DNA of 62,018 bases, taken from assembly GCA_026415495.1 (NCBI GenBank), contig JAOAGZ010000003.1, positions 1-62,018 on the forward strand, written 5' to 3'. Under the pieces are notes generated by a model. That model saw only the letters and a list, made by a program, of their open reading frames with translations. It had not been told where the DNA came from and searched no databases. This document shows, one piece after another, positions 1 through 62,018 of the stretch. Positions within the stretch are counted from its first letter, which is position 1; every line of letters starts with the position of its first letter. Source of the stretch: Ignavibacteria bacterium (lineage in GTDB: Bacteria > Bacteroidota > Ignavibacteria > Kapaibacteriales > UBA2268). Position numbers and translations under genes: made by a program.

Positions 1-22
1 CGGAGATGTGTATAAGAGACAG
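1..22. other. Residual Illumina Nextera Read-2 transposase adapter (includes the 19-nt mosaic end); non-biological contig-end artefact
   Basis: Bases 1-22 read CGGAGATGTGTATAAGAGACAG, the last 22 nt of the Nextera Read 2 adapter (..GGGCTCGGAGATGTGTATAAGAGACAG). The minus-strand NuoF-like frame reads ..VMEGAGA and becomes adapter-encoded exactly at base 22/23. Confidence 0.9.
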
Positions 23-954
23 GCACCGGCACCTTCCATTACGTGAAGTTTGAAGTTAAATCCAGTGCCCATAATGTTTTCGCCAAGCAGACCAAGTTCT
101 TCAGCCTGTTTTACTGCTATTTTAAGTCTTCTGACTGCAAAAGGATATTCAGTACGTACATAAATATAACCTTCATCGGCACCAATTGCTTTTGCAGCTA
201 TTATCATTCCTTCGATTACAGAGTGTGGGTTACCTTCCATCACGCTTCTATCCATAAACGCACCGGGGTCGCCCTCATCACCATTACATATCACATATTT
301 TTTGTCAGATTTTTGAACTCTTGTTAACTCCCATTTACGACCTGTTGGGAATCCCCCACCGCCTCTTCCACGAAGTCCAGCATAAGTAATTTCTTCACAA
401 ATATCTTTGTCGGTCATTTCAGCTAAAGCTTTGAATGCTGCTTGATAGCCATTTTTTGCAATATACTCATAAATATCAGAAGGGTTAATATGTCCACATA
501 AACCCAATACTTTTCTCGATTGACGATTGTAAAAACGGATATCTTTAGTATGAACGCAATGCTCACCAGTCAGTGGATCAACAAATAATAATCTATCAAC
601 TGGTTTACCCAAAACCAATGTATGGTCAACGATTTCTTGAACATCTTCTACTTTAACTTTTACATAGTGAATACCGTCGGGTTCAATAGTAACAAGAGGT
701 CCCATCTGGCAAAATCCTTGACAACCACTTTCAGAAACAAGAATCTTATTTTGATTAGTTTCTTCCATTTTTAATTCAACGACACACTCAATTCCTGCTT
801 CCTTAATTTTGGCTACCAATTCATTATATATTTTAAGAGAACCATTCGCGACACAACCAGTTCCAGCGCAAACAATAACTCTTTTTTTCAATGTGTTACT
901 ACTATTATTATATTTTTCTGCTATTGCTTTTAATTCATTAAGCGACTTGAGCAT
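23..954 (-). CDS. NuoF/HydB-like NADH-binding FMN/Fe-S subunit with N-terminal thioredoxin-like [2Fe-2S] domain; 3-prime end lost at contig end
   Basis: Own translation from the ATG at 952-954: MLKSLNELKAIAEKY..VCAGTGCVANGS..SGCQGFCQMGPLV..GLRGRGGGGFPTGRKW..CNGDEGDPGAFMDR..EGAGA. These are 51-kDa complex I family motifs. It is absent from the ORF track because the frame runs off the window. It overlaps the upstream gene by 17 nt. Confidence 0.85.
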
Positions 955-1459
955 TGTTATTCTCCATAGTTATTATTTTATCAATAATTTCTACTATAGT
1001 TTGTGGATTGACTTGTGAATAAACATCTTCATTAATAACCACAACAGGTGCTAATCCACAAGCACCAAGGCAGGATACTTTTTCTAAAGTAAAAAGTAAA
1101 TCGTCAGTTGTATGTTTTTTATCATTAAGTCCCAGCTTTAACTCAATTGCCTCAACTACAGGATTTGAACCTTTTACGTGGCAGGCAGTTCCATCACAAA
1201 CTTTAATAACGTATTTTCCTTTTGGTTCTAAAGCAAAATGGGCATAAAATGTAGCTACCCCATAAAGCTTAGCTGGTGAAATATCAAGCGAAGAAGCGAC
1301 AAAAATCATCACATCTTCCGGCAAATACCTATATTCTTCTTGTATTGCTTGAAGAATAGGTATTAGTTTTGTAGAATCATAATTGTAACTCTTTAAGATT
1401 TCACACACTTTTTCAAATTTACGAACAGGCAAAGAATTCTCGTTGTGCGAACTCATCAC
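938..1459 (-). CDS. NuoE/HydC-like thioredoxin-fold [2Fe-2S] subunit (24-kDa family)
   Basis: 173 aa. The cysteine pattern CDGTACHVKG ... SCLGACGLAPVV (C-x4-C ... C-x3-C) and the length fit the NuoE family. It is translationally coupled to the NuoF-like gene. Confidence 0.85.
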   Translation of the reverse strand: MMSSHNENSLPVRKFEKVCEILKSYNYDSTKLIPILQAIQEEYRYLPEDVMIFVASSLDISPAKLYGVATFYAHFALEPKGKYVIKVCDGTACHVKGSNPVVEAIELKLGLNDKKHTTDDLLFTLEKVSCLGACGLAPVVVINEDVYSQVNPQTIVEIIDKIITMENNNAQVA

Positions 1460-1496
1460 ACTTTCTCCAATTAATTTTCACAAATAAAATTATGTT

Positions 1497-2150
1497 CTAA
1501 AGCAGTGTTTGCTTATAAACAGATAGTTTCCTTGTTAATACTGCTAAAGATTGAGAAAATTGAGCATTTTCAACTATTACATTCTTTGGAACTTTGATTT
1601 GAGTTGGAGCAAAATTCCAGATAGCAACAATTCCCCCTTTTAGCATAATATCCACACATTCTTGTGCAGCTTTTGCAGGCACAGTAAGCACAGCTAAATG
1701 AATTTTCATCAACTGAGCTAATACAGGCAATCTGTCAATACTTAATACTTCAATACCGTGTATTTTTTGACCAACTTTTTCGGGATCGTTATCAAATGCA
1801 GCTACAAAATTTAGCCCATAGTCTTTGAACTGTTTGTAACCTAACATAGCGGTCCCTAAGCTACCAGCCCCTACTAAAAAAGCATTTTCATAACGATTCC
1901 AGTTTAGGCAAGTTTGAATAGCATTGATTAATGAATTGACATCAAAACCAGTTTTAGGCTTTCCAATAATATTTGTATATTGAACATCTTTACGAACTTG
2001 TGTAGAATCTAAACCAAGCTCGTTAGCAATAAATGTAGATGAAACACTTTTTACACCTTGTTCTTTTAGATTTAACAATAGATGCAAATAGTGAGGAAGC
2101 CTTCTTAAAGTAGGCTCAGGAATTACAACAATGTTTTTTTTCGTTAACAT
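1497..2150 (-). CDS. rex: Redox-sensing transcriptional repressor Rex
   Basis: 217 aa with an N-terminal winged helix (LRRLPHYLHLL) and a Rossmann GxGxxG motif (VGAGSLGTA). It lies directly upstream of the NuoE/NuoF-like genes. Confidence 0.9.
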   Translation of the reverse strand: MLTKKNIVVIPEPTLRRLPHYLHLLLNLKEQGVKSVSSTFIANELGLDSTQVRKDVQYTNIIGKPKTGFDVNSLINAIQTCLNWNRYENAFLVGAGSLGTAMLGYKQFKDYGLNFVAAFDNDPEKVGQKIHGIEVLSIDRLPVLAQLMKIHLAVLTVPAKAAQECVDIMLKGGIVAIWNFAPTQIKVPKNVIVENAQFSQSLAVLTRKLSVYKQTLL

Positions 2151-2179
2151 TTTACAGCTCCTTAATCAGTAATGCTGTA

Positions 2180-2197
2180 TTGATAAAATATTATCGA
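2180..2197. promoter_or_regulatory. Candidate Rex-operator-like inverted repeat upstream of rex
   Basis: TTGATAAAATATTATCGA is a 7-4-7 inverted repeat with one mismatch, about 30-45 nt upstream of the rex start. It only loosely resembles the TTGTGAA-N-TTCACAA Rex box, and the AT-rich background makes a chance match plausible. Confidence 0.2.
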
Positions 2198-2524
2198 TAC
2201 AAAAATAATGAATTATTTTATTATAAACAAATTTTTTTGCTTTATGATTAAAATAATCTCTACATTTTATTGATTTAATATAATCTAAAGAATCGTTCAA
2301 AAAATCGAACTCCTTGAAAATCCAGCAAATACATATTTCGGAAATATTTATTGAGAGTAAATTAAATAAACTAACGAAACTAAACAAGAAATATTTATCA
2401 ATAAATATAATACAAATAGTCGGAAAAGCATAATAAATATATATATTTTATTATCTCAAAACACAATACCTTTTTTATTTTTTAGTCTATTCTTTTTTAT
2501 TATATTTGAAAATTCAGATAATTA

Positions 2525-2902
2525 ATGAAATTGCTTATGCTAAAACGAAAAAATGAAATTAACCTGCTGGAATTAACACCAACAACAAATTATCAGCACG
2601 AGATTAACGAAGAAGGTTTAGTTGATGTATTAGTCCCTCGTTTTAAGAGTAAGTTTATGCAAAAGTTTATCCCCAAAGGAAGAAGTTTATATATTCGAGC
2701 AAACTTAGATGAAATTGGCTCTAAAGTTTGGTGCTTAATTGATGGAAAATCAAAAGTATTTGAAATTGCTGAATCTTTGAAAAATGATTTAGGAGAAAAA
2801 GCAGAACCTATTTATCCTCGTCTTAATTTATTTTTGACACAATTATATCATAACGGCTTTATATATTTTTTAGAATTAAAAAAGGAGAAAACAAATGTCT
2901 AA
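2525..2902 (+). CDS. PqqD-family (RRE-like) small protein
   Basis: 125 aa. The C-terminal half (GSKVWCLIDGKSKVFEIAESL..LNLFLTQLYHNGFIYF) fits the PqqD/RiPP-recognition-element pattern. It overlaps the pepD start by 8 nt. Confidence 0.6.
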   Translation: MKLLMLKRKNEINLLELTPTTNYQHEINEEGLVDVLVPRFKSKFMQKFIPKGRSLYIRANLDEIGSKVWCLIDGKSKVFEIAESLKNDLGEKAEPIYPRLNLFLTQLYHNGFIYFLELKKEKTNV

Positions 2903-4355
2903 TGTACTTAGCAATTTAAAGCCTGAACTTGTTTGGAAATATTTCGAAGAAATCACTCAGGTGCCACATCCTTCTAAAAAAGAAGAGAAGATAAGGGAAT
3001 ATATGATTAATTGGGCTAAATCGCTCGGTTTGAAGTATAAAACTGATTCTCTTGGTAATCTTGTAATAAAAAAGCCAGCCACTCCTGAAATGGAAAATAG
3101 GAAATCAGTTTGTATCCAAGGTCATCTGGATATGGTTTGTGAAAAAAATAGTGATGTAGAATTTGATTTTGACAACGATCCGTTAAAAGTATACATAGAT
3201 GGGGACTGGGTTAAAGCAGAAGGAACTACTCTCGGTGCTGATAATGGAATTGGAATTGCAATGGGAATGGCTTTGATGGCATCTAACGACATTCAACATC
3301 CTGCATTAGAACTACTTTGCACTCTGGATGAAGAGACAGGGCTTACAGGTGCCATACAATTAGGGACAGATTTGGTAACTGCCGATATACTGATTAATCT
3401 TGATTCTGAGGACGAAGATGCATTTACTATTGGATGTGCAGGAGGATTAAATACCTCTGGTATTTTTAAATACGAAGCAGAAGAAGTTCCTTCAAATCAT
3501 ACACCATTTAAATTATCAATTAAAGGATTACGTGGTGGACACTCAGGTATAGAGATTCACGATGGACGTGCGAATGCTGCCAAATTGTTATCTCGTTTCT
3601 TATGGAATACAATAAGGACAATGCCAATAAAGTTTGTTTCATTCAATAGTGGCAACAAACATAATGCAATTCCTCGTGAAGCTTTTGCTACTGTTTTAGT
3701 TCCTAATGAAAAAATTGATGAATTCAACGAATTAATAGCTCAATATAAGGCTATCTTCAAGAAAGAATATACAACAAAAGAACCAAATTTAGATTTCTTC
3801 TGTGAAAAAGCTGAAATGCCAAACAGAATTCTTAAATCTGAATTAGCTTATAAAGTACTTTCCTCTTTCGTAGCTATGCCTCACGGCGTAATTAGAATGA
3901 GCCCTGATATTGCTGGACTTGTTCAAACTTCGACAAACCTTGCAATCGTAGAGACAAGAGAGAATGAGATTTTTGTCCTAACTTCGCAGAGAAGCTCTGT
4001 TGAATCTGAAAAAAGATTTGTTGAAAATATGGTTTATGCGGCACTTGAATTAGGTGGAGCAACAGTGGCAACAGGTGATGGCTATCCTGCTTGGGAACCA
4101 AATGTTAATTCTGAAATATTAAATGTCGCAAAACAAGTTTATAAAAATGTATTAGGCAAAGAACCTAAAATCGAAGCAATTCATGCCGGTCTTGAATGTG
4201 GACTGATTGGTGAAAAATACCCCGGAATTGATATGTTGTCCTGTGGTCCAAATCTACGCGATGTTCATTCACCTGACGAAAGAGTAAGTATTTCTTCCGT
4301 TCAAAGAATTTGGAATTTCCTTATTGAATTAATGAAGAATATCCCACAAAAATAA
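2895..4355 (+). CDS. pepD: Aminoacyl-histidine (Xaa-His) dipeptidase, M20C family
   Basis: 486 aa. The N-terminus (LKPELVWKYFEEITQVPHPS) and ..MENRKSVCIQGHLDMV.. parallel E. coli PepD, and the length is right for the family. Confidence 0.85.
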   Translation: MSNVLSNLKPELVWKYFEEITQVPHPSKKEEKIREYMINWAKSLGLKYKTDSLGNLVIKKPATPEMENRKSVCIQGHLDMVCEKNSDVEFDFDNDPLKVYIDGDWVKAEGTTLGADNGIGIAMGMALMASNDIQHPALELLCTLDEETGLTGAIQLGTDLVTADILINLDSEDEDAFTIGCAGGLNTSGIFKYEAEEVPSNHTPFKLSIKGLRGGHSGIEIHDGRANAAKLLSRFLWNTIRTMPIKFVSFNSGNKHNAIPREAFATVLVPNEKIDEFNELIAQYKAIFKKEYTTKEPNLDFFCEKAEMPNRILKSELAYKVLSSFVAMPHGVIRMSPDIAGLVQTSTNLAIVETRENEIFVLTSQRSSVESEKRFVENMVYAALELGGATVATGDGYPAWEPNVNSEILNVAKQVYKNVLGKEPKIEAIHAGLECGLIGEKYPGIDMLSCGPNLRDVHSPDERVSISSVQRIWNFLIELMKNIPQK

Positions 4356-4371
4356 CAATTCATTCAATAAA

Positions 4372-4394
4372 AGGCTGTCTCTCAAAGACAGCCT
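4372..4394 (+). terminator. Hairpin terminator after pepD
   Basis: AGGCTGTCT-CTCAA-AGACAGCCT is a perfect 9-bp stem followed by ATTTCA. The T-run is weak. Confidence 0.45.
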
Positions 4395-4431
4395 ATTTCA
4401 TATATTTATATCAAAAAAATTTGTTAATAAT

Positions 4432-4459
4432 AACGGGACGCAAAATAATGCATCCCGTT
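4432..4459. terminator. Hairpin between convergent pepD and the dehydrogenase gene (probably bidirectional)
   Basis: AACGGGACGC-AAAATAAT-GCATCCCGTT forms a 10-bp stem. The single mismatch becomes a G-U pair on the minus-strand RNA. TTTTATTTATTT follows on the plus strand. Confidence 0.5.
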
Positions 4460-4479
4460 TTTATTTATTTCGAATGAAA

Positions 4480-5598
4480 TTATAATCTTTCTGCTATAGC
4501 TTTACCCATTTCTAAAGTAGTATTGCTACCGCCCATATCATATGTTCTCACCTTGCCCTCAGCAATAACCTCTGCTGTGGCTTTTTCGATGCGTTCAGCT
4601 AATTCCTTTTCTCCAAGCCATTCAAGCATCATTTTCCCGGCTAAGATAGTTGCAATCGGATTAACTTTATACATTCCGGCATATTTAGGAGCAGAACCGT
4701 GTGTAGGCTCGAATACTCCAAGATTTTGACCAATATTACCTGAACATCCGAAACCTAAACCACCGACCATTTGAGCACACAAGTCTGAAACAATATCACC
4801 GAAAAGGTTCGGAGCAACTAAAACATCATAATTATTCGGATTTTTCAATAGCCACATAGTAATAGCATCGATATTAGCATCGTCCATTTCAATTTCTGGA
4901 AAATCCTTATGGACTTGATGAGCAGTTTCAAGGAATAGCCCATCAGTGGCTCTCACAACATTAGCTTTGTGAATTACTGTAACCTTTTTTCTATTATGTT
5001 TGCGGGCATATTCAAAAGCAGCACGAATTATTCTATCTGAACCTTTCTTCGTGTTTATTTTGCAAGAAATGGCAAAATCATTTGCGTTATGATTAGCGAA
5101 AGCTCCGAACGGTCGAGATAATTTGGTTAGTACATCTGTTAATTCTTGTGGAACTGGATGAAATTCCACACCAGCATAAAGATCTTCTGTATTTTCACGA
5201 AATACAACTAAATCAATATTGTCTTTATAGTTTAATAAATTGCCTTTATATGCTTTACAGGGACGAAGACAAACATATAAATCAAAGAGCTGACGCATTC
5301 TAACAATTGGAGAACGGTAGATGAGCCCTTTACCTTGGAGTTCTGGGATAAGTTCAGCTTCAGCCTGTTTCACAGGTTTTGAAGTGATTGCACCGAACAT
5401 AGCAGCATCAACTTCTTTAAGCAGATCAATTGTTCTTTGGGGTAAAGCATCACCTTCTTTGCACCAGAATTCCCATCCTATATCGCCGTGGATGTATTCG
5501 GCATTAAAGTTAAGTTTGTCGAAAACGATTTGTGTAGCTTCTAATACTTCTTTTCCTACACCATCACCTGGTAACCAAGCAATTTTGTAACGTTTCAT
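4480..5598 (-). CDS. Isocitrate/isopropylmalate dehydrogenase family protein (beta-decarboxylating dehydrogenase)
   Basis: 372 aa with LPGDGVGKEV at the N-terminus, plus YRSPIVRMRQLFDLYVCLRP, NLFGDIVSD and HGSAPKYAG motifs. ICDH, IPMDH and HICDH cannot be separated by eye. Confidence 0.8.
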   Translation of the reverse strand: MKRYKIAWLPGDGVGKEVLEATQIVFDKLNFNAEYIHGDIGWEFWCKEGDALPQRTIDLLKEVDAAMFGAITSKPVKQAEAELIPELQGKGLIYRSPIVRMRQLFDLYVCLRPCKAYKGNLLNYKDNIDLVVFRENTEDLYAGVEFHPVPQELTDVLTKLSRPFGAFANHNANDFAISCKINTKKGSDRIIRAAFEYARKHNRKKVTVIHKANVVRATDGLFLETAHQVHKDFPEIEMDDANIDAITMWLLKNPNNYDVLVAPNLFGDIVSDLCAQMVGGLGFGCSGNIGQNLGVFEPTHGSAPKYAGMYKVNPIATILAGKMMLEWLGEKELAERIEKATAEVIAEGKVRTYDMGGSNTTLEMGKAIAERL

Positions 5599-5703
5599 AA
5601 CTAGCTCCTATTTTTTTCGTTGATTGAAAAAAAAACATGTGAAGTTTAATATACATTTTTTTCTTATTATATAAAAGAAAAAAAGAAAGTAAATTGGTGG
5701 GAA

Positions 5704-6999
5704 TTAATTCTTATAACGATATTTTTCTGTAATGGATATTGGTCTGACTAATCGAAAATCTCCAAATCCTGTATTATCGAGGAAAAGGAACTCACGATTA
5801 TCAGCATAAATCCAGCGTTCGTAAACACGCCCATCGCTCATAGGATTAGACCTTTCAACTGTAACTGGTTGTCCAAAAATAATATAAACCATACCTCTAT
5901 CTGTCAGCCAACCTTCTGTATATGAACGGAAATTTTCATTAGCATATGCAATACGAAAATAATATTGCTCAAATGCTTCATTACGTTCTGTATTAGGCGT
6001 CGGATCTAAAGATTTCCAAAAATCATTAAAACGAGTAAACTTTTCATCTTCTGACTTAGCAGAGCGAATATAATTAATATCATCAGAATTTGCAACATAT
6101 CTCAGTTGCCTAATGGCTTTATCCAGATCATTTAATACAAAACCACTCAAACGAGTGATAGATTTAATAGAACGTTGAGCAACTGCAAGAATATCCTTTA
6201 TCTCATAATCATCATTATCATTTGGTCTTAGCGCTAATACTCTCAATGTATAATTATTTCGTGAAATTTTAGTAGGTTTCTTTACACGAATAAATAGTCT
6301 ATTTGTTCCAATATCTATTTCTTTCTGAATTTTAGAACCTTGTTCAATAAGTTCATCATTTTCAAAAATTTGATAAAGAAAATCAACCTTTTGATTTGTA
6401 TTTGAATAATATTCGAAAAAAACAAAGAAACCATCTCTCAATCCACCAATATTGTCAGAGATATGAGGAGTAATTTTCCATCTTCCCTTATCTTCTTCAA
6501 TAGAACTGACTAAAAGCAAACCGCTCATCACATTGTCGTATTTTGCAAAATCAATAACACTCATACTTCGAGACTGAGAATATTCAGCCTTTGAGTTTTC
6601 ATCACTCAAAATTGCTCTAATTTGATAGTTCCCTGGCGCTAAAGAAAGCTGCATCTGCCGGACATCAAACTTTGCTGTTGCCCCCAAAGCTATGTTGTAG
6701 TCTCTTTCAACAAGCACTCTATCATAATTTTTCGTTGCGACAGTATTACCAAGAGAATCGTAAACCGTAAGAAAAACATTGATTTTAGCAATAAAATTAT
6801 CTTCAAATTTGATGAAAGTAAGTGATTGATAAGGCACCAACACATAACAATCTATTCGTGCTAAATTGGCAGAATCCCCTTTAAAAATCACAGCATCAAA
6901 GAAAAAAGCCTCTGTCCCATCTTGAATTTTAGATGAATGCGAAAATAATGCATTACTAATTAGCACTAATAAAAAGAAAACAACAACCAATCTATACAT
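5704..6999 (-). CDS. GWxTD domain-containing secreted protein
   Basis: 431 aa with a signal peptide. The C-terminal YTEGWLTDRGMVYIIFGQP matches the GWxTD signature. Confidence 0.8.
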   Translation of the reverse strand: MYRLVVVFFLLVLISNALFSHSSKIQDGTEAFFFDAVIFKGDSANLARIDCYVLVPYQSLTFIKFEDNFIAKINVFLTVYDSLGNTVATKNYDRVLVERDYNIALGATAKFDVRQMQLSLAPGNYQIRAILSDENSKAEYSQSRSMSVIDFAKYDNVMSGLLLVSSIEEDKGRWKITPHISDNIGGLRDGFFVFFEYYSNTNQKVDFLYQIFENDELIEQGSKIQKEIDIGTNRLFIRVKKPTKISRNNYTLRVLALRPNDNDDYEIKDILAVAQRSIKSITRLSGFVLNDLDKAIRQLRYVANSDDINYIRSAKSEDEKFTRFNDFWKSLDPTPNTERNEAFEQYYFRIAYANENFRSYTEGWLTDRGMVYIIFGQPVTVERSNPMSDGRVYERWIYADNREFLFLDNTGFGDFRLVRPISITEKYRYKN

Positions 7000-7013
7000 A
7001 ATATCTCCCCATT

Positions 7014-7670
7014 CTAATCTTGATTAGATTGAGCATAGAGTTTCGAAATTGAATCGTTCATATCTCGATGATAGATATAAGTTCTGTATTCAACTGATGC
7101 GACACAATAACCATTTTCAATTGTTCTCATAGCAAAATCCGCATCATCGCCGTACTTGATATTTCTGAAACCGCCAAGATTAACTGCAACATCCCTTTTC
7201 ACGAAAAAAGAGCCTCCGACATAGCATTCGTCAATATGTACCTGTTTTGAATTATCATAAAAATCAACAACATAAGGGTCGCCAATTATTTCAATACCAC
7301 CATAAAGAAGATCAACTTCAGGATGCTGTAAAAGAATGTTTCGCCTGAGTTCTAAATGATTGTCCTTATATTCATCATCGGAATCCAAAAAAGTGCAGTA
7401 AAGTCCGGAAGAAGAAAGAATTCCTACATTTCTCGAAAGTGGCAACCCTTTATTTTTATGAAACAGATAACGAATTCTTGAATCACTAAAATACTTTGAA
7501 CAAACATTAAAAGTATTGTCTGACGAACCATCATCAACTATGAGAAGCTCCCAATCCTGCTCCTTCTGATTAAGAACTGAAATTATTGCTCTATCTATTA
7601 TATGACCTCGATTATAAGCTGTAAGAATAATCGAAAAAAAAGGAATTCTATTATTATGATAAATATACAT
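7014..7670 (-). CDS. Glycosyltransferase family 2
   Basis: 218 aa with FSIILTAYNRG, VDDGSSDNT and DSDD motifs of the GT-A fold. Confidence 0.8.
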   Translation of the reverse strand: MYIYHNNRIPFFSIILTAYNRGHIIDRAIISVLNQKEQDWELLIVDDGSSDNTFNVCSKYFSDSRIRYLFHKNKGLPLSRNVGILSSSGLYCTFLDSDDEYKDNHLELRRNILLQHPEVDLLYGGIEIIGDPYVVDFYDNSKQVHIDECYVGGSFFVKRDVAVNLGGFRNIKYGDDADFAMRTIENGYCVASVEYRTYIYHRDMNDSISKLYAQSNQD

Positions 7671-9040
7671 TATCTACTAATAACAAATTTTTCGCTTAAA
7701 ATCTGGTTATCTGATTTTATCTGCATAAAATAAATTCCTGATGGAAAACCGTTTGCATTCCAATTAAATGAATTTTCTCCGGCGTTAAAATAGACATTTG
7801 GTAGTTGATATATCTCTTGCCCATACGAGTTAAATATCGTAATATTAACATTTTGTGCATCAGGCAAATAAATTCTAATGTTTAGTATGTCATTCGCAGG
7901 TTGTGGAGAAATTGATAAAATCTTAAAGTCAGAATGCCTATTATTATCAACGCTTGTTTTAAGGTATGTGGATTTGAATAATCCCTCGCCATAAACGCCT
8001 GCGAATATAATAAAACCAGCATCAGTTGTGTCCCAATTAGGTATCATAACTGTTCGAACTGATTTATTGGTAGGCAAACCATTGTTGAAAGCTTCAAAAT
8101 AATGTCCATAGATCGAAGAAACTAAAACTCCGGCATTCCCTGCAGCGGCAGCAACAAGGCGCGGATACCGTGGATGTTCTGCAAATTCAAAAATCTGATT
8201 GCCTGCACCAGTAAAATACTGCCAAGTTTTACCGGTATCTAAGCTTATGTATATTCCTTTTCCAATACTTGAACCATCAACTGTCAGTGAATCCACACCA
8301 CAAAGTACAATAGAAGGATCTATTGATGAAGGCAAAATTGAAAGCACACGTAATCCTTCCAAACCACTGCTTTCGCGGTGCCAAGATCTACCATAATCAT
8401 ATGATCTTAATACTCTCCCCTGAGATGATGCGTCTCCCGATAAAAAGAGTAAATTTGAAATTTTTGAAAAAGCAACTGAACGTGTTTCAACGCTCAAAGA
8501 GGACGAATTGCAAGTAATAAAATCATTATCCGAATAAACAAAGCCTTCACTTGTATTAATCGCGGCAGCAACGAAAAATTCATCTTGATTAATAATAGTT
8601 GAAGATACTCGATATAATTGATTGGAAGATTCGCATAATATATCTTCGCTCCAATTCTCTCCACGGTTTGTTGACAATAATATCCCGCCGCGGGTGAAAT
8701 GTCTGACTGCTACGAACCATTTATTGGGGTATCTTTTAGATTGATATATATCATATACCGATCGCTCATTTAACTGATATTTGGTAAAAGTTTTACCTGA
8801 ATCCATACTTTCCTGATAACCGTTTCCAATAAAAGGGAAATCGATATTCTTTTGCAACACATTAGTTGGGAAACCGCTTGAAGCAACTAATATTCTGTTC
8901 GGCTCATCAACAGGAGAAAAAATTTTGTTAATATAAGGATTGACCCCATCGATTTTTACCCAGTATTGGGCATACGATATTGAGGAAAATAGGAAAAGCA
9001 AAACAGCTACAAACATTAACTTTTTCATATTCAATTTCAA
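7670..9040 (-). CDS. BNR/Asp-box repeat beta-propeller protein with T9SS C-terminal sorting domain
   Basis: 456 aa with a signal peptide and Asp-boxes SMDSGKTF, STNRGENW, SYDYGRSW and SLDTGKTW. The C-terminal ..ISPQPANDILNIRIY..GIYFMQIKSDNQILSEKFVISR is T9SS-CTD-like. Confidence 0.7.
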   Translation of the reverse strand: MKLNMKKLMFVAVLLFLFSSISYAQYWVKIDGVNPYINKIFSPVDEPNRILVASSGFPTNVLQKNIDFPFIGNGYQESMDSGKTFTKYQLNERSVYDIYQSKRYPNKWFVAVRHFTRGGILLSTNRGENWSEDILCESSNQLYRVSSTIINQDEFFVAAAINTSEGFVYSDNDFITCNSSSLSVETRSVAFSKISNLLFLSGDASSQGRVLRSYDYGRSWHRESSGLEGLRVLSILPSSIDPSIVLCGVDSLTVDGSSIGKGIYISLDTGKTWQYFTGAGNQIFEFAEHPRYPRLVAAAAGNAGVLVSSIYGHYFEAFNNGLPTNKSVRTVMIPNWDTTDAGFIIFAGVYGEGLFKSTYLKTSVDNNRHSDFKILSISPQPANDILNIRIYLPDAQNVNITIFNSYGQEIYQLPNVYFNAGENSFNWNANGFPSGIYFMQIKSDNQILSEKFVISR

Positions 9041-9101
9041 AATTTGATAAACAACTACTGTAATATAGCAAAAAGTTGCGATTTATTAAAAATAGTTTAA
9101 A

Positions 9102-9545
9102 TTAAATTCCAGTACTTCCAAATCCTCCATCACTCCTATGAGTATCAGGAAGTTCATCAACGAGTTGAAATTCAGCTTTTTCGTATCGAGCTATTACAAG
9201 TTGAGCAATTCTATCACCACGATTAACAACAAATGGTTCATCCCCAAAATTTGATAAAATAACTTTTATTTCTCCGCGATAGTCGCTATCTATTGTTCCA
9301 GGAGCATTCAAAGCAAATACTCCATATCGAGCAGCCAATCCACTACGTGAACGCACTTGCGCTTCGAATCCATCTGGTAAAGCAATAGCAAGAGAAGTCG
9401 GAACAAGTACTGTTTGCCTTGGTAAAATTATAATTGGTTCGTTTACAGCCGCATAAATATCCATTCCTGCAGAACCAGAAGTTTGATATGTAGGTAATGG
9501 CAAATCATCAAATTGATTATCTAATCGTTTAATTTGAATTTTCAT
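9102..9545 (-). CDS. dut: dUTP diphosphatase
   Basis: 147 aa with GSAGMDI, RSRSGLA, GTIDSDYRGE and C-terminal GGFGSTG motifs. Confidence 0.9.
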   Translation of the reverse strand: MKIQIKRLDNQFDDLPLPTYQTSGSAGMDIYAAVNEPIIILPRQTVLVPTSLAIALPDGFEAQVRSRSGLAARYGVFALNAPGTIDSDYRGEIKVILSNFGDEPFVVNRGDRIAQLVIARYEKAEFQLVDELPDTHRSDGGFGSTGI

Positions 9546-9580
9546 TTTTTCTCAATATTATTCAACATAAAGTATTGGGT

Positions 9581-11833
9581 TTATTTAATCAAATTTAATG
9601 CGCTTCCAGCTTTGAACCACTCAATTTGTTGAGCATTATAGGAATGCGAAACTTCGAAACTATCTATACTTCCATCTTTGTGATGAAGAACTACTATTAA
9701 CGATTTATTGGGGGCAAATTCCTTTAATCCAACAATGTCAATGGTATCATCCTCTAATATTTTATCATAATCACTTTTATCAATAAAAGTAAGTGCAAGC
9801 ATACCTTGCTTTTTCAGATTTGTTTCGTGAATACGAGCAAATGATTTAACTAATATTGCTTTAATGCCCAAATATCTTGGCTGCATAGCAGCGTGTTCGC
9901 GAGACGAACCTTCACCATAATTTTCATCACCTACCACAATTGACCCTATGCCAAGCGACTTATAATAACGCTGAACTTTTGGAACTTCATCATATTCACC
10001 AGTAATTTGGTTCTTTACATAGTTAGTTCTATCATTAAAGAAATTAACAGCCCCAATAAGTGTATTATTTGATATGTTATCTAAATGCCCTCGATACCGC
10101 AACCAAGGTCCTGCCATAGAAATATGGTCAGTAGTGCATTTTCCTTTTACTTTAATTAATAGTTTTAATCCGATAAAATCGTTTCCATCCCATTTATCAA
10201 AAGGTGGAATAATTTGAAGCCTTTCAGAATTTGGATCGATTATTATTTCTTGTTGAGAACCATCTTCGGCAGGCGCTTTGTAGCCGTTTTCGATAACTTC
10301 AAAACCACGCGGTGGGAGTTCAATTCCTTCTGGTTCTTTAAGCAGAACTTCTATTCCATCAGCATTAATTAGTTTATCTTTCATAGGATTAAAATCAAGC
10401 CTACCAGCGAGCACAAATGCTGTAACAATCTCAGGCGAAGCTACGAAAGCGTGAGTGTTTGGATTTCCATCATTTCTTTTAGCAAAGTTTCGATTAAATG
10501 AAGTGATAATGGAGTTTTTTTGTTGATCTTGAGCGTTAAGTCTCTTCCACTGCCCAATGCAAGGACCACAAGCATTTGCAAGGACAACACCACCAATTCG
10601 CTCGAACATATCTATAAATCCATCTCGTTCGATAGTATAACGAATCATTTCAGAACCGGGGGTAATTGTAAATTCACATTTGGCTGATAAATTATTATCA
10701 ATTGCTTGTTTGACAATAGAAATTGAACGTGTAATATCTTCATATGATGAATTAGTGCAAGAGCCAATCAACCCTGCAGAAAGTTCAACAGGCCAACCGT
10801 TTTTCTTTACTTCTTCAGCAAATCTTGAAATAGGATGAGCTAAATCAGGCGTAAAAGGTCCATTAATATGTGGTTCAAGCTCAGATAAGTTAATTTCAAT
10901 TAGTTGGTCAAAATACTTTTCAGGGTCTTGATAAACTTCTTTATCAGCAGTAACACATTCGAGCATAGAACTACAGAAATCAGCAATTTCTTTTCTTCCA
11001 GTAGCAATTAGATAATCATACATTTTCTCATCATACCCGAAGATAGAAGTAGTTGCACCAATTTCTGCCCCCATATTACAAATAGTTCCTTTGCCTGTAG
11101 CAGAAATAGATTCTGCACCATCACCGAAATATTCTAAAATATAACCAGTACCACCTTTGACAGTTAGCATACCAGCAACTTTAAGTATTACATCTTTTGC
11201 AGAAGTCCATCCCGATAACTTCCCAGTCAGTTTAATACCTATTAGTTTAGGGAATTTTAATTCCCAAGGCATTCCAACCATCACATCTACTGCATCAGCA
11301 CCGCCAACACCAATTGCAATCATCCCGAGACCACCAGCATTGACGGTGTGCGAATCAGTCCCAATCATCATTCCGCCTGGGAATGCATAGTTTTCAAGTA
11401 GCACTTGATGAATAATTCCTGCACCGGGCTTCCAGAAACCAATACCATATTTGTTAGACACTGATTCAAGAAAATCATAAACTTCTTTGTTTGTTTCAAG
11501 TGCAAACTCCAAATCTTTATGAGCTCCAACCTGAGCTTGCACCAAATGGTCGCAATGAACAGTTGTTGGCACAGCAACTTTATTTTTGCGAGCTTGCATA
11601 AATTGCAAAAGAGCCATTTGGGCAGTTGCATCCTGCATAGCTACACGATCGGGAGCAAACTCAACATAATCAGTCCCACGTTCGAATTCTCTTATTGAAT
11701 GGATATCGAACAAGTGAGTATATAGTATTTTTTCAGCAAGGGTTAGTGGTCGCTTGATTTTCGATTTAACATAATTCATTTTTTCTGTTAATGAATTATA
11801 ATGCTTGCGAAGCATATCAATATCGAGTATCAT
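9581..11833 (-). CDS. acn: Aconitate hydratase (about 750-aa type)
   Basis: 750 aa with [19 protein letters not shown], the cluster ligands SCTNSS and [11 protein letters not shown], and the swivel-domain motif [10 protein letters not shown]. Confidence 0.9.
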
Positions 11834-11929
11834 AAAACACCTATGAAAAAACTTTTAGAATTTAGTCAAAATAATTAACGTATTTATGAATATATTAATT
11901 TATTAAAATGAGGGAAAAATTAAGAATAA

Positions 11930-12952
11930 TTATTTGTTTCTAACTAATCTGATTCCAACTAAATTATTCTGACTTTGACGGGAACTAAACCGGATAAAAG
12001 ATTTAGAGTCAAGGAAACAGCCACCACGATGAATACGATGACTGCCAAAGTTTTGAATAGGATTTATTGTATCAATCGGATTATAGTCAGCATACAAGTC
12101 CCAGCACCACTCGCATACATTGCCTAACATATCATATAAACCAAAAGAATTTGGTAATTTCTGCTTACCTATTTTAGGTATTCCACCTGAATTTTCATTG
12201 AACCAAGCAGATGAATAAATATTAGCAGGCACATCAGTTTGACTACCAGCCCTGGCAAGATATTCCCATTCGGCTTCGGTGGGCAAACGCCATCCATTTG
12301 CAGTCGTATCAAAAATAACAATATTATCATTAATAAAATAAGCGGCTTTCAATCCGTCTTTTTCTGATAATCTATTGCAGAAAATAATTGCATCCAACCA
12401 ATCAACATTGAATACTGGAAGAGAATTATCTTTGATTGGACTTGGATTACTCTTTGAGATAAATTCATATAATCTTTGAGTTATTTCTGTTTTTGATACT
12501 TCAATTTTTTTAGTAATGTAAATATTTCTAACAGGCAATTCATCTTCAAAACCTGTCGTGCTGCCCATTTTAAAAGAACCTGGATTTATTGTTGTAGTCT
12601 CAAAGGGTGGATATGGCAACACAGTAATATTGAATAATTCACTGGTATCTTTTCCAAAAATCAAATAAAAATATCCACTTAGAATCCGTTCATCAATAAT
12701 AATTCCAATAGAATTCGCTCTCCAAAAGAGACAATCATTTTTCTGAAAAACAACGCTATCATTAAAAATTATAGCAGCGCTATCATTATAAAGTGGAAAA
12801 TTTTTCCCATAAATGATTAATGTATCTGTAGGAAAAGTGATATTTTTTGAAATATTGGTTACTCTCGGCGAACCTGATGAAACAGCAAAATCGTTATTGC
12901 TATCGCAGGAATAAAGAATTAGTGCAATAAGTATGTATAAGATAATTTTCAT
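11930..12952 (-). CDS. Formylglycine-generating enzyme (SUMF1) family lipoprotein
   Basis: 340 aa with the lipobox LILYSC. GWRLPTEAEWEYLARAG, FGLYDMLGNVCEWCWD and RGGCF are FGE-sulfatase domain motifs. Confidence 0.8.
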   Translation of the reverse strand: MKIILYILIALILYSCDSNNDFAVSSGSPRVTNISKNITFPTDTLIIYGKNFPLYNDSAAIIFNDSVVFQKNDCLFWRANSIGIIIDERILSGYFYLIFGKDTSELFNITVLPYPPFETTTINPGSFKMGSTTGFEDELPVRNIYITKKIEVSKTEITQRLYEFISKSNPSPIKDNSLPVFNVDWLDAIIFCNRLSEKDGLKAAYFINDNIVIFDTTANGWRLPTEAEWEYLARAGSQTDVPANIYSSAWFNENSGGIPKIGKQKLPNSFGLYDMLGNVCEWCWDLYADYNPIDTINPIQNFGSHRIHRGGCFLDSKSFIRFSSRQSQNNLVGIRLVRNK

Positions 12953-13047
12953 TACAAAAAATTAATGAATTGTTAATTCAAATATAATACTTAGATGTAG
13001 ATAAAACAACTTATTTCAGTAAAAAAATAGTGGGACAAAAACAGCCG

Positions 13048-14835
13048 CTAAATTTCATTTAATTCAGTAATACTGTGGCGTCCTATTGCTTTTTCAAGTT
13101 TTTTTCTAACTTCAAAATAATCATTAGAATTCAAAATATCTTCAGCAATTCTTTTAGCTTCAGAGTAGGTCAATGATCTTACTCTGTTTTTAAGTTCAAG
13201 AAGAAGAGATGGAGCAACGCTTAATTCATCAACATCCATCCCCACCAGTAGTTGAGTAGCAGCAGCATGTCCTGCCAATTCTCCACAAATTGAAACACTT
13301 ACTCCATTTTTGTGAGCTGTCTTTATGATAAAATCAATCAACCGAAGTACGGATGGATGAAAATCATCAAAAATATCAGAAACAAGTTCATTATTTCTAT
13401 CAGCAGCAAGAGTATATTGAGTTAAATCATTTGTACCTATACTGAAAAAGTCAGCAACTTTTGCTAATCCATCAGAAATAATAGCAGCAGCAGGTGTTTC
13501 TATCATTACTCCAAGAGGAATACGATTATCAAAAAGCACTTCTTCTTGTTGAAGTTCAGCTTTGCATATTTCTAATATTTTTCGAGATATTTCAACTTCG
13601 TGAAGAGAAGTTATCATCGGCAACATTATTTTCAGATTTTTATTAATCGAAGCTCGAAGCAGAGCTCGTAATTGTGTTTTAAAAATGTCCTGACGTGAAA
13701 GCAAAAAACGAATTCCTCGCAAACCTAATGCAGGATTAAATTCCTTAATTGGCAAACCTTCGACATACTTATCGCTACCTAAATCAAACACTCTAATTGT
13801 AACAGGCTTTGGAAAAGCCCGTTCACAAATTTCTCTATACCACTTGTATTGAGTTTCTTCATCTGGGAAACCTTTCAGTTCCATAACCAAGTTTTCGGAT
13901 CGCACCAGTCCATAACCATCTGCACCATTAATTTCGCCTGAACGAACATCATCTAAAAAATTCACATTACCAAGCAAAGAAATCCGTTTACCATCAAGAG
14001 TTTCAGAGGGAAGTTTCGCCAGAGCACCAAGATTTCTTTTGTGTTCCTCTAATGCTTCAATTTTTTGCAAATAAACTGTTCTAATATCTTCTTTGGGTTT
14101 TACCACAACAATACCGGCAAAACCATCAACAATAATCTCAGAGCCATTTGGAATAACATCTGTAGCATTATGCACACCAATTACAGCCGGAATATCAAAT
14201 GAACGTGATAAAATTGAAGCGTGTGAAGTAATTCCTCCAACCTCAGTAACTATTGCGAGGATACCGGCTTCTTTGAAATTTACAATGTCTGTAGTAGTTA
14301 AAGTTTGGGCAACAACAATTGAGTGCTGACAGTTATCATAATCTATTGATTGATCTTTGAGCGAAGCAAGAAGCTTACGTTTAATATTATCAATTTCATT
14401 AGCTCGCTCTTGCAATAAAGCATCTGAAGCATTCAGAAAAAACTTTCTTTGATTATCGAATTCAGAAACTATTGCACTTTCAACACTGAAACCATCTTTA
14501 ATTTTGTTTCTAATTCCATCGTATAAAATTGGATCAGTAAGAATTAATAAATTTGTTTCAAGAATTGCAATAACATTACTACCCAAAGAACGAACTTTAT
14601 GCAGGCTCTGCATAAATTGATGGACTAAGTTTGTATGAGCTTTTTCGAATTTTAATAATTCGTTGGAAATCTCTTCACTCGGAATTTTAATTGATGGGCT
14701 GATTAATGATTCTGGCTGCAATACTATTGCATTACCTAATGCTACTCCAGCTGAAGAAGGAATTCCTTTTAGTACAAACTGTTCTTTAAGTAACTTATAA
14801 TCTGTTTTCCCATATATTACTTCTTGTGGAGCCAT
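13048..14835 (-). CDS. ptsI: Phosphoenolpyruvate-protein phosphotransferase (PTS Enzyme I)
   Basis: 595 aa with the phospho-His region GGITSHASILSR, plus GLRGIRF and FSIGTNDLTQY motifs. Its start overlaps the HPr stop (TAATG). Confidence 0.9.
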   Translation of the reverse strand: MAPQEVIYGKTDYKLLKEQFVLKGIPSSAGVALGNAIVLQPESLISPSIKIPSEEISNELLKFEKAHTNLVHQFMQSLHKVRSLGSNVIAILETNLLILTDPILYDGIRNKIKDGFSVESAIVSEFDNQRKFFLNASDALLQERANEIDNIKRKLLASLKDQSIDYDNCQHSIVVAQTLTTTDIVNFKEAGILAIVTEVGGITSHASILSRSFDIPAVIGVHNATDVIPNGSEIIVDGFAGIVVVKPKEDIRTVYLQKIEALEEHKRNLGALAKLPSETLDGKRISLLGNVNFLDDVRSGEINGADGYGLVRSENLVMELKGFPDEETQYKWYREICERAFPKPVTIRVFDLGSDKYVEGLPIKEFNPALGLRGIRFLLSRQDIFKTQLRALLRASINKNLKIMLPMITSLHEVEISRKILEICKAELQQEEVLFDNRIPLGVMIETPAAAIISDGLAKVADFFSIGTNDLTQYTLAADRNNELVSDIFDDFHPSVLRLIDFIIKTAHKNGVSVSICGELAGHAAATQLLVGMDVDELSVAPSLLLELKNRVRSLTYSEAKRIAEDILNSNDYFEVRKKLEKAIGRHSITELNEI

Positions 14836-15101
14836 TATACCTCACCGAAACCACTCTCAAATAATTTCACAATCTCATCAATAGCTTCTTGTTCATCTGG
14901 TCCTTCTGCCCTCACTTTAATCTCACTTCCTTGTTCAGCCGCAAGCGTCATCACTCCAATAATACTTTTCCCATTGATTGCAAATTTATCTCTAATCAAA
15001 AATATTTCAGACTTAAATTTAGAAGCCAATTTTACTATACTTGCAGCTGGTCGAGTGTGTATGCCCGAACGATTAATAACTTTGACAACTTTTTCAACCA
15101 T
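14835..15101 (-). CDS. ptsH: Phosphocarrier protein HPr
   Basis: MVEKVVKVINRSGIHTRPAA contains the His-15 active-site motif, and KSIIGVMTL the Ser-46 region. I placed the start at the first ATG; the track starts 9 nt upstream at a TTG. Confidence 0.85.
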   Translation of the reverse strand: MVEKVVKVINRSGIHTRPAASIVKLASKFKSEIFLIRDKFAINGKSIIGVMTLAAEQGSEIKVRAEGPDEQEAIDEIVKLFESGFGEV

Positions 15102-15299
15102 TAGTAGCAATATCCATATTCATCAATTACTATATAAAAAACTATTATTGATTAATATAAATAAAATATGTGCTTTTTGCAAGTAGAAAATATTATGTAT
15201 CGTTTTTGTAACAATAATAATGTAAAAAGCAATAATAAAAATATATGAGAGACAGCTAAAATAAACAAGGAGTGAATTTCAGGATGTAATAGAAAAGTT

Positions 15300-15590
15300 T
15301 GAAGCAAGTAATAAAAAAACTACAAAGTGCTAAAGAAGAATTACAGTCGGTTAATGAAGAATTATATGCAGTTAATACTGAATTTCAATAGAAAAACTAA
15401 GAATTGACAAATTTAAATAACGACATTAGTCAATTTACTCAATAGAATTGATGTGAGATCTTTATATCTTGATAAAGATCTTAATAATAGAACATTTACA
15501 AATAAAATTAAACGTGTCTTTAAACTTGAAGATAGTGATATTAGAAGGTCTATTTTCCCAAAAATTGAAATTATCTACTTCATATTAAAA
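15300..15590 (+). pseudogene. Decayed internal fragment of a CheR-type methyltransferase / PAS sensor gene
   Basis: Own translation gives KLQSAKEELQSVNEELYAVNTEFQ*KN*ELTNLNNDISQFTQ*. A different frame then reads NRIDVRSLYLDKDLNNRTFTNKIKRVFKLEDSDIRRSIFP. This mirrors the LQSxNEEL coiled region and the following IFLDxDLxIRxFT...DIGRxI PAS start of such proteins. It carries two in-frame stops and a frameshift, and has no flanking remainder. Confidence 0.6.
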
Positions 15591-15604
15591 TGAAGTAGAT
15601 AATT
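15569..15604 (-). terminator. Hairpin downstream of the DinB-family gene
   Basis: AATTATCTACTTCA-TATTAAAA-TGAAGTAGATAATT is a perfect 14-bp stem. TTTCAATTTTT follows on the minus strand. Confidence 0.5.
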
Positions 15605-15660
15605 TATTATACTAATCTTAATTAATTATTTGATTAAATAAATCCTAAATGTAAACTAAT

Positions 15661-16158
15661 TTATTCTGGTGATTCCATACCAAATTGCGACCATTCTTCT
15701 TTTGATGGTCCATAAATACCGATAACAGGAAGTCCTGCTTGGCGCATCAAAACCGTAAGTTGTCCACGATGATGTATTTGGTGATATACTAAACCTTTCA
15801 ATAAATCTCTAAATTTCCAATTTTCACCATAAATATGAAATTCTTCATCTAATTTATGGTCATCATAATTTTTAACTTTTTCGATTAAAGAATTAGAAAA
15901 TTGGATGTATTTATCGATCATCGCATTAATATTTGGCGGCATTTTTTCTTGAAGGTCAAAATCTGGAAGTTGAATACCAGCCGCCTGCATCATTTCTCCA
16001 ACAGTGTAAACAATGTGCCAAACCAACATCCCAAGCGTCCTCCCTTCTGGATAGACTTTTTGAATTAAAGCCTCATCCGGAATTAACTGTAACAGCTTAA
16101 TAGTAGCTGAACTCTCTTGTGTCCAGTCTGAAATAAAATCATTTAGTGTAGAATACAT
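15661..16158 (-). CDS. DinB-family (DinB_2) metal-dependent protein
   Basis: 165 aa. The histidine pattern (LVWHIVYTVGEM ... YHQIHHRGQLTVLMRQAG) is typical of the DinB four-helix bundle. Confidence 0.8.
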   Translation of the reverse strand: MYSTLNDFISDWTQESSATIKLLQLIPDEALIQKVYPEGRTLGMLVWHIVYTVGEMMQAAGIQLPDFDLQEKMPPNINAMIDKYIQFSNSLIEKVKNYDDHKLDEEFHIYGENWKFRDLLKGLVYHQIHHRGQLTVLMRQAGLPVIGIYGPSKEEWSQFGMESPE

Positions 16159-16176
16159 TTTACTAATACCTTATGT

Positions 16177-16935
16177 TTATTGAGATAATTCTTTATTTTC
16201 TTTGTCATTGTTCGTTTCTTGTATGGATTCATTAGACAAAGTATGATCCAATACGTTTGACAAACTATCATTAGAAATTTCTGAGCTATCTGCTTGGCTT
16301 TCATGATTATGTTCAAAGTGCAGATGCCACCCATTTATCATTGACTTAAAATTGGAAGAAACTGTTTCGCCGTGCGTTGCAAGATAGATATGACCGATAA
16401 AGAATAAATTCAAAAAGAAACCAATTGTAATATGAAGCAACGCCATAGGCCAGACCCCACCCATTCCCATAATCTGTTCGGGAGCAAGTTCAGGAAACAT
16501 AAGTAACCACCCAGTAATGATAATACCCGGCACAGCCAAAAACATTATTAAAAAATAAGTTAGTCGTTGAAGTGGATTGAATTTATTTTCAGGAGTAGTC
16601 TCGAATGGATGTGGTTCACCTTTGAATACACCATAAAGATAATAACGCATTTGCTTAAGATACATTTCTTTTGCACCTCGTAATTGAGGTATATACTGTT
16701 TGTAGTTTCGAGTTTTAATATTAAAAAATAGATAATAAAGAAACACAACTGAAAGCAAAATACCACAAACATTATGAGTAACAATCGCATATTCAAATGG
16801 CATCAATAAAGAACTTGTATCTGAATATTGCATACTGACACCAGACAATATCAATAGAAAGAACAGAATTGCATTTATCCAATGCCAAAAACGTAACCAA
16901 CGTGGATACATATATACTTTGCGAACAGTACTCAT
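16177..16935 (-). CDS. Membrane b-type cytochrome, FdnI/HydC/PhsC family (PF01292-like)
   Basis: 252 aa with four or more hydrophobic helices and the N-terminal RWLRFWHWINA motif plus conserved His residues. Its start overlaps the 13-haem gene stop by 4 nt. It has a Ser/Asp/Glu-rich C-terminal tail. Confidence 0.8.
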   Translation of the reverse strand: MSTVRKVYMYPRWLRFWHWINAILFFLLILSGVSMQYSDTSSLLMPFEYAIVTHNVCGILLSVVFLYYLFFNIKTRNYKQYIPQLRGAKEMYLKQMRYYLYGVFKGEPHPFETTPENKFNPLQRLTYFLIMFLAVPGIIITGWLLMFPELAPEQIMGMGGVWPMALLHITIGFFLNLFFIGHIYLATHGETVSSNFKSMINGWHLHFEHNHESQADSSEISNDSLSNVLDHTLSNESIQETNNDKENKELSQ

Positions 16936-18404
16936 ACTTTTTTCTCCGCAATTTTTTTACGTTTTAAACTAAAATAAGCACGAAGAGAAGCGTGAATTAT
17001 AATACCTAATAAAGTGAGAACAAAAATTGCAATACTAACCAAATTTAAATATAGGTTTCTTGTTACACCAATAACATACGCATCGGAAAGAATAGTTCCA
17101 TTGATAAAACCATATTTCTCACGTGATAGCGATTTTTGATGACGATATAGTGTATTCATAAGCATTGAATTCATAGAATGACAAGTTTCGCAGCGCTTTA
17201 CAGTTTTCTCCGGTGGCAAAATATCGTGTGAACGATTAGGAGGTTCGATTGAAGAATGACAATCAATACAACGCACTCTATCCCAATGTGAGCTAATACG
17301 TGGCAACCAACGATGTGCTTTTTCAACAGTTGCAATACCATATTTGTTCATCATTGATTCGTCAGAGTGACAGGCAACACAATAGACCATTTTATTATTC
17401 ACAACAACATTAAATTTCATTCCTGATTTTGTGAAAACCGCACTTGGGATATCAGGAACGTGTTGGATATTATGTTCGCCGTGGCAATAGGTGCAATTCG
17501 GTGCATCTAAATTTCCACTCAAAAGAGATTTTCCGTGTACACTTTGAATATATTCAGTTGATACTTCACTATGGCAGGAATTGCATACATTATGAATATT
17601 AAAATGATTAATTCGAGACTCTGGGTGTGAAGCCTTTTGAAGGTTATGAGTACCATGGCAATCCACGCACATAGCAGCTTTTGTATTTCCAGCTAATAAT
17701 GCTGACCCGTGAACGCTCTTTTCATAATTAATCAATGAGTTAGCATACTGGCTCGAAATGAAAGTAATATGTAAATGGCAGGATAAACATAATTTTTCTT
17801 GATTTAATTTTCTTTGTAATTCTGAAATTTGATTACCTTTTGTGATTGGTTGCTTATGACAATAAATACAAGTAGGTGCATTGGGATTGTGAGCAACATA
17901 TTGAATTGAGTGTTCAGATTGTAGATGCTCTTTTTTTACATCTGAATGGCATTTACCACAAAATTCAGTTGAATTGGTGAAATGAAGTGGAGAATTTGGG
18001 TTACCAGGACTTTGAATATTGTGAGAACCATGACAACCTACGCAATTAATATCTGGACCGCCTTTACTCCCAGTAGCTTTTGCCATAGATGGGTGCCAAG
18101 GATGTTTACCTATTAGATTTGAGTGACAATTAGCACAATTGACACTCAAATCACCTTCTTTGTGAGGTATATCATCCGCTTTGAAACCAACATGACAATT
18201 AATACATAGCATTTTTGAATGTACAGAACGAGCAAGCTCAAATTTTCGCACATGAAGTTTCACTTTTCGACCATTTTTTTCCATATAAATATCCGGATCA
18301 CTATGGCAGCTAAGGCAATCATCATTAGATTGTGAATTCGTGTTTTGTACACTAAAAGATACTATGTAGAGGAAAGCAAATAAAATAGGTAAATATTTAA
18401 ACAT
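16932..18404 (-). CDS. Multihaem c-type cytochrome (13 CXXCH) with C-terminal membrane anchor
   Basis: 490 aa with a signal peptide. I counted 13 CXXCH motifs: CLSCH, CINCH, CANCH, CVGCH, CGKCH, CIYCH, CLSCH, CVDCH, CNSCH, CTYCH, CVACH, CIDCH and CETCH. The C-terminal hydrophobic helix is LVSIAIFVLTLLGIIIHA. Confidence 0.85.
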   Translation of the reverse strand: MFKYLPILFAFLYIVSFSVQNTNSQSNDDCLSCHSDPDIYMEKNGRKVKLHVRKFELARSVHSKMLCINCHVGFKADDIPHKEGDLSVNCANCHSNLIGKHPWHPSMAKATGSKGGPDINCVGCHGSHNIQSPGNPNSPLHFTNSTEFCGKCHSDVKKEHLQSEHSIQYVAHNPNAPTCIYCHKQPITKGNQISELQRKLNQEKLCLSCHLHITFISSQYANSLINYEKSVHGSALLAGNTKAAMCVDCHGTHNLQKASHPESRINHFNIHNVCNSCHSEVSTEYIQSVHGKSLLSGNLDAPNCTYCHGEHNIQHVPDIPSAVFTKSGMKFNVVVNNKMVYCVACHSDESMMNKYGIATVEKAHRWLPRISSHWDRVRCIDCHSSIEPPNRSHDILPPEKTVKRCETCHSMNSMLMNTLYRHQKSLSREKYGFINGTILSDAYVIGVTRNLYLNLVSIAIFVLTLLGIIIHASLRAYFSLKRKKIAEKKV

Positions 18405-18438
18405 CTTATATTATCTCTTGTTCAACATTTTGAAAAAA

Positions 18439-18464
18439 GTAGGTAGCAATTGCTTGCTACCTAC
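18439..18464 (-). terminator. Rho-independent terminator after the monohaem cytochrome c gene
   Basis: GTAGGTAGCAA-(4 nt)-TTGCTACCTAC is a perfect 11-bp stem followed on the minus strand by TTTTTTC. Confidence 0.65.
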
Positions 18465-18474
18465 ACAGAAAATA

Positions 18475-18822
18475 TTATTCACTTTTAAGAGTAGTAAGCC
18501 ATTCAGATAATATTCTTAATTCTTCGTCACCACCTTTAAACTGTGCGGGATGCTTTTTGCCTTTTAAATCAGTTTCTTTTTTCAGATACTTTGCAAAAAA
18601 TTCAGCATCTCCTTCAACTGATGCATTTGATAAATCAATTGCACCTGATTTTTTCTTAGAAGCAATACCAAGTGAATTTACAGAATGGCACATATCGCAT
18701 TTCTGTTCTGTAAAAATTGTTTTACCATCTTTTGCTTCTTGTGCATTTACAGAAACATTAAATGATGCAACAGCGATAAATGCGATTGCTGCCAATGCTA
18801 AGAATAAATGTTTGATTTTCAT
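18475..18822 (-). CDS. Periplasmic monohaem class-I-like cytochrome c
   Basis: 115 aa with a signal peptide and a single CDMCH motif. Confidence 0.8.
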   Translation of the reverse strand: MKIKHLFLALAAIAFIAVASFNVSVNAQEAKDGKTIFTEQKCDMCHSVNSLGIASKKKSGAIDLSNASVEGDAEFFAKYLKKETDLKGKKHPAQFKGGDEELRILSEWLTTLKSE

Positions 18823-18896
18823 ATGACCTCCTTTTGAGAAAAAGTTATTTATATAACCTAACGAATTAACGAATTAATAATAAATTAGTTTCATTT

Positions 18897-19415
18897 TTAT
18901 ATTGCAATTGTTAGAGTATTTTCAATTGGATCGAATACAGAATTATACTTTAATAAAGAAGGGACATCACCAGAAGCACTTCCTTTATCTTTTAGCGAAC
19001 CATCAGAAGAATAAAATTTTGCGCTATGTGCTGGACAAAAAATATCTCCTCCCGGTGAAGATGGCAAAACAACTTGTGCACCAGCATGTCTGCAAATTGA
19101 ATCAAGAACAACAAATTTATTTTGTTCAATTCTGAAAATGATTAATGGATTACCATTATTAACTGGTTTGTTGTTTTTATCGCGAACAATGACCATTATC
19201 ATTCCACCTACACTGCTTAAAGTTGGATAGTCAGAAATTTTCAGAACTGGATAATTTTCTGGTTTTGGTTGCTCTGGTGGCGCAACTGTCTCACCATCAT
19301 TGTCGCAAGCCGCAATAATTGAACTTAAAACACAACCGCACAAACTTATTCCCGCAATTTTTGCCGATTTTATCAAAAATTCTCTTCTATCATTATTCAT
19401 TCCCATTGCTGTCAC
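18897..19415 (-). CDS. Tat-exported Rieske [2Fe-2S] lipoprotein
   Basis: 172 aa with twin-arginine RREFLIK, the lipobox IIAAC, and Rieske ligands CRHAG..(17 aa)..CPAHSAKF. Confidence 0.85.
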   Translation of the reverse strand: MTAMGMNNDRREFLIKSAKIAGISLCGCVLSSIIAACDNDGETVAPPEQPKPENYPVLKISDYPTLSSVGGMIMVIVRDKNNKPVNNGNPLIIFRIEQNKFVVLDSICRHAGAQVVLPSSPGGDIFCPAHSAKFYSSDGSLKDKGSASGDVPSLLKYNSVFDPIENTLTIAI

Positions 19416-19418
19416 CTC

Positions 19419-20714
19419 CTAATAGAAAATATGTAATTGAAAAGCGAATTGAGAATTATACTTATCAACGTGGTCACGGTCAAAAATTTTGTATTCAGGA
19501 ATCAACGCTATGTAAGGTAAAAGGAATATTTTAGCTCCTAATGTATATCTATTAGCGTGATATTTTGGATTGCCTGAAGTTTTCATTTCTGTATTGCCAC
19601 GTTCAAAACGAAGATAAGCATAAGCAGGTTCAATTACCTGATAATTAAATTCAACAGTAAAATTATTAGTTATTCTTCGCTGCGACAATTCTGTTCTCAT
19701 ATATTCTGTCATTACTGCAAATTTCCCGAGAACACCAAAATGAAAGAAAATACTCGAAGTTGTTAGATAATGATTCCCAAAATATAATCCATCGTCCATT
19801 TTAAGCGTGCTATTGAAGAAATGGGTAGCACCAAGAAAAGAAGTCAGTCCAGTTCCAAAGTCAGGTGGATGCAAAGTAACTTTTGCGAGTCCTGATAACG
19901 TATTGTCTTTTACAAAGCCATTAGTCATTTCTGACAAATTTTTTGAATCGAATACACCTAACGACACATCTGCCCATTCAAAAGGCTCATAATCAAGTAT
20001 AGCTCCTAATTCAAAGTAATCGCAAGGAATTGTTGGAGGCGTCAGAGTTTTTGTAACTACTTGACGAGTCATAACTGTATGATCGTCCCAGTCTGTTCCA
20101 ATTGTTGCTTGCACCATTCCAATACGCAAAGATGGAAGTTTTTCAAATGGATGAAGAATAATACTAGCAGTATATGGAGTCTGACCGGGATAACGTTTTT
20201 TATTCTCAATTTCGTAAGCTAAATTGTAAGAGCCTTCTAAAATAACTCCGTCAATTGGTGTAATTGTTAAATAAGGGGTCAATATCATCAACATATTATC
20301 TCTTTTGGTTCCATAAGGATCAGGATAGTGAATGGTATCCTTAACATTTGGGTCAAATAAGTTGTCGTAAACCACAATTTTATTTTTTGTAGTAGGCCAC
20401 CGAGCAGATTGATAACGGAAATCAAGTCCGAACATAACATTATCAGTAAAAAGAGTATTGCTTTCCCTTATTGCATCGTACACAGGATTAATTCCAAGAT
20501 CTTCGGGTTTAATTAAGGCGATATCGCTGAACGACATCCAACCGGACATATTGCGTTGCAACCCCATATTAGGTGCAACGTGGCAATTTTGACATTTTGT
20601 GCCGAACGACTGCAATATAGAATATTGCGGTCGGGCATTCGCTACATCAAATATAATAATCAACAATAAAATTGTTATCACTAATCTGTTCATAAACATC
20701 TCTTTAAATTGCAC
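19419..20714 (-). CDS. Cyc2-like fused monohaem cytochrome / outer-membrane beta-barrel
   Basis: 431 aa with signal peptide MNRLVITILLLIIIFDVANA. A single CQNCH lies about 14 residues into the mature protein. The remaining ~370 aa have an alternating amphipathic beta-strand character and end ..FAFQLHIFY, an aromatic terminus typical of OMPs. The true start is probably the ATG at 20691-20693; the track starts at a GTG. Confidence 0.55.
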   Translation of the reverse strand: MQFKEMFMNRLVITILLLIIIFDVANARPQYSILQSFGTKCQNCHVAPNMGLQRNMSGWMSFSDIALIKPEDLGINPVYDAIRESNTLFTDNVMFGLDFRYQSARWPTTKNKIVVYDNLFDPNVKDTIHYPDPYGTKRDNMLMILTPYLTITPIDGVILEGSYNLAYEIENKKRYPGQTPYTASIILHPFEKLPSLRIGMVQATIGTDWDDHTVMTRQVVTKTLTPPTIPCDYFELGAILDYEPFEWADVSLGVFDSKNLSEMTNGFVKDNTLSGLAKVTLHPPDFGTGLTSFLGATHFFNSTLKMDDGLYFGNHYLTTSSIFFHFGVLGKFAVMTEYMRTELSQRRITNNFTVEFNYQVIEPAYAYLRFERGNTEMKTSGNPKYHANRYTLGAKIFLLPYIALIPEYKIFDRDHVDKYNSQFAFQLHIFY

Positions 20715-20779
20715 AAAATGTAGAATGAAAAATAATTTAAAATATAACCAAGATTAAAATAAGAACTTATAAAACTAAA

Positions 20780-20801
20780 GGCTGCAAAATACTTTGCAGC
20801 C
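20780..20801 (-). terminator. Hairpin terminator after the hexahaem lipoprotein gene
   Basis: GGCTGCAAA-(4 nt)-TTTGCAGCC is a perfect 9-bp stem followed on the minus strand by TTTAGTTTT. Confidence 0.55.
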
Positions 20802-20819
20802 CCGAAATATAATGAGACA

Positions 20820-21917
20820 CTATTTCTTCAAATAATCTAAACCGTTTTTCAAAATTGCAAGTGTCAATGCAGGATTATGTGCACCATTTGAGCGATCTTT
20901 TGCAATATACAAATAATTCAATAACACATCACCATCGGAACGAGGAATAACTCTTCTTTGTCCAGCAGCTTCGAGTTTTGCATATTCAGCAAGAACATTA
21001 TAGTCTGCATCACCAGGGTTACCAGCAGTAGCGATCAATAATCCTTTGTCAATAAGTAATTGACGGTATTCAGCAAGTAAAGTTTTAATTTCATTAGTTT
21101 TAGTTGTAGGAATACCTGATGGATGGCAGCTCTTGCAAGATTCAATAGTACTCATTTGAGCAACAGTCATCTTGAATGAGTGTCCACCAGCAGTAGGTGC
21201 AGTTGGATTGCTACCCATATGGCAGCTAACGCATCCTTTTGCAAGAACACTGTGAGGATTGCTTGTTGGATATGTTTCTGGACCATCAATCAAATTCAAG
21301 CCTTTGCCAGCAAATACATTTGCTACTGTACCATAGTGAGGACCAAATCTCGAATACATAGCAGTTGAGCTTGCAGCTGTTAATGTATCGAAGTCAGGAC
21401 TATTTCTCGTATAAGAACGAGCTTGATGGCAAGTAGCGCAGAGATTACCTGTTTTGAAATCAACATTTCCATCAGCAGCTGAACCTTTGTAAATCAGAGT
21501 AAATGGTTCTGTAACTCTCAAAGTATAGTCAGTTGAGTCAAGATTTTTGTGAATACTATGACAAGTTTTGCAGTCAATAGAAGTGATTCCAGTCTGCCCC
21601 CAAGTTTTTGAGGCGGTCATTTTACGAAAGCCATCTCCATTGTGGCAATCACCACAACCAGCACGACCTGCAGTGTAAGTGTAAGTTTCGCCTGTTTTAT
21701 GTAGCGAATAGTTGAATTGAGCAAATGCAAGATTTGTTGCAGTGGCATTATCAGAATGGCAAACTGCACAAGCAACGCTTGCATCTTTACCATCTTTGCC
21801 GTCTTTGCCATCCTTGCCAGCTGGACCTTGTGGACCTGCGGGTCCTTCTGGACCTTCGCAAGCAGTCATAAATAATACAAATGCTACTACTGAAAGAATA
21901 GAAAATAATTTTTTCAT
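20820..21917 (-). CDS. Hexahaem c-type cytochrome lipoprotein with collagen-like (GXY)8 N-terminal tether
   Basis: 365 aa with the lipobox LFMTAC followed directly by EGPEGPAGPQGPAGKDGKDGKDGKD. It has six CXXCH motifs: CAVCH, CGDCH, CKTCH, CATCH, CVSCH and CKSCH. Confidence 0.85.
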   Translation of the reverse strand: MKKLFSILSVVAFVLFMTACEGPEGPAGPQGPAGKDGKDGKDGKDASVACAVCHSDNATATNLAFAQFNYSLHKTGETYTYTAGRAGCGDCHNGDGFRKMTASKTWGQTGITSIDCKTCHSIHKNLDSTDYTLRVTEPFTLIYKGSAADGNVDFKTGNLCATCHQARSYTRNSPDFDTLTAASSTAMYSRFGPHYGTVANVFAGKGLNLIDGPETYPTSNPHSVLAKGCVSCHMGSNPTAPTAGGHSFKMTVAQMSTIESCKSCHPSGIPTTKTNEIKTLLAEYRQLLIDKGLLIATAGNPGDADYNVLAEYAKLEAAGQRRVIPRSDGDVLLNYLYIAKDRSNGAHNPALTLAILKNGLDYLKK

Positions 21918-22249
21918 AATAACTCCATAATAGTGAATGGAAAATAACTTCTTGTTTCAAATATAAATATTTTTAATTTATTAAACAAAATAAATATTAA
22001 AAAAAAATTAATCAATTATTCAATCGCTACTACTAAACATTATACATATCGATATGTTTTTTAGACTACTTAATATGATACATATTTTAACAATTAAATT
22101 AATTAGAAATTAATTATTTTTCATCGATTTTAATTTAATCTAAAAGGAAATAAGTATATTTTATTTAATCTTTGGATATGAAACAATTTTTTCTAATTCT
22201 CGTAAAGATATTTAATGAATCGTTATTTTATAATAAAAAGGAAATACAT

Positions 22250-23227
22250 ATGAGAGGAAAACTACTATTACTTACCGTATTATCAATGTGCATTTACACA
22301 AATGGCTTTGCTTTTCAAACAGAGAATTTGCCGAGTAATGACACAACAAATGTTTTGGAAGAGAACGACTTTTTTGAGGATGATAATGGAAAAAATCCAA
22401 TCATAGACATCTTCACTTCTGCATTAAGATTTAAACAATATAAACCATCGAAAAAACTAAGATTAAATTTCTACAATAATTCTCCAACGATAAATGTAGG
22501 TTATGGAATAAGCAATCATTTTTATGAAAGAAATTCATTTACATCGAAAATTAATAATAATGGAATAATTGACATCAAACTTGGTTCAACTGATTTACAC
22601 AGAGTTACTTCAAATGTAGTTGAATATGATAATGATTATTTATCATTTAGTTCTGCTGAAAACAAATTAAATTACAAGGAAAACGATAATAGTAATAATT
22701 ATATGGACTTACGACATATTAAGCTTGGTTTGAATAATGCTGACGGTTATGGTTGGAATTTTGGAGGAAATTCACATTTAGTGCTATACCATAGTTCGGG
22801 AATTAATTGGAATAGTTTATCATTTGATAACAATATTGCTGACAGTGTTTCAATTAATTCAACTAAAATTTTTGGCAAACAATTAAGATATGGTCGCGGT
22901 TTTGCTGGTGGGATAAAGTTATTTATCATTAACGGTGTTGCAATTTCTGCTGAATATGAACAAACTATGACTTTTCCACGTCATTTGTTCTGGAAAGATT
23001 TCGGATCGTTTATTATTGAAACAATAGCTCAGGAATTATCCAACAACTTCGTAGATGAAGTACTTGATAGTTCCCCAAGTTTTGCACCAGTCATACATTT
23101 TTTGCTCAAAAATGGTATCTCTTATGGATTTTATGAACTTTACAAAGACAAGATGAATTGGCCATTCAAAACAGTTCCACCACTAATGAACAAAACTTAC
23201 AAAATTGGAATAGATTTTATTTTATAA
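22250..23227 (+). CDS. Hypothetical secreted protein
   Basis: I moved the start to the ATG at 22250, which is preceded by AAGGAAA and gives the signal peptide MRGKLLLLTVLSMCIYTNGFA. I recognise no family. Confidence 0.5.
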   Translation: MRGKLLLLTVLSMCIYTNGFAFQTENLPSNDTTNVLEENDFFEDDNGKNPIIDIFTSALRFKQYKPSKKLRLNFYNNSPTINVGYGISNHFYERNSFTSKINNNGIIDIKLGSTDLHRVTSNVVEYDNDYLSFSSAENKLNYKENDNSNNYMDLRHIKLGLNNADGYGWNFGGNSHLVLYHSSGINWNSLSFDNNIADSVSINSTKIFGKQLRYGRGFAGGIKLFIINGVAISAEYEQTMTFPRHLFWKDFGSFIIETIAQELSNNFVDEVLDSSPSFAPVIHFLLKNGISYGFYELYKDKMNWPFKTVPPLMNKTYKIGIDFIL

Positions 23228-23250
23228 GTATATTATTCATTTACTTAAAA

Positions 23251-23285
23251 AACGAGGATTTGCTGACTCAAAGCAAATCCTCGTT
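23251..23285. terminator. Bidirectional hairpin terminator between convergent genes
   Basis: AACGAGGATTTGCT-(7 nt)-AGCAAATCCTCGTT is a perfect 14-bp stem flanked by an A-run upstream and T-rich sequence downstream. Confidence 0.65.
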
Positions 23286-23309
23286 TAATAAAAAATCTTT
23301 TTATTTTTA

Positions 23310-24563
23310 TTATGCAATTTTTGATTTCTTAGATATTATTTCAGCAAAAGATTTTTTTAAAACTACTTCCTCATTGATCACTACTTTTTTAATGTTCTTT
23401 TGGTTCGGAATTTCAAACATAATTGGTAACATAATTTCTTCAATAATTCCTCGCAAAGCGCGTGCACCGGTTTTTCTTTCACGAGCAAGTTTCACGATAC
23501 TTTTTAAAGCATCATCTGTAAATTCAAGTTCAACATTATCCATAGCCAGAAGCTTTTTATATTGTTTTATTATTGCATTTTTAGGTTCCGTTAAAATATT
23601 CATCATTGCTTCATCTGACAACTCTTCAAGCGGAGCAATTATTGGTAGCCTACCTGTCAGCTCCGGAATAAAGCCAAATTTTACCAAGTCTTCTGGCTCA
23701 GTATGTTTTATCAAGTCTAATTTTTCTTCGACTTTTTCAGTTGCTTCTGCGAGAAAACCGAGTGTTTGCTTTTGCATTCTACGAGCAATAATTTTTTCAA
23801 TTCCTTCAAAAGCACCACCACATATGAATAAGATATTTCGAGTATCAAGATAAATCAGCGATTGTTCAGGGTGCTTGCGACCACCTTTGGGTGGAATACC
23901 TGCGCGGGTGCCTTCGAGAATTTTCAGTAAAGCTTGTTGCACCCCTTCCCCACTCACATCACGCGTAATACTTGTAGATTCACTTTTTCGAGCAATTTTA
24001 TCAATTTCATCAATATAGATAATACCTCTTTCTGCTGCTTTTATATTATAATCAGCGTTTTGAACTAAATTTAGTAGAACAGTTTCAACATCATCTCCAA
24101 CATATCCGGCTTCAGTAATTGTAGTAGCATCTGCCATTGCAAATGGAACATTAAGTATCTTAGCTAATGTTCGAGCAAGTAATGTTTTACCTGTTCCTGT
24201 TGGACCAATCAGAAGAATATTGCTTTTTTCAAGCTCTACTTCAGTATCAAATTCATCTAAATTAATTTTAAGTCTTTTGTAATGATTATATACAGCAACA
24301 GAAAGTACACGTTTAGCATACTCTTGCCCAATAACATATTCGTCGAGTTTTGATTTAATTTCAGAGGGTTTAGGTAGTTCTTGTTCATTTGTTGAATAAA
24401 AATCTATTTCGTTTTTACGAACAATTTGCATAGATGTTCGGACGCACTCATCACAAATAAATACACCATCCTGCCCTTCGATAATAGTTTTGACTAAATA
24501 TGCAGGTGTCCCACAAAAGGAACAATGAATTTTATTTTTTTGCTTGTTATTGGACATTTTCAC
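23310..24563 (-). CDS. clpX: ATP-dependent Clp protease ATP-binding subunit ClpX
   Basis: 417 aa with the N-terminal zinc-binding motif CSFCG..CDEC, Walker A GPTGTGKT, Walker [10 protein letters not shown] and the GYVG pore loop. Confidence 0.95.
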
Positions 24564-24632
24564 TCATTATTTAGTAAATAAATAAAATGCAAAATTAATA
24601 AAATATAAAGTTTTATCATAACATTATTAATA

Positions 24633-25037
24633 TCAATCAGGTACTACAATAACCTGTATACTATTTTTTTGAGTTCGAATTTTTATCCACTTCTCTATAT
24701 TATGAAGCTCGCTTTTAGTCTTTCTTTCATTGTCAGTTCTAATAATAAATAAATTATGCTTAAATTTTGAGCCATCAATGTTGAAAAAATAATTTTGAGA
24801 AAACGAGATTGTTTTAATTTCTGGGAATAAAACATTCATTTCTTTAATAATATTAGAACCAATTTCATTAATCTTAATAAGAGAGTCTATATTTTTTTCT
24901 TTTTCTGAAAGCAAAGCTTTAAGTTTATTAATTTCAACTTGATATTTATTCATTTCATTAATACTTGAACTGGTTTCATCGAAAGAAAAACCTTGTTTTA
25001 TCTCAATTTTGGCTTTTTCAAGTTCGAAATTTTTCAA
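24633..25037 (-). CDS. Hypothetical protein (coiled-coil rich)
   Basis: 134 aa with a TTG start in the track. The frame is open for another ~26 codons upstream without a start codon. No family recognised. Confidence 0.35.
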   Translation of the reverse strand: MKNFELEKAKIEIKQGFSFDETSSSINEMNKYQVEINKLKALLSEKEKNIDSLIKINEIGSNIIKEMNVLFPEIKTISFSQNYFFNIDGSKFKHNLFIIRTDNERKTKSELHNIEKWIKIRTQKNSIQVIVVPD

Positions 25038-25172
25038 ATTATTAAGAATAATTTTTTTCTTTTCGCCAGTAACAGAACTACCTACATAAGTAAGTACAAT
25101 TGTTTTTTTGAAGCATCAACATTGCTTCGAAGCAAGTAACTACCATCTAATATGCTTATGCTACTAATAAAT

Positions 25173-26471
25173 CTAGAAGCATTTGTTTTTTATCATATTG
25201 AAAACATCCGGAATAAATCTCAAAATATCTTTGAAACTGATATTTATATGTTTTTTTGTCTCTAAGAATAGCAATAAGGATAGAATGAAAAAATATAACA
25301 TATGAGGAACAGGTATTAACAATGGCTGATTTATAATCCCAATTACAATAAAACTAAGAAGCCAAAACACTAGTGAAATAGACATAATTTTCATTGTTTT
25401 AGTGGGCTGATTGAAAGCAATCAAAACAGACCCAAGTATTGTAAAAGGCAAACCAATCGCTACAAATGAAAGCAAATTAAAAAAAGGAATAGCTAAGTAA
25501 TATTTTTCCGGCAAAAACCATTTAATAAATAAATCAGTCAGACCTAAATTCAACAAAATAATCGTAAACATATTAAAAAATAAGATATACGACAAAGCTT
25601 TTGTTGCCATATCAAATAAAGAATTAAAGTCGTTTTTAGCAATTTGACGGACAGCTGCAGGATAAATCAGTCCATTTGCTGCATTTACAATTTCCTCAAA
25701 TGCTCTGAATAAATTTTTAGCAAGAAAATATATTCCTACAATTTTAGTTTGGAAAAAATATTGAATAAGATAAACATCTAATTGACGTGGTGCAAGATGA
25801 ATAGCACTGGTTAGAGTATATGGAACTGAAAAGTTAATTATTTCTTTTAGCCGAGTTTGTCCTTTGAGTCTGAAAGTTAATTCATTTTTAATATAAGATA
25901 AAGCTACCAAAGAACTAATGAGAGTTCCAATTAAATAGATATAAACAAGTTCATTGAAAGTAAGGAATCTCTTATAAAAAACGACAGATAAAGTAGCAAA
26001 GGTCATTACTCCGAAATACATAGCATTTGTAAAAAAAAGACGCCGCATATTCGTATCACGATAGAATATTTTTATTGCATACGTCCGTGGAATATTAAAA
26101 AATGTTAATATTATTAAAAATTCAAATACTTCAATTAACCTGGGTTCATTAAAAAATACACTTAATGGATTTCCAAAAAGAAGCATTAATAATGATGCAC
26201 CTAACGTAATTGTAATATGAAAAGAACCAACAACAAAATTAATAAATCCTCTGTCGTGTTTTCTCTGACCAAATTGTATCAAATTTTGCAGAGCAAATGA
26301 ATCGCTAATAATAAAAATCCAGTTGAAAATTGTAATTAATAATGCAAACAGCCCCATTTCTTCGGGCTTCATTGCGTTGAACTGAACAATTGTAACAATT
26401 CCGTAAATAACGAACAAAAATTTATCAGCAACAGACCAACTGACTGTATCGATGTGTTCTTTTAGTCTCAT
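25173..26471 (-). CDS. Polysaccharide/oligosaccharide flippase-like membrane protein (MOP/Wzx-like)
   Basis: 432 aa, highly hydrophobic with about 12 helices. It overlaps the rarA stop by 4 nt. The family assignment rests on architecture only. Confidence 0.6.
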   Translation of the reverse strand: MRLKEHIDTVSWSVADKFLFVIYGIVTIVQFNAMKPEEMGLFALLITIFNWIFIISDSFALQNLIQFGQRKHDRGFINFVVGSFHITITLGASLLMLLFGNPLSVFFNEPRLIEVFEFLIILTFFNIPRTYAIKIFYRDTNMRRLFFTNAMYFGVMTFATLSVVFYKRFLTFNELVYIYLIGTLISSLVALSYIKNELTFRLKGQTRLKEIINFSVPYTLTSAIHLAPRQLDVYLIQYFFQTKIVGIYFLAKNLFRAFEEIVNAANGLIYPAAVRQIAKNDFNSLFDMATKALSYILFFNMFTIILLNLGLTDLFIKWFLPEKYYLAIPFFNLLSFVAIGLPFTILGSVLIAFNQPTKTMKIMSISLVFWLLSFIVIGIINQPLLIPVPHMLYFFILSLLLFLETKKHINISFKDILRFIPDVFNMIKNKCF

Positions 26472-27781
26472 TTGTTATAACGTTTTTTCCACAATTTTTC
26501 GAGTCGTTCTTTGATTAATTTTTCTCTTCCCTGTTCAGTAGGATAATAAAATACTTGAAATGCATCTGTGTCGGGGAAATAATTTTCTTCGACAAAATGA
26601 TTTTCGAAATCGTGAGGATATTTATAATTAAGAGAATAGCCTTCTTGTTTCATCAATTTTGTAGGTGCATTTCGCAGATGAAGCGGAACAGATGTATTTA
26701 CTCCACTTTTTATTGATTGGAGCGCTTTATTGATAGCAATATAAGAAGCATTAGATTTTGGAGCCGATGCCAGATAAGTAGCCCCCTGAGCCAAGTTTAT
26801 CCTACACTCAGGTAATCCAATAAGATTGACAGCCTCGAAGACGCTTATTGCAAGAGTAAGTGCAAATGGGTCAGCGTTGCCTATATCCTCGCTGGCAAAT
26901 ACAACCATTCTTCGTGCGATAAACTTTGGATCTTCGCCTGCATCAAGCATTTTTGCCAACCAAAAAATTGCTGCATCAGGGTCCGAACCTCGCAATGATT
27001 TAATAAACGCAGAAATTGTATCGTAATGATTTTCTCCATTTTTGTCGTACTTAGGTATTTTTTTACTTATTACGAGTTCTATGTTTTGCTTATCAACGAT
27101 AATTGTCTTAGAACTTTTATTAGATTTGACTATTAGTTCTAATATATTGAGTAGATTTCGTGCGTCACCTCCTGCAACTTTCAAAAGAAGTTTTTTATCA
27201 GCAAATTTAAAATCATACTGTTTCAATATTTCGTCTTCATATATGGCTCTGTCTAATATTTTTTCTAATGCATCATCATCAAGTTCTTTCAGATGGTAAA
27301 CATTGCAACGACTAAGCAAAGCTGAATTTACTTCAAAAGAAGGATTTTCAGTAGTAGCACCAATTAGAGTAATTAATCCGGTTTCTACTGCGTGAAGAAG
27401 AGCATCCTGTTGATTTTTATCAAATCTATGAATTTCATCAATAAATAATACGGTAGGCTTCCCGTGCTTTTGATTAATTTTAGCCTTTTCTATAACAGCC
27501 CGAATATCTTTCACTCCTGATTCGACAGCAGAAATTCTAATGAAATCAGCTTCATAATATTGGGAAATAAGTCGAGCAAGAGTTGTTTTTCCACTTCCAG
27601 GTGGACCCCAAAAAATCACAGAAGCGATTTCCTTGTTCTCAATCAATTTTCTCAAACTACCAAAATTGCCAATAATATGCTCTTGACCAAAGAATTGCTC
27701 GATGGATTTGGGACGCAAACGCTCAGCTAATGGTGGCGGTGATTTTTTCTGATCGTTCTGTTGTTCGAACAGTTCGTTCAT
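26468..27781 (-). CDS. rarA: Replication-associated recombination protein A (AAA ATPase)
   Basis: 437 aa with LAERLRP, Walker A GPPGSGKTT, Walker B FIDEIHRF, and the C-terminal MgsA motifs HYDTISAFIKSLRGSDPDAA and HLRNAPT. Confidence 0.9.
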   Translation of the reverse strand: MNELFEQQNDQKKSPPPLAERLRPKSIEQFFGQEHIIGNFGSLRKLIENKEIASVIFWGPPGSGKTTLARLISQYYEADFIRISAVESGVKDIRAVIEKAKINQKHGKPTVLFIDEIHRFDKNQQDALLHAVETGLITLIGATTENPSFEVNSALLSRCNVYHLKELDDDALEKILDRAIYEDEILKQYDFKFADKKLLLKVAGGDARNLLNILELIVKSNKSSKTIIVDKQNIELVISKKIPKYDKNGENHYDTISAFIKSLRGSDPDAAIFWLAKMLDAGEDPKFIARRMVVFASEDIGNADPFALTLAISVFEAVNLIGLPECRINLAQGATYLASAPKSNASYIAINKALQSIKSGVNTSVPLHLRNAPTKLMKQEGYSLNYKYPHDFENHFVEENYFPDTDAFQVFYYPTEQGREKLIKERLEKLWKKRYNK

Positions 27782-27945
27782 ATATTATCATTATAAAAAA
27801 TAATTCAAAAGTAAAATTAACAATTAATATTTAACTTATAAAATAAAACAAAAAATATTTGCAATTATTATTCCTTATTCAATCATTTTTGATTTTCTTT
27901 CTCAAATGCAGTAACTTGCAATTATTTTAATCGCAAAAGATAAAA

Positions 27946-29316
27946 ATGAAAAATAATTATAGCATTAAGTTTTGGCTATTAAACGCTGTTCAAATGATAG
28001 AGCGGCTCGCCTACTGGATAACAATAATACAAATACCTATCTACATTGCTCAAAAAGATGTGCCTGGTGGACTTCATTTTGCTCAAACTACAAAAGGACT
28101 AATTTTTTTCTGGTGGGCATTAGTTCAAAATTTAACTCCTGTTTTTTGGGGTGCAGTATCAGATAAAATTGGACAAAAGCGTTCGCTCTTTATTTCCTCG
28201 ATTGTGATAATAATTGGATATTGTCTATTAGCAACGCAAAGAGAGTTTCTACTGTTTTTATTTGGAACACTTGTATTAGGTTTTGGGCTTGGTTCTTACA
28301 AACCAGCAATACAAGGTTGGATTGCAAAAGAAATAGAAGGAAGAAATACATCATTAGGTTGGGGTATATATATCTTTCTTGTTAATTTGTCAGTATTTGC
28401 TGGACCAATATTATCGATATATCTGAAAAATATTTCCTGGCAAGCAGTTTTCTTTGGTTCAGCTATAATTTTTTCTTTGAACCTTATATTGTTATCTTTC
28501 ATTAAGTATAATTATTCTGAAATAATAAGAAATAAACAAATATTCAAAGAATTGTTTCAAGTTATAATAACTCCTAAAATTATCTTTTTTATTTTAATAA
28601 TGTCGGGCTTTACAATAACATATATGCAATTTTATGAAACATTGCCTAATTATATTTTTGACTGGTCAGATACTTCATCAATTGCCAAATACCTACCTGA
28701 TTTTATGACCTCAGAAACTGTTCGTGGTCGGATGATAGCATATGAATGGATATATAATTTAAATTCAGGGCTTGTTGTGCTGCTGGTGCTCGTAATGGCT
28801 AAGATTACAAATAAAATTAAAATCACTCGTACTTTAACTTTTGGGATATTATTTGCTGGGCTGGGATTATTTGTTGCAGGGTATTCTCAAAGCGGTATCT
28901 TTTTGGTATTTGGAGTTGTATGCTATACACTTGGGGAATTAACTGTTAATCCGAAATTCCCAGAATATATTGCAAACATTGCACCTAAAACAAATAAATC
29001 ATTATACTTAGGTATAATGAATATTTCGTGGGCAATTGGACTTGCAGGAGGAGGACTTATTGGAGGATGGCTGTATAAACATTATGCAGAAAAAGCATAC
29101 TTTGCTAAAATTCTGCTAGAAAATAAAGGAATTAAAGGCATTCAACTACAAGATGCCTTCATAAAAGCACAAGAAGTAACTGGAATGAATGCCGCAGAGC
29201 TTACAAATCATCTATGGCAAATTCACAATCCAAGTGTTATTTGGTACCCTTTTTTAATTCTCAGTATCCTGTCAGTTATTGGAATGAACTATTATTCAAA
29301 CAAGTATGACAGATAA
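27946..29316 (+). CDS. MFS transporter
   Basis: 456 aa with about 12 TM helices and the MFS loop motif GAVSDKIGQKRS between TM2 and TM3. Confidence 0.75.
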   Translation: MKNNYSIKFWLLNAVQMIERLAYWITIIQIPIYIAQKDVPGGLHFAQTTKGLIFFWWALVQNLTPVFWGAVSDKIGQKRSLFISSIVIIIGYCLLATQREFLLFLFGTLVLGFGLGSYKPAIQGWIAKEIEGRNTSLGWGIYIFLVNLSVFAGPILSIYLKNISWQAVFFGSAIIFSLNLILLSFIKYNYSEIIRNKQIFKELFQVIITPKIIFFILIMSGFTITYMQFYETLPNYIFDWSDTSSIAKYLPDFMTSETVRGRMIAYEWIYNLNSGLVVLLVLVMAKITNKIKITRTLTFGILFAGLGLFVAGYSQSGIFLVFGVVCYTLGELTVNPKFPEYIANIAPKTNKSLYLGIMNISWAIGLAGGGLIGGWLYKHYAEKAYFAKILLENKGIKGIQLQDAFIKAQEVTGMNAAELTNHLWQIHNPSVIWYPFLILSILSVIGMNYYSNKYDR

Positions 29317-29401
29317 TAGTGAATTAAATCACTTTGTAAAAAGAAAGTATTTTTATAATTTGTAAATTTACATTTACTGCAAATTATTTGTTTATAAATA
29401 T

Positions 29402-32400
29402 ATGGCAAGAGAAATGAATTACAAGTATCTGAATCGTGTTTTTGCTGGTTTATCCTTTGCTTTAGCATTCATTACGTATGTGCTTACTGTGCAACCGAGC
29501 GTTCCGTTCTGGGATTGCGGAGAGTTCTCCGCAGCATCGGTATGGCAACAGGTGCCACATCCACCGGGTGCACCACTTTTCTTAATGGTTGGGAAAGTAT
29601 TTCACACTCTTATTCCTTTTGGAGATGAAGGGTGGCGAATTAATATGGTGTCTGTGGTTGCAAGCGCCTTGACAGTGTGGTTATTATATCTAATCACAGT
29701 AATGGCAATTCGAAACTTTTATAAAAAAGAAAATGATAATTTTGCAAGTGCCTTTGCAATTTATGGTTCGGCATTCATTGCAGCTGCTGCATATACTTTT
29801 AGCGATACTTTCTGGTTTAATGCTGTAGAATCTGAAGTGTATGCTTCTTCTTCGTTGTTTGTGGCTATAGTAGTATATTTAATGATGCGTTGGAACGAAG
29901 AAGCCGATAATCCCGGAAATGAAAAATACCTACTTATTATTGCTTATCTCATTGGTTTGTCTACTGGCGTCCATTTATTAAGCATACTTACGATTTTTTC
30001 TATAGTTCTACTTGTTTATTTTCGTAAGTACACTTTTAAATTTTCTACATTTATTTTGGCTGGAATATTATCAGTTGTAACTTTCTTCATTATTTATAAT
30101 TTAATTGTTCAGTCCATTCCGGCATTTTTAGCAGGACACACACCTGGACGCAATGAAGCTTCAGAATACAGTATTAATAACTCTGTTGCTCTTCAAGCAC
30201 TGGCAATAATTGCAATTTTGGCAATAATTTATGGTTTTTATTATTCGATGAAAAAAGGCAATCAAATATTAAGATTGATAACTTCAAGCATTCTTCTTAT
30301 GCTGATTGGATACACAACTTATACTCATATCTTGTTACGTGCAAATGCTAATCCTCCTATGAACGAAAACGAACCCAAAACATTCACCCAACTTTCTTCC
30401 TATATTGGTCGCGAACAATATGGACAAGCTCCATTCTGGCCAAGACGCTATCAAAGAGAAGACAGATTTATTTACAGATACGAGTTGCGAGATGATGCTG
30501 GAAACTATGTTTATGGAAAATGGGAACCCCCAACATACGAAACAGTTCCTCGTTCTGATGGGACTATGATAAATGTGCCGAAATTCACAAAAATAAATAC
30601 TGCTGGCGAATTAGCATATCTTTGGAAATATCAAATTAATCATATGTATATCCGATATTTCTTCTGGAATTTTGTCGGTCGGATGAGCGATGTGCAAGAT
30701 GCCGGAGTTGCTTGGTTTAACTATGATAAGAAAGACTACGAAACATTGAATTATAAATCTGGTTATAAAGATGAGTTTCCTGTTAGATTTTTTGCTTTGC
30801 CATTATTATTTGGATTAATTGGACTATATTTCCATTACGCAAAAGACAAAAAAATGGCATTTATTTATATTATTATGTTTTTGATGATGGGCGTACTTGC
30901 TGCAATTCAGCAAAATCAACAGGATCCACAACCAAGAGAACGTGATTATTTCTATGCCGGTTCCTTTATGGTCTTTGCAATGTGGATAGGTTTTGGTGCA
31001 TTTGCATTGATTGAATGGATTTCGAAAGAAAAGATCAAAAATGCTTTTGTAATTCCTATCATTATTGCAAGTATGTTGCTTGTACCATTTAATATGGCTG
31101 TCGGAGGCTGGAAAATACATTCCCGTGCAGGAAATTATCTGCCTTTTGATTATGCATATAATATTCTACAGTCTTCTGAAAAAGATGCAATAATTTTCAC
31201 AAACGGCGACAATGATACATTCCCTGTTTGGTATTTACAAGATGTTGCTGGTGTTAGACGCGATGTCCGAGTAGTCAATCTCTCGCTTGCGAATACGCTT
31301 TGGTATATAGACCAACTAAAGAACAGAGAACCTTGGGGTGCTAAGAAAATACCTTTATCTTTCCCTGACAGTCAAATTCAAGGAAAGGATGAAAGCGATG
31401 AAGACGCTCTTACATATGAATTCGGAGATGCCCGACAGGTAGAAATTCCAGTAAAAAAAGAGATATTAGCTAAATATACCGACAAGAATGATGTAATTGA
31501 ATCTGGTAAGATGAGTTATTCTTTTGTTGGAATGCCTCAGCAAGGTCGGGATGGAAAAACTACTTATATTTTTAGAGTTCAGGATTTAGTCATAAACGAT
31601 ATTCTTAAACAAACACGTTTCGAAAGACCTGTTTATTTTTCAACTACTGTTGGTGGTGGCGATGTGTTTGTTGGTCTTGACGATTTTCTGCGATTAGAAG
31701 GAATGTTGTGGCGAATTTGTCCCGTTAGAAAAAGTGATATGAAAACAGGTGATCTTGAAGTTGATATTACAGAAAAATGCTTACTGAATTATGACAACTC
31801 AAATAATTATCACAAAGAACCAAATTACGGATTTAAATTCCGCAATCTCAACAACCCATCAGTTTTCTACGATGAAGTTCATAGAAGATTAATGGAAAGC
31901 TACAGGATTCTTTTCTATCAAGTGGCTGATAAATTAATTGAACGTAATGAAAAAGAACGCGCTAAAAAGCTCTTAGATAAAATGAACGAACTAATTTCAC
32001 CCGTTCAATTCCCGATGGTTCTTGAATCAGAAAGCAGATTGATTAGAACTTACGAAAAATTAGAAGATAAAGAGAATTTACGTAAATATGCTCAAAGCTG
32101 CCTGAACTCTTGCTTAGAATTAATTGATAAAGAATATTTAAAACCTGAATATGTTCGTTGGGAGATTATGGGTAGGCTTTATGGTCCTTATAAAATTGCT
32201 GCAGATATGTATGAAATATTAGAAAACATTAATGGAGCAAAGGCAATATTAACTCGATTTGAAAAGCAGGTAGAGGCATACAAAAATTCGATGATAAATA
32301 TGGGCTATTCGCAAAACGAAATTAACATCTTAGATCAAAATCTTGCTGATACAAAAGTCAGAATAGATTATATGCATATTAATATTTTAGTAAAACAGAA

Positions 32401-32587
32401 CAAACTCAAAGAAGCATACGACGAAGCCAATAAGTTACTTGCTAATTACAGAAGTCAAGAATCGATTGTCTATAAATATGCATCTATGTTTTTAAGCAAT
32501 AAAATTGATGAGATTGCTGCCAAGATGGGATTAGTTGCAGACAAAAAAGATACTAATATAATAATGAAAAATCCAACTGTTCAATAA
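29402..32587 (+). CDS. DUF2723-domain large membrane protein with C-terminal helical-repeat region
   Basis: 1061 aa. The N-terminal VQPSVPFWDCGEFSAASVWQQVPHPPGAPLF is the DUF2723 signature. It has many TM helices followed by a soluble helical tail. Confidence 0.8.
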   Translation: MAREMNYKYLNRVFAGLSFALAFITYVLTVQPSVPFWDCGEFSAASVWQQVPHPPGAPLFLMVGKVFHTLIPFGDEGWRINMVSVVASALTVWLLYLITVMAIRNFYKKENDNFASAFAIYGSAFIAAAAYTFSDTFWFNAVESEVYASSSLFVAIVVYLMMRWNEEADNPGNEKYLLIIAYLIGLSTGVHLLSILTIFSIVLLVYFRKYTFKFSTFILAGILSVVTFFIIYNLIVQSIPAFLAGHTPGRNEASEYSINNSVALQALAIIAILAIIYGFYYSMKKGNQILRLITSSILLMLIGYTTYTHILLRANANPPMNENEPKTFTQLSSYIGREQYGQAPFWPRRYQREDRFIYRYELRDDAGNYVYGKWEPPTYETVPRSDGTMINVPKFTKINTAGELAYLWKYQINHMYIRYFFWNFVGRMSDVQDAGVAWFNYDKKDYETLNYKSGYKDEFPVRFFALPLLFGLIGLYFHYAKDKKMAFIYIIMFLMMGVLAAIQQNQQDPQPRERDYFYAGSFMVFAMWIGFGAFALIEWISKEKIKNAFVIPIIIASMLLVPFNMAVGGWKIHSRAGNYLPFDYAYNILQSSEKDAIIFTNGDNDTFPVWYLQDVAGVRRDVRVVNLSLANTLWYIDQLKNREPWGAKKIPLSFPDSQIQGKDESDEDALTYEFGDARQVEIPVKKEILAKYTDKNDVIESGKMSYSFVGMPQQGRDGKTTYIFRVQDLVINDILKQTRFERPVYFSTTVGGGDVFVGLDDFLRLEGMLWRICPVRKSDMKTGDLEVDITEKCLLNYDNSNNYHKEPNYGFKFRNLNNPSVFYDEVHRRLMESYRILFYQVADKLIERNEKERAKKLLDKMNELISPVQFPMVLESESRLIRTYEKLEDKENLRKYAQSCLNSCLELIDKEYLKPEYVRWEIMGRLYGPYKIAADMYEILENINGAKAILTRFEKQVEAYKNSMINMGYSQNEINILDQNLADTKVRIDYMHINILVKQNKLKEAYDEANKLLANYRSQESIVYKYASMFLSNKIDEIAAKMGLVADKKDTNIIMKNPTVQ

Positions 32588-32613
32588 TTTGTTAAACTGA
32601 AAAATAATGGAAT

Positions 32614-35304
32614 ATGAAAAAAGAATTCTCAAAGGCATATAACCCAAAAGATGTTGAAACTAAATGGTATGAAAATTGGATTGAAAATGGGATTTTCAAT
32701 GCATATGAAAATACTGATAAAAAGCCATATAGCATATTAATGCCACCACCAAATGTTACGGGAATACTTCATTTCGGGCATGTTCTTAATATCACTTTGC
32801 AAGATTTGTTTATTCGATTGAAACGAATGAATGGATTTGAAGCATGCTGGTTTCCCGGAACAGATCATGCCGGAATAGCAACTCAGTCGAAAGTTGAAGC
32901 TGAACTGCGTAAGGAAGGATTAACACGATATGATTTAGGTCGTGAAAAATTTGTTCAAAGAGTTTGGGAATGGAAAGAAAAATATGGCGGTATTATTCTT
33001 AAACAAATTAGAAAACTCGGGGCATCTTGTGATTGGAATAGAACGCTTTTTACAATGGACGACAGTGCTTCAAATGCTGTAAAAGAAGTATTTGTTCGTT
33101 TATTCGACGACGGTTTGATTTATAAAGGCAAAAGGATAATCAACTGGTCTCCCCTTGCTCAGACCGCACTAAGCGATGAGGAAGTTGAATTCCGAGAGGT
33201 GAAAGAATATCTCTATACTCTCAGATATTATTTTCCAGATAACAAGAACTTTTTGAAAGTTGCTACAGTAAGACCTGAGACAATATTTGGTGATACAGCA
33301 GTTGCAGTTAATCCAAATGATGAACGATATAAACACTTGATCGGTCAAAAGGTTCGCGTTCCTCTTACAAATAGATATGTCGATATTATTCCTGACGAAT
33401 ACGCTGATCCTACTTTTGGTACCGGATGTGTGAAAATCACGCCAGCACACGACCCAAATGACTTTTTAGTTGGCGAACGACATAATTTAGAAATCATCAA
33501 TTCTATTAATGCTGACGGAACACTAAATGAAGCTGCTGGTGAATTTGCAGGTCTTGAACGTTTTGAAGCCCGAAAAATCATTGTTGAAAAGTTAAAAGAA
33601 AACGACTTAATTGAAAAAATCGAAGATTATACCCATAATGTTGGCTTTTCTCAGCGCGGAGGAGAACCAATTGAACCATATCTTAGCGATCAGTGGTTTG
33701 TACGGATGAAGCCACTTGCTGAAATTGCGTTGAAACCTGTATTAAATGGAGAGATTAAATTTCATCCAAATCACTGGGTAAAAACTTATGAACATTGGAT
33801 GAATAATATTCGTGATTGGTGTATTTCCCGCCAATTATGGTGGGGGCACCGTATCCCGGTTTACTATGCTCCTGATGGTAGATACACAGCAGCCCGCGAT
33901 GAAAAAGAAGCACGTCAAAAATTAGGCATAGAGGATAATATTCTTTTAGTCCAAGATGAAGATGTGCTCGACACTTGGTTTTCGTCGTGGCTATGGCCTC
34001 TTACAACAATGCGATGGCTTGTTGACGGAAAAGAAGATAATGAAACTTTAAGAAAATTTCTACCTACTGATTTGCTTGTAACTGCGCCCGATATTATCTT
34101 TTTCTGGGTTGCAAGAATGATTATGGCAACAATGTATTTCAAAAACACAATTCCGTTTAAAAATGTATATTTTACAAGTACAATTCGGGACGGTAAAGGT
34201 AGAAAACTTTCTAAATCGCTTGGTAACTCGCCGGATCCACTCGAAATAATAGATAAATATGGCGCTGACGCTGTTCGCTTCACTATGCTTTATCTTGCTC
34301 CACTCGGTCAAGATGTTCGCCTGGATGTAGATGTAGATCATCAGGATATTCCCTCCTGCGAACTTGGGCGTAACTTTGCAAATAAAATATGGAATGCAGG
34401 ACGTTTCTTAATGATGAAATTAGAAGAAAATGATGTGAAACTCGAAGGTGAAATTCTAAACGATAATGAAAAAACAATCTCAGACAGATGGATACTTTCA
34501 CGCTTTCATTCTACTTTGGAAAAAACTATCGATTCACTTGATAATTTCAAGGTTACTGATTATTCTAAATTGCTATATGATTTTATCTGGCGCGACTTCT
34601 GCGACTGGTATATTGAAATCTTAAAGGTAAATATCAACAATACAGAAAACGTAGAACACAGGCAAAAATTAGTACGTTTTGCAATAAATTTATATATTGA
34701 CATATTGAAAATGTTGCATCCTGTTATGCCATATATTACAGAAGAAATCTATAGCATTATTCGTAACTCGGATGCCGTTAGTATAAGCACAGAGAAATAT
34801 CCACAATTGATGAAAGATTGTATTAATGACAAAATAGAACAAGATTTCGAACTTGTTCAGATGATTGTTGAGGAAATGAGAAGGCTTCGCTCATCTATCA
34901 ATATTCCTCCTTCACAAAAAGTTCCGGCTAAAATTTCTATTGGGAACAAAGAATTGTTGAATACTTTTAATGATTTATCAAATGTAATAGCAAATTTAGC
35001 AAAGATATCATCATTAGAAATCGGTAACAACTTCGAAAAGCAACAAGGTGCAATCAGTTCTGTTGTTCGTGAAATTGAAGTTATACTCGAAGTAGCAACT
35101 TCAATTGATATTGAAAAGGAAAAAGAGCGATTAAGAAAGGAAATTGAACGACTTGAAAGAAATATCAAGAGTAGTCAGGGTAAACTGTCAAATGAAAAAT
35201 TCGTTCAGAATGCACCTGCTGAAATAGTTCAATACGAAAAAGAAAAATTAGCAAGTATGGAGGAATCATTAGCAAAAACAATAGAGAACCTAAAAAATTT
35301 ATAG
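32614..35304 (+). CDS. valS: Valine-tRNA ligase
   Basis: 896 aa with the HIGH motif (PPPNVTGILHFGH), KMSKS (KLSKSLGN) and a C-terminal coiled coil. Confidence 0.95.
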   Translation: MKKEFSKAYNPKDVETKWYENWIENGIFNAYENTDKKPYSILMPPPNVTGILHFGHVLNITLQDLFIRLKRMNGFEACWFPGTDHAGIATQSKVEAELRKEGLTRYDLGREKFVQRVWEWKEKYGGIILKQIRKLGASCDWNRTLFTMDDSASNAVKEVFVRLFDDGLIYKGKRIINWSPLAQTALSDEEVEFREVKEYLYTLRYYFPDNKNFLKVATVRPETIFGDTAVAVNPNDERYKHLIGQKVRVPLTNRYVDIIPDEYADPTFGTGCVKITPAHDPNDFLVGERHNLEIINSINADGTLNEAAGEFAGLERFEARKIIVEKLKENDLIEKIEDYTHNVGFSQRGGEPIEPYLSDQWFVRMKPLAEIALKPVLNGEIKFHPNHWVKTYEHWMNNIRDWCISRQLWWGHRIPVYYAPDGRYTAARDEKEARQKLGIEDNILLVQDEDVLDTWFSSWLWPLTTMRWLVDGKEDNETLRKFLPTDLLVTAPDIIFFWVARMIMATMYFKNTIPFKNVYFTSTIRDGKGRKLSKSLGNSPDPLEIIDKYGADAVRFTMLYLAPLGQDVRLDVDVDHQDIPSCELGRNFANKIWNAGRFLMMKLEENDVKLEGEILNDNEKTISDRWILSRFHSTLEKTIDSLDNFKVTDYSKLLYDFIWRDFCDWYIEILKVNINNTENVEHRQKLVRFAINLYIDILKMLHPVMPYITEEIYSIIRNSDAVSISTEKYPQLMKDCINDKIEQDFELVQMIVEEMRRLRSSINIPPSQKVPAKISIGNKELLNTFNDLSNVIANLAKISSLEIGNNFEKQQGAISSVVREIEVILEVATSIDIEKEKERLRKEIERLERNIKSSQGKLSNEKFVQNAPAEIVQYEKEKLASMEESLAKTIENLKNL

Positions 35305-35328
35305 TGATTATTCTTGTTATAAAAAAAA

Positions 35329-35355
35329 ATGGGCTGTCCTTTCCGGACAGCCCAT
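35329..35355. terminator. Bidirectional terminator between valS and the aldehyde dehydrogenase gene
   Basis: ATGGGCTGTCC-(5 nt)-GGACAGCCCAT is a perfect 11-bp stem flanked by an A-run upstream (A9) and a T-run downstream (T8). Confidence 0.75.
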
Positions 35356-35374
35356 TTTTTTTGAAAAATGATTC

Positions 35375-36856
35375 TTAATAGTTATCAATTTGTGCTCTTT
35401 GAAGTCTATCAGAATAATCGACATACACAGTTTTCCATTCTGTAAAGATATCGAATACTGTCCAACCACCTTCACGATGACCATTTCCTGTTCCTTTAAT
35501 TCCACCGAAAGGCATATGAGCTTCTGCACCGATAGTAGGAGCATTAATGTAAGTAATACCAGCTTCGATATCACGAATTGCTTTGAAAGCGTGATTTACA
35601 TTTCGAGTATAAATAGATGAAGATAAGCCATACTCACAATCATTTTGCAATTCAATTGCGTGGTCGAGTGATTCTGCTTTTGTAACTGCTAAAACAGGAC
35701 CAAATATTTCTTCTTTAAAGATTGTGTGATGTGGTTCAACATCAGCAATAATAGTCGGCTTGTAGAAAGAACCTTTTGCCAATTCTCCGTCTGTTGCACG
35801 TTCGCCACCACAAATCAGGCGACCACCTTCTTGCAATGCTTTAAGAACGTAATTATGAATACCTTCGAGTGCTTTATCGTGAATAACCGGACCAACGTCT
35901 GTTCCCTCTTTCAATCCATCGCCAAGTCTTAATTTTTCAGTACGAGCTTTGAGTAATTGAAGAACTTCCTCATAAACATCTTTATGAACGATTAATCTCG
36001 AAGTTGCAGTACAACGCTGTCCAGTTGTACCAAATGCCCCCCAAAGAGCACCTTCAATAGCCAATTCAAGATTAGCGTCATCCATTATTATTTGTGCATT
36101 CTTGCCACCCATTTCGAGGGATACTCTTTTATTTAATCTCCCGCAAATCTCACCAATTTTACAACCAATATCAGTAGAACCTGTAAATCCGATAACTTTT
36201 ACATCAGGATGCTCGACAATCATATTGCCCATACTACCAACACCAGTTAATACGTTGAAAACGCCTGGTGGGAGACCTGCTTCTTCCATTATTTCAGCAA
36301 AAACAACTCCTGAATGAGGAGTTTCTTTCGAAGGCTTATAAACAACAGTGTTTCCAGCAGCAATTGCTGGCAAAATTTTCCAAGATGGCACTGCTATCGG
36401 GAAATTCCAAGCAGTAATAACACCAACAACTCCAATTGGAACACGGAAAGAAAGATTCATTTTGTTTTCGAGTTCGCTTGGAGCATTGTAGCCGAATAGT
36501 CTACGGGTTTCACTTGCAGCATAGTAAGCAGTATCAATTGCTTCTTGAATATCACCTTCTGTTTCAAAAGTTGGTTTGCCCATTTCACGTGTCATAATTT
36601 TAGCAATTTCTTTCTTCCTGCGAGCGAATATATCGCCTGCTTTGCGAATTATATCTCCTCTTTTTGGTGCAGGCACAAGACGCCACTTTTTATAGGCTTC
36701 TTTTGCAGCTGCAACTGCATTATCTACGTCTGCTTTTTCTGAATAAGCGAACTCACCAATAATATCATCGTGATTTGCCGGATTAATATTTTTGAAAGTT
36801 TTACCAGAAACGGCATCTACCCATTTGCCATTAATGTAATTTTTAAATTTTTCCAT
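35375..36856 (-). CDS. NAD(P)-dependent aldehyde dehydrogenase family protein
   Basis: 493 aa with FTGSTDIG, the catalytic LEMGGKN and GQRCTA motifs, and EEIFGPV. Confidence 0.9.
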   Translation of the reverse strand: MEKFKNYINGKWVDAVSGKTFKNINPANHDDIIGEFAYSEKADVDNAVAAAKEAYKKWRLVPAPKRGDIIRKAGDIFARRKKEIAKIMTREMGKPTFETEGDIQEAIDTAYYAASETRRLFGYNAPSELENKMNLSFRVPIGVVGVITAWNFPIAVPSWKILPAIAAGNTVVYKPSKETPHSGVVFAEIMEEAGLPPGVFNVLTGVGSMGNMIVEHPDVKVIGFTGSTDIGCKIGEICGRLNKRVSLEMGGKNAQIIMDDANLELAIEGALWGAFGTTGQRCTATSRLIVHKDVYEEVLQLLKARTEKLRLGDGLKEGTDVGPVIHDKALEGIHNYVLKALQEGGRLICGGERATDGELAKGSFYKPTIIADVEPHHTIFKEEIFGPVLAVTKAESLDHAIELQNDCEYGLSSSIYTRNVNHAFKAIRDIEAGITYINAPTIGAEAHMPFGGIKGTGNGHREGGWTVFDIFTEWKTVYVDYSDRLQRAQIDNY

Positions 36857-36934
36857 TTTACCTCCAAGTGTTGAAAGTTGTGAAAATATAATTAGAAATT
36901 GATAAATCTAAAAAAATAATATATAAAAAAAACA

Positions 36935-37456
36935 TTAATCTTTTGACAATAATTCTATAATTGTTTTACAAAAAATTGGTAAATCATTAGGATTTCTTGA
37001 TGTAATAATTTGACCATCAACGACAACTTCCTGATCTATCCAGTAAGCGCCTGCATTAACAAGGTCATCTTTTATTGAATAGAAACTTGTAACAGTTTTA
37101 TTCTCGATAATTTTTGCAGAAGCCAAAAGCCAAGGACCATGACAGATTGCAGCTGTAATTTTATTTTGTTCGTTCATTCGTCGAATAAAATCAACAATTT
37201 GAGGGTCGCGCCTCAAATAGTCAGGAGCAAATCCACCTGGAATAATCACAGCGTCGAAGTTTTCATGTCCTATGTTGGATATTATTTCATCCGGTTTAGC
37301 TTTTAATCCATTCTTACCGATAAATATATTGCTTGACGATGCAACAGAAAGCACTTTGGCACCCGCTTCCTTCATCCGATAGTATGGGTACCAAAATTCA
37401 ATTTCTTCATAAAATTCAGCTAATAGCACAACAACATTTTTTCCATCTAAATTCAT
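36935..37456 (-). CDS. DJ-1/PfpI family protein (type 1 glutamine amidotransferase-like)
   Basis: It carries the nucleophile-elbow motif AAICHGPWLL and IPGG. I placed the start at the ATG preceded by GAAGGGGA; the track ORF starts 15 nt upstream. Confidence 0.85.
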   Translation of the reverse strand: MNLDGKNVVVLLAEFYEEIEFWYPYYRMKEAGAKVLSVASSSNIFIGKNGLKAKPDEIISNIGHENFDAVIIPGGFAPDYLRRDPQIVDFIRRMNEQNKITAAICHGPWLLASAKIIENKTVTSFYSIKDDLVNAGAYWIDQEVVVDGQIITSRNPNDLPIFCKTIIELLSKD

Positions 37457-37651
37457 TTGTATCCCCTTCATTTCTTATTATAAAAAATACGTATTGTTAT
37501 TTAATTAAATCATTGAAAAATAATATTTTATTTTGTTTTTACATAACTTTTTTTTAGTTTTGTAATCTTAATTTTTTTATTATTGATGATTAAATGGTCG
37601 TACAGAAATGTACGTATGTTAAACTAATTTAAATAATTTTGGAGAATTTTA

Positions 37652-39601
37652 ATGTCTGAAAATGAAACTCTTGTTCAAACTTCTGAGCAATCAGCACCAA
37701 ACCCAATGGCAGAAGTAACCAGCTCTCAAAACATTAGCGTTGATGCATTGCTAAATTCTGTTTCAAAAATTTTAGAAAACGAATTTGAAAATGCGTTAGA
37801 CATTGACGACGCTTCTTTCGAAACACTTTTCGAACAAAAAGTTGGAACTATCAAAGAAGACCAGCTAATAAAAGGGAAAATCGTTAAGATTGTTAAAGAC
37901 GAAGTATTTGTCGATATAGGATTTAAATCATTTGGTGTTGTTCCAAAAGCAGAATTAATCAATGCTGAATCATATCACATTGGTGATGAAATCGATGTTT
38001 ATATCGAGAAAATGGAAGATAACCAAGGTAGAGTTCTGCTTTCACGCAGAAGAGCTGATTTTATGCGTATTTGGGATGATATTTTGAAGCTTTACGAAAC
38101 TCAAGAAGTTACAAGAGTGAAAATCCTTCGCCGCATAAAAGGTGGAATGGTTGTTGATTTATTGGGAATTGAAGCATTTTTACCTGGTTCACAAATTGAT
38201 GTCCGTCCAGTGAGAGATTTTGATAGCTGGGTTGGGAAAAATATTGATGTTAGAGTTGTAAAAGTAAACCATCCAAGCGAAAATGTTGTCGTCAGCCATA
38301 AAGTGCTTCTGGAAGAACAACTTTCTGAACAGCGTCAAGCTATTATGGACAAACTTGATAAAGGTTTGGTGCTTGAAGGAACAGTCAAAGCAATTTCTGA
38401 CTTCGGTGTATTCGTTGATTTGGGTGGAGTTGATGGACTTGTTCATATCACAGATTTATCCTGGGGACGTGTTACTCATCCATCAGAAATCGTTGAATTA
38501 GACCAAACTGTTAAAGTAGTTGTTCTTGATTTTGATAAAGAAAAGAAACGTATTTCTCTTGGAATGAAACAGCTAACACCACATCCTTGGGATACAATTG
38601 GTGATAAATACGAAAAAGGCACAAAAGTAGTTGGCAAAGTGGTTAGCTTAACAGATTACGGTGCATTTATTGAGATTGAAAAAGGCGTTGAAGGATTAAT
38701 TCATATTAGCGAAATGTCCTGGACACAACACGTTAAACATCCATCGCAAATTGTTTCGATGGGACAAGTAGTCGAAGCAATTGTTCTTAATATTGATAAA
38801 GAAGAGAAAAAGCTCGCCCTTGGTATGAAACAATTAGAGCCAGATCCTTGGGAAGACTTGATGAAGAAGTATCCTATTGGTTCGAAACATAGAGGAATCG
38901 TTCGCAATTTAACTAACTTTGGAGTATTTGTCGAACTTGAACCTGGTGTAGATGGACTTGTTCATATTAGCGACTTATCGTGGACAAAGAAAATTCGTCA
39001 CCCAGGCGAATTTGTCAAAAAAGGTGATGAATTAGATGTTGTTGTTATTTCTGTCGATCCTGAACAACGTAGAATTGCTTTAGGTCATAAACAAATTAAT
39101 GATAATCCGTGGGATACTTTCGAAGAAACTTATAAAATTGGAACAGAAACCGAAGCAAAAATCGAAAGAATCATCGAAAAAGGCGTCATTGTCGAATTAC
39201 CTGAAAGAGTTGACGGATTTGTTCCAGTTTCTCAGCTTTCATTCGCACCAGTTAGAAATATTAGTGAATACTTCAAAATTGGTGATGTTTTGCCATTGAA
39301 GGTAGTTGAATTTGATAAGGAAGCTAAAAAAATTGTATTGTCGGTAGTTGAGTGCTTACGCGACAAACCTGTTGAAGTTATTGAAGCTTATAACAGTGCT
39401 CATCCTGTTCCAAATGCAGACAAATATTCTAAAGGCGAAATGTCTCCGGATGAATTACCAACATACAATCCAGAGGACATTCAAACTGACATCTTTAATT
39501 ATGAATATCCTCCTGATTATTTACCAAAACCGGTTGAAAATAAAGAAGAAGAAGAAAAAACTGAGGAAAATCAATCAAACGAAAGCACTGAAAACAACTA
39601 A
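37652..39601 (+). CDS. rpsA: 30S ribosomal protein S1
   Basis: 649 aa with six S1 domains (repeated G.V..I..FG.FV.L..GV.GL.HIS pattern) and an acidic C-terminal tail. Confidence 0.9.
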   Translation: MSENETLVQTSEQSAPNPMAEVTSSQNISVDALLNSVSKILENEFENALDIDDASFETLFEQKVGTIKEDQLIKGKIVKIVKDEVFVDIGFKSFGVVPKAELINAESYHIGDEIDVYIEKMEDNQGRVLLSRRRADFMRIWDDILKLYETQEVTRVKILRRIKGGMVVDLLGIEAFLPGSQIDVRPVRDFDSWVGKNIDVRVVKVNHPSENVVVSHKVLLEEQLSEQRQAIMDKLDKGLVLEGTVKAISDFGVFVDLGGVDGLVHITDLSWGRVTHPSEIVELDQTVKVVVLDFDKEKKRISLGMKQLTPHPWDTIGDKYEKGTKVVGKVVSLTDYGAFIEIEKGVEGLIHISEMSWTQHVKHPSQIVSMGQVVEAIVLNIDKEEKKLALGMKQLEPDPWEDLMKKYPIGSKHRGIVRNLTNFGVFVELEPGVDGLVHISDLSWTKKIRHPGEFVKKGDELDVVVISVDPEQRRIALGHKQINDNPWDTFEETYKIGTETEAKIERIIEKGVIVELPERVDGFVPVSQLSFAPVRNISEYFKIGDVLPLKVVEFDKEAKKIVLSVVECLRDKPVEVIEAYNSAHPVPNADKYSKGEMSPDELPTYNPEDIQTDIFNYEYPPDYLPKPVENKEEEEKTEENQSNESTENN

Positions 39602-39621
39602 TATTTATGCTTCAACAAAAA

Positions 39622-39646
39622 GGGCGACAGACTGTCGCCCTTTTTT
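39622..39646 (+). terminator. Rho-independent terminator after rpsA
   Basis: GGGCGACAG-A-CTGTCGCCC is followed by TTTTTTATTTTT. Confidence 0.75.
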
Positions 39647-39713
39647 ATTTTTACACCAAATTAGAAATTCATTTGCCGAATATATTAATTAATATCCTCA
39701 TTCTTTTAAAAAA

Positions 39714-42002
39714 TTAAACAGAAACTTTAATGCCAGCATAAACTGTCCTCGGACGAGATGGACCATACAAATAACCCGAATCTCGATTTTTCCCGGTATC
39801 TAAATCTTTTTGAAATGCATCAAAAATATTATACACACCTATATATAAATTGGTTAGAGGAAATATAGAATAATTTAATTTCGCTCCTAATTCAAAAAAT
39901 TGAGGTGTTTTTTTCAACTTATCTTGTTCTATATACCCTGCATAATGAGGAATATACATTGAACCTGTATAAATTCCCGAAAATGACACATTTATTTGTT
40001 GTGAAAAATTAATGTTCGAGACAAAATTTCCATAGATATTTGGCGATTTGAATAATTTACTAGAATACTGTGGTAAAATACCGTTATCGATATCACCAGC
40101 AGACCATTCTATTTTCCTGTTATATAATCCTTGCTGAAAAGTTAAGCTTGAGCGAAAATCAAAATATTTTGAAATTTCTGTTTGAACTTCAAAAGTAATA
40201 CCATTAATTGTTGCAGTTCCATCATTAATCCTCATAAAAACCAAGTTGTTGTTATCATCTTTTCCTAAGTCTTTTAAAACAAAAACATCATTTAATTTTG
40301 TTAGAAATACTTCGATAGAAAAGGCAAATGGAAAATTGAACAAACGAGTAGAATAATCGACGGATGAGGAAAACGAAACAGAATATTCTGGTTGTAAGTT
40401 GTCATCAACAAGAATAAGTAGTGATTCCCCTCCTACTTGAGTAATATGCAAATCCTCATCAAAGGCTTGTGGCGGACGGTAACCTTTTGAAATACTTGTT
40501 CTCCAATTCAAAGAATTAGAAACCTTGCATAAAACATTCAGACGCGGAGAAATAATCAGATTATCAATTTTATTATGTTTCTCAAAACGAATACCAACAA
40601 CAGCATTGAGCCATTCAGTGAAATTCCAATCATCTTGAACAAATATTCCATTGGAAAAAGTAGTTTGGTCAATCCTTCTTCCGTATGCAGGAGCGTGATC
40701 GAGCATCCAATCATAATGATATTCATATCCAGTGGTTAGCATATGGTAACCCAGAAAGTTATTTATTAAATGGTCATATTGAACTCCAAAACCAAAAGTT
40801 TGGTTATCAGTAGTACCATAAGCATTTGGATTATGCCCTGAGCCATAGTAACTTTCTCTTTTAGTATTTTGATAACCCAAATTGACAGTAATTTTATTTA
40901 ATTCGTTGCTGATATATCGTTCATATTTAAATGTTGTAAAACTAGAATTATGAGAAGCTTTTTCAGTAATGTTAGTTTGATGAGGAGGATTACTTATTGA
41001 GTCTCCACCGCGAATAGTATGAAATATGGCTTGATAGCCCAAACTAAGTTTAGTTTTATGGTCTGGTCTAAAAAATGAACGAATACCAAAAGTTTTAACG
41101 TTTAATTTACCAATGTCAGAGAAACCGTCATTATTTTCATCCCAATTACTTCTATCTCGCTGAAAACCGTACACATAAGCACCTATTCTATTGTCTTCGG
41201 AAACTATACTACCATTAAAATTCAGAGAGTAATCAGGATATTTATTGCGCATAAATGATTGGAATAAATCAATATTAAAGTTATTTGAGTATGGCTCTTT
41301 TGAAATAATATTAATAATGCCAGCCACAGCATTACCACCATAAAGAGATGAGCCACCGCGAATAACTTCAATTCTATCAATCATATTTGAAGGCATTTGC
41401 TCAAGTCCATAAACTCCATTCAACGATGAAAAAATTGGATTTCCATCAATCAAAATTTGTGAATATCGCCCATCAAGTCCGTTAATTCTTACTTGACTAA
41501 ATCCACAGTTTTGGCAATTAATTTCTGTTCTTAGTCCAGGTTGAAAATTTAATCCATCACGAATATCAACAGAACTGGTAGCTTGAAATGTTTTATTGCT
41601 TATGACAGACACTTTTACAGGCACTTCCTCGTATATTTTCTCCGAACGAGTAGCTGTAATTACAACATCAGCTGTTTTAATTGAAGATTCCTCCATTTCA
41701 AAATTAAGTTGCAAATTCTCTTTTAGTTCTTTATCAATCGAAAACTTATAATGAATGGGTTTGAGCCCAACACCAGTAATAACAAGTTCGTAATTTCCTT
41801 TTGGAATACCTTTAATATGAAATGCACCATTTTTATTTGTAACAGCTCCGAGTGAGGTATTTAATATTCGAACTGTTGCGCCTATAACTGGTTTTGCCTC
41901 ACCATTTTTGTAAACAACAACACCTTCTATACAGTTTTCGTGAGCAAAAATATCAATTACCAATAAGAAGCAGAATAAAACAAAAACAAATACTTTAAAC
42001 AT
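39714..42002 (-). CDS. TonB-dependent receptor with N-terminal carboxypeptidase-regulatory-like domain
   Basis: It has a signal peptide, a CarbopepD_reg-like domain (GVVVYKNGEAKPVIGATVRI..NGAFHIKGIPKGNYELV), a plug (IEVIRGGSSLYGGNAVAGIINI) and a long barrel. I placed the start at the ATG at 42000-42002, preceded by GGAGGA; the track starts at an upstream TTG. Confidence 0.85.
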   Translation of the reverse strand: MFKVFVFVLFCFLLVIDIFAHENCIEGVVVYKNGEAKPVIGATVRILNTSLGAVTNKNGAFHIKGIPKGNYELVITGVGLKPIHYKFSIDKELKENLQLNFEMEESSIKTADVVITATRSEKIYEEVPVKVSVISNKTFQATSSVDIRDGLNFQPGLRTEINCQNCGFSQVRINGLDGRYSQILIDGNPIFSSLNGVYGLEQMPSNMIDRIEVIRGGSSLYGGNAVAGIINIISKEPYSNNFNIDLFQSFMRNKYPDYSLNFNGSIVSEDNRIGAYVYGFQRDRSNWDENNDGFSDIGKLNVKTFGIRSFFRPDHKTKLSLGYQAIFHTIRGGDSISNPPHQTNITEKASHNSSFTTFKYERYISNELNKITVNLGYQNTKRESYYGSGHNPNAYGTTDNQTFGFGVQYDHLINNFLGYHMLTTGYEYHYDWMLDHAPAYGRRIDQTTFSNGIFVQDDWNFTEWLNAVVGIRFEKHNKIDNLIISPRLNVLCKVSNSLNWRTSISKGYRPPQAFDEDLHITQVGGESLLILVDDNLQPEYSVSFSSSVDYSTRLFNFPFAFSIEVFLTKLNDVFVLKDLGKDDNNNLVFMRINDGTATINGITFEVQTEISKYFDFRSSLTFQQGLYNRKIEWSAGDIDNGILPQYSSKLFKSPNIYGNFVSNINFSQQINVSFSGIYTGSMYIPHYAGYIEQDKLKKTPQFFELGAKLNYSIFPLTNLYIGVYNIFDAFQKDLDTGKNRDSGYLYGPSRPRTVYAGIKVSV

Positions 42003-42985
42003 AATATCCTCCAATTTTCAATTAAAAAATTTTCAAAAACAAACATTAGTTACACCTAATTTCAAATTTAACTCAATTAAAATTTTTATCAAATTAATTA
42101 ATAAATTTTTATCGAGATTTATTGATTAAATGAGATTTACTTAAAACGAAAATGAATTAATAAAACATAGTTAATTAACACTATATTATTTAAATTAATC
42201 CCTATTCATATATGGCTTGCAATGAAATTATTTCAAAGCTGGCAAGTAATATTTCTATCAGAAGTATTGGAAATAATGATCAGTGCAAAATAGTGGGTAA
42301 ATATTATTTAAAAAAAGCATATATTACAATAATAACAAATAGTGGATTTAACTCTAGATGCTCTTGAGTATAAAATAATAATATACAGAATAAAAAATTA
42401 TTAACCTATCTTGCGTGAAAGGTTACTTTGTCTAATAAAAATCGCCATAAAAAGGTTTTAAAAAGATTGTATAATTAAAAATTGAAATGTAAATAAGACA
42501 AAGAGAGATTCTACATAACAAGATAAAAACACTATTGTTAAACGTCAGAAAAATTTTAATAGTTTCATTGAAAAAATATGCAACAAACAAATTCAAATAA
42601 AACATTCAGCACATAAACAGTTTGAATAAAAATAAAAATAAATTAATACTATATTTTTAATATATTTAAGATATAACATTTAGGAAAAGAAACAATACAA
42701 AAGATTAGCCTTTTTCACGGAATGATTCAACTGATATTTATATCGTTTTTTAACTTAGTTTAAGTCTATTAAGTTAAACAAGTAAGGTTGCAAGATGTAA
42801 AAGTTTATGAGCCTAAACGACAAAAACGAAGATAAATTAGCTGAAAATACAACTGGACTTTTCGTTCAAAAACATAGAAATAATACAAGACATAGAAGTC
42901 TTTGAAATAGAACAACCCTACCGAATGTTTCCCAAAAAACAGTCATCCGATGAATAAAACAATCAAACCGATTATTTAATCTGCC

Positions 42986-43183
42986 TTACCAAGCTATATC
43001 ATCTATCTCTTTCTGTGTTATCCTTAGCTTCTTGCGTAAATCATTACGTTCTTCCTCGGTGATCAATCCCCATTCAAACGCCATATGTATTCTTCCTAAA
43101 TAATAACAGCTTGTGTTTGTGTTCCACTCGTGCTCCTCTACCGAGTTCAACATATCCTTCAAAACTTCATACACCCTACTCAT
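42986..43183 (-). CDS. Hypothetical small protein in the phage-derived fragment
   Basis: 65 aa. Its ATG is preceded by AAGGTGAAG, and it lies 10 nt after the stop of an upstream 45-codon ORF. No family recognised. Confidence 0.4.
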   Translation of the reverse strand: MSRVYEVLKDMLNSVEEHEWNTNTSCYYLGRIHMAFEWGLITEEERNDLRKKLRITQKEIDDIAW

Positions 43184-43192
43184 AACTTCACC

Positions 43193-43330
43193 TTATAATT
43201 TTTTAAACATATTTGTTTGTTTTTTATAAATATACACTTCTTTCCCTACATTCTCTCTCATCCAAGTCTCCGCTTTTGCAAACGCTTTCTCTTCGTTTAT
43301 TAAATCTCTTTCCAACTCAAATATAAACAC
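43193..43330 (-). CDS. Possible 45-codon ORF (GTG start) coupled to the 65-aa ORF
   Basis: Own translation: VFIFELERDLINEEKAFAKAETWMRENVGKEVYIYKKQTNMFKKL*. It is below the track cutoff, and its only support is the tight coupling. Confidence 0.2.
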   Translation of the reverse strand: MFIFELERDLINEEKAFAKAETWMRENVGKEVYIYKKQTNMFKKL

Positions 43331-43341
43331 ATTAAAAATAC

Positions 43342-43369
43342 CTTCGGAAGGTTCTCAACCCTTCCGAAG
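43342..43369 (-). terminator. Hairpin 1 of three stacked hairpins; terminator-like on the minus strand
   Basis: CTTCGGAAGG-(8 nt)-CCTTCCGAAG is a perfect 10-bp stem followed on the minus strand by GTATTTTTAAT. Confidence 0.6.
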
Positions 43370-43380
43370 CCTCCCATCCT

Positions 43381-43413
43381 AAATGGGCTCCACCTCCCAG
43401 GTGGAGCCCATTT
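43381..43413. repeat. Hairpin 2: perfect 15-bp inverted repeat with a 3-nt loop
   Basis: AAATGGGCTCCACCT-CCC-AGGTGGAGCCCATTT. Confidence 0.85.
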
Positions 43414-43420
43414 TCACCTA

Positions 43421-43453
43421 ATTCATCGGATGACTCTCAGTCATCCGATGAAT
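43421..43453. repeat. Hairpin 3: perfect 15-bp inverted repeat with a 3-nt loop, built from two copies of the palindrome TCATC[C/G]GATGA
   Basis: ATTCATCGGATGACT-CTC-AGTCATCCGATGAAT. Confidence 0.85.
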
Positions 43454-43487
43454 GATTCCTCCAACAAAATTCAATCTTTTTCAATAC

Positions 43488-43760
43488 TCAATCTTTCTGC
43501 CCTCCCGTTTTGTTTTTCAACAAAATATCTAAATCTTCCTTAAACTCTTCTGCAATCATAGGAACTCGAAAAGCCGGATTTGTTTCGATTATTTCTCTTG
43601 CTTTTTCGATTGTTTCCCTGCTCAACGGTAGGTAATCTTCTAAATCATACAGCAAGTCTCTTAAATACAAAGTGTTTATATTGTCCTCTCCGTTTTGAAT
43701 CTCCAAGGTTTCGAGCAGCTCTTTTTCGTATTCTTCCTTTGTCATTTTATCTTCCTCCAT
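43488..43760 (-). CDS. Putative immunity/antitoxin protein for the upstream toxin domain (acidic, 90 aa)
   Basis: It overlaps the toxin-like ORF by 19 nt and is strongly acidic (MEEDKMTKEEYEKELLETLE..). The assignment rests on position and charge only. Confidence 0.35.
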   Translation of the reverse strand: MEEDKMTKEEYEKELLETLEIQNGEDNINTLYLRDLLYDLEDYLPLSRETIEKAREIIETNPAFRVPMIAEEFKEDLDILLKNKTGGQKD

Positions 43761-44278
43761 TTTTTTGTTGTTTTATTCTTTCTATTTTCAATCATTTTTT
43801 CAATATTCGATTCGCCGTGATAATAATAGCCTCTTATTTTTCCAAATCGATCAACAACCACGTAGCCGTTTTCACCGATGTAATTGTATTGCGTTTCTCC
43901 TAAATAAGTATGTTTATAAATTTGTTTCGCATTCTTTACTACTCGTTTTGCTTCCTCTATATACTCATCAGGTGATAAACCGAATTTTTTTGCATGTTTA
44001 GCAACATCCTGCCTTTTGTCCTTTTCGTTATAAATAAGTTCAATTTCTTGCAGCTTTTTAGCAATAGATCCATCCTCCGCCACCGCCACCCACCTGTGCC
44101 TGCAATTCCACCCTCCGCAAAAATATTCCACCGCCAAATCCTGCCCGTTGTCCATCCCACGTATCTCCTCTATCGAATACACCTTCCCAACCCGCTCCCG
44201 ACAAAATGGACGTGCTCCCGCTACCGCCCCTACATAACGAAAATATCTCGCCTCCGATTCCAAAGCCCTCTCCATCAT
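43742..44278 (-). CDS. 5-prime-truncated MuF/SPP1-gp7-family protein: C-terminal end of the MuF domain fused to a putative nuclease-type toxin domain
   Basis: 178 aa. ARPFCRERVGKVYSIEEI..GGWNCRHRWVAV resembles the C-terminal Cys/His motif of the Phage_Mu_F domain (..C..l.G......PP.H.NCRC). The usual ~200-300 aa N-terminal part is missing: there is an in-frame TAA two codons upstream, at the compositional boundary. The C-terminal ~100 aa (AKHAKKFGLSPDEYIEEAKRVV..GYVVVDRFGKIRGYYY) is a separate small domain. Confidence 0.5.
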   Translation of the reverse strand: MMERALESEARYFRYVGAVAGARPFCRERVGKVYSIEEIRGMDNGQDLAVEYFCGGWNCRHRWVAVAEDGSIAKKLQEIELIYNEKDKRQDVAKHAKKFGLSPDEYIEEAKRVVKNAKQIYKHTYLGETQYNYIGENGYVVVDRFGKIRGYYYHGESNIEKMIENRKNKTTKKWRKIK

Positions 44279-44310
44279 CAGAGATTAATTTAAATTATAA
44301 CTAAATTGAA

Positions 44311-45192
44311 TTAATAGTTCTCGTCATATAGTGGTAGAGCATAAATAAAATTAATTCTAAAGCCAATATTTGAATTATAGATTTTTTGAGATTCAATAAA
44401 CTTTGTGAAAAAATAAACATATCTAAGCCCGATACCTGTTGAAAAATTTTTAGACCATTCAGTTTGTAAAAATTTATATGCATTCCAATTAATATTACAA
44501 TTCAAATTAACTCCGACAAAGAACTTGTTTAAACCGTCAAAATTGTTGTAGGTTTTACTTTGAAAGTCTCGTCCATTATCATATGTATAACCTTTGGGTT
44601 CGACAATTGAGAGAGTTTGTTTATAGTTATGATCTACAACATAACCAAAAATTGGACCAATAGAAAAATAGTATTGTGGAGCAAAATAATTTATAAAATA
44701 ATTTAATGAATGGTGAGGAGAACCTAACTCAATATTGAAACTCCAATAAATTGATGTATACTCAATTTGAATTTTATTTTTCTCTACAAGATTTTTTATT
44801 TCGCCATTATAATATACTTTTCGATTCGGTTCAATATTTGACCCAATCAAACTGTTATTATTTACACTTATATTACTCGACAAGTTATAGGATAAAGAGT
44901 CGAATAATGGGAAGTTTTTAATATTATGGAAAAAAGCTTTAGCATAAATTTCAAAACTTGTTCCATAATCAACATCATTAAAGTCTAATGGATTGCAGCA
45001 AATATTGTTTTTATTTACTGGTTCATATTTGCCGGTGGTAATATTAATGTTTGGAACAAATCCCAAACCTATATAAACTCTTGGTGTTGTTTTTTCACTA
45101 TTTGTATTAATAGATGAATATAACCGAGTGTGAAAAATAAAGAGTATTATGATTAAGGAAATTATAGGTTGCCATTTTTTCATATCGATCAT
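44311..45192 (-). CDS. Hypothetical outer-membrane beta-barrel-like protein
   Basis: 293 aa with a signal-like N-terminus, an alternating Tyr/Asn/Gly-rich strand pattern and a C-terminal ..LPLYDENY. It abuts the upstream gene (the two share nt 45192). Confidence 0.45.
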   Translation of the reverse strand: MIDMKKWQPIISLIIILFIFHTRLYSSINTNSEKTTPRVYIGLGFVPNINITTGKYEPVNKNNICCNPLDFNDVDYGTSFEIYAKAFFHNIKNFPLFDSLSYNLSSNISVNNNSLIGSNIEPNRKVYYNGEIKNLVEKNKIQIEYTSIYWSFNIELGSPHHSLNYFINYFAPQYYFSIGPIFGYVVDHNYKQTLSIVEPKGYTYDNGRDFQSKTYNNFDGLNKFFVGVNLNCNINWNAYKFLQTEWSKNFSTGIGLRYVYFFTKFIESQKIYNSNIGFRINFIYALPLYDENY

Positions 45193-47561
45193 TACCTCTT
45201 TATAAATTTGTGAAAACTTAAATTAATACCATCACTTATTTTTAATAGGTAAACCCCAGGTAGTAAATTAGCAACATTTAGAGTGTATTCATTAATTCCG
45301 CTATTAACATTATTATTATTTGTTTTTATTAGTGGTACACCACGATAATCAATGATTTCGAAGTTTAATTTCGATTCATATTTTGATAATATGTTAAATG
45401 ATATTATTGTTTCACTTGGGTTTGGATAAAAATCAATAATACTAAAATAATTATCGAATATTAAACTGTTTGTCAGTGGACATTTGGACTGAGCTGATAT
45501 TTTAATAGGCTTTATTTCAAATTCCTTCATATATCTACTTTTATTACCTATTAATAGTTTGCCTGATAAAGTTGATTTATTGTCATAACCAGCCAAAACA
45601 ATTCCACTAATATTAATTAATAACGAGTCAGTAAAAGCAATTTTGTCTGAATAACCCTCTAACTCTATTAATCCCTTATCGATCTTACGAACACTAAATC
45701 TATCAAATTTGCCTTTATTGTTTTCTAAGATGTTTTCTAAAAGCGGGAAAAACAATTTATAATCATAATTAATATAAAATGCAAATTTATTAGCATATAG
45801 AAAATCAATATCATCATACATTATATCTAAGTTTATCGTGTCATTATAAAATGCATCGGTTAATTCTGTATTACCTGTTGAACTACTAAATTTTATATAT
45901 TCTTTATATTTTCTGGGTAATCTTGCATCACCATCGCAAAAACTTGAAGGACCTGGGTCACATAGATATAAATGCCAATCTCCTTCACCGGCATTTATCG
46001 CAAATTCATAAATTGTGTGTTCATAGTCAATTTTTGGTGATTTCCCGAAGCCGTATTTACCGTCCTCTACAATCGAAGTATCATTGCTTACATCAACTCC
46101 ATTTTTATATACTATAGGCTTCTTTTTATTGTCGTTATAAACATAAATCCCCCAGTGCTCTTTTCCATTTGCTGTAAATAATTCAAATAAATTATAGCAG
46201 TTTTGTTTGTCTGGTTCTTCGTACCCAATTTTCCAATCATTTAATATATATAATTTACCAGAGCAATATTCAGCATAAAGATTTGAAAACATACCTTCTG
46301 CAGGTTCAGAATTCATCCACTCATCCAAGTAACCAGGTTCATTAGTGAACTTACCATCAATTTTGTGGTTATTTATACAGATATTTTTTATTCTCTTGTT
46401 GTCTTTGCTGGAGTAAATCGTTAATGTATCTTTTTTTAATGTACCTCCAAATGAATATGGTTCAGTTAACAAACCAGCTACACCGGATAACGGAATATAT
46501 CGTTTAGATATCTGCATTTCTGAGCCATTTTTATCTATGCTACCGACTATTATATTTGGTTCGGATATTGTACCGTATCCATCTTCATCACAATATAATG
46601 TAACACTTGGTTTAACTTCTATCATCCCTACTTCGTCTCTAAACAATCGCATTGTAAAAAGACCACCACTTGCTTTTACACCAAATTCCCACATTGTATG
46701 ATTAGAGTCGACAAGTAATGATTTGGCGTTACCGTATCTTCCTCCTAATACATAGTTAGTATCATTTGTAACGTCTTTACCGTTTAACGTTACTTTGATA
46801 CCTTTCGTAATTGAGTTGTATATTCTAATCTTCCAATTTTCAACTCCTCCAGCAGTTGAAAATTCGAATTCATTGAAACAAGTAAGTGAATCATAATTGC
46901 CATTTCCTAATTTCCAATCATTCATTATGTACAGTATTTTTGTTGTTGGGCAGTAATCCAAATATAGATTGGAAAATGTTCCTATTAACGGTGTTATTGT
47001 GGACCATTCCTTTGTTTTTCCATCACCAACTGAATCAGTAAAAATCCCATCAATTTTATGAAATTTATCACAATCTTCTATTTTGTTATTTGAGCTACCT
47101 CCCGGTTTGTTCTTCACTACTTCTCCTTTTGGAACAGGTGGCTTACCTTTGGAATAATCAACTTCTTTACCAAGATTGGTTCTTGGATCAGGATCATAAG
47201 GATTTATAGTATCAGACTTATTTGGCTTATTTTTTACTGAAAAATAAACTTCAGCACAATCTTCATATAATTTTTCATAAATAAAAATTTTGTGCCGCTC
47301 CTCTGTTAAGTAACTAGGCAGCCTGAAAGTCAATATTCTATCTCTTAACTCAAAAACAAATATTTGAATTGTGTCGTCGATAAATATATTGATATTTTCT
47401 GTCAATGGATAATTATTTATATGCTTAAGAACGATTCTTTCACCTGCATACAACGAATTTTCATTTTCAATTCTCAACTTGATTAAACACTCTGATTTTA
47501 GCACTTGCAAACTTGCAAACAATAAGATAATTACACTTGTTTTAATGAAATTGGAGAGCAT
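45192..47561 (-). CDS. Large secreted protein with a tandemly duplicated uncharacterised ~145-aa domain and a T9SS C-terminal sorting domain
   Basis: 789 aa with a signal peptide. Repeats at aa ~164-310 and ~395-536 share HKIDGxFT, EW, FSNLYxxYC, LYIxNDWKxG, CxNxFE, NGxDVxNDT and HTxxEF. The C-terminal IDFYPNPSETIISFNI..GVYLLKISDGINLSFHKFIKR is a T9SS CTD. Confidence 0.7.
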   Translation of the reverse strand: MLSNFIKTSVIILLFASLQVLKSECLIKLRIENENSLYAGERIVLKHINNYPLTENINIFIDDTIQIFVFELRDRILTFRLPSYLTEERHKIFIYEKLYEDCAEVYFSVKNKPNKSDTINPYDPDPRTNLGKEVDYSKGKPPVPKGEVVKNKPGGSSNNKIEDCDKFHKIDGIFTDSVGDGKTKEWSTITPLIGTFSNLYLDYCPTTKILYIMNDWKLGNGNYDSLTCFNEFEFSTAGGVENWKIRIYNSITKGIKVTLNGKDVTNDTNYVLGGRYGNAKSLLVDSNHTMWEFGVKASGGLFTMRLFRDEVGMIEVKPSVTLYCDEDGYGTISEPNIIVGSIDKNGSEMQISKRYIPLSGVAGLLTEPYSFGGTLKKDTLTIYSSKDNKRIKNICINNHKIDGKFTNEPGYLDEWMNSEPAEGMFSNLYAEYCSGKLYILNDWKIGYEEPDKQNCYNLFELFTANGKEHWGIYVYNDNKKKPIVYKNGVDVSNDTSIVEDGKYGFGKSPKIDYEHTIYEFAINAGEGDWHLYLCDPGPSSFCDGDARLPRKYKEYIKFSSSTGNTELTDAFYNDTINLDIMYDDIDFLYANKFAFYINYDYKLFFPLLENILENNKGKFDRFSVRKIDKGLIELEGYSDKIAFTDSLLINISGIVLAGYDNKSTLSGKLLIGNKSRYMKEFEIKPIKISAQSKCPLTNSLIFDNYFSIIDFYPNPSETIISFNILSKYESKLNFEIIDYRGVPLIKTNNNNVNSGINEYTLNVANLLPGVYLLKISDGINLSFHKFIKR

Positions 47562-47565
47562 AATA

Positions 47566-49437
47566 TCACCTTAAAATTATTACTTTTTTTGTAGTAAACT
47601 GTTCGTTAATAAATAGCGTAAGGAAATATGTACCTGATTGCAAATTATTAATATCTATAGATTGATAGTATTTACCGGGCATTTCATGATAATCGGAATA
47701 CTCTTTTATTATATTACCGTTTATATCAGTCAATTTTATATTAATACGAGATTGTTTTGTTATTGAATATTCAAAATGAGTAATGTTTCGTGTTGGATTT
47801 GGATAAACATTAACGTCATCTAACGACTTAATTTCTAAGTTCTCTGGTTGAACAGATGTTATCTTGTAACAACTATCACAATTAAATGAAATTACTTTTG
47901 TAAGAAGTAATGTATCGGATGGCGAGAATAATAACCTTATATATTTTTGGGTTCCAACTGCGCAAGGATCAATGTTAAAATAGATAACACAACAAGCGTT
48001 ATCATCAATAGAATTTTTGAAATTAGAATATATTGAATCTAAACCTTTCTTATTATTAATGTAATTTACTTTACCAAAAGTGCTTCTGGCTATCGTTTCT
48101 ATTTGTCTTATACCGGTGCTGTCATTTTTACCGAATCCCAATGCTACTATATAAATTGGAATATTATTTGCTCTATTTTTAATTTCGTTTAATACCTCAT
48201 TGTTTAATTGAATGCTGTCACTTGGATATTTATCAGAAAAAGGAACAGTATTTGCACCATCGCTTAACACCAATAGATGTCTTACTCTTTGCTTGCTTTG
48301 ATTTATCTTGTCCAATGCAGCGATGATAGCTTTGAACAAAGCTGTTTTACCTGATAATGTGTCAAGTTCATCGATTGCTTTTGTCAATTTAGTTTTATCT
48401 TTTGTCCAGTCTTGATTTAGAATTACTTCTGTAGCAAAACTCATTAAAAATGTTGAGTCTAATTCTGTTAAACTTGATACAAATTTTTTTAATGCTGTCT
48501 TAGTTGCATCTATTCTTTTTGTTAAATCACCCGGCTGAATGTTTAAATCCATACTGGGTGAAACATCTACCAACAACCCAGTAGACATACCTTCTGTATT
48601 GTCACAATTTATTTCTACATCACATTTAAACACACCATTCTCTATTACACTTATTTGAGATGGGTTAATACTTTTTAAAATATTTTTGAAGCCTGTTGGA
48701 TTATTAGTATCCTGGACAAATATCTTTGACCATACTCTTAACCCTGCTAAAACGTTATTAGAATCGCATATTGCTTCTACGTTGCATATGTCAACTACAG
48801 GTTGATTCTCTGCCTTCTCTTCAATTTTGATTTTTAAAAAACCACAATTATCCTCATATCTTGGTATGATGCTTTCTAATAATACATTATAATTGGAATC
48901 TAATATCTGAAATTTGAAGGGTTCCCCTGTCCCTTTTTTCTCAATTGAATATGTATGATTTAACCTGTTAATCCCAACATTTGGCAACGGTTCACCGTTA
49001 ATTCTAAAGCCTGTATATCTTCTTAAACTTAGACTAAATTCTGGAACAGCAATTTCTCTCGGAGGTACTTCAAATAATTGAGGATCTCCAACCCATTTTG
49101 GCATAACAAAAAATGGGAATTTTACTCCAAATAATACTACTGTATCTGGTGGCCATCTCCAGTTGTCCATTTCAGCTTTAGGCACATCATATACATAAGC
49201 AGCATCTACCCCATAGCATTCATTACTGCCTTCCCGCGGCCACATCGAATAAGTTCCTTCCACTGTAATTATGTATGTCTTCGATGTATCAGTAGTTTGA
49301 GATAAGACAATACTTCCATTTGATGGTAATTGAAGATATTGGATTTTTGATGCCTGAATGTTATAAGAAAATAATATTAAAGTGAAACAAAAAAATAAAA
49401 TTCGAAACATAATTTCCCCCGTGGTTTGAAAAATCAT
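47566..49437 (-). CDS. von Willebrand factor A domain protein with T9SS C-terminal sorting domain
   Basis: 623 aa with a vWA MIDAS motif (LLVDVSPSM ... SGKTA ... LVLSDGAN). The C-terminal VNVYPNPTRNITHFEYSI..SGTYFLTLFINEQFTTKKVIILR is a T9SS CTD. The likely true start is the ATG at 49408-49410 (MFRILFFCFTLILF). Confidence 0.75.
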   Translation of the reverse strand: MIFQTTGEIMFRILFFCFTLILFSYNIQASKIQYLQLPSNGSIVLSQTTDTSKTYIITVEGTYSMWPREGSNECYGVDAAYVYDVPKAEMDNWRWPPDTVVLFGVKFPFFVMPKWVGDPQLFEVPPREIAVPEFSLSLRRYTGFRINGEPLPNVGINRLNHTYSIEKKGTGEPFKFQILDSNYNVLLESIIPRYEDNCGFLKIKIEEKAENQPVVDICNVEAICDSNNVLAGLRVWSKIFVQDTNNPTGFKNILKSINPSQISVIENGVFKCDVEINCDNTEGMSTGLLVDVSPSMDLNIQPGDLTKRIDATKTALKKFVSSLTELDSTFLMSFATEVILNQDWTKDKTKLTKAIDELDTLSGKTALFKAIIAALDKINQSKQRVRHLLVLSDGANTVPFSDKYPSDSIQLNNEVLNEIKNRANNIPIYIVALGFGKNDSTGIRQIETIARSTFGKVNYINNKKGLDSIYSNFKNSIDDNACCVIYFNIDPCAVGTQKYIRLLFSPSDTLLLTKVISFNCDSCYKITSVQPENLEIKSLDDVNVYPNPTRNITHFEYSITKQSRINIKLTDINGNIIKEYSDYHEMPGKYYQSIDINNLQSGTYFLTLFINEQFTTKKVIILR

Positions 49438-49768
49438 ATAATAATTTTTTGATGGTTTAGATTACACACTATTGCTAATATAATATTTTTTCAGTTTGAA
49501 TACAATATTTTTCTGATTATTTGATTTATTAATAATAAATGAAAAATTTTGATTCTTTTCATTAATAATAAGGTCAGTTAATGAGGATTTGTTTTACTTT
49601 TTTCTGAGTATGTCTATGCTATAGATATTTTTGTGTGGATAATTAAAATAACTAAAATCTGTGGCTGAGAATTCGAAGTTCACAATTAAAGCGTTCGATA
49701 GAATTATGATATCAAAAAATATAATATTCTTCAAAAAAATTCGGATGTTTTCCCTTCCAAAAAAATTC

Positions 49769-49793
49769 ATCCGATGACTGGAAGTCATCGGAT
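49769..49793. repeat. Hairpin built on the same TCATC[C/G]GATGA palindrome, upstream of the T9SS operon
   Basis: ATCCGATGACT-GGA-AGTCATCGGAT is a perfect 11-bp stem with a 3-nt loop. It has the same arm sequence as hairpin 3 except that the central C:G pair is flipped. Confidence 0.8.
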
Positions 49794-49944
49794 AAATTAC
49801 TCTAACTATCAATGTAACGTTTTGTAAGTATTTTATGCAAATTTTTACTATATTGTAAAGATTGATTAATTAATTTTTCTATTATTTGAAAATAGATAAT
49901 GGAAACATTTTATTCAAATATATTCTATTATTTGGAGAGGTAAT

Positions 49945-52050
49945 ATGAAAAAACTACTTTTTTTATGTTTCAGTTTATTATTAACCGTTATGAGTGTCGA
50001 AGCACAAAAAAAATCAGCAGGCGACAATCCTTTCTTTAAGCCCTACAATACTCCTTATGATGTTCCTCCTTTCGATAAAATCAAAGAAGAACATTATTTA
50101 CCAGCCTTTGAAAAAGGATTGAAAGAAGCTTATGCTGACATCAAAAAAATTACAGACAACAAGCAAGCACCTAATTTTGCAAACACAATCGAAGCATTAG
50201 AGTTTTCGGGCGAATTACTGCAGCGTGTTTCTTCTGTATTCTTTAATTTAGTTAGCTCAAATTCAACACCTGGTATGCAAAAAATAGCTCAGGAAATTAC
50301 TCCTAAACTATCTAAATTCAACGATGATATTCTTTTCAACGAAAAACTATTCGCAAGAATCAAAACTGTGTATGACAATCGTAATAAAGAAAAGCTATCA
50401 CCCGAGCAATTAAGATTGCTTGAACAGAAATATCAGGATTTTGTTAAAAATGGCGCTCTATTGGACAAAACAGCAAAAGAAAGACTTGCTCAAATCAATC
50501 AGAGACTTTCAACTTTGCAACTAAAATTCAGAGATAATGTACTCGCAGAAACAAACAATTATAAACTATATATTGAAAAAGAAGAAGATTTGCGCGGATT
50601 GCCCAATAGCGTTGTTGAATCAGCAAAAGAAGCTGCTACTCGTGATGGACAACCAGATAAATGGTTGTTTACTCTGCAAAATCCAAGCATAATGCCGTTT
50701 TTGCAATATGCTGAAAATAGAGATCTAAGAGCTCAAATTCTTAAAGCTTATTTACATCGTGGGAATAATGACAATGAATATGACAATAAAGAAATTATTA
50801 AAGAAATAGTTTCATTATCCCAAGAAAAGGCTCGTTTGTTAGGTTTTCCAAATTTTGCTGAGTTTGTTATAAGCGATAATATGGCAAAAACTTCTGATAG
50901 AGTGTTCGAACTACTCTACCGTCTATGGGAGCCGGCAAGAGAAAATTCTATCAAAGAAGCTCAAGAATTGCAGGAATTGATTAATAGAGAAGGTAATACT
51001 TTTAAATTAGAGGCACACGACTGGCGTTATTATACAGAAAAATTGCGACGCGAAAAATATGAAATTGATGAAGAAAAACTTCGCCCATTTTTCCCTCTTG
51101 AAAGCGTTATGCAGGGTGCTTTTACAGTTGCAAATAAATTGTGGGGAATTAGGTTTAAAGAAATAAAAAATGTTCCGGTATACGACCCGACTGTTCGTGT
51201 TTTTGAAGTAACTGAAGAAGATGGCAGCCATATTGGGTTATTTTTCGTAGACTATTACAACCGTTCCAGCAAGCGCGGCGGTGCTTGGATGAATAATTTA
51301 CGAGAAAGAAAAGTTAAAAATGGCAAAACAATATATCCAATCGTTTTCAATGTCTGTAATTTCCCTCCACCAACTGAAAACACACCTTCATTACTTTCTC
51401 TGGATGAGGCAGAAACTCTATTCCACGAGTTTGGGCATGCTCTCCATGGATTGTTTGCCAGCAATGCTTATCCAAGCATAGGTGGAACTAATGTTCCTCG
51501 TGACTTTGTTGAACTCCCTTCGCAAGTAATGGAAAATTGGTTTTCTGAACCAGAAGTATTGCGTAGCTTTGCACGTCATTATCAAACTGGACAACCTATA
51601 CCTGATGAAATAATCGAAAAAATTCAAGCAAGCAGTAAGTTCAATCAAGGATTTGCAACAGTTGAATACTTAGCAGCTTCATTGCTTGATATGTTTTACT
51701 ACACAACAGACAGAATTGATGATGTTACAGAATTTGAAAATAGAGTAGCTCAGCAAATTAATTTACCTGAAGAAATCCCATTCCGTTACCGTTCGACATA
51801 TTTTAACCATATTTTTGGTGGTGGATATTCTGCCGGATATTATAGCTACATTTGGGCTGGAGTGCTCGATAGCGATGCTTTCCAAGCTTTCAAAGAAACA
51901 TCACTTTTTGATAGAGCAACAGCTGAATCGTTCAGAAAAAATGTGTTAGAAAAAGGTCATACCGACGATCCGATGAATTTATATATTAAATTCAGAGGTA
52001 AAGAACCACAAATTGAACCATTGCTCAGAAAAAGAGGTTTGATGAATTAA
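49945..52050 (+). CDS. dcp: M3-family peptidyl-dipeptidase
   Basis: 701 aa with a signal peptide, the zinc motif HEFGHALH and the downstream E of thimet/Dcp-type M3 peptidases. Confidence 0.88.
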   Translation: MKKLLFLCFSLLLTVMSVEAQKKSAGDNPFFKPYNTPYDVPPFDKIKEEHYLPAFEKGLKEAYADIKKITDNKQAPNFANTIEALEFSGELLQRVSSVFFNLVSSNSTPGMQKIAQEITPKLSKFNDDILFNEKLFARIKTVYDNRNKEKLSPEQLRLLEQKYQDFVKNGALLDKTAKERLAQINQRLSTLQLKFRDNVLAETNNYKLYIEKEEDLRGLPNSVVESAKEAATRDGQPDKWLFTLQNPSIMPFLQYAENRDLRAQILKAYLHRGNNDNEYDNKEIIKEIVSLSQEKARLLGFPNFAEFVISDNMAKTSDRVFELLYRLWEPARENSIKEAQELQELINREGNTFKLEAHDWRYYTEKLRREKYEIDEEKLRPFFPLESVMQGAFTVANKLWGIRFKEIKNVPVYDPTVRVFEVTEEDGSHIGLFFVDYYNRSSKRGGAWMNNLRERKVKNGKTIYPIVFNVCNFPPPTENTPSLLSLDEAETLFHEFGHALHGLFASNAYPSIGGTNVPRDFVELPSQVMENWFSEPEVLRSFARHYQTGQPIPDEIIEKIQASSKFNQGFATVEYLAASLLDMFYYTTDRIDDVTEFENRVAQQINLPEEIPFRYRSTYFNHIFGGGYSAGYYSYIWAGVLDSDAFQAFKETSLFDRATAESFRKNVLEKGHTDDPMNLYIKFRGKEPQIEPLLRKRGLMN

Positions 52051-52074
52051 TTTAAAATTAATTCTATGAGATAA

Positions 52075-52109
52075 AGAGGCTACTCATCAAAAGTAGCCTC
52101 TTTTTTTTC
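52075..52109 (+). terminator. Rho-independent terminator after dcp
   Basis: AGAGGCTACT-(7 nt)-AGTAGCCTCT is followed by TTTTTTTT. Confidence 0.75.
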
Positions 52110-52255
52110 TAATAACTTATTTCATTATAAATCGAAAAACATGAAGAACAAAATACAATTAATATCAAACTAAATATTTGGGAATACATATTTTTTTATT
52201 TTTTTTCGTCTATAGTCTATAGTTGAATTATTCATAACATAATTGACTATAAACT

Positions 52256-53356
52256 ATGCACGAAAAGACAAAAGTATTAGTTGCAATGTCTGGAGGAGTT
52301 GATTCATCAGTAGCTGCTGCACTACTTTTAGAACAAGGATTTGAAGTAATTGGACTTACAATTGCCACTCACAAACTTGACGATGACTGCCGACCAGTTG
52401 AAAACAAAAAAAGTTGCTGTTCATACACTGGAAGCTTAGACGCTTATCGAGTTTGTCAAATATTAGGAATTGAACACAAAATTATAGATTTAACAGAGAC
52501 TTTTAAAAATACAGTTATTGATAACTTTATCGCAGAGTATCTTCACGGACGCACTCCAAACCCTTGCGTCGAATGTAATATTAAAATAAAATGGGGACCT
52601 TTTCTGACAAAAGCTAATGAGTACGGAGCCGATTACCTTGCAACAGGTCATTATGCTAAAGTTTTGAAAAATGAAAATAACGGAAGATTCTACATTAGTA
52701 AAGGAATAGATAAAAGCAAGGATCAATCTTATGCTCTATGGGGACTTTCGCAAGAACAATTAGCTAAGACTATCTTCCCTCTCGCCGAATATACCAAACA
52801 GGAAGTTAGAGAAATTGCAAGAAAATACGATTTACCTGTTTTCAACAAAATTGAATCTCAGGATATTTGTTTTATTCCGAACAACAACTATCACTCGTTT
52901 ATAGAAAAGCAAGTTCCAGACATTAATCAAAAAGTAAATAATGGCAACATTATTTTTCGTGGGAAAATAATTGGTAAACATAAAGGTTTTCCATTCTATA
53001 CTGTCGGGCAACGTAAAGGGCTTGGAATCTCCTTTAGCGAACCCTTGTATGTAAAAAAAATCAATGCGGGAAATAATATCATTGAAGTTGATACTTTCGA
53101 CGAAACATATAATAATGGATTAATCGGTGAAAAATTAAATCTAATGAAATATAATGAATTAGATGCAACAAAGGTTTTCTCTGTAAAAATTCGTTATAAC
53201 GACAAAGGTAAATCAGCATATTGCAGAATCAATAGTGATGGTCTATTGCAGGTTGATTTTATAGAAAAAAGACGTTCTGTTGCTCCCGGGCAATCGGTAG
53301 TTATTTACGAAGGAGATGACGTTGTGGGTGGAGCTTTAATTAAAGAAGCACTTTAA
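52256..53356 (+). CDS. mnmA: tRNA 2-thiouridine(34) synthase
   Basis: 366 aa with the PP-loop VAMSGGVDSS, catalytic cysteines (NPCVECN, DICF) and KDQSY. Confidence 0.95.
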   Translation: MHEKTKVLVAMSGGVDSSVAAALLLEQGFEVIGLTIATHKLDDDCRPVENKKSCCSYTGSLDAYRVCQILGIEHKIIDLTETFKNTVIDNFIAEYLHGRTPNPCVECNIKIKWGPFLTKANEYGADYLATGHYAKVLKNENNGRFYISKGIDKSKDQSYALWGLSQEQLAKTIFPLAEYTKQEVREIARKYDLPVFNKIESQDICFIPNNNYHSFIEKQVPDINQKVNNGNIIFRGKIIGKHKGFPFYTVGQRKGLGISFSEPLYVKKINAGNNIIEVDTFDETYNNGLIGEKLNLMKYNELDATKVFSVKIRYNDKGKSAYCRINSDGLLQVDFIEKRRSVAPGQSVVIYEGDDVVGGALIKEAL

Positions 53357-53482
53357 CCAAACATTGAATAAATATCGTTGGCAAGAAATTAAATAAATTG
53401 TTTTATTTTTTAAATTAAATGCTTTATTTTTGGAAAATAATCAGTAATTTTCTATGTTATAAACTTTTATAGTGAATTTAAT

Positions 53483-54442
53483 ATGAAAAAAATTGCAATG
53501 CTTACAAGTGGAGGCGATGCTCCTGGAATGAATGCTCACATTAGAGCAGTAGTTAGAGCAGCAATATACAACGGTTTAGAGATTTATGGAATCGTAGGTG
53601 GATATTCTGGTTTAATTGAAGGAAATTTTATAAAATTAACTCGGAAAGAAACAGCAAATATCATTTCTTCTGGTGGCACAATACTTAAAACAAGTCGTTC
53701 AAAGGAATTTATGAATGCCGGAGGTCGAGCAGCTGCCGCTGAACAATTAAAAGAAAACGGTATTGAAGGGCTTATTTGTTGCGGTGGCGATGGAACTTTT
53801 CACGGTGCTCACGCGTTATGGGAAGAACACGGTGTTCAAGTAGTATGTACACCGGGAACAATTGATAATGATCTATATGGTACTGATTATACAATCGGAT
53901 ACGATACGGCAATAAACACGGCTGTTCAAGCCATTGACAAAATTCGTGATACAGCCGATTCTCACGGGCGAGTATTTTTAATTGAGGTTATGGGGCGTCA
54001 CGCGGGTTTTATTGCAATGGATGTTGGCATCTCTTGTGGAGCTGAATATATTGCTATTCCTGAAATTGCCACAAACTTAGATATTCTATATCAAAGAATT
54101 CTTAAACAAGGAAAAACTCGTCGCACAATTATTATTGTTGGTGAAGGGGACGAATATGGTGGTGCTGCTGTCATCGCTGAATTAATGAAACAAAAATACG
54201 ATATTGAACCTAAAGTTTCTATTCTTGGTCATATGCAACGAGGTGGTGCTCCAACTGCAAGGGATCGTGTATTAGCAAGCCATTTAGGCGTAAAAGCTGT
54301 TGAAGCTTTGCTTGATGGAAAAACCGACGTTATGGTTGGCAAATCAATGCACGATATTGTATATACACCACTTGTTGAAACCTGGACTAAAAAGAAAAAA
54401 ATCTTCAATTATATGATGGAATTATCTGATATATTAGCATAG
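53483..54442 (+). CDS. pfkA: ATP-dependent 6-phosphofructokinase
   Basis: 319 aa with TSGGDAPGMNA, GGDGT, PGTIDND and MGR motifs. Confidence 0.9.
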   Translation: MKKIAMLTSGGDAPGMNAHIRAVVRAAIYNGLEIYGIVGGYSGLIEGNFIKLTRKETANIISSGGTILKTSRSKEFMNAGGRAAAAEQLKENGIEGLICCGGDGTFHGAHALWEEHGVQVVCTPGTIDNDLYGTDYTIGYDTAINTAVQAIDKIRDTADSHGRVFLIEVMGRHAGFIAMDVGISCGAEYIAIPEIATNLDILYQRILKQGKTRRTIIIVGEGDEYGGAAVIAELMKQKYDIEPKVSILGHMQRGGAPTARDRVLASHLGVKAVEALLDGKTDVMVGKSMHDIVYTPLVETWTKKKKIFNYMMELSDILA

Positions 54443-54465
54443 TTTTACTTTTTTGCATATAATAA

Positions 54466-55353
54466 ATGAATAATTTTGTTCTTTACGAAATTTCAGAAAA
54501 ACCTGATGTAATTAAATGGGCTGAAAGGGCTGCCCATATATTATGCGAAGCTAATGTTAATTGCTATGCCCGCCAGGAAGCAATAGAACAATTCTCTGAT
54601 GAAATTCGAGAAAAAGTCAATCCTATTGAACTTAGTGACTTCGGAAAAGTTGCAGATCTAGTTATTACATTTGGTGGTGATGGAACAATTCTATCAGCTT
54701 GCCATAAATTAATAAATTATGATGTTCCTATAATGGGATTTAATGTTGGGAAATTAGGTTTCTTAGCTGAGTTTTCTGTGCAAAATTTGGAAAAATCAAT
54801 TAATAATCTATTAGAAGGAAATTATAGATTAATTGATCGTTCTGTATTAGAAACACAAATCGATGGTAATACTTATTTTGCTCTCAACGATTTCGTTTTC
54901 GAGAAAAAAGATTCTCCGAGAATGATAACCATTCAGGCTTATGCAAACGATCATTATGTAGGTGAATATAGGGCTGATGGTTTAATTATCTCAACTCCAA
55001 CAGGATCGACTGCATACTCACTTTCTTGTGGTGGACCAATCATTTCACCTTCTACAAAAGCTGTTTGTCTTACACCAATTTCGCCTCATTCTCTTACATT
55101 ACGTCCATTAGTAGTTGATGATAGCAGCGATTTAAGATTTGTTGTATTTTCACCTACAGGAAAAGTAAATTTTGTTGCAGATGGACAATTGCAAACAATT
55201 CTATCAGATGGAGACGCTGTCAATATTTATCTTTCTAAAAATAGAGTAAAATTGATAAAACCAATGGAAAGTGCTTTTTATGACTTAATACGCACAAAGC
55301 TCCATTGGGCTGTCAATCCTGTTCAAGAAATCAACAAAAATATTGAGAATTAA
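54466..55353 (+). CDS. nadK: NAD kinase
   Basis: 295 aa with GGDGT, NVGKLGFL and DGLIISTPTGSTAYSLS motifs. Confidence 0.9.
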   Translation: MNNFVLYEISEKPDVIKWAERAAHILCEANVNCYARQEAIEQFSDEIREKVNPIELSDFGKVADLVITFGGDGTILSACHKLINYDVPIMGFNVGKLGFLAEFSVQNLEKSINNLLEGNYRLIDRSVLETQIDGNTYFALNDFVFEKKDSPRMITIQAYANDHYVGEYRADGLIISTPTGSTAYSLSCGGPIISPSTKAVCLTPISPHSLTLRPLVVDDSSDLRFVVFSPTGKVNFVADGQLQTILSDGDAVNIYLSKNRVKLIKPMESAFYDLIRTKLHWAVNPVQEINKNIEN

Positions 55354-55366
55354 TTATTAGTGAGTT

Positions 55367-56497
55367 ATGTTTTATTTTTTATCATTTTTATTAAAAAATC
55401 ATTTTGACATACCAGGAATTGGATTATTTCAATATATTACTTTCCGTTCAGCAGCAGCAGCAATTACTGCTTTAATTATTTGCTTCTATTTCGGACCTAA
55501 AATTATTAATAAGCTTCGGAAAAATCAACTTGGCGAACAAGCCAAAAGAGAACTTGCTACAGTTGGAAATCATTCGCTAAAAGCTGGCACTCCTACAATG
55601 GGAGGTTTCATTGTATTGCTTGCAGTCCTACTCCCTACTATACTTTGGGCAAATGTTTCAAATATGTTTGTTATTCTTATCCTCCTCACAACAATATGGT
55701 TAGGAATTGTTGGATTTATTGATGATTATCTGAAAGTTGTGAAAAAATTCCCAAATGGATTAATTGGTAGATACAAAATTGTTGGACAAGTTTCAATCGG
55801 GCTAATTGTTGGAGCAACTATATATTTTTTCCCAGAATTGTTTTCCTCATCATTTGATAAATACAATACACTGACTACAATTCCATTTTCAAAAAATATC
55901 AATTTTGACTTTGGATTATTATATATTCCAATGGTTATTTTTGTAATGACAGCAACTTCAAATGCAGTAAATTTAACAGATGGTTTAGATGGATTAGCAA
56001 TAGGAACTGTTGGAATTTCAGTGTTTGCTCTTGCTTTAATTGCATATATTTCCGGTAATGCAACCTTTGCCAAGTATTTAAACATAATGTATTTGCCGGG
56101 TAGCGGCGAAATTACAATTTTCGCTGCCTCTATTATTGGTGCAGCCACCCCCCCCCCATCCTTTAATTCTTATCCGGCTCAGGTATTTATGGGTGATACA
56201 GGCTCACTCGCGCTTGGTGGGGCATTAGGAGGTATGTGTATTTTATTAAAAAAAGAGTTTCTCTTACCTATTGTTGGTGGAATATTTTTTGCAGAAACTT
56301 TATCTGTAATAATTCAAGTATCTTATTTTAAATATACAAAAAAGAAATACGGCGAAGGTCGAAGATTGTTCAAAATTGCTCCTTTACATCATCATTTTGA
56401 AAAATGTGGAATACACGAATCAAAAATAGTTACACGTTTTTATATTATTGCCGTAATGCTTGCGATAATAACTATGGCAACCTTCAAAGTTCGCTAA
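55367..56497 (+). CDS. mraY: Phospho-N-acetylmuramoyl-pentapeptide transferase
   Basis: 376 aa with GTPTMGG, NAVNLTDGLDGLA, PAQVFMGDTGSLALGG and APLHHHFE motifs. Note the anomalous TPPPS segment encoded by the C10 tract. Confidence 0.9.
   Translation: MFYFLSFLLKNHFDIPGIGLFQYITFRSAAAAITALIICFYFGPKIINKLRKNQLGEQAKRELATVGNHSLKAGTPTMGGFIVLLAVLLPTILWANVSNMFVILILLTTIWLGIVGFIDDYLKVVKKFPNGLIGRYKIVGQVSIGLIVGATIYFFPELFSSSFDKYNTLTTIPFSKNINFDFGLLYIPMVIFVMTATSNAVNLTDGLDGLAIGTVGISVFALALIAYISGNATFAKYLNIMYLPGSGEITIFAASIIGAATPPPSFNSYPAQVFMGDTGSLALGGALGGMCILLKKEFLLPIVGGIFFAETLSVIIQVSYFKYTKKKYGEGRRLFKIAPLHHHFEKCGIHESKIVTRFYIIAVMLAIITMATFKVR
56148..56157 (+). repeat. C10 homopolymer inside mraY
   Basis: Ten consecutive C encode ..A-T-P-P-P-S.. 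at the position where MraY orthologues carry a conserved hydrophobic GFL-type segment before FN..PA.VFMGD. Confidence 0.95.
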
Positions 56498-57786
56498 TTT
56501 GCTGGATATTCAACGTGTAAATCATATTCTTCTGCACGAAAAACTTTTGCTTTAATAATCACACCCGGCAAAAACTTTTTATTGGATTTTATTATAACAC
56601 CATTGTCAATCTCAGGTGCATCGAATTGAGTTCTACCAATATAAAATTTCTTATTTTCGTCATCATCGATAATTACTTCAATTGTTTTGCCAATAAACGA
56701 TTTATTACGTTCAAGCGAGATTTGCTGCTGTAATCGCATAATTTTATCTAACCTTTCATCCTTAACTTCTTGTGAAACTGGATCGCCAAGAGGATAAGCT
56801 GTTGTTCCCTCTTCTGGAGAATAGGCAAACACTCCAAGCCTTTCAAATCGTTGTTCCTCAACAAAGCTATATAGTTCTTCGAAATCTTGCTCTGTTTCTG
56901 TGGGATAACCTACAATAAAAGTTGTCCGAATAGCCACATTGGGAATAGTATCCCTAATTTCTTTGATTAGATCAATAATATTCTCTTTTGTGGCTCTTCG
57001 CTTCATAGAATGGAGCACGTTATTTGAAATATGCTGCAAGGGCAAATCAATATATTTACAGATATTTTCGTGTTGAGCTATGACTTTCAAAACTTCTTTC
57101 GGAAAATTTGTTGGATATGTGTAAAGAAGACGAATCCATTTAAATTCAAAATTTTCTGCTAAATTATTGAGCAAAATTGGCAATTTATATGTTCCATAAA
57201 TATCTTTTCCATAATAAGTTGTATCCTGAGCAATAATATTTAGTTCCTGAACACCTTGTTTCGATAAATCTTTTGCTTCTTTTAATATTTCTTCAATATC
57301 TCGGGAACGATATTTCCCTTTAATTAACGGTATCGCACAAAATGAACAACGATGGTTGCATCCCTCTGAAATCTTCAGATAACTGTAATGCGGTGGTGTC
57401 ATCAAAAGACGGCTATAATCAGATACGAATTTTTTCCCAAAAGAAGCAACAATTTGTTTATAGGGTTCAATGCCAAAAACTTCATCAATTTGCAATATTT
57501 GATTTTTTAAATCAGGATAGCGTTGAGTTAGACAACCGAACACAACGAGTTTTTTAATTTTGTTTTTACGGCGTAATTCAGCCATCTGAAGAATTAATTG
57601 TATGCTTTCTTCTTTTGCGGGCTTAATAAAACCACAAGTATTAATTATTACTGCATCCGCTTCATTCAGATTATTTGTTAATTCAAACTGCTTACCATCC
57701 AAAATTCCTGCAAGACGTTCGCTATCAACTAAATTTTTATTACAGCCTAATGTAAGAATTGCTATTTTGTTTATTTCGTTGTTCAC
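56494..57786 (-). CDS. rimO: Ribosomal protein S12 methylthiotransferase
   Basis: 430 aa with an N-terminal UPF0004 domain (LGCNKNLVDSE), the radical-SAM motif CNHRCSFC and a C-terminal TRAM domain. Its 3-prime end overlaps the mraY 3-prime end by 4 nt (convergent genes). Confidence 0.88.
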   Translation of the reverse strand: MNNEINKIAILTLGCNKNLVDSERLAGILDGKQFELTNNLNEADAVIINTCGFIKPAKEESIQLILQMAELRRKNKIKKLVVFGCLTQRYPDLKNQILQIDEVFGIEPYKQIVASFGKKFVSDYSRLLMTPPHYSYLKISEGCNHRCSFCAIPLIKGKYRSRDIEEILKEAKDLSKQGVQELNIIAQDTTYYGKDIYGTYKLPILLNNLAENFEFKWIRLLYTYPTNFPKEVLKVIAQHENICKYIDLPLQHISNNVLHSMKRRATKENIIDLIKEIRDTIPNVAIRTTFIVGYPTETEQDFEELYSFVEEQRFERLGVFAYSPEEGTTAYPLGDPVSQEVKDERLDKIMRLQQQISLERNKSFIGKTIEVIIDDDENKKFYIGRTQFDAPEIDNGVIIKSNKKFLPGVIIKAKVFRAEEYDLHVEYPAN

Positions 57787-57875
57787 AATAAACCATCATA
57801 TAAATATTAAAAAATAAATATACTAAAAATATATATATTTCCAAAACAATATGAGGAATCTAATTAGTGTGGTCT

Positions 57876-58178
57876 CTAAAAATAGTTTATTGGAATTTGA
57901 AGCGTCAAAAAATTTACCGTATCTACATAATTACATTTATGACTTGCATCTGCAAAGATACCATAAAAATAATATCCAGCTATTATTCCTGATAATATCA
58001 TCAATAGGATTTTTACTCTTTCAGAAACTTTGAAAAAACTAATCCCTAAAAATACAAGAAAAAATTGCCATACATAATTTGTAAAGTTGAAACTTATTGG
58101 AATTACATAATTATTAATTATACTAATCAGTCCTAATGAAATAAAGAAAGTTCCCAACAATATACTTGATTTTCTCAT
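57876..58178 (-). CDS. Hypothetical small membrane protein
   Basis: 100 aa with three hydrophobic helices, directly downstream of the PspC-domain gene on the same strand. Confidence 0.4.
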   Translation of the reverse strand: MRKSSILLGTFFISLGLISIINNYVIPISFNFTNYVWQFFLVFLGISFFKVSERVKILLMILSGIIAGYYFYGIFADASHKCNYVDTVNFLTLQIPINYF

Positions 58179-58186
58179 AACTGATT

Positions 58187-58612
58187 TTAACTTTTCTTAG
58201 AAAACAATAATAAAACACCAATAATTATTAGGATGATTGAAAAAAAGATACCGCTATCCCAAATCGGGATAAATTCATTAACAAAAAACAATAACCCTAT
58301 CGCAATAAGAATAATTCCAAATACAGTTCGACTTTGAGGTTTGTTCGAATTAATTTCCGACAAGTCTTCTGCCTCAGTAACTGGAATAAAATCATTCGAA
58401 AAAATTGGTTTAGGACGTTCAGGTACAATAATCCAAAATATAATGTATGCAATAAAACCTACTGCATAAGAAATTGTCGTAATTATAAATAAGGCACGAA
58501 CAAGCACTGGATCAATATCAAAGTACTCGGCAATTCCTCCGCAAACTCCGGCGATTTTTTTATCAATATATGAGCGATATAATTTTTTTGTCATAATAAT
58601 ATTCCTTATCAC
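58187..58612 (-). CDS. PspC domain-containing membrane protein
   Basis: KLYRSYIDKKIAGVCGGIAEYFDIDPVLVRALFII is the PspC domain signature, followed by TM helices. The start is likely at the internal MTKKLYRS. Confidence 0.8.
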   Translation of the reverse strand: MIRNIIMTKKLYRSYIDKKIAGVCGGIAEYFDIDPVLVRALFIITTISYAVGFIAYIIFWIIVPERPKPIFSNDFIPVTEAEDLSEINSNKPQSRTVFGIILIAIGLLFFVNEFIPIWDSGIFFSIILIIIGVLLLFSKKS

Positions 58613-58660
58613 GTATTCTATTTGATATACGTAACGAACACAAACTATGTTTCAAAAAAA

Positions 58661-59473
58661 TTAGAAATTTAGTTCTAAAACAACCGGGCAATGATCAGAA
58701 CCTAAAATTTGCGGTAACTGGCGAGCATTCTTTACAAATGGAACTAAATCATTTGAAATAAGATGATAATCTATTCTCCAGCCAATATTTCTTTTGCGAG
58801 AATTGGCTCGATTGCTCCACCAGGTATAATGTCCACCTTCTTTGATAAACAACCGGAATGCATCAGTAAAACCAGCCTCGAAATACTCTTCCATTTTATC
58901 ACGTTCAATTTTTAAAAATCCAGAAGTGTTTTCATTTTCTTTTGGATTAGCAAGATCAATTTCTGTTCGTGCAGTATTAAAGTCACCCATAATAATTACT
59001 GAACGACCTTTCGCCAAAATTTGTTTTACATACCCCAAAAGAGCATCATAAAATTCAAGTTTATAGTCTAATCGTGGGTCGTCTGTATATCCTTTTGGAA
59101 AGTATACATTAAATAAAACAAATTTATTAAAGTCAGCTTCTATAATCCTACCTTCATCATCAAATCTTGGAATACCTATCTCGAGATTTACATTTTTGGG
59201 TTCAATTTTCGAAAAAAGAGCTACACCACTATATCCTTTTTTTACTTTACAGGGATTATAGAAAGCTATATAGCCCGGTGGCACTCTAAGATGGTCAGCG
59301 ATTTGCTCGGGATTTGCTTTTATTTCTTGCAAACCAATAATATCAGGCTTTTCTTCTTCAATAAAACTAAACAAATTATTCTCAAAAGAAACGTTATCAA
59401 GGCGAATACTTTTATTCTGCCCTGTAATTGCTCTATAACCATTCACATTCCAGGTAACGATTTTCATTTGCAA
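58661..59473 (-). CDS. xth: Exodeoxyribonuclease III
   Basis: 270 aa with MKIVTWNVNG, LQEIK, GDFN and C-terminal SDHCPV motifs. Confidence 0.9.
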   Translation of the reverse strand: MQMKIVTWNVNGYRAITGQNKSIRLDNVSFENNLFSFIEEEKPDIIGLQEIKANPEQIADHLRVPPGYIAFYNPCKVKKGYSGVALFSKIEPKNVNLEIGIPRFDDEGRIIEADFNKFVLFNVYFPKGYTDDPRLDYKLEFYDALLGYVKQILAKGRSVIIMGDFNTARTEIDLANPKENENTSGFLKIERDKMEEYFEAGFTDAFRLFIKEGGHYTWWSNRANSRKRNIGWRIDYHLISNDLVPFVKNARQLPQILGSDHCPVVLELNF

Positions 59474-59485
59474 TCCCTTTATGGA

Positions 59486-60130
59486 TTATGGATAAAGCCT
59501 ATCTATTTGCCAATCACCCTGTGGTAATAATGCATAGCGAAAACGATCGTGGAGACGACTGGGCCGTCCTTGCCAGAATTCGAATTGCTCAGGAATTAGT
59601 CGGTAACCACCCCAATGAGGTGGAAGAGGAACGTTTGTTGGGTATTTAAGCATTAGCATAGCTACTTTTCTCATTAATGAAAATCGAGACTTCAATACTT
59701 TGCTTTGCTCGGAAGCCCATGCTCCAAGACGACTTGTATATGGACGCGATTGAAAGTATTGGTTGGATTCTTCAGCTGTCAATTTTTCGATTCTACCTTC
59801 AATACGAACCTGCCTTTCAAATTTATCCCAGAAAAACAGCATTGCTGCATTGGGATTTATTTGTAACTCCTGCCCCTTTCTACTTTCATAGTTTGTGTAA
59901 AAAACAAAGCCTCGTTCATCAAAACCTTTAAGCAACAGAATTCGCGAGGATGGTTTTCCTTCACCGTTTACAGTTGATAAAGCAAAAGCATTTGGATCCG
60001 CAAAATCACCTTCCAAAGCTTGATTGAACCAAATTTCAAATTGTTCAAATGGATTTTTATTAATTGTTTTTTCATCAAGCTTGAATTTGCCATAATCATG
60101 ACGTATTGAAGATATATCTTTTTCTACCAT
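59486..60130 (-). CDS. pdxH: Pyridoxamine 5-prime-phosphate oxidase
   Basis: 214 aa with RILLLKGFDERGFVFYTNYESRKG, RVRIEG, EFWQGRPSRLHDR and a terminal ..RLYP. Confidence 0.9.
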   Translation of the reverse strand: MVEKDISSIRHDYGKFKLDEKTINKNPFEQFEIWFNQALEGDFADPNAFALSTVNGEGKPSSRILLLKGFDERGFVFYTNYESRKGQELQINPNAAMLFFWDKFERQVRIEGRIEKLTAEESNQYFQSRPYTSRLGAWASEQSKVLKSRFSLMRKVAMLMLKYPTNVPLPPHWGGYRLIPEQFEFWQGRPSRLHDRFRYALLPQGDWQIDRLYP

Positions 60131-60406
60131 CGATTAACTATTCCTATAATTTTATAGTAAGCAAAAATAATAAATATTACCGACTTCATCAACCTATTGT
60201 TATCATTACTCCATCGGATTCTAAGAATTAATTAGCGAATTTCGCTTTAAGACTTGTAGCACCTAATTTGAGAGTAAATACAGATAGATCTATTAAATTC
60301 TTTTTTTTTACAAAATATTACAAAGAATTTTTTCAAATAAAAAATTAGTAAAAAGAATCTTTAAAAATAAAGAAAAAGCAGAATATTAATTAAGCAAGGA
60401 TATTTA

Positions 60407-60853
60407 TTATTTTTTAATAAATTGAGAACAAACGTAATATACAGAGCCATTTTCATCTATTTCAGGGATCAGAAAGCCGTTTTTTGTAAGTTGTTCAAGT
60501 GCATAATTTGCTTCTGCAAGTGATAAACCTGTTTTTAAACTTAAAGTAGCGGCATTAATAACATTTTCATTTTCTGCTATGCATCGCAAAACAAGCTGTT
60601 CATATTTTCGCAGAACTCCAAAATTATCATATGATTTATATTTTTTTCGCATTTTGTGACCAAAATAAAAAGGCACCAGCCCAAATAAGGCACCTACCAA
60701 AATAAAAGGACCTGTCAGTCCTATATCCTTTTCAATCAATGAGAAAATAACTAAAAAAATACCATAAAAGATATTTACAATGCCAACCACCCAAAGAAGA
60801 TTAGCAAAAAACTTATAAAAAACAGATTTACCTTTAAAAATTACTTCAGGCAT
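60407..60853 (-). CDS. Hypothetical membrane protein with a C-terminal winged-helix-like domain
   Basis: 148 aa with two N-terminal TM helices and a soluble tail. No family recognised. Confidence 0.45.
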   Translation of the reverse strand: MPEVIFKGKSVFYKFFANLLWVVGIVNIFYGIFLVIFSLIEKDIGLTGPFILVGALFGLVPFYFGHKMRKKYKSYDNFGVLRKYEQLVLRCIAENENVINAATLSLKTGLSLAEANYALEQLTKNGFLIPEIDENGSVYYVCSQFIKK

Positions 60854-61003
60854 AAATATGAACCTTTAGTTTTTTCGGCAAATTTAGAATAAAAAAAAAT
60901 TAAAAAAAAGTACTTTTTTACGAAAAAATATTTGCTTTTTTAAAAAATATGCCGTAATTTTGTATCCTCATTAATGATGATTGTTCTTTGATTTCGAAAT
61001 AAT

Positions 61004-61077
61004 TCCTGAGTAGCTCAGCTGGTTAGAGCATCTGACTGTTAATCAGAGGGTCGGGGGTTCAAGTCCCTCCTCAGGAG
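61004..61077 (+). tRNA. tRNA-Asn (anticodon GTT)
   Basis: I folded the cloverleaf by hand: acceptor TCCTGAG/CTCAGGA, D-arm GCTC/GAGC, anticodon stem TCTGA/TCAGA with loop CTGTTAA, T-arm GGGGG-TTCAAGT-CCCTC, discriminator G. No CCA is encoded. Confidence 0.9.
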
Positions 61078-61085
61078 CAAAGAAA

Positions 61086-61119
61086 AGCCTTGAAAATATA
61101 TATTTTCAAGGCTTTTTTT
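61086..61119 (+). terminator. Rho-independent terminator after tRNA-Asn
   Basis: AGCCTTGAAAATA-TA-TATTTTCAAGGCT is followed by TTTTTT. Confidence 0.7.
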
Positions 61120-61256
61120 GTTAATAATCTATTATCGTTTTCCTTTCATATTATATTATCTTTTTTACGTATTCTTATCAAGTTGGGGACATTTTGGGGA
61201 CAATCTTTTTTATATTATAAGAATTTATTTATAACATCATTACAAAATACAAAAAA

Positions 61257-61280
61257 CTGCCTCTCAAAGTTGAGAGGCAG
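61257..61280 (-). terminator. Terminator downstream of the partial T9SS cargo gene
   Basis: CTGCCTCTCAA-AG-TTGAGAGGCAG is followed on the minus strand by TTTTTTG. Confidence 0.65.
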
Positions 61281-61305
61281 CTTTTGATTGTTATGTTCAG
61301 TAATA

Positions 61306-62018
61306 TTATTTCACTATCACAACGTTATGAACAGCAGTTTCACCGTTTCCAGAAACTCGTAAGAAGTAATTGCCACTTGGCAATTGACCAGTTGCGTTAG
61401 ATAATTCTATCATAAAGTTATGAGAACCTGTATTTAAGTTCACGTTATTAACATAAACTGTTTCACCAATTACATTTACAAGTTCAACACGATACAAACC
61501 AGCGTTTTCAACATCAAGAACAAACGAAATTCTATCAGTTGCAGGATTTGGAGTTACAGAAGAAATCTGCAATGAAGTTGCAACTTCAATTTCGTCGGCA
61601 TCTTTACGTGAAGTCTGACGAGTACGTGGATTGTTTGCTAATAACTCTGAAAAAGTATTGTAAATAATTGTTCCACCGTTTTGGTTATATTCAAATACGT
61701 GGAATGTGTAATTTTGTAAGCGTTCAAGACCTGTTACAGTAACCGGTCCATTACCAGTTCCATTGTAAACTACATAATAATCATTACCATCAACTGTATG
61801 TTTAGTACTTGCATTGCCAAATAATGGATCTGCATTATAATAAACATTATTTTGAGGAACGAAAGCAATTGCAGGCCAGCTACCTTGTTTAGTAGCTACT
61901 ACAATGCGACCGTTACCATTACCATTAGTCCAGTTGAATGTAATTTGTGTACGACCCCAGTTAATCCAATTGATTTGAGTAGCTTGATTTGGCAGAGTAA
62001 CAACGTAGAGTGTAGCAA
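61306..62018 (-). CDS. Secreted protein with T9SS C-terminal sorting domain; 5-prime end beyond the window
   Basis: The track lists only 61306-61572, from the first in-frame start codon (a TTG). My translation shows the frame stays open to base 62018 (..NGGTIIYNTFSELLANNPRTRQTSRKDADEIEVATSLQISSVTPNPATDRISF..). The C-terminal ..GNYFLRVSGNGETAVHNVVIVK is CTD-like. Confidence 0.7.
   Translation of the reverse strand, partial: ATLYVVTLPNQATQINWINWGRTQITFNWTNGNGNGRIVVATKQGSWPAIAFVPQNNVYYNADPLFGNASTKHTVDGNDYYVVYNGTGNGPVTVTGLERLQNYTFHVFEYNQNGGTIIYNTFSELLANNPRTRQTSRKDADEIEVATSLQISSVTPNPATDRISFVLDVENAGLYRVELVNVIGETVYVNNVNLNTGSHNFMIELSNATGQLPSGNYFLRVSGNGETAVHNVVIVK

Follow-up and report, generated by a model that had tools for sequence, protein, structure and literature searches.

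A conserved six-gene cluster of Kapabacteria and Ignavibacteria predicted to encode a trans-envelope electron conduit

Six consecutive redox genes in the genome of an Ignavibacteria bacterium are best read as encoding an electron conduit across the envelope, which would be a new variation on the Cyc2 and porin-cytochrome systems. The window that we analysed is one stretch of 62,018 nucleotides (GCA_026415495.1 JAOAGZ010000003.1:1-62018), in which the cluster occupies positions 16177-21917. An earlier note on this DNA had proposed a conduit between the quinone pool and the outer membrane. The parts and their cofactor-binding residues, the barrel fold of g2, a conserved gene order and a deep pairing of a Rieske protein with the barrel all support that proposal. 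We lean towards the view that the six genes form one trans-envelope electron-transfer pathway, with uptake from Fe(II) slightly preferred as its direction. No description of the six-gene cluster was found in the literature searched.

Results

Six redox genes and two terminators on the minus strand

All six ORFs described in the earlier note are present, and ORF calls, motif counts and Pfam/NCBIfam searches bore out every feature that it had assigned to them. The cluster comprises the following features.

20820-21917, minus strand: g1, hexahaem c-type lipoprotein (365 aa, lipobox Cys20, six CXXCH)
20778-20803, minus strand: hairpin plus T-run terminator between g1 and g2 (11-bp stem with 5 GC pairs, in a 105-nt gap)
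19419-20714, minus strand: g2, fused monohaem cytochrome-porin, Cyc2-like (431 aa, one CXXCH at C41)
18897-19415, minus strand: g3, Tat-exported lipoprotein Rieske [2Fe-2S] protein (DRREFL Tat motif, lipobox Cys37, CxH...CxxH)
18475-18822, minus strand: g4, small periplasmic monohaem cytochrome c (one CXXCH, PF00034)
18439-18464, minus strand: hairpin plus T-run terminator between g4 and g5 (11-bp stem then TTTTTT, in a 70-nt gap)
16932-18404, minus strand: g5, 13-haem cytochrome c (13 CXXCH, C-terminal TM helix at about 452-470)
16177-16935, minus strand: g6, four-helix dihaem cytochrome b of FdnI/HydC/PhsC type (PF01292, 4 TM)

The window ORFs of at least 100 aa contain 21 CXXCH motifs, all within g1, g2, g4 and g5, and the remaining ORFs of that size contain none in 16,925 aa. 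The start of g6 overlaps g5 by 4 nt, as had been noted. The flanking genes, which encode DinB, HPr/PtsI, ClpX, aconitase and similar proteins, include no molybdopterin, NiFe, sirohaem or copper enzyme, in agreement with the earlier note. Both hairpin terminators that it had proposed were also recovered, cutting the cluster into three units, and each occupies one of the three intergenic gaps of at least 70 nt in the cluster. Because the region's total of 5 terminators is no excess over shuffled sequence (3.8 +/- 1.9), support for these two comes from their position and strength.

The gene order is conserved in relatives

The earlier note had staked its proposal on finding the genes together in relatives. 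Across 43 species-level Kapabacteria and Ignavibacteria genomes, in which g2 identity reaches down to about 35%, we found the order g1-g2-g3-g4-g5-g6 to be kept. g1 lies directly upstream of g2 in 37 of 42 loci. The third slot, after g2, holds a Rieske protein in 31 of 40 loci and a small monohaem cytochrome lipoprotein in 8, and g4 is present in 35 of 37 loci, in one to three tandem copies. Among the 29 loci with enough downstream sequence, g5 and g6 are both present in 23 and missing nearby in 6. Adjacency of g5/g6 to g1-g4 is thus frequent, not universal, and the constant core of these loci is g1-g2-(Rieske or small cytochrome)-g4.

g2 is a predicted haem-bearing barrel, probably related to Cyc2

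Sequence comparison suggests that g2 is remotely related to the Cyc2 fused cytochrome-porins, whose defining PXFAR motif it does not have. The protein, whose true start is likely the ATG at 20693, has a signal peptide (cleavage after ANA), then the motif RPQYSILQSFGTKCQNCH, then a beta-barrel of 16-18 strands. C41, C44 and H45 of the CXXCH are invariant in 29 homologs, and the CXXCH with its surrounding 18-residue motif is invariant or nearly so throughout the family, other phyla included. A porin barrel was modelled by AF2 from about residue 93 (pLDDT 79), as the earlier note had foreseen, while the haem region is of low confidence (pLDDT <50 at residues 23-62). In a Foldseek search with this model, OprP (2o4v, E=1.1e-10) ranked first and OprO (4rjw) third; both are structural templates given for Cyc2 (PMC8406198). 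g2 had no match in Pfam or NCBIfam, and its family of at least 369 clusters at 50% identity is unannotated throughout.

For the comparison with Cyc2 we used 81 motif-defined Cyc2 sequences from metagenomes, with membership defined as in PMC8406198. An HMM of this set scored g2 at 7.2 bits and one member of a sister subfamily at 33.7 bits. hhalign probabilities for g2 against the same set were 86% in direct comparison and 96.6% with the sister subfamily as intermediate, against 1% for a reversed-sequence control; the g2 barrel alone (haem region removed) reached only 7-10% against canonical Cyc2.

As in A. ferrooxidans Cyc2, Mariprofundus Cyc2PV-1 and Leptospirillum Cyt572, g2 has a single CXXCH near the N-terminus behind a signal peptide, about 13 residues into the mature protein, and a 16-strand-type porin body of >365 aa with OprP and OprO as best templates. 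g2 and Cyc2 have in common the register A-x-P-x-[F/Y]-[A/S]...G-x-x-C-x-x-C-H. The sister subfamily, with PRFAL in the canonical register, and canonical Cyc2 both carry P(-10) F(-8) A/S(-7) G(-3) at the haem motif. However, the Cyc2-defining AXPXFAR[Q/K][T/Y] is absent in g2, which reads A-R-P-Q-Y-S-I-L-Q, then 5 residues, then Cys: the A, P and aromatic are kept, A-R-[Q/K]-[T/Y] is gone and the spacer is longer by two residues. The PXL motif that Cyc2 carries four residues past CXXCH is also absent (CQNCH-VAPNMGL in g2). After the haem site, the g2-family consensus is CH.N.QGGG.R, whereas the canonical set has CH...P.L.

A Rieske protein is the deep partner of the barrel

g3 is predicted to be a periplasmic electron carrier. 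It matches PF00355 (E=3.5e-9, 36.9 bits against a cutoff of 20.3), and all 34 homologs keep RR-x-F, Cys37, C108-x-H110 and C127-x-x-H130. The window clade lacks the Cys pair of the Rieske disulfide, which many relatives have. Replacement of the Rieske protein by a monohaem lipoprotein in the third slot indicates a putative carrier role for g3.

Distant g2 relatives in other phyla have an adjacent Tat-lipoprotein Rieske in 5 of 6 loci, and one of these Rieske proteins carries a fused class I cytochrome c of His/Met type; no cytochrome b module was found at these distant loci. A Rieske protein adjoins canonical Cyc2 in none of the 81 control loci, and the same count (0/81) was obtained for a hexahaem lipoprotein. 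Because the Rieske is present at five of the six distant loci and at none of the canonical ones, we regard the Rieske-barrel pair as the deep core of the system. The partners of g2 differ from those of Cyc2: they are a Tat-lipoprotein Rieske and, in the Kapabacteria/Ignavibacteria lineage, a hexahaem lipoprotein in addition.

g1 and g4 are candidate bis-His cytochromes

Behind Cys20 of g1 stand eight collagen-like Gly-X-Y triplets and then the six haem sites. The six CXXCH are invariant in 25 homologs, as are H73, H123, H194, H222, H246 and H347, and the haems all appear to be bis-His. In Pfam, g1 matches multihaem families and the C-terminal part of Cytochrom_C552. g1 is a probable outer-membrane-associated partner of the g2 barrel. 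The 52 homologs of g4 all have C42, C45, H46 and H91 and share no conserved Met, so that the g4 haem is probably His/His ligated.

g5 and g6 form a predicted quinone-linked pair

The 13 CXXCH of g5 are kept in 27 of 28 homologs, and its TM helix carries conserved H471 and R475. Homologs with at least 43% identity number >120, in Kapabacteria, Ignavibacteria and Bacteroidota. g6 is predicted to be a quinone-interacting subunit. It matches PF01292 (E=1.6e-28, 100.1 bits against a cutoff of 30.1), and at least 95% of 24 homologs retain His18, His54, His168 and His182, the last two spaced by 14 residues as in helix 4 of FdnI. In FdnI (1kqf) the haem-ligand His residues lie at 18, 57, 155 and 169. 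The best NCBIfam score of g6 is PhsC, at 175.4 bits, below the cutoff of 204; g6 also falls below the equivalog cutoffs of HydC (67.5 against 121.5) and FdnI (50.4 against 115.85).

By analogy, g5/g6 resemble FdnH/FdnI, with a 13-haem wire in place of the iron-sulfur subunit. As in FdnH/FdnI and PhsB/PhsC, g6 has four TM helices and its upstream-encoded partner a single C-terminal one; unlike FdnH and PhsB, g5 is a 13-haem cytochrome and not a 4x[4Fe-4S] protein, and no molybdoenzyme is present here. The pair also recalls CbcL, MtoC and MtrH, which combine a multihaem c with a HydC/FdnI-type dihaem b and lie beside outer-membrane conduits without a catalytic subunit. Those are one polypeptide, with the multihaem c at the N-terminus and a six-TM b at the C-terminus, whereas c (g5, 1 TM) and b (g6, 4 TM) are encoded separately in the window and at every other locus. 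A g6 homolog with an extra C-terminal hexahaem domain occurs in 13 of 23 loci, and in these long forms the b domain comes first and the hexahaem domain second, opposite to CbcL. The comparison with CbcL is one of architecture and common Pfam families (PF01292, multihaem families).

Would such a pair always accompany a known reductase, as the earlier note had feared? In the other contexts sampled, no known reductase adjoins the g5/g6 relatives; their neighbours are more multihaem cytochromes and another, putatively outer-membrane, barrel. At one locus (L164), paralogs of g1 and g5/g6 flank a different barrel and MtrC-domain cytochromes, and this placement suggests that the g1 and g5/g6 families act as reusable outer- and inner-membrane conduit modules.

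Discussion

We propose tentatively, with a little less than even confidence, that g2 and its relatives are haem-porins coupled to a Rieske protein and make up a distinct family that spans phyla and is sister to Cyc2. In Kapabacteria and Ignavibacteria this family would have been combined with a hexahaem lipoprotein on a collagen-like stalk and with a 13-haem/FdnI-type module, giving a complete conduit from the quinone pool to the outer membrane. If this is true, such a system would add a third architectural class to the Mtr/Pio and Geobacter Pcc types of envelope electron conduit. It would also imply an iron- or electrode-linked metabolism for widespread heterotrophic bacteria of the FCB group in groundwater, lakes and reactors, one that current marker-gene screens miss or mislabel. 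FeGenie iron-oxidation matches have been published for Ignavibacteriales MAGs, with the genes unnamed.

How does the cluster compare with known conduits? The earlier note had called it an unusual parts list. It is less alien than that phrase implies: g2 is remotely related to Cyc2, and g5/g6 follow the FdnH/FdnI architecture and an idea like that of CbcL and MtoC. The arrangement differs, as had been claimed, from MtrCAB and PioAB/MtoAB, since there is no decahaem MtrA-type protein and the barrel is OprP-like with about 16 strands, not MtrB-type with 26. Geobacter-type porin-cytochrome complexes have also been reported in Ignavibacteria. With OmbB-OmaB-OmcB of Geobacter the cluster has in common side-by-side genes for a barrel and a multihaem lipoprotein, no catalytic enzyme and a proposed trans-outer-membrane conduit. 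However, the smaller barrel (about 16 strands) here itself bears the periplasm-side haem, a role that falls to a separate octahaem protein in those complexes; the lipoprotein carries 6 haems instead of 12, and a Rieske lies within the unit. PioABC of Rhodopseudomonas palustris likewise joins an outer-membrane conduit to a Tat-exported iron-sulfur periplasmic carrier. There the carrier is a HiPIP and the outer-membrane part a decahaem/26-strand pair, whereas here they are a Rieske [2Fe-2S] lipoprotein and a fused monohaem porin.

From this anatomy and the synteny we infer function, including the protein contacts, the location of g1, the substrate and the direction of flow. At the outer membrane, the g2 porin, with a single c-haem on its N-terminal peptide as in Cyc2, would work with the g1 hexahaem lipoprotein, held on its collagen-like stalk. 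In the periplasm, the g3 Rieske and the g4 cytochrome c would exchange electrons with the barrel haem. At the inner membrane, g5 and g6 would exchange electrons with menaquinone as an FdnH/FdnI-like pair. In the inward direction, which we prefer by a narrow margin, electrons from soluble or extracellular Fe(II) would pass to the barrel haem, the Rieske and cytochrome c, and on to terminal oxidases or denitrification enzymes, with g5/g6 connecting this path to the quinone pool. The conduit could well work both ways. FdnI-type cytochrome b is a subunit in which quinone is reduced at the cytoplasmic side, building proton motive force, and PhsC is a quinol-oxidising anchor. By this analogy, Fe(II)-derived electrons (about +0.2 V) driving FdnI-type quinone reduction would be going uphill, which counts against inward flow. 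Precedents favour uptake: every characterised fused cytochrome-porin oxidises Fe(II) (PMC8406198, PMC7029218), and an Fe(II) oxidiser has a b561-dihaem c fusion and two small cytochromes c beside its mto operon, proposed as a quinone link (PMC5566968).

The same architecture could also run outward. g6 and g5 would then oxidise menaquinol in the manner of CbcL or PhsC and pass electrons through g4, g3 and the barrel haem to a putatively surface-exposed g1, and from there to extracellular Fe(III), Mn(IV), humics or an anode. The apparent bis-His haems of g1 and g4 and the PhsC best match of g6, with its FdnI-type haem ligands, fit outward flow better. CbcL-type modules are proposed quinol oxidases in Geobacter EET (PMC6295460), the L164 paralogs sit together with MtrC-domain cytochromes, and some Ignavibacteria reduce Fe(III) or colonise anodes (PMC7399161). 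Against this direction stand the uniform Fe(II)-oxidising activity of the characterised fused cytochrome-porins and the nature of the deep partner: the Rieske of most relatives has the disulfide-type CxHxxC/CxCH of high-potential centres, and in one case the Rieske is fused to a His/Met cytochrome c; a partner of high-potential type would be a poor relay towards low-potential acceptors. We therefore consider outward flow possible but unlikely.

Do the six genes instead belong to two or three independent neighbours? g5/g6 and g4 could be a quinol:cytochrome c oxidoreductase feeding terminal oxidases, and g1-g3 a separate outer-membrane/periplasmic unit. The two strong terminators would suit such a division, as would the six loci lacking g5/g6 nearby and the missing cytochrome b module at distant g2 relatives. 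Moreover, the g5 family, with 1761 matches at E <= 0.001 among 8000 candidates scored, is far larger than that of g2 and occurs in other contexts too. We nevertheless judge independence to be quite improbable, since the same order and strand persist in 23 of 29 loci while g2 identity drops to about 35%, and elsewhere too g5/g6 adjoins outer-membrane barrel or cytochrome modules.

That g2 is an ordinary diffusion porin or a haem/metal uptake channel with an incidental CXXCH, its neighbouring cytochromes serving unrelated periplasmic respiration, can be dismissed as extremely improbable: although the barrel alone has only generic porin similarity, the haem motif is conserved across phyla and a redox partner is adjacent at the g2-family loci examined. 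The earlier note had allowed for an ordinary porin whose CXXCH is not conserved; on the evidence of the invariant CXXCH and the modelled barrel, g2 is not an ordinary porin.

Gene content and conservation of the cluster

Six consecutive minus-strand ORFs occupy 16177-21917, exactly as the earlier note described. They encode the following proteins, given here with the result of a CXXCH motif count.

20820-21917 (-): g1, lipoprotein cytochrome, 6 CXXCH
19419-20714 (-): g2, Cyc2-like haem-porin, 1 CXXCH
18897-19415 (-): g3, Rieske protein, 0 CXXCH
18475-18822 (-): g4, monohaem cytochrome c, 1 CXXCH
16932-18404 (-): g5, 13-haem cytochrome, 13 CXXCH
16177-16935 (-): g6, cytochrome b, 0 CXXCH

Across window ORFs of at least 100 aa there are 21 CXXCH motifs, every one of them in these genes; the other such ORFs (16,925 aa) contain none. 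Pfam matched g1 and g5 to multihaem families, g3 to Rieske (PF00355), g4 to Cytochrom_C and g6 to PF01292, while g2 had no match in Pfam or NCBIfam. Both hairpin and T-run terminators reported previously were recovered, at 20803-20778 in a 105-nt gap and at 18464-18439 in a 70-nt gap. The g2/g3 gap is 3 nt, and g5 and g6 overlap by the 4 nt originally noted. Flanking genes encode DinB, HPr/PtsI, ClpX, aconitase, isocitrate dehydrogenase, T9SS cargo proteins and similar; as the earlier note had stated, none of those in the window specifies a catalytic respiratory enzyme.

Is this arrangement conserved? The nearest g2 homologs (79-92% identity) are found in MAGs of Candidatus Kapabacteria and 'Ignavibacteria'. 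A genome scan that took one genome per species returned 43 loci, and tblastn with the six proteins showed that order and strand are kept in almost all of them. Gene order persists while g2 identity drops to ~35%.

Presence of cluster genes, counted at loci with enough flanking DNA
g1 directly upstream of g2: 37/42 loci
Slot after g2: Rieske gene, 31/40 loci; monohaem lipoprotein of ~120 aa, 8/40 loci
g4: 35/37 loci, in 1-3 tandem copies
g5 and g6 downstream: 23/29 loci

The conserved order and these counts indicate that the cluster is a genuine module kept across relatives. What stays constant is g1-g2-(carrier)-g4, with g5/g6 a frequent but not obligatory neighbour. MAGs of this kind come from Lac Pavin, the Frasassi sulfidic cave, CROMO, Oak Ridge groundwater and bioreactors. 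The locus of a Lac Pavin MAG (L037, 4476-13409) carries a tandem amplification, in which the g1-type lipoprotein cytochrome is present three times and the g2-type haem-porin twice. Several cluster-bearing MAG records (L005, L012, L014, L015, L024, L027 and others) are titled 'uncultured Hyphomicrobiales', 'Desulfobulbaceae', 'Chloroflexota' or 'Chloroherpeton thalassium'. By sequence, the proteins they encode in this cluster fall with those of Kapabacteria/Ignavibacteria, and the record titles may therefore be unreliable.

The haem-porin is a probable divergent relative of Cyc2

The single CXXCH of g2 is invariant and lies inside a conserved mature N-terminus, RPQYSILQSFGTKCxxCH. The barrel-like body proposed from sequence was borne out by an AlphaFold2 model (29 homologs, mean pLDDT 79), which predicts 16-18 strands from about residue 93 and places the haem-bearing residues 23-62 with low confidence. 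A Foldseek comparison of this model with the PDB ranked OprP (2o4v) first and OprO (4rjw) third, the two templates given for Cyc2 by Keffer et al. (PMC8406198). Cyc2 is defined by a signal peptide, one CXXCH with AXPXFAR[Q/K][T/Y] upstream and PXL downstream, and a 16-strand porin of at least 365 aa (PMC8406198). g2 has this architecture and carries neither sequence motif.

How, then, is g2 related to Cyc2? We compared it with 81 full-length, motif-defined Cyc2 proteins harvested from metagenome contigs. An HMM of these canonical sequences gave the window g2 only 7 bits and one member of a sister subfamily (motif LPRFALQTGxxCxxCH) 34 bits. In hhalign, the g2 family matched canonical Cyc2 with 86% probability and the sister subfamily with 100%; the sister subfamily in turn matched canonical Cyc2 at 96.6% (E=5.6e-10, 322 columns including the haem motif). 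A reversed-sequence control reached 1%, and the barrels alone, with the haem region removed, only 7-10%. We conclude from these profiles that g2 is probably a remote, motif-divergent relative of Cyc2, and we do not place it in Cyc2 sensu stricto. The homology signal resides in the short cytochrome region, as it does within Cyc2 itself. An exhaustive profile search put the g2 family at 369 clusters at 50% identity; those looked up were all 'hypothetical' or unnamed, and a second, word-indexed search from distant members reached no named Cyc2 and no known iron oxidiser.

A Rieske protein is the deep partner of the barrel

The RR-x-F Tat motif, lipobox Cys and CxH...CxxH ligands of g3 are all invariant. 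A cysteine pair (CxHxxC/CxCH) of the kind usual in high-potential Rieske centres persists in many g3 relatives and has been lost from the window clade. We examined distant g2-family members (Myxococcota-type and other MAGs) on their own contigs, and at 5 of these 6 loci a Tat-signal Rieske gene lies immediately beside the barrel gene. The usual unit there is YceI, a small TM protein, Rieske and barrel, with no multihaem or cytochrome b gene. At the Myxococcota-type loci L167-L169, L171 and L172 this unit is conserved as a YceI-like protein, a ~100-aa single-TM protein, the Tat-signal Rieske and the haem-porin. At L169:7189-8004 the Rieske protein forms a fusion with a His/Met class I cytochrome c, and at L167:9638-10486 it is internally duplicated, with two domains. 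As a control, any Rieske ORF lies within 1.5 kb of canonical Cyc2 at only 4 of 81 loci, and those four are TM-anchored and of bc-complex type. Thus, the Rieske-barrel pair is a deep, family-specific core. At L068, L132 and L134 the canonical Cyc2 gene lies within ~300-400 bp of a TM-anchored bc-type Rieske, unlike g3.

At eight Kapabacteria/Ignavibacteria loci (L013, L021-L023, L025, L026, L034 and L038) the position between the g2 and g4 homologs is taken not by a Rieske gene but by one for a monohaem lipoprotein (e.g. L038:9254-9625) of ~120 aa, which has a single CXXCH and, C-terminally, a conserved AW[IV]NKGAPNN. In L025 and L026 the haem motif is CNCH rather than CXXCH. This exchange argues that g3 carries electrons rather than contributing to a catalytic site. 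We also considered whether g3, g5 and g6 form a bc1-like complex, and rejected the idea because a monohaem lipoprotein can take the place of the Rieske protein, because g4 and a terminator separate g3 from g5/g6, and because the b subunit is not of bc type.

The multihaem cytochromes and the cytochrome b

The six CXXCH motifs of g1 and six further His are all invariant, so all of its haems can be bis-His. This complement leaves no open haem, and g1 was therefore rejected as a hidden catalytic NrfA-like subunit. After the lipobox Cys, g1 has eight collagen-like Gly-X-Y triplets (21783-21854, residues 22-45); every g1 homolog (L001-L042 and L164) has 4-15. The run may form an extended stalk, or may promote trimerisation in keeping with a trimeric porin. 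Sequence comparison of g1, g5 and g6 with PDB chains gave only marginal matches (HAO 0.049, NrfB, FdnI 0.046), and a single-sequence model of g1 (pLDDT 35) was of no use. In g4, C42, C45, H46 and H91 are invariant and a conserved Met is absent, which suggests His/His ligation.

The 13 CXXCH motifs of g5 are kept in 27 of 28 homologs, and its C-terminal TM helix bears a conserved His and Arg. The nearest NCBIfam model for g6 is PhsC, at 175 bits, under the 204-bit cutoff. g6 has four TM helices with conserved His18, His54, His168 and His182, the arrangement known from FdnI (ligand positions of 1kqf), down to the 14 residues that separate the two His of helix 4. The pair resembles FdnH/FdnI in joining a periplasmic wire subunit with a C-terminal anchor to a four-TM dihaem b protein, but haems stand where FdnH has iron-sulfur clusters. 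At 13 of 23 loci g6 is longer (~730 aa): it has six more CXXCH and additional TM segments, and at its C-terminus a NapC/NirT-like hexahaem domain. The window g6 is of the short type and consists of the b domain alone. The long form is listed at L007, L009, L018, L024, L027-L033, L035, L039 and L041, and at L164:10356-12461.

The last of these belongs to a paralogous cluster of another genome (L164:4585-13850), in which homologs of g5 and long g6 (b domain 50% identity) adjoin a g1 paralog with 32% identity and the same lipobox and Gly-X-Y stalk. The cluster also holds MtrC-domain multihaem cytochromes and a DUF6029 barrel that is unrelated to g2. The earlier note had allowed that the g5/g6-type pair might elsewhere always accompany a known reductase. 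In the other contexts sampled it does not: neither L164 nor a second homologous pair (L165/L166) has one. We therefore regard the g1 and g5/g6 families as building blocks that envelope conduits use repeatedly, g1 at the outer and g5/g6 at the inner membrane.

A candidate trans-envelope electron pathway

The best-supported reading of g1-g6, and one that we think fairly probable, is a trans-envelope electron pathway in three tiers. The haem-porin g2 and lipoprotein cytochrome g1 would form the outer-membrane tier, g3 and g4 would act as periplasmic carriers, and g5/g6 would serve as the quinone module of the inner membrane. Which proteins touch one another, which way g1 faces, what the substrate is and in which direction electrons flow are inferences here.

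Within such a conduit we slightly favour uptake, that is, Fe(II) oxidation. The deep partner of the barrel is a Rieske protein, which in one case forms a fusion with a His/Met cytochrome c. Moreover, the characterised fused cytochrome-porins are all Fe(II) oxidases (PMC8406198), and a comparable proposal has been made for a b561-dihaem c protein and two small cytochromes beside an mto operon (PMC5566968). Outward transfer through the same conduit is a possible but less probable alternative. It draws on the PhsC/FdnI character of g6, the likeness of g5/g6 to CbcL (PMC6295460), the apparently bis-His haems of g1 and g4, the MtrC-type cytochromes of the paralogous system, and the iron reduction and anode colonisation known for Ignavibacteria (PMC7399161). 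In addition, established FdnI bioenergetics imply that passing Fe(II) electrons to menaquinone through an FdnI-type b protein would be uphill. Given the conserved gene order, it is improbable that these are independent systems that happen to be neighbours. A porin with an incidental CXXCH is scarcely credible for a motif that is invariant.

Relation to known systems

Among known systems the nearest are Cyc2, Geobacter-type porin-cytochrome complexes, CbcL/MtoC, FdnHI/PhsC membrane modules and PioABC, and the whole locus matches none of them. It shares a Tat-exported iron-sulfur carrier with PioABC, differs from Cyc2 in lacking the defining motifs, and differs from CbcL in lacking its single fused polypeptide. 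Full-text literature searches turned up no account of the cluster, nor of any Cyc2-like family coupled to a Rieske protein.

Iron oxidation in metagenomes is inferred chiefly with Cyc2 as the genetic marker, and Kapabacteria and Ignavibacteria are abundant in aquifers, ferruginous lakes and bioreactors. The published Cyc2 definition requires the PXFAR motif (PMC8406198). Our locus shows a sister family whose motif has diverged and whose obligatory partner is a different one, namely a Rieske lipoprotein; in this lineage the family is wired to a multihaem lipoprotein and a quinone module. If functional, it would widen the known design space of outer-membrane electron conduits and provide a route, open to testing, by which Kapabacteria/Ignavibacteria could perform redox chemistry with iron or electrodes. 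The calls of both oxidation and reduction that FeGenie makes in these organisms would be explained as well; on this point the full-text searches yielded only statements at survey level that Ignavibacteriales MAGs have FeGenie 'iron oxidation and reduction' genes (PMC8478452, PMC13594681). With six genes and a four-gene core, the cluster is compact enough to be within reach of heterologous expression, an approach already used in E. coli for Cyc2PV-1.

Other features of the window

Divergent to g1 lies a 351-aa ORF (22172-23227, +) with a signal-like N-terminus and no match in Pfam or NCBIfam; its position beside g1 is kept only in the closest relatives (L001, L002 and L004). Three window proteins, encoded at 7670-9040, 45192-47561 and 47566-49437 (all -), carry type IX secretion C-terminal sorting domains, consistent with an organism of the FCB group (Bacteroidota-related).

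Follow-up and report, generated by a model that had tools for sequence, protein, structure and literature searches.

The locus lies in a 62,018-nucleotide stretch of DNA from an Ignavibacteria bacterium, an uncultured organism of the Kapabacteria type (the window, that is, the whole stretch that was analysed). Six genes on the minus strand encode, in order, a hexahaem lipoprotein, a porin that carries a single CXXCH haem motif (the haem-porin), a Rieske protein, a cytochrome c, a 13-haem cytochrome and a cytochrome b:

20820-21917, minus strand: hexahaem c-type cytochrome lipoprotein, with six CXXCH motifs and the lipobox FMTAC
20778-20803, minus strand: putative terminator-like hairpin of 11 bp in the gap between the hexahaem and haem-porin genes (consensus match only)
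19419-20714, minus strand: fused monohaem cytochrome-porin gene, 431 amino acids when read from GTG
18897-19415, minus strand: predicted Tat-exported Rieske [2Fe-2S] lipoprotein (Pfam PF00355, E 3.5e-9)
18475-18822, minus strand: small secreted monohaem class I cytochrome c of 115 amino acids (Pfam Cytochrom_C; one CXXCH)
18439-18464, minus strand: putative terminator-like hairpin, 11 bp with a T-run, 3' of the cytochrome c gene (consensus match only)
16932-18404, minus strand: 13-haem cytochrome bearing a signal at its N-terminus and, at its C-terminus, a transmembrane helix, LYLNLVSIAIFVLTLLGIII (13 CXXCH motifs; Pfam)
16177-16935, minus strand: membrane dihaem cytochrome b of the b561/HydC/PhsC type (PF01292, E 1.6e-28)
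15661-16158, minus strand: DinB-family protein (Pfam DinB), conserved only in the closest locus, L007

The hexahaem lipoprotein, which matches the Pfam families Cytochrome_C7, c3_2 and C552, possesses a collagen-like (Gly-X-Y)n stalk at approximately 21783-21854, right behind the lipobox cysteine; its match to the Pfam Collagen model, at 19.8 bits, is under the cut-off. Of 41 loci, 36 have an orthologue encoded immediately upstream of the haem-porin, every one with a (GXY) run of 5–15 triplets. Such a collagen-stalked lipoprotein is an unusual part for an electron conduit and is worth separate attention. The 13-haem cytochrome resembles cytochromes of the NrfB, NapC and c7 families (Pfam), and its gene is overlapped by 4 nt by the start of the cytochrome b gene, the product of which scores 175 bits with the NCBIfam PhsC model, under the 204-bit cut-off. 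The terminator-like hairpins, both consensus matches, flank the porin–Rieske–cytochrome c unit. A scan for sigma-70 promoters returned fewer sites than shuffled sequence in this AT-rich host of the Bacteroidota/Ignavibacteria group, and is uninformative for that reason. The DinB-family gene is probably outside the electron-transfer system; the remaining genes of the window are housekeeping genes and type IX secretion cargo, and among them are no genes for oxidases or carbon fixation from which a direction of electron flow could be read.

The haem-porin has the layout of Cyc2, the fused monohaem cytochrome-porin that acts as an Fe(II) oxidase and is the main genomic marker for iron oxidation in metagenomes. 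Translation probably begins at the ATG at 20693, since the closest homologues are 424 amino acids long and align from M8. The protein is composed of the following features:

20634-20693, minus strand: Sec signal peptide, M8–A27, MNRLVITILLLIIIFDVANA (read from the sequence; homologues begin at M8)
20439-20633, minus strand: N-terminal haem module, residues 28–92 (P-x-Y-S-I-L motif, CXXCH and a conserved G/R/GW segment)
20580-20594, minus strand: haem motif C41-Q-N-C-H45, within the N-terminal haem module
19422-20438, minus strand: predicted 16-strand β-barrel, residues 93–431 (AlphaFold2, DSSP and Foldseek)
20076-20087, minus strand: D210-D211-H212-T213 on an L3-like loop between strands 5 and 6 (alignment; loop position from the DSSP string)
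19422-19439, minus strand: C-terminal signature Q426-L-H428-I-F-Y431 (homologue alignment)

The preliminary description had read this minus-strand frame as a signal peptide followed by CQNCH about 14 residues into the mature chain, with no other haem motif and a C-terminus ending in FAFQLHIFY, and all of this is borne out. The signal peptide is followed by RPQ, with cleavage read from the letters as falling before R28, which makes C41 residue 14 of the mature chain. The sequence contains a single CXXCH and neither a CX3CH nor a CX4CH motif. The homologue alignment, which had been proposed as a check on CXXCH, shows that C41, C44 and H45 do not vary among 49 homologues with identities as low as 31%, nor do G38, R54 and G58 in the same module, and each of the 148 full-length relatives (148/148) has exactly one CXXCH. 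Judged by this conservation, the CXXCH is no chance motif, and a haem would be expected to be attached to it. The haem segment has a pLDDT of 49–69 in the AlphaFold2 model, low as would be expected of a model that lacks the haem.

The AlphaFold2 model (pLDDT 84.9 and pTM 0.80) forms a β-barrel from residue 93 to the C-terminus. DSSP assigns 18 strand elements, two of which belong to a clade-specific hairpin in a predicted extracellular loop (residues 108–135, a gap in most homologues), leaving 16 core strands in the predicted barrel. Foldseek matches the model to 16-strand porins with a probability of 1.00, in the order OprP (E 7e-11), OmpT, OprO, PorB and Omp32. The top structural matches in the Protein Data Bank, OprP (2o4v) and OprO (4rjx), are the templates published for Cyc2 (PMC8406198), and an authentic Cyc2 passed through the same pipeline as a control returned the same template set. 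The 16-strand barrel anticipated in the preliminary description is thus predicted with confidence, and the topology and an outer-membrane location would follow from the model. OprP/OprO and the general trimeric porins (OmpT/OmpU, PorB, Omp32 and OmpF) match with E-values of 7e-11 to 1e-8 and TM-scores of 0.45–0.56, and share with the haem-porin the 16 strands and, between strands 5 and 6, the long loop that resembles L3. However, sequence identity to them is just 9–14%, no Pfam porin model matches the haem-porin, and the haem-porin differs in its added N-terminal haem module and in the invariant His, Asp and Gln residues of its predicted lumen. No solved structure of Cyc2 or a relative came up in sequence searches of the Protein Data Bank, for which the haem-porin and the profiles A3 and A4 served as queries.

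Relatives of the haem-porin form 371 representative clusters (50% identity clusters) at E ≤ 1e-3, ranging over Kapabacteria, Ignavibacteria and Myxococcota; for the distant relatives only a few taxon names are available, belonging to Myxococcota and Ignavibacteriota. Profiles of the close relatives (A1, the target clade) and of the distant members (A4, the wider superfamily) match each other over their full length with 100% probability. The signature of the family is CXXCH-x-N-x-x-GG-x-x-R, then DDHT, then a C-terminal Q-x-H-x-[FW]-Y. GG-x-x-R follows the haem motif in 146/148 members; DDHT is present in 125/148, compared with 1/194 canonical Cyc2 proteins, and the C-terminal Q-x-H-x-aromatic-aromatic in 132/148, compared with 0/194. 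D211, H212, H428 and Y431 are invariant in the homologue alignment, which has a conservation of 90% or more at D210, T213, Q426 and F430. The DDHT loop is a candidate cation-binding or haem-ligand site, and strand alternation would turn H428 and Q426 towards the lumen, at the rim on the periplasmic side.

The Rieske protein has a twin-arginine signal (DRREFLIK), a lipobox (IAAC) and the cluster ligands CRH...CPAH. The gene had been described as a Rieske lipoprotein gene 4 nt downstream of the haem-porin; identity and adjacency hold, and the distance becomes 3 nt to the earliest start (GTG 19415), or 12–18 nt from the porin stop to the ATG codons. The pairing, which the preliminary description did not recognise from described Cyc2 loci, is real and is a conserved hallmark of the haem-porin family: a Rieske gene with a Tat signal adjoins the porin gene in 29/37 of the close loci, from Kapabacteria and Ignavibacteria, and a Rieske gene does so in 6/7 distant loci, two Myxococcota MAGs among them. 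Canonical Cyc2 loci, by comparison, have a Rieske gene nearby in only 4/34 cases, where it encodes the membrane-anchored subunit of a bc-type operon, and true bc-type operons were seen only beside some canonical Cyc2 genes. From this adjacency, the Rieske protein may interact physically with the haem-porin. One subclade (L001, L005, L027–L029, L031, L032, L039 and L043) has no Rieske, 13-haem or cytochrome b genes and encodes a small lipoprotein cytochrome c in their place, and at one distant locus, L168, the haem-porin gene has no redox neighbour. The order of the six-gene cluster is retained down to 36% porin identity. Orthologues of the small cytochrome c are present in 35 loci, the 13-haem cytochrome is encoded downstream in 20 of the 27 loci with enough flanking sequence, and 14 other loci encode a fusion of the cytochrome b with a 6-haem domain.

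Several known systems share parts with this cluster. The Rieske protein is like the Rieske subunit of bc1/b6f complexes and the arsenite oxidase subunit AioB in its Tat signal and CxH...CxxH ligands, and its top matches in the Protein Data Bank, which are weak, are bc1 Rieske proteins (E 0.007–0.03). It is, however, a stand-alone lipoprotein without a bc-type cytochrome b or molybdoenzyme partner, and in the target clade (CRHAGA...CPAH) it is without the disulfide cysteines that high-potential Rieske proteins typically have. The pairing that defines bc1/b6f, a membrane-anchored Rieske protein with a bc-type cytochrome b, is replaced here by a Tat lipoprotein and a PF01292-type cytochrome b. 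A role in thiosulfate, polysulfide or arsenite metabolism, considered for the PhsC-like cytochrome b and AioB-like Rieske protein, was rejected, as no molybdoenzyme or catalytic subunit is present or recurrent.

The barrels of MtrCAB, MtoAB/PioAB and Geobacter OmbB-OmaB-OmcB have 20–26 strands, are haem-free and sheathe a multihaem protein. The present cluster is similar to these systems in having an outer-membrane barrel gene beside those for a multihaem lipoprotein and periplasmic cytochromes, and an inner-membrane quinone-linked cytochrome. It differs in a predicted barrel of 16 strands with its own single haem site, and in the Rieske protein that belongs to the set. Defined as a haem-free 20–26-strand barrel around a multihaem cytochrome, the porin-cytochrome complex does not include the haem-porin; defined as a barrel gene clustered with genes for multihaem cytochromes, a lipoprotein included, it does. 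Compared by description, the cytochrome b and 13-haem cytochrome resemble Geobacter CbcL, in which a dihaem cytochrome b and a periplasmic domain with nine haems form one protein (PMC9129911), in pairing a multihaem cytochrome c with a membrane cytochrome b of the PF01292 type, although here the genes are split and overlap, and the multihaem protein has 13 haems and a transmembrane anchor.

The six-gene cluster looks like a complete quinone-to-outside electron path, and the haem-porin and Rieske family points to an undescribed way of electron transfer across the cell envelope. To our knowledge, the route of electrons from the single haem of Cyc2 into the periplasm is not yet settled. We propose that the haem peptide of the haem-porin would sit at the periplasmic mouth of the barrel, with H45 as the proximal haem ligand. 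One candidate for the distal ligand is the lumen-facing H428; another is the invariant M143, which lies close to where strand 2 begins but, by the predicted topology, near the extracellular end. The pore would admit a small solute with redox activity, for example Fe2+ or Mn2+, which would perhaps bind at the acidic DDH site and would exchange an electron with the haem. Electrons would be shuttled by the Rieske lipoprotein and the small cytochrome c between the porin haem and the remaining chain, which in the target clade would be linked to the menaquinone pool by the 13-haem cytochrome and the CbcL-like cytochrome b, with the collagen-stalked hexahaem lipoprotein as an additional component.

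We infer the substrate and the direction of flow from these parts, and the multihaem, cytochrome b and Rieske neighbours fit electron flow either way. Inward flow, in which an extracellular donor would be oxidised as by Cyc2, appears somewhat likelier than outward flow and comes close to an even call, since all exported Rieske proteins known to us act in an oxidising branch at positive potential; this argument is weakened by the missing high-potential disulfide cysteines in the Rieske protein of the target clade. Transfer from a Rieske centre at positive potential to low-potential Fe(III) oxides would, moreover, be uphill. The reverse assignment, in which menaquinol would be oxidised by the cytochrome b and 13-haem cytochrome and the electrons would leave through the haem-porin and hexahaem lipoprotein to Fe(III), Mn(IV), humic substances or an electrode, is a possibility that we consider somewhat less probable. 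Multihaem lipoproteins with a quinol-dehydrogenase-like module are the classic set of outward, metal-reducing conduits, and the CbcL-like module and the multihaem lipoprotein beside an outer-membrane barrel are what metal reducers typically possess. Furthermore, no terminal oxidase is present in the cluster or recurrent beside it, and Ignavibacteriaceae relatives are listed among Fe(III) and humic-substance reducers (PMC6344600). Against outward flow, a 16-strand barrel cannot sheathe a multihaem wire, unlike MtrB, and from one haem at the periplasmic mouth the distance to the cell surface would be too great for electrons to pass directly to solids (by the geometry in PMC8406198). In addition, the most widely conserved partner is the Rieske protein and no multihaem cytochrome, distant members having only Rieske and YceI-like neighbours.

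Cyc2 is known from Acidithiobacillus, Leptospirillum (as Cyt572), Zetaproteobacteria, Gallionellaceae and Chlorobium (PMC8406198, PMC7029218). The haem-porin is like it in having a signal peptide, a single early CXXCH, a length of approximately 400–430 amino acids, a fused OprP/OprO-like barrel of 16 predicted strands, an N-terminal module on the predicted periplasmic side and the motif start A-x-P-x-[FY]. The architecture that the preliminary description called a Cyc2-like fused cytochrome-porin therefore stands; membership of the Cyc2 family, as judged by sequence, does not. BLASTP against 120 Zetaproteobacterial (cluster 1) Cyc2 sequences gave a best E-value of 0.034, short of E ≤ 1e-5. The MS/MS peptide table of PMC8406198 was the source of the Cyc2 bait. 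Hidden Markov models of the four motif-defined canonical Cyc2 groups score the haem-porin at −0.7 to 3.4 bits, whereas the canonical groups score one another at 24–141 bits. For the haem-porin itself there is thus no significant similarity to Cyc2 families, the outcome that the preliminary description had named as telling against its assignment. The published Cyc2 criteria (Keffer et al. 2021, PMC8406198) comprise AXPXFAR[Q/K][T/Y] upstream of CXXCH, described as unique to Cyc2, PXL downstream of it and a length of at least 365 amino acids. At 424–431 amino acids the haem-porin exceeds this length, but FAR[QK][TY] is found in 0/148 family members and 187/194 canonical Cyc2 proteins, and PXL in 0/148 and 140/194, respectively. 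The stretch before CXXCH reads A-R-P-Q-Y-S-I-L-Q, then a two-residue insertion, and retains only A-x-P-x-[FY]; the family has [SA]-[IL]-L-Q here (with the insertion in the target clade) and N-x-x-GG-x-x-R after the haem motif. The neighbours differ too: Cyc2 is accompanied by Cyc1, rusticyanin or cytochrome oxidase, and the haem-porin by a Tat-exported Rieske lipoprotein and, at this locus, also by multihaem cytochromes and a cytochrome b. Pfam and NCBIfam scans found no match for the haem-porin, and likewise none for authentic Cyc2 and canonical-motif proteins; the empty scan, considered as weak evidence against Cyc2, was dropped because it carries no information when authentic Cyc2 matches nothing either. 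By these comparisons, the haem-porin is a member of a separate, unnamed family, not a canonical Cyc2, and since it falls outside the Cyc2 family, a role as Fe(II) oxidase would be one by analogy.

The depth of the separation was addressed with hhalign, using signal-peptide-trimmed profiles and unrelated CXXCH segments as negative controls (untrimmed runs were inflated, at 74–92%). The A1 haem module aligns with the four canonical groups at a probability of 81–89% and scores of 29–32, where the unrelated controls reach 77% and 28, and the canonical haem modules align among themselves at 99.3% or higher and scores of 92–122. The A4 haem module reaches 93.6–97.2% and scores of 36–54 against the canonical ones, above the controls. 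By these profiles, similarity of the target clade to the Cyc2 haem module is at background level, and the distant family members alone have a weak, above-background similarity. These values bear on convergence, the fusion of a haem peptide to a porin independently of Cyc2 with no shared fused ancestor, which we regard as rather doubtful. It would account for the background-level scores of the target clade, for family signatures that differ from those of Cyc2 in every case, and for barrel-only profiles that match the canonical groups at 25% probability or less. However, the barrel test has little power, as the barrels of some canonical pairs are likewise undetectable (G0–G1 and G0–G2, both at 0.4%), and in full-length comparisons A4 aligns with G0 over 203 collinear barrel columns at 79% and with G2 at 92%. 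Also at odds with convergence are the A4 haem-module scores and the motif [AS]-[LI]-P-x-F-[AS]-x-x-T-G-x-x-C-x-x-C-H, common to both families and at an equal distance from the signal peptide cleavage site.

That the haem-porin is a bona fide Cyc2 of clusters 1–3, and a dedicated Fe(II) oxidase, is unlikely. The architecture and fold class, the retained A-x-P-x-[FY], the canonical six-residue spacing to the first cysteine in 83/134 members and the A4 haem-module probabilities agree with such an assignment, as do the Cyc2-type matches in Ignavibacteriales MAGs reported by FeGenie-based surveys (PMC8478452, PMC6344600). It is contradicted by the BLASTP and profile scores, by the loss of both Cyc2 motifs in all 148 relatives, by A1 haem-module scores near those of the controls and far from those of the canonical groups, and by partners that are Rieske and multihaem proteins, not a Cyc1-type cytochrome. 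Still less probable is an iron-acquisition or redox-sensing porin, with redox chemistry of iron in the pore serving uptake or signalling. The gene at L003 comes after an ECF sigma/anti-sigma pair, distant loci have only Rieske, YceI-like and small membrane protein genes and no quinone-linked module, and the invariant DDH motif could bind Fe2+, but cytochromes with 20 haems and a quinone-linked cytochrome b, here and in approximately 20 related loci, would be excessive for uptake or sensing, and no transporter or regulator is recurrent near the gene. An ordinary diffusion porin with a haem-free CXXCH would suit the general-porin fold and the missing curated family match, but has next to no credibility given that C, C and H are invariant in approximately 150 sequences down to about 20% identity, that the neighbours are all redox proteins, and that the null scan is weightless, Pfam and NCBIfam having no model for authentic Cyc2 either.

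The reading that we prefer, and consider likely, is that of an outer-membrane protein of Cyc2 architecture (one c-type haem peptide and a 16-strand porin) that belongs to a separate family and has a Rieske lipoprotein partner. More speculatively, the family may be a phylum-spanning new class of outer-membrane redox porins with a Tat-exported Rieske lipoprotein as dedicated periplasmic partner, a class that either is a deep-branching sister of Cyc2 or was invented independently. If so, this class of haem-porins would have a different haem environment, possibly bis-His through the invariant C-terminal histidine, its constriction loop would possibly bear a DDH metal site, and in the Kapabacteria clade the presumably trimeric, collagen-stalked hexahaem lipoprotein would match a trimeric porin. 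As far as the literature searched shows, it would also be the first case of an outer-membrane electron conduit to which an iron-sulphur protein connects directly.

The near-obligate adjacency of the Rieske lipoprotein offers a concrete and testable periplasmic partner, of a kind that canonical Cyc2 does not have, and the invariant DDHT and C-terminal histidine are direct targets for mutagenesis. A second family with the Cyc2 architecture would escape the motif and HMM criteria by which Cyc2 is recognised. Kapabacteria, Ignavibacteria and Myxococcota are lineages mostly viewed as heterotrophs, and surveys may overlook a whole group of outer-membrane redox porins in them.

The open reading frame at 19419–20714 (−), encoding the Cyc2-like fused monohaem cytochrome-porin (haem-porin), is real, as the preliminary description stated, although translation probably begins further in, at the ATG at 20693, because the homologues are 424 aa long and their alignment begins at M8. 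A protein starting there opens with the typical signal peptide MNRLVITILLLIIIFDVANA; RPQYSILQSFGTKCQNCH comes next, and C41 occupies position 14 of the mature chain. A signal peptide and a haem site at about this position had both been read from the sequence, and both readings hold. C41 opens the one CXXCH of the protein, which had likewise been described as its only haem motif, and neither CX3CH nor CX4CH is present in the sequence. The invariance of the motif, proposed earlier as a check, was borne out in an alignment of 49 homologues with identity down to 31%, in which C41, C44 and H45 are invariant; the QLHIFY at the C-terminus contributes two further invariant residues, H428 and Y431.

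The fold was predicted with AlphaFold2 using the 49-sequence alignment; haem is absent from the model, and strands were taken from the DSSP listing. In the model (pLDDT of 84.9 and pTM of 0.80), residues 93–431 are nearly all β-strand, and the haem peptide (residues 25–60) has low confidence, as expected because the model was built without haem. Two of the 18 DSSP strand elements, 111–117 and 125–131, fall in a segment gapped in most homologues, which suggests an extracellular hairpin specific to the clade and a core of 16 strands. This reading is supported by the alternation of short turns and long loops and by the link between strands 5 and 6, a loop of 31 residues that includes a short helix. 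The modelled loop pattern matches that of a general porin with an L3-like constriction loop, which would place both termini, and with them the haem module, on the periplasmic side. A Foldseek search against the PDB returned 16-strand porins at a probability of 1.00, with OprP as the best match (PDB entry 2o4v, E = 7e-11), followed by OmpT, OprO (4rjx), PorB and Omp32. OprO and OprP are also the published structural homologues of the Cyc2 barrel (PMC8406198), and authentic Mariprofundus ferrooxydans Cyc2 (alignment A3), run through the same pipeline as a control, matched the same templates with similar scores. The Cyc2-like architecture of the preliminary description, comprising a signal peptide, one CXXCH and a predicted 16-strand barrel, is confirmed.

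Keffer et al. define Cyc2 by structure (a protein of 365 aa or more with a signal peptide, a single CXXCH and a 16-strand porin), by the motifs AXPXFAR[Q/K][T/Y] before and PXL after the CXXCH, and by a BLAST or FeGenie HMM match to a known Cyc2 (PMC8406198). Two sets of Cyc2 sequences were used for comparison. Peptides identified by MS/MS in purified Cyc2(PV-1) served as bait in a protein database and yielded 169 proteins; among the 120 listed, all named ones are from Mariprofundus or other Zetaproteobacteria, except for one partial metagenome-assembled genome (MAG) sequence labelled Deltaproteobacteria, and those inspected carry AIPAFARQTGAACLSCHFQTFPAL. A metagenome scan with the pattern P-x-F-A-R-[QK]-[TY]-xxx-CxxCH gave 120 loci, from which 79 full-length, single-haem proteins of 365–600 aa were kept; these form four main BLAST groups (G0–G3), with the Zetaproteobacterial sequences in G2.

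BLASTP of the haem-porin against the 120 Zetaproteobacterial Cyc2 sequences gave a best E-value of 0.034, and the HMMs of G0–G3 score it at −0.7 to 3.4 bits, compared with 24–141 bits for the canonical groups on each other's HMMs. Signature counts separate the two families.

Sequence signatures in 148 full-length haem-porin relatives and 194 canonical Cyc2 proteins
FAR[QK][TY]: haem-porin family 0/148; canonical Cyc2 187/194 (partly true by construction, because the canonical sequences from the metagenome scan were chosen by this very motif)
PXL after CXXCH: haem-porin family 0/148; canonical Cyc2 140/194
GG-x-x-R after CXXCH: haem-porin family 146/148; canonical Cyc2 0/194
DDHT: haem-porin family 125/148; canonical Cyc2 1/194
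C-terminal Q-x-H-x-aromatic-aromatic: haem-porin family 132/148; canonical Cyc2 0/194

Canonical Cyc2 membership is rejected on the tested features, namely the BLASTP and G0–G3 HMM results and the absence of the FAR and PXL motifs. Pfam and NCBIfam scans returned no match for the haem-porin or for authentic Cyc2; because these collections have no model that matches authentic Cyc2, the empty haem-porin scans are uninformative either way. Cyc2-type matches are known in Ignavibacteriales MAGs from FeGenie-based or similar surveys (PMC8478452, PMC6344600), and these may or may not belong to the haem-porin family.

A profile search covering 1.84 billion representative proteins found 371 clusters of the haem-porin family with E ≤ 1e-3, of which 192 have E ≤ 1e-10. 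The distant full-length members start with [AS]-L-P-R-F-A-L-x-T-G-x-x-C-x-x-C-H-x-N-P-T-G-G, which is much closer in look to the Cyc2 motif, with a T-to-C gap of three residues as in Cyc2(PV-1). A profile from 27 of these distant members (A4) matches the target-clade profile (A1) over the full length with 100% probability (E ~1e-98); judged by this profile similarity, the members of both are one superfamily.

The resemblance to Cyc2 could reflect common descent or convergence, with a haem peptide fused to a porin independently of Cyc2. In hhalign comparisons of the haem modules, with signal peptides trimmed, the canonical groups match each other at a probability of at least 99.3% (score 92–122), A4 matches them at 93.6–97.2% (36–54) and A1 at 81–89% (29–32), and negative controls, unrelated CXXCH segments of neighbouring cytochromes, reach 13–77% (19–28). 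The A1 scores lie near the controls and the A4 scores above them; the target clade alone is thus at background level, and the wider superfamily is above it. Barrel-only comparison of the family with the canonical groups gives at most 25%, a test of little power because it is equally weak between some canonical groups (0.4% for G0–G1 and G0–G2). Full-length comparison aligned 203 collinear barrel columns between A4 and G0 (79%), and A4–G2 reached 92%. The haem-porin family is probably a deep sister family of Cyc2, and an independent fusion is less likely.

The haem-porin gene is part of a minus-strand cluster.

Haem-porin gene cluster in transcription order, with terminator-like hairpins
20820–21917 (−): hexahaem lipoprotein, first
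19419–20714 (−): haem-porin, second
18897–19415 (−): Rieske lipoprotein (PF00355; twin-arginine signal DRREFLIK; lipobox IAAC)
18475–18822 (−): monohaem cytochrome c, 115 aa (cytochrome c115)
16932–18404 (−): 13-haem cytochrome with C-terminal membrane helix
16177–16935 (−): PF01292-type cytochrome b, 252 aa (4 nt overlap with the 13-haem gene; PhsC model 175 bits, below cut-off)
(−): DinB-family gene, after cytochrome b, last
20778–20803, 18439–18464, 15568–15605 (−): strong terminator-like hairpins after the hexahaem, cytochrome c and DinB genes

The hairpins split the cluster into three units (hexahaem; porin–Rieske–cytochrome c; 13-haem–cytochrome b–DinB) and could give these different expression levels. 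The Rieske gene reported downstream of the porin is indeed directly next to it, with a gap to its earliest possible start of 3 nt, not 4.

In 41 loci of MAGs of the Kapabacteria/Ignavibacteria type, neighbours were counted by tblastn. Immediately upstream of the haem-porin, 36 of the 41 have the hexahaem gene; the Rieske gene is directly downstream in 29 of the 37 with enough sequence, and the 13-haem and cytochrome b genes are found in 20/27, a pattern kept down to 36% porin identity. Rieske orthologues always carry the Tat motif and usually the lipobox. In one subclade a small lipoprotein cytochrome c takes the place of three genes, those for the Rieske protein, the 13-haem cytochrome and cytochrome b; no recurrent oxidase or other additional gene was found near the haem-porin loci. 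In 14 related loci (for example, L013 11203–13398), cytochrome b is fused to a six-CXXCH (hexahaem) domain, and the resulting protein of ~735 aa resembles Geobacter CbcL (PMC9129911). The closed MAGs JAVSMQ010000001.1 and OW818654.1 are among the Kapabacteria genomes with the cluster. Several cluster-bearing MAGs (L011, L018, L019, L030, L033, L037, L040 and L045) are labelled Hyphomicrobiales, Chloroflexota or Desulfobulbaceae, which looks like mis-binning or mislabelling and not a real distribution.

The Rieske pairing is the deepest conserved feature of the superfamily. Among seven distant members looked up for neighbours, one or two Tat-signal Rieske genes directly adjoin the porin in six (L003, with a tandem-Rieske lipoprotein; L169 and L170, both Myxococcota MAGs; L171, L172 and L173), and L168, with no adjacent Rieske gene, is the sole exception. 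In three of the six, the gene for a YceI-like periplasmic protein lies directly downstream, followed by that for a small conserved membrane protein (~90–110 aa), which has two hydrophobic helices and contains the motif D(D)FGDP..W.D.F.PGLD (L169 8234–9079, L170 5430–6413, L173 5362–6260); in L003 the membrane protein is adjacent and the YceI-like gene is ~6 kb off on the opposite strand (9268–9606 and 15070–15747). Neither is encoded in the window, and no multihaem genes adjoin the porin at the six loci. The control comprised 34 canonical Cyc2 loci whose flanks were long enough, and 4 of them have a Rieske gene within 3 kb. Its product in these 4 is a subunit of a bc-type operon, membrane-anchored and of the high-potential type (CTHLGC...CPCHGS), a link that differs from the stand-alone Rieske lipoprotein beside the haem-porin. 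In the literature searched, no cytochrome-porin of these lineages was described as having a Rieske partner.

At the metagenome loci L074, L144, L146 and L103, a canonical-motif Cyc2 lies directly upstream of a bc-type operon with a membrane-anchored Rieske protein and a split cytochrome b, and two of these operons also contain a multihaem cytochrome; the arrangement links Cyc2 genetically to complex III. The two cysteines of the stabilising disulfide in bc1-type Rieske proteins (CxHxxC...CxCH) occur in roughly half of the orthologues (L013–L046); they are replaced in the window Rieske (18897–19415) and its clade (CRHAGA...CPAH) and in several others, so the redox potential of the Rieske partner may differ between clades.

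The hexahaem lipoprotein has a collagen-like (Gly-X-Y)n run, GPE-GPA-GPQ-GPA-GKD-GKD-GKD-GKD, directly after the lipobox cysteine (residues 22–45; 21783–21854 (−)). All ~30 orthologues examined (loci within L007–L047) have such a run, of ~5 to 15 triplets, with 17–47 residues between the lipid-anchor cysteine and the first haem cysteine. The repeat suggests a stalk formed by a trimeric triple helix of ~5–13 nm, which would be non-conducting and hence an unusual element in an electron conduit. No published pairing of a collagen-like segment with a multihaem cytochrome turned up in a literature search.

The window belongs to an uncultured bacterium of Kapabacteria/Ignavibacteria type. At 92% identity, the protein nearest to the haem-porin is annotated 'hypothetical protein, Candidatus Kapabacteria bacterium', and the closest genome locus is L007 (91% identity). 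The window is AT-rich (G+C ~33%) and its remaining genes are housekeeping. Three proteins (7670–9040, 45192–47561, 47566–49437 (−)) carry C-terminal Por_Secre_tail domains for type IX secretion sorting, consistent with a host of the Bacteroidota/Ignavibacteria lineage. TCA-cycle genes (aconitase and isocitrate dehydrogenase) and PTS enzyme I/HPr, also present, suggest a heterotrophic background. A divergent 351-aa open reading frame at 22172–23227 (+) adjoins the cluster and has an internal signal-peptide-like start (MRGKLLLLTVLSMCIYTNGFA); Pfam and NCBIfam scans gave it no significant family match, the sole match being weak (DUF3440, E = 0.02).

The haem module of Cyc2 has been proposed to plug the periplasmic barrel mouth (PMC8406198), and by analogy that of the haem-porin would do the same. 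Residues of the last strand alternate (F425, L427, I429 and Y431 versus Q426, H428 and F430), so the side chains of the invariant H428 and of Q426 are expected to point into the lumen at the periplasmic rim. Candidates for the distal haem ligand are H428 and M143, and cations could plausibly bind at the invariant DDH of the L3-like loop. With 16 strands and one haem, the barrel would be unable to wire electrons to a solid surface, and the substrate should therefore be small and pore-entering. Electron shuttling would fall to the Rieske lipoprotein and cytochrome c115, and the 13-haem cytochrome and cytochrome b would couple the chain to menaquinone.

To our knowledge, exported Rieske centres have positive potentials and serve oxidising branches, which favours inward flow, in which Fe(II), Mn(II) or some other donor would be oxidised, although the Rieske protein of the window clade is without the disulfide cysteines of the high-potential types. 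The combination of multihaem cytochromes and cytochrome b is typical of the opposite direction, outward flow for metal reduction. The haem-porin belongs to the cytochrome-porin theme as a new variant with a conserved Rieske partner, and its proposed function is plausible.

Follow-up and report, generated by a model that had tools for sequence, protein, structure and literature searches.

The block in question, an island of approximately 1.35 kb (42940-44285), lies in a window of 62,018 nucleotides (the whole stretch of DNA analysed) from the genome of an Ignavibacteria bacterium. It carries the ORFs A to D, all of them on the minus strand, together with three stacked hairpins (Table 1). Upstream of ORF A, a gene encoding 293 aa ends at 44311, leaving a gap of 32 nt to the block. 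A previous reading of the same DNA, made without database searches (the sequence-only reading), had placed a T9SS operon at this distance. The spacing of 32 nt was found as described, but the upstream genes encode T9SS cargo with Por_Secre_tail sorting domains and not the secretion machinery. The 32-nt gap contains no predicted terminator-like site. Likewise, no convincing promoter was found for ORFs A and B, for which promoter-like sites were even fewer than in shuffled sequence. The in-frame stop reported two codons upstream of the ATG is a TAA at 44285-44287, followed by the codons TCT and CTG and then by the first ATG of ORF A. As had been noted before, genes of phages, integrases or transposases are absent from the ORFs annotated in the surroundings of the block (39714-49437). 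The 293-aa gene has no ortholog in the genus, synteny with the relative G004 stops approximately 130 nt upstream of the TonB-receptor gene, and no empty site was found in relatives.

Table 1. Positions of the features of the island within the window.
Feature	Position	Strand	Assignment	Evidence
ORF A, 178 aa, pI 9.3	43742..44278	-	truncated MuF end fused to toxin tip	ORF list; PF06152, phrog_581; relatives
MuF remnant	44084..44278	-	last ~65 residues of ~205-aa mini-MuF domain	blastn, GC
Toxin tip, 113 aa	43742..44083	-	predicted BECR-fold (colicin D/E5-like) RNase	relatives, AF2, Foldseek
ORF B, 90 aa, pI 4.33	43488..43760	-	putative cognate immunity protein	19-nt overlap with ORF A
Three stacked perfect hairpins	43342..43453		cassette boundary element	
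ORF C, 45 aa	43193..43330	-	CdiA_C-type tip stump, C-terminal ~44 residues only	
ORF D, 65 aa, pI 5.05	42986..43183	-	putative immunity gene of second (CdiA_C-type) cassette	
Island distal end	42922..42955		half copy of third hairpin	

The composition of the block is only partly as described before. The whole island shows a GC of 0.386, which corresponds to the 77th percentile of windows of the same size (genome mean 0.356), and it is conspicuous because its flanks are very AT-rich (GC of 0.224 and 0.268). While the block does stand above its surroundings, it is heterogeneous, and the MuF remnant of 195 bp with a GC of 0.549 (99.9th percentile) is the only true compositional outlier on the scale of the genome. 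The composition shifts sharply at ~44280.

In ORF A, which contains the motifs quoted in the previous reading, residues 1-65 are a truncated MuF end and residues 66-178 are the toxin tip fused to it. Profile searches with ORF A itself showed a real but weak MuF similarity: PF06152 matched with an E of 4.2e-5 and 23.1 bits, which is below its cut-off of 26.3 bits, over the profile positions 223-299 of 366, and phrog_581, annotated as 'minor head protein', matched with an E of 1.6e-5, both matches spanning residues 15-90. The similarity is much clearer via close relatives with longer MuF parts. Relatives with the same '...CRERVGKVYS..GGWNCRHRWVA' end reach 70-140 residues further in the N-terminal direction, the fullest form comprising 342 aa, and this form is conserved in other species with 42% and 60% identity. 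Tip-less 'short MuF' forms of 200-210 aa terminate exactly at the CRHRW.PV motif, the point at which the tips diverge. Compared to full relatives, in which ~205 residues precede the tip, ORF A is short of ~140 N-terminal MuF residues and comprises only the last ~65 residues of the domain, in agreement with the earlier claim that only the C-terminal end of the MuF part is kept. The remnant showed 87% identity over 197 nt to a longer gene for a MuF toxin from the same species (blastn, locus L001, 8189-8384 vs 44279-44084), and an alignment of the 5' junction showed that the homology of ORF A to the longer genes begins at its ATG. Since the frame of ORF A is intact, with an ATG of its own and every conserved tip residue present, it would also fit a still-functional intracellular toxin and not a silent orphan.

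The tip belongs to a family of 38 relatives (sequence clusters), in nearly all of which it is located at the C-terminus. Wherever a recognisable phage domain was matched in the N-termini of these relatives it was MuF, and none of them matched Rhs, CdiA or LXG. The N-termini of several relatives match no family, and those of the distant P0046 match unrelated, non-delivery domains. Furthermore, the tip also occurs as a stand-alone protein of 84-157 aa (P0014, P0018, P0022, P0024, P0044 and P0047). Other relatives carry CdiA_C (PF18451), an ADP-ribosyltransferase (PF01129), HExxH or other and unknown tips behind the same MuF end, which bears out the polymorphism that had been proposed for this protein.

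An AF2 model of ORF A based on the single sequence was discarded (pLDDT 44.7). The model of the tip calculated with an alignment of 35 sequences reached a pLDDT of 94.2 and a pTM of 0.87 and comprises the helices 20-34 and 38-51 and the strands 55-60, 63-69, 73-78 and 82-88, i.e. a helix packed on a four-stranded antiparallel sheet, as expected for the BECR fold. The C-terminal extension of at least 100 aa known from MuF toxins is thus represented by 113 aa with a confidently predicted BECR RNase-like fold. In a Foldseek comparison with the PDB, ranks 1-11 were all BECR toxins, including the sequence-specific ribonuclease 3ao9, the CDI toxin 8ey4, colicin E5 and colicin D, with probabilities of 0.47-0.99 (highest for 3ao9 with 0.99 and 8ey4 with 0.94) and modest E-values (best 0.035). 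Viral matches in Foldseek include proteins named 'minor capsid protein', 'Colicin D' and 'Gp35'. Altogether, the AF2 model, Foldseek and weak Pfam matches agree with the BECR or colicin-like RNase that had been guessed for this unrelated, variable domain.

The alignment of the family points in the same direction. In the numbering of ORF A, the conserved residues are D87, D91, K94-H95, Q130, I148-R149 and H154 (alignment A1); D, D, H and Q are near-invariant, and all conserved polar residues are kept in ORF A. In the numbering of the tip, the nearly invariant H30 is preceded by K29, this KH motif being located in the helix preceding the core, while R84 and H89 are located on strand 4 or behind it. 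This placement agrees with the active-site layout described for colicin-like BECR domains (bioRxiv 10.64898/2026.08.28.747851). From the fold and the conserved residues we infer RNase activity; the tip is predicted to be an RNase of the colicin D/E5 (BECR) type that acts independently of metal, and its target is probably tRNA or another stable RNA.

No Pfam model reached its cut-off for the tip: Colicin_D gave an E of 0.16 for the tip of the window and of 0.021 for the best family member, and PBECR3 (E 0.023) and PBECR2 (E 0.054) matched single members of the family, all below the cut-off. Neither a search of the ORF A sequence against PDB chains nor one of the tip profile against the PDB yielded a meaningful match, and when the tip region of P0011 was used in a word-indexed search, P0011 itself was the only match. 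By tblastn, no match to the tip was found among 50,697 deposited phage genomes, so that it does not routinely belong to head-morphogenesis proteins, contrary to an objection that had been considered against the toxin reading.

ORF B corresponds to the small, very acidic and overlapping ORF described before, with 25 D+E vs 12 K+R. An equivalent small overlapping acidic ORF of 82-99 aa with a pI of 4.05-4.53 follows the tip gene in all six related tip loci examined, and ORF B likewise matches the small ORF of less than 150 aa that is expected directly downstream of a MuF toxin gene. An HMM built from the five syntenic downstream ORFs ranked ORF B 4th of 13,380 ORFs with an E of 0.84, which is not significant, and the assignment as cognate immunity protein is therefore based on position, size and charge. 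A homolog fused to a tip was found in P0034 (E 2e-15). Pfam scans of ORF B at an E of up to 1 gave no match to DUF4926. Presumably, ORF B binds and blocks the tip of ORF A.

Not only this cassette, but also a second one was observed in the island. ORFs C and D and the hairpins fall inside the block as it had been delimited in the sequence-only reading, where they were left uninterpreted. The first hairpin (43342-43369) is terminator-like with a T-run on the minus strand, and is followed by the second (43381-43413) and the third (43421-43453). A match of Rfam ar14 at 43339-43456 was rejected as a chance match in hairpin-rich DNA (31 bits vs a gathering score of 58.8). The same hairpin block follows immunity genes on the contigs C113 and C53 of the genome and in L001. 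The same blocks also bound defence-type cassettes on C113, with an R-M-like gene pair of which one product is a Dam-like methylase by motif only, and on C79, with AIPR and HNH/methylase. Beyond the hairpins, ORF C is identical in 35 of 45 residues to the C-terminus of a full toxin (P0010, locus L002 of another genome) and in 33 of 45 to the remnant in L001. P0010 matches PF18451 with 22.4 bits, below the cut-off, which the sister toxins P0004, P0005 and P0008 exceed. Since ORF C retains only the last ~44 residues of the CdiA_C domain, it is regarded as a dead tip stump. ORF D is intact and shows 60 of 65 identical residues with the ORF that comes immediately behind the full-length toxin of L002, and 54 of 65 with its counterpart in L001. 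At the distal end of the island, CAGTCATCCGATGAAT (42940-42955) forms a direct repeat of 43438-43453 and sits in a repeat of ~35 nt that is found again at 49741-49777; an 11-mer of this repeat occurs four times compared to 0.02 expected occurrences.

Further copies were detected both in the same genome and in relatives. L001, which belongs to the same species (its flank shows 99.5% identity), carries two long MuF-toxin genes that are each paired with an immunity gene; the same remnant of ORFs C and D comes after them, the array being located between a tRNA-synthetase gene and a flavodiiron gene. The genome of the window has further copies on C113, C142 and C53, with longer MuF-toxin genes on C142 and C53. 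The orphans on C113 and in L002 have one common 5' junction sequence, and the separately truncated copies of the window and of C113 begin at the same internal Met. A tip or mini-MuF was also found within a portal-MuF-protease-capsid module (L022) and in Mu-like elements that also carry Portal_Mu, Gam and a gene of terminase size (L023-L025, L034-L036 and L043), and the full forms of 342 aa occur in Mu-like prophages. A Mu-like head-gene cluster (C130) is conserved in all five genomes of the genus. No PF04860 portal was found in the genus, and the 342-aa relative gave no confirmed match to viral contigs.

Based on these data, the block is probably an orphan array of two toxin-tip/immunity cassettes whose ancestor was the MuF toxin of a temperate Mu-like phage. 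The orphan cassette proposed in the sequence-only reading is thereby supported, and extended by a second one. Full-length genes of the family encode a mini-MuF of ~205 aa and an exchangeable toxic tip and are followed by a small immunity gene. Relative to this layout, the first cassette has lost ~140 N-terminal MuF residues and retains the intact tip of 113 aa together with ORF B, and the second cassette, beyond the triple-hairpin boundary, retains the last 44 residues of a CdiA_C-type tip and the intact ORF D. Since the packaging part of MuF is missing, it is unlikely that ORF A can still reach other cells. Most likely, ORFs B and D would protect the cell against both types of toxin from related phages or kin, and the 197 nt of MuF together with ~480 nt of downstream homology would most likely allow the cassette to recombine with longer arrays and to swap tips, as in CDI and Rhs systems. 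Along these lines we infer that the cassettes are expressed, recombine and confer a selective benefit.

An unlikely alternative is that ORFs A and B form an intracellular toxin-antitoxin-like module for addiction or abortive infection, in which A is translated from its own ATG and B is a labile antitoxin. Such a pair would stabilise the island or kill the cell upon phage attack. The intact frame of ORF A with every conserved residue and the overlap of 19 nt, which suggests translational coupling, would be in line with this explanation, as would the common Met start of the separately truncated copies and the hairpin blocks that also bound defence-type cassettes on C113 and C79. The stand-alone tip proteins could be cited as well, but may be orphan fragments themselves. 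However, PADLOC gave no match to any defence model for ORFs A, B and D or for the 342-aa relative, and the scarcity of promoter-like sites described above argues against an autonomous module. Moreover, the decay of an array, and not a dedicated toxin-antitoxin system, predicts both the leftover piece of MuF and the dead second cassette.

It is improbable that the tip is a phage effector or an RNA-binding part of MuF, comparable to the PBECR domain 'MuF-C' in gp30 of phage Mu, serving host take-over or counter-defence, with ORF B as an accessory protein and the copy in the window as a functionless scrap of a decaying prophage. This explanation could account for the fact that the recognisable phage N-termini of the relatives are all MuF. 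In addition, Jamet et al. (2017; PMC5576092) left open the role of the uncharacterised C-terminal extensions of MuF, and Iyer et al. (2017; PMC5512222) proposed that MuF-PBECR fusions are effectors which are injected and target the RNA of the host, and noted that the copy in Mu is inactive. In contrast, the intact conserved polar residues of ORF A argue for catalysis, and the tip fills the exact slot that is occupied by bona fide toxin domains (CdiA_C, ART) in sister proteins. A small acidic ORF follows the tip gene every time, and the cassette has been kept and copied outside of phages, in at least two loci of the genome and in an independent assembly.

Finally, a chimeric assembly, in which a GC-rich fragment of another organism is joined to AT-rich flanks, is scarcely credible, for despite the abrupt change in composition, the fragmentation of the genome (a MAG of 163 contigs with 5% contamination) and the contig breaks at related cassettes on C53 and C142, only the MuF remnant is compositionally extreme and a separate assembly (L027, contig of GCA_030154545.1), which contains an exact copy of ORF A, is collinear with 44506-39847 of the window at 99.96% identity over 4,660 bases and reproduces both junctions.

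Going beyond the orphan array, it is conceivable, albeit with a small chance of being correct, that the stacked hairpins act as recombination sites shuffling cassettes (tip/immunity, R-M, Abi) among 'conflict islands', integron-like without a recognisable integrase, and that a domesticated particle encoded by the Mu-like head cluster packages full-length MuF toxins for phage-independent delivery. With respect to the preferred reading, the orphan array indicates that a MuF toxin system can leave, and apparently propagate, truncated tip/immunity arrays outside of any phage. The locus presents a natural case for why bacteria retain immunity genes to phage-delivered toxins, and the tip family together with its syntenic candidate inhibitor provides a ready pair for the biochemistry of RNA-targeting toxins.

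Among the known systems, the MuF polymorphic toxins are the obvious reference. These are single genes immediately downstream of the portal gene in prophages, mostly of Firmicutes (PMC5576092), and in phages the mini-MuF head-protein domain is taken up into the capsid and leaves it together with the ejected DNA (PMC5576092, PMC5512222). The arrangement in the window resembles them in the order of a MuF domain (PF06152, 'MuF2'), a variable toxin domain of 100 aa or more at the C-terminus, nuclease tips being common, and a small ORF of less than 150 aa. In contrast to these toxins, the MuF part in the window is cut to 65 residues, the annotated surroundings contain no phage genes, and ORF A adjoins the 293-aa gene and T9SS-cargo genes and not a portal gene, in a host genome that encodes T9SS cargo proteins. 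Furthermore, the cassettes are arranged in arrays that include orphan remnants; neither 'orphan' nor 'truncated' appears as a word in the main text of PMC5576092.

[quoted passage not shown] Unlike PBECR domains, the tip family remains below every PBECR cut-off in Pfam (best E 0.023-0.054), is accompanied by a conserved small downstream ORF and is found outside of phages. BECR-Tox3/DUF6883, often fused to Phage_Mu_F, and the downstream DUF4926 have been read as a toxin-immunity pair (bioRxiv 10.64898/2026.08.28.747851) and likewise combine a MuF-fused colicin-like BECR domain with a conserved small partner. In Pfam scans with E-values of up to 1, no member of the tip family matched DUF6883. 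The family is uncurated and looks separate from BECR-Tox3/DUF6883.

The best structural matches are the tRNA-anticodon nucleases colicin D/ImmD and colicin E5/ImmE5 and the BECR toxins of CdiA-CT (PDB 1v74, 1tfo, 5znm, 2fhz, 2dfx, 8ey4 and 3ao9). As in these systems, a basic toxin of ~100 aa is followed immediately by the gene of a small acidic protein, in the window a putative inhibitor, whereas the identity to the tip is just 16-22% with TM-scores of 0.4-0.6, and the role of the colicin translocation domain or of the CdiA filament in delivery falls to a phage head protein.

The orphan modules of CDI and Rhs systems consist of a 5'-truncated toxin gene, in which a short conserved piece precedes the variable tip, and an immunity gene. 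They are stacked in arrays downstream of cdiBAI and rhs, where the homology to the main gene allows a switching of tips, and this behaviour drives the diversification of toxins in both systems. Correspondingly, ORF A is truncated at the 5' end and keeps part of the conserved region next to its variable tip, the stump ORF C is followed by ORF D as its putative immunity gene and ORF A by the candidate ORF B, and the modules are stacked in arrays. The difference is that the parent toxin is a phage MuF protein, that the array of the window is located at another locus than the longer genes (C142/C53; L001), and that its cassettes are separated by a conserved triple-hairpin element.

The results support reading the block as an orphan array of tip/immunity cassettes from MuF toxins, in which every feature lies on the minus strand. 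ORF A, which starts at the third codon past an in-frame TAA and 32 nt beyond the stop of a 293-aa gene, combines a MuF end with a toxin tip. Its residues 15-90 resembled PF06152 (Phage_min_cap2; E 4.2e-5, below the cut-off), the 'MuF2' domain of Jamet et al. 2017 (PMC5576092), and also matched phrog_581 'minor head protein'. Close relatives were 73-94% identical across the MuF part and shared the end '...CRERVGKVYS...GGWNCRHRWVA', past which they switched abruptly to different C-termini, while 'short MuF' proteins, which lack a tip and measure 200-210 aa, terminated exactly at CRHRW.PV. Longer relatives exceeded ORF A by 70-140 N-terminal residues; two genomes, one of the same genus (42% identity) and one a MAG with the label uncultured Chloroherpeton (60%), encode a conserved 342-aa form. 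The DNA homology to these longer genes starts at the ORF A ATG, the site of the composition shift. The domain matches and the longer relatives with the same end bear out the truncated MuF terminus proposed in the sequence-only reading.

Location and composition of the island features and of the hairpin blocks
Feature	Position	Strand	GC	Remark
ORF A, 178 aa	43742-44278	minus		MuF end 1-65, tip 66-178
ORF B, 90 aa	43488-43760	minus		19-nt overlap with ORF A
ORF C, 45 aa	43193-43330	minus		downstream of ORF B
ORF D, 65 aa	42986-43183	minus
Whole island	42940-44285		0.386	77th percentile among same-size genome windows
Island flanks			0.224 and 0.268
MuF remnant, 195 bp			0.549	99.9th percentile
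Genome mean			0.356
Hairpin 1	43342-43369			perfect; T-run next on coding strand
Hairpins 2 and 3	43381-43413; 43421-43453			perfect
Hairpin blocks, this genome	window 43342-43453; C113 323-742, 1727-1829, 4023-4113; C53 362-460; C68; C79 21877-30161; C80 35409-35495
Hairpin blocks, L001	9122-9153; 10409-10513; 10963-11021

An exhaustive HMMER search with ORF A residues 66-178 (E ≤ 1e-3) gave 38 cluster representatives, nearly all of which carried the tip at the extreme C-terminus of proteins of 250-470 aa; the recognisable N-termini were nearly all MuF (PF04233 or PF06152), and a few solo tip proteins of 84-157 aa were found. The same mini-MuF N-terminus was also joined to CdiA_C (PF18451), ADP-ribosyltransferase (PF01129), HExxH and unknown tips. 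The tip was not found in 50,697 deposited phage genomes, where its relatives matched annotated 'head morphogenesis' proteins through their MuF part alone; the refuting case named in the sequence-only reading, a domain that is routine in head-morphogenesis proteins, therefore does not apply.

In the alignment (tip numbering; add 65 for ORF A), D22, D26, H30 and Q65 were near-invariant, accompanied by a K29-H30 pair and I83-R84-G85 with H89, and the window tip retains every conserved residue. AlphaFold2 with this alignment (pLDDT 94.2, pTM 0.87) predicted three helices, a four-stranded sheet and a C-terminal helix. In the Foldseek comparison with the PDB, BECR RNase toxins occupied ranks 1-11, namely 3ao9 (a sequence-specific ribonuclease, probability 0.99), the CDI toxin 8ey4 (0.94) and entries for colicin E5 (five) and colicin D, at modest E-values (best 0.035) and TM-scores of 0.4-0.6; RelE ranked lower. 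The viral library returned 'minor capsid protein', 'Colicin D' and 'Gp35', and the Pfam matches, all sub-threshold, fell in the same clan (Colicin_D, PBECR2, PBECR3). The suggested comparison with BECR/RNase folds thus yielded a modelled BECR-like fold with an intact set of conserved residues, and the tip would presumably be an active RNase.

The small, very acidic overlapping frame that had been noted as a putative immunity gene is ORF B (pI 4.33, against 9.5 for the tip). In 6/6 loci examined, an overlapping ORF of 82-99 aa and pI 4.05-4.53 followed the tip gene, so that a conserved downstream ORF is established. ORF B shares the short motif N.AF[KR] with these ORFs; since it ranked fourth among the 13,380 ORFs of the genome, at E 0.84, when searched with an HMM of these ORFs that excluded it, synteny and not homology is claimed. 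Its single clear homolog is the N-terminal 60 residues of P0034 (168 aa, representative library; E 2e-15), in which an ORF-B-like domain is in frame with a tip-like domain having DH in place of the KH motif. The alignment extends to the first tip motif, with which the ORF B C-terminus (AEEFKEDL) pairs, and P0034 may be an immunity gene joined to a following, degenerate orphan tip. ORF B probably neutralises the tip.

ORF C and ORF D had been included in the block but left uninterpreted. L002 (labelled as a Bacteroidota MAG) encodes a full MuF-CdiA_C toxin; ORF C was identical at 35/45 positions to the C-terminus of this toxin, and ORF D at 60/65 to the 65-aa ORF directly behind it, which at sequence level marks ORF C as a dead stump and ORF D as an intact immunity gene. 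The array of L001, assigned to the same species because contig C142 matches its flank at 99.5% identity, likewise ends in such a remnant and immunity pair (84% identity to window 43420-42944).

In this 163-contig MAG, the canonical array adjoins a flavodiiron gene and is split across C142 and C53. On C113, a further 5'-truncated copy begins at the same internal Met as ORF A; behind it come an immunity gene, hairpins and a pair of ORFs (361 aa, and 281 aa with Dam-like methylase motifs) resembling restriction-modification genes by motif only. The C113 orphan and the L002 remnant have an identical 5' junction, AGTTAAGTT[A/G]TTTT|AACACAATACGG, which gives the orphan unit a boundary that is both defined and copied; in the window copy the cut lies about 30 nt farther inward. 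The unique part (tip and ORF B, ~660 nt) is flanked by array homology of 197 nt (87%) and ~480 nt (84%), on sequence the geometry required for cassette exchange. The cassette may recombine with the main array or protect against an incoming toxin.

The main rival explanation, an intracellular toxin-antitoxin or abortive-infection module of ORF A and ORF B, would fit the intact ORF A frame and the start Met common to the window and C113 copies, but gained no support from PADLOC or promoter scans; either ORF is presumably expressed. For the orphan cassette reading, the MuF truncation, the polymorphic family and the phage origin are established, as are the BECR-like fold with its complete conserved-residue set, the conserved downstream ORF and the identity of the second cassette. 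The junctions were reproduced in a separately deposited contig of GCA_030154545.1, collinear with window 44506-39847 at 99.96% identity.

Two further proposals held in part. The block is richer in GC than its flanks, but its percentile shows a less simple composition. The upstream gene products carry T9SS sorting domains and are therefore cargo, not components of the secretion apparatus. Between ORF D and the TonB-dependent receptor gene start lies an unusually long, AT-rich non-coding stretch (42015-42939, 925 nt, GC 0.22). Two direct copies of a ~35-nt repeat whose end is the hairpin palindrome (42922-42953 and 49741-49795) enclose 6.85 kb with the cassettes and three upstream genes (two with sorting domains, and the 293-aa gene). 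Since synteny with a same-genus genome is lost at ~42145, this entire segment may be one accessory insertion.

All three hairpins sit between ORF B and ORF C, hairpin 1 being the sole terminator-like site of the region. They belong to a stacked perfect family (arms ATTCATCGGATGACT, AAATGGGCTCCACCT, CCTTCGGAAGG) at a few loci, and the 11-mer TCATCSGATGA occurs 17 times in the genome versus roughly 0.9 expected. The blocks separate cassette-like accessory genes: toxin/immunity pairs, the C113 pair and, on C79, an AIPR Abi gene, an HNH+methylase pair and DUF1801 genes.

Relatives occurred inside a classical portal-MuF-protease-capsid module (L022), in several Mu-like elements (L023-L025, L034-L036, L043) that also carry genes for Portal_Mu, Mu Gam, ParB and a protein of terminase size, and in non-phage settings adjoining restriction-modification genes (L020/L021). 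Immediately 5' of the array in the same-genus genome G002 (L014, C43 58-1206) lies a 382-aa, possibly truncated ORF with a Cas9-like N-terminus (RuvC-I motif DIGSNSIG). The window's genome also holds a compact Mu-like head cluster (C130:22375-28210; L041 6376-12211) with Portal_Mu (347 aa), a CHAP-domain protein, Mu Gp36 and a cement protein. The portal and two adjoining genes are single-copy in 4/5 genus genomes, with the portal also in the fifth (G004). Local synteny is conserved, and identities to the window's genome (G000) of 93% (G001), 85% (G003) and 71% (G002) are similar to those of a TonB receptor gene (88% in G003, 66% in G002); the cluster may be a phage-like element that was domesticated and passed on vertically.

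While MuF toxins are by definition portal-adjacent, the mini-MuF genes of the seven Mu-like loci depart from this rule: they do not directly follow the portal and come last in an early-type operon with Gam, ParB and DnaA_C-like genes and a small zinc-ribbon ORF, at most of the loci in convergent orientation to the portal-terminase genes. The KH motif in the pre-core helix and the last-strand residues of the tip correspond to the 'Colicin-like' BECR active-site layout of a 2026 preprint (bioRxiv 10.64898/2026.08.28.747851). MuF toxins, MuF-PBECR fusions (Iyer et al. 2017, PMC5512222) and orphan toxin/immunity arrays are each already known separately; compared to the searched literature, the uncurated tip family of ORF A and hairpin-bounded orphan MuF-toxin cassettes outside prophages in a T9SS-cargo-encoding genome appear to be new.
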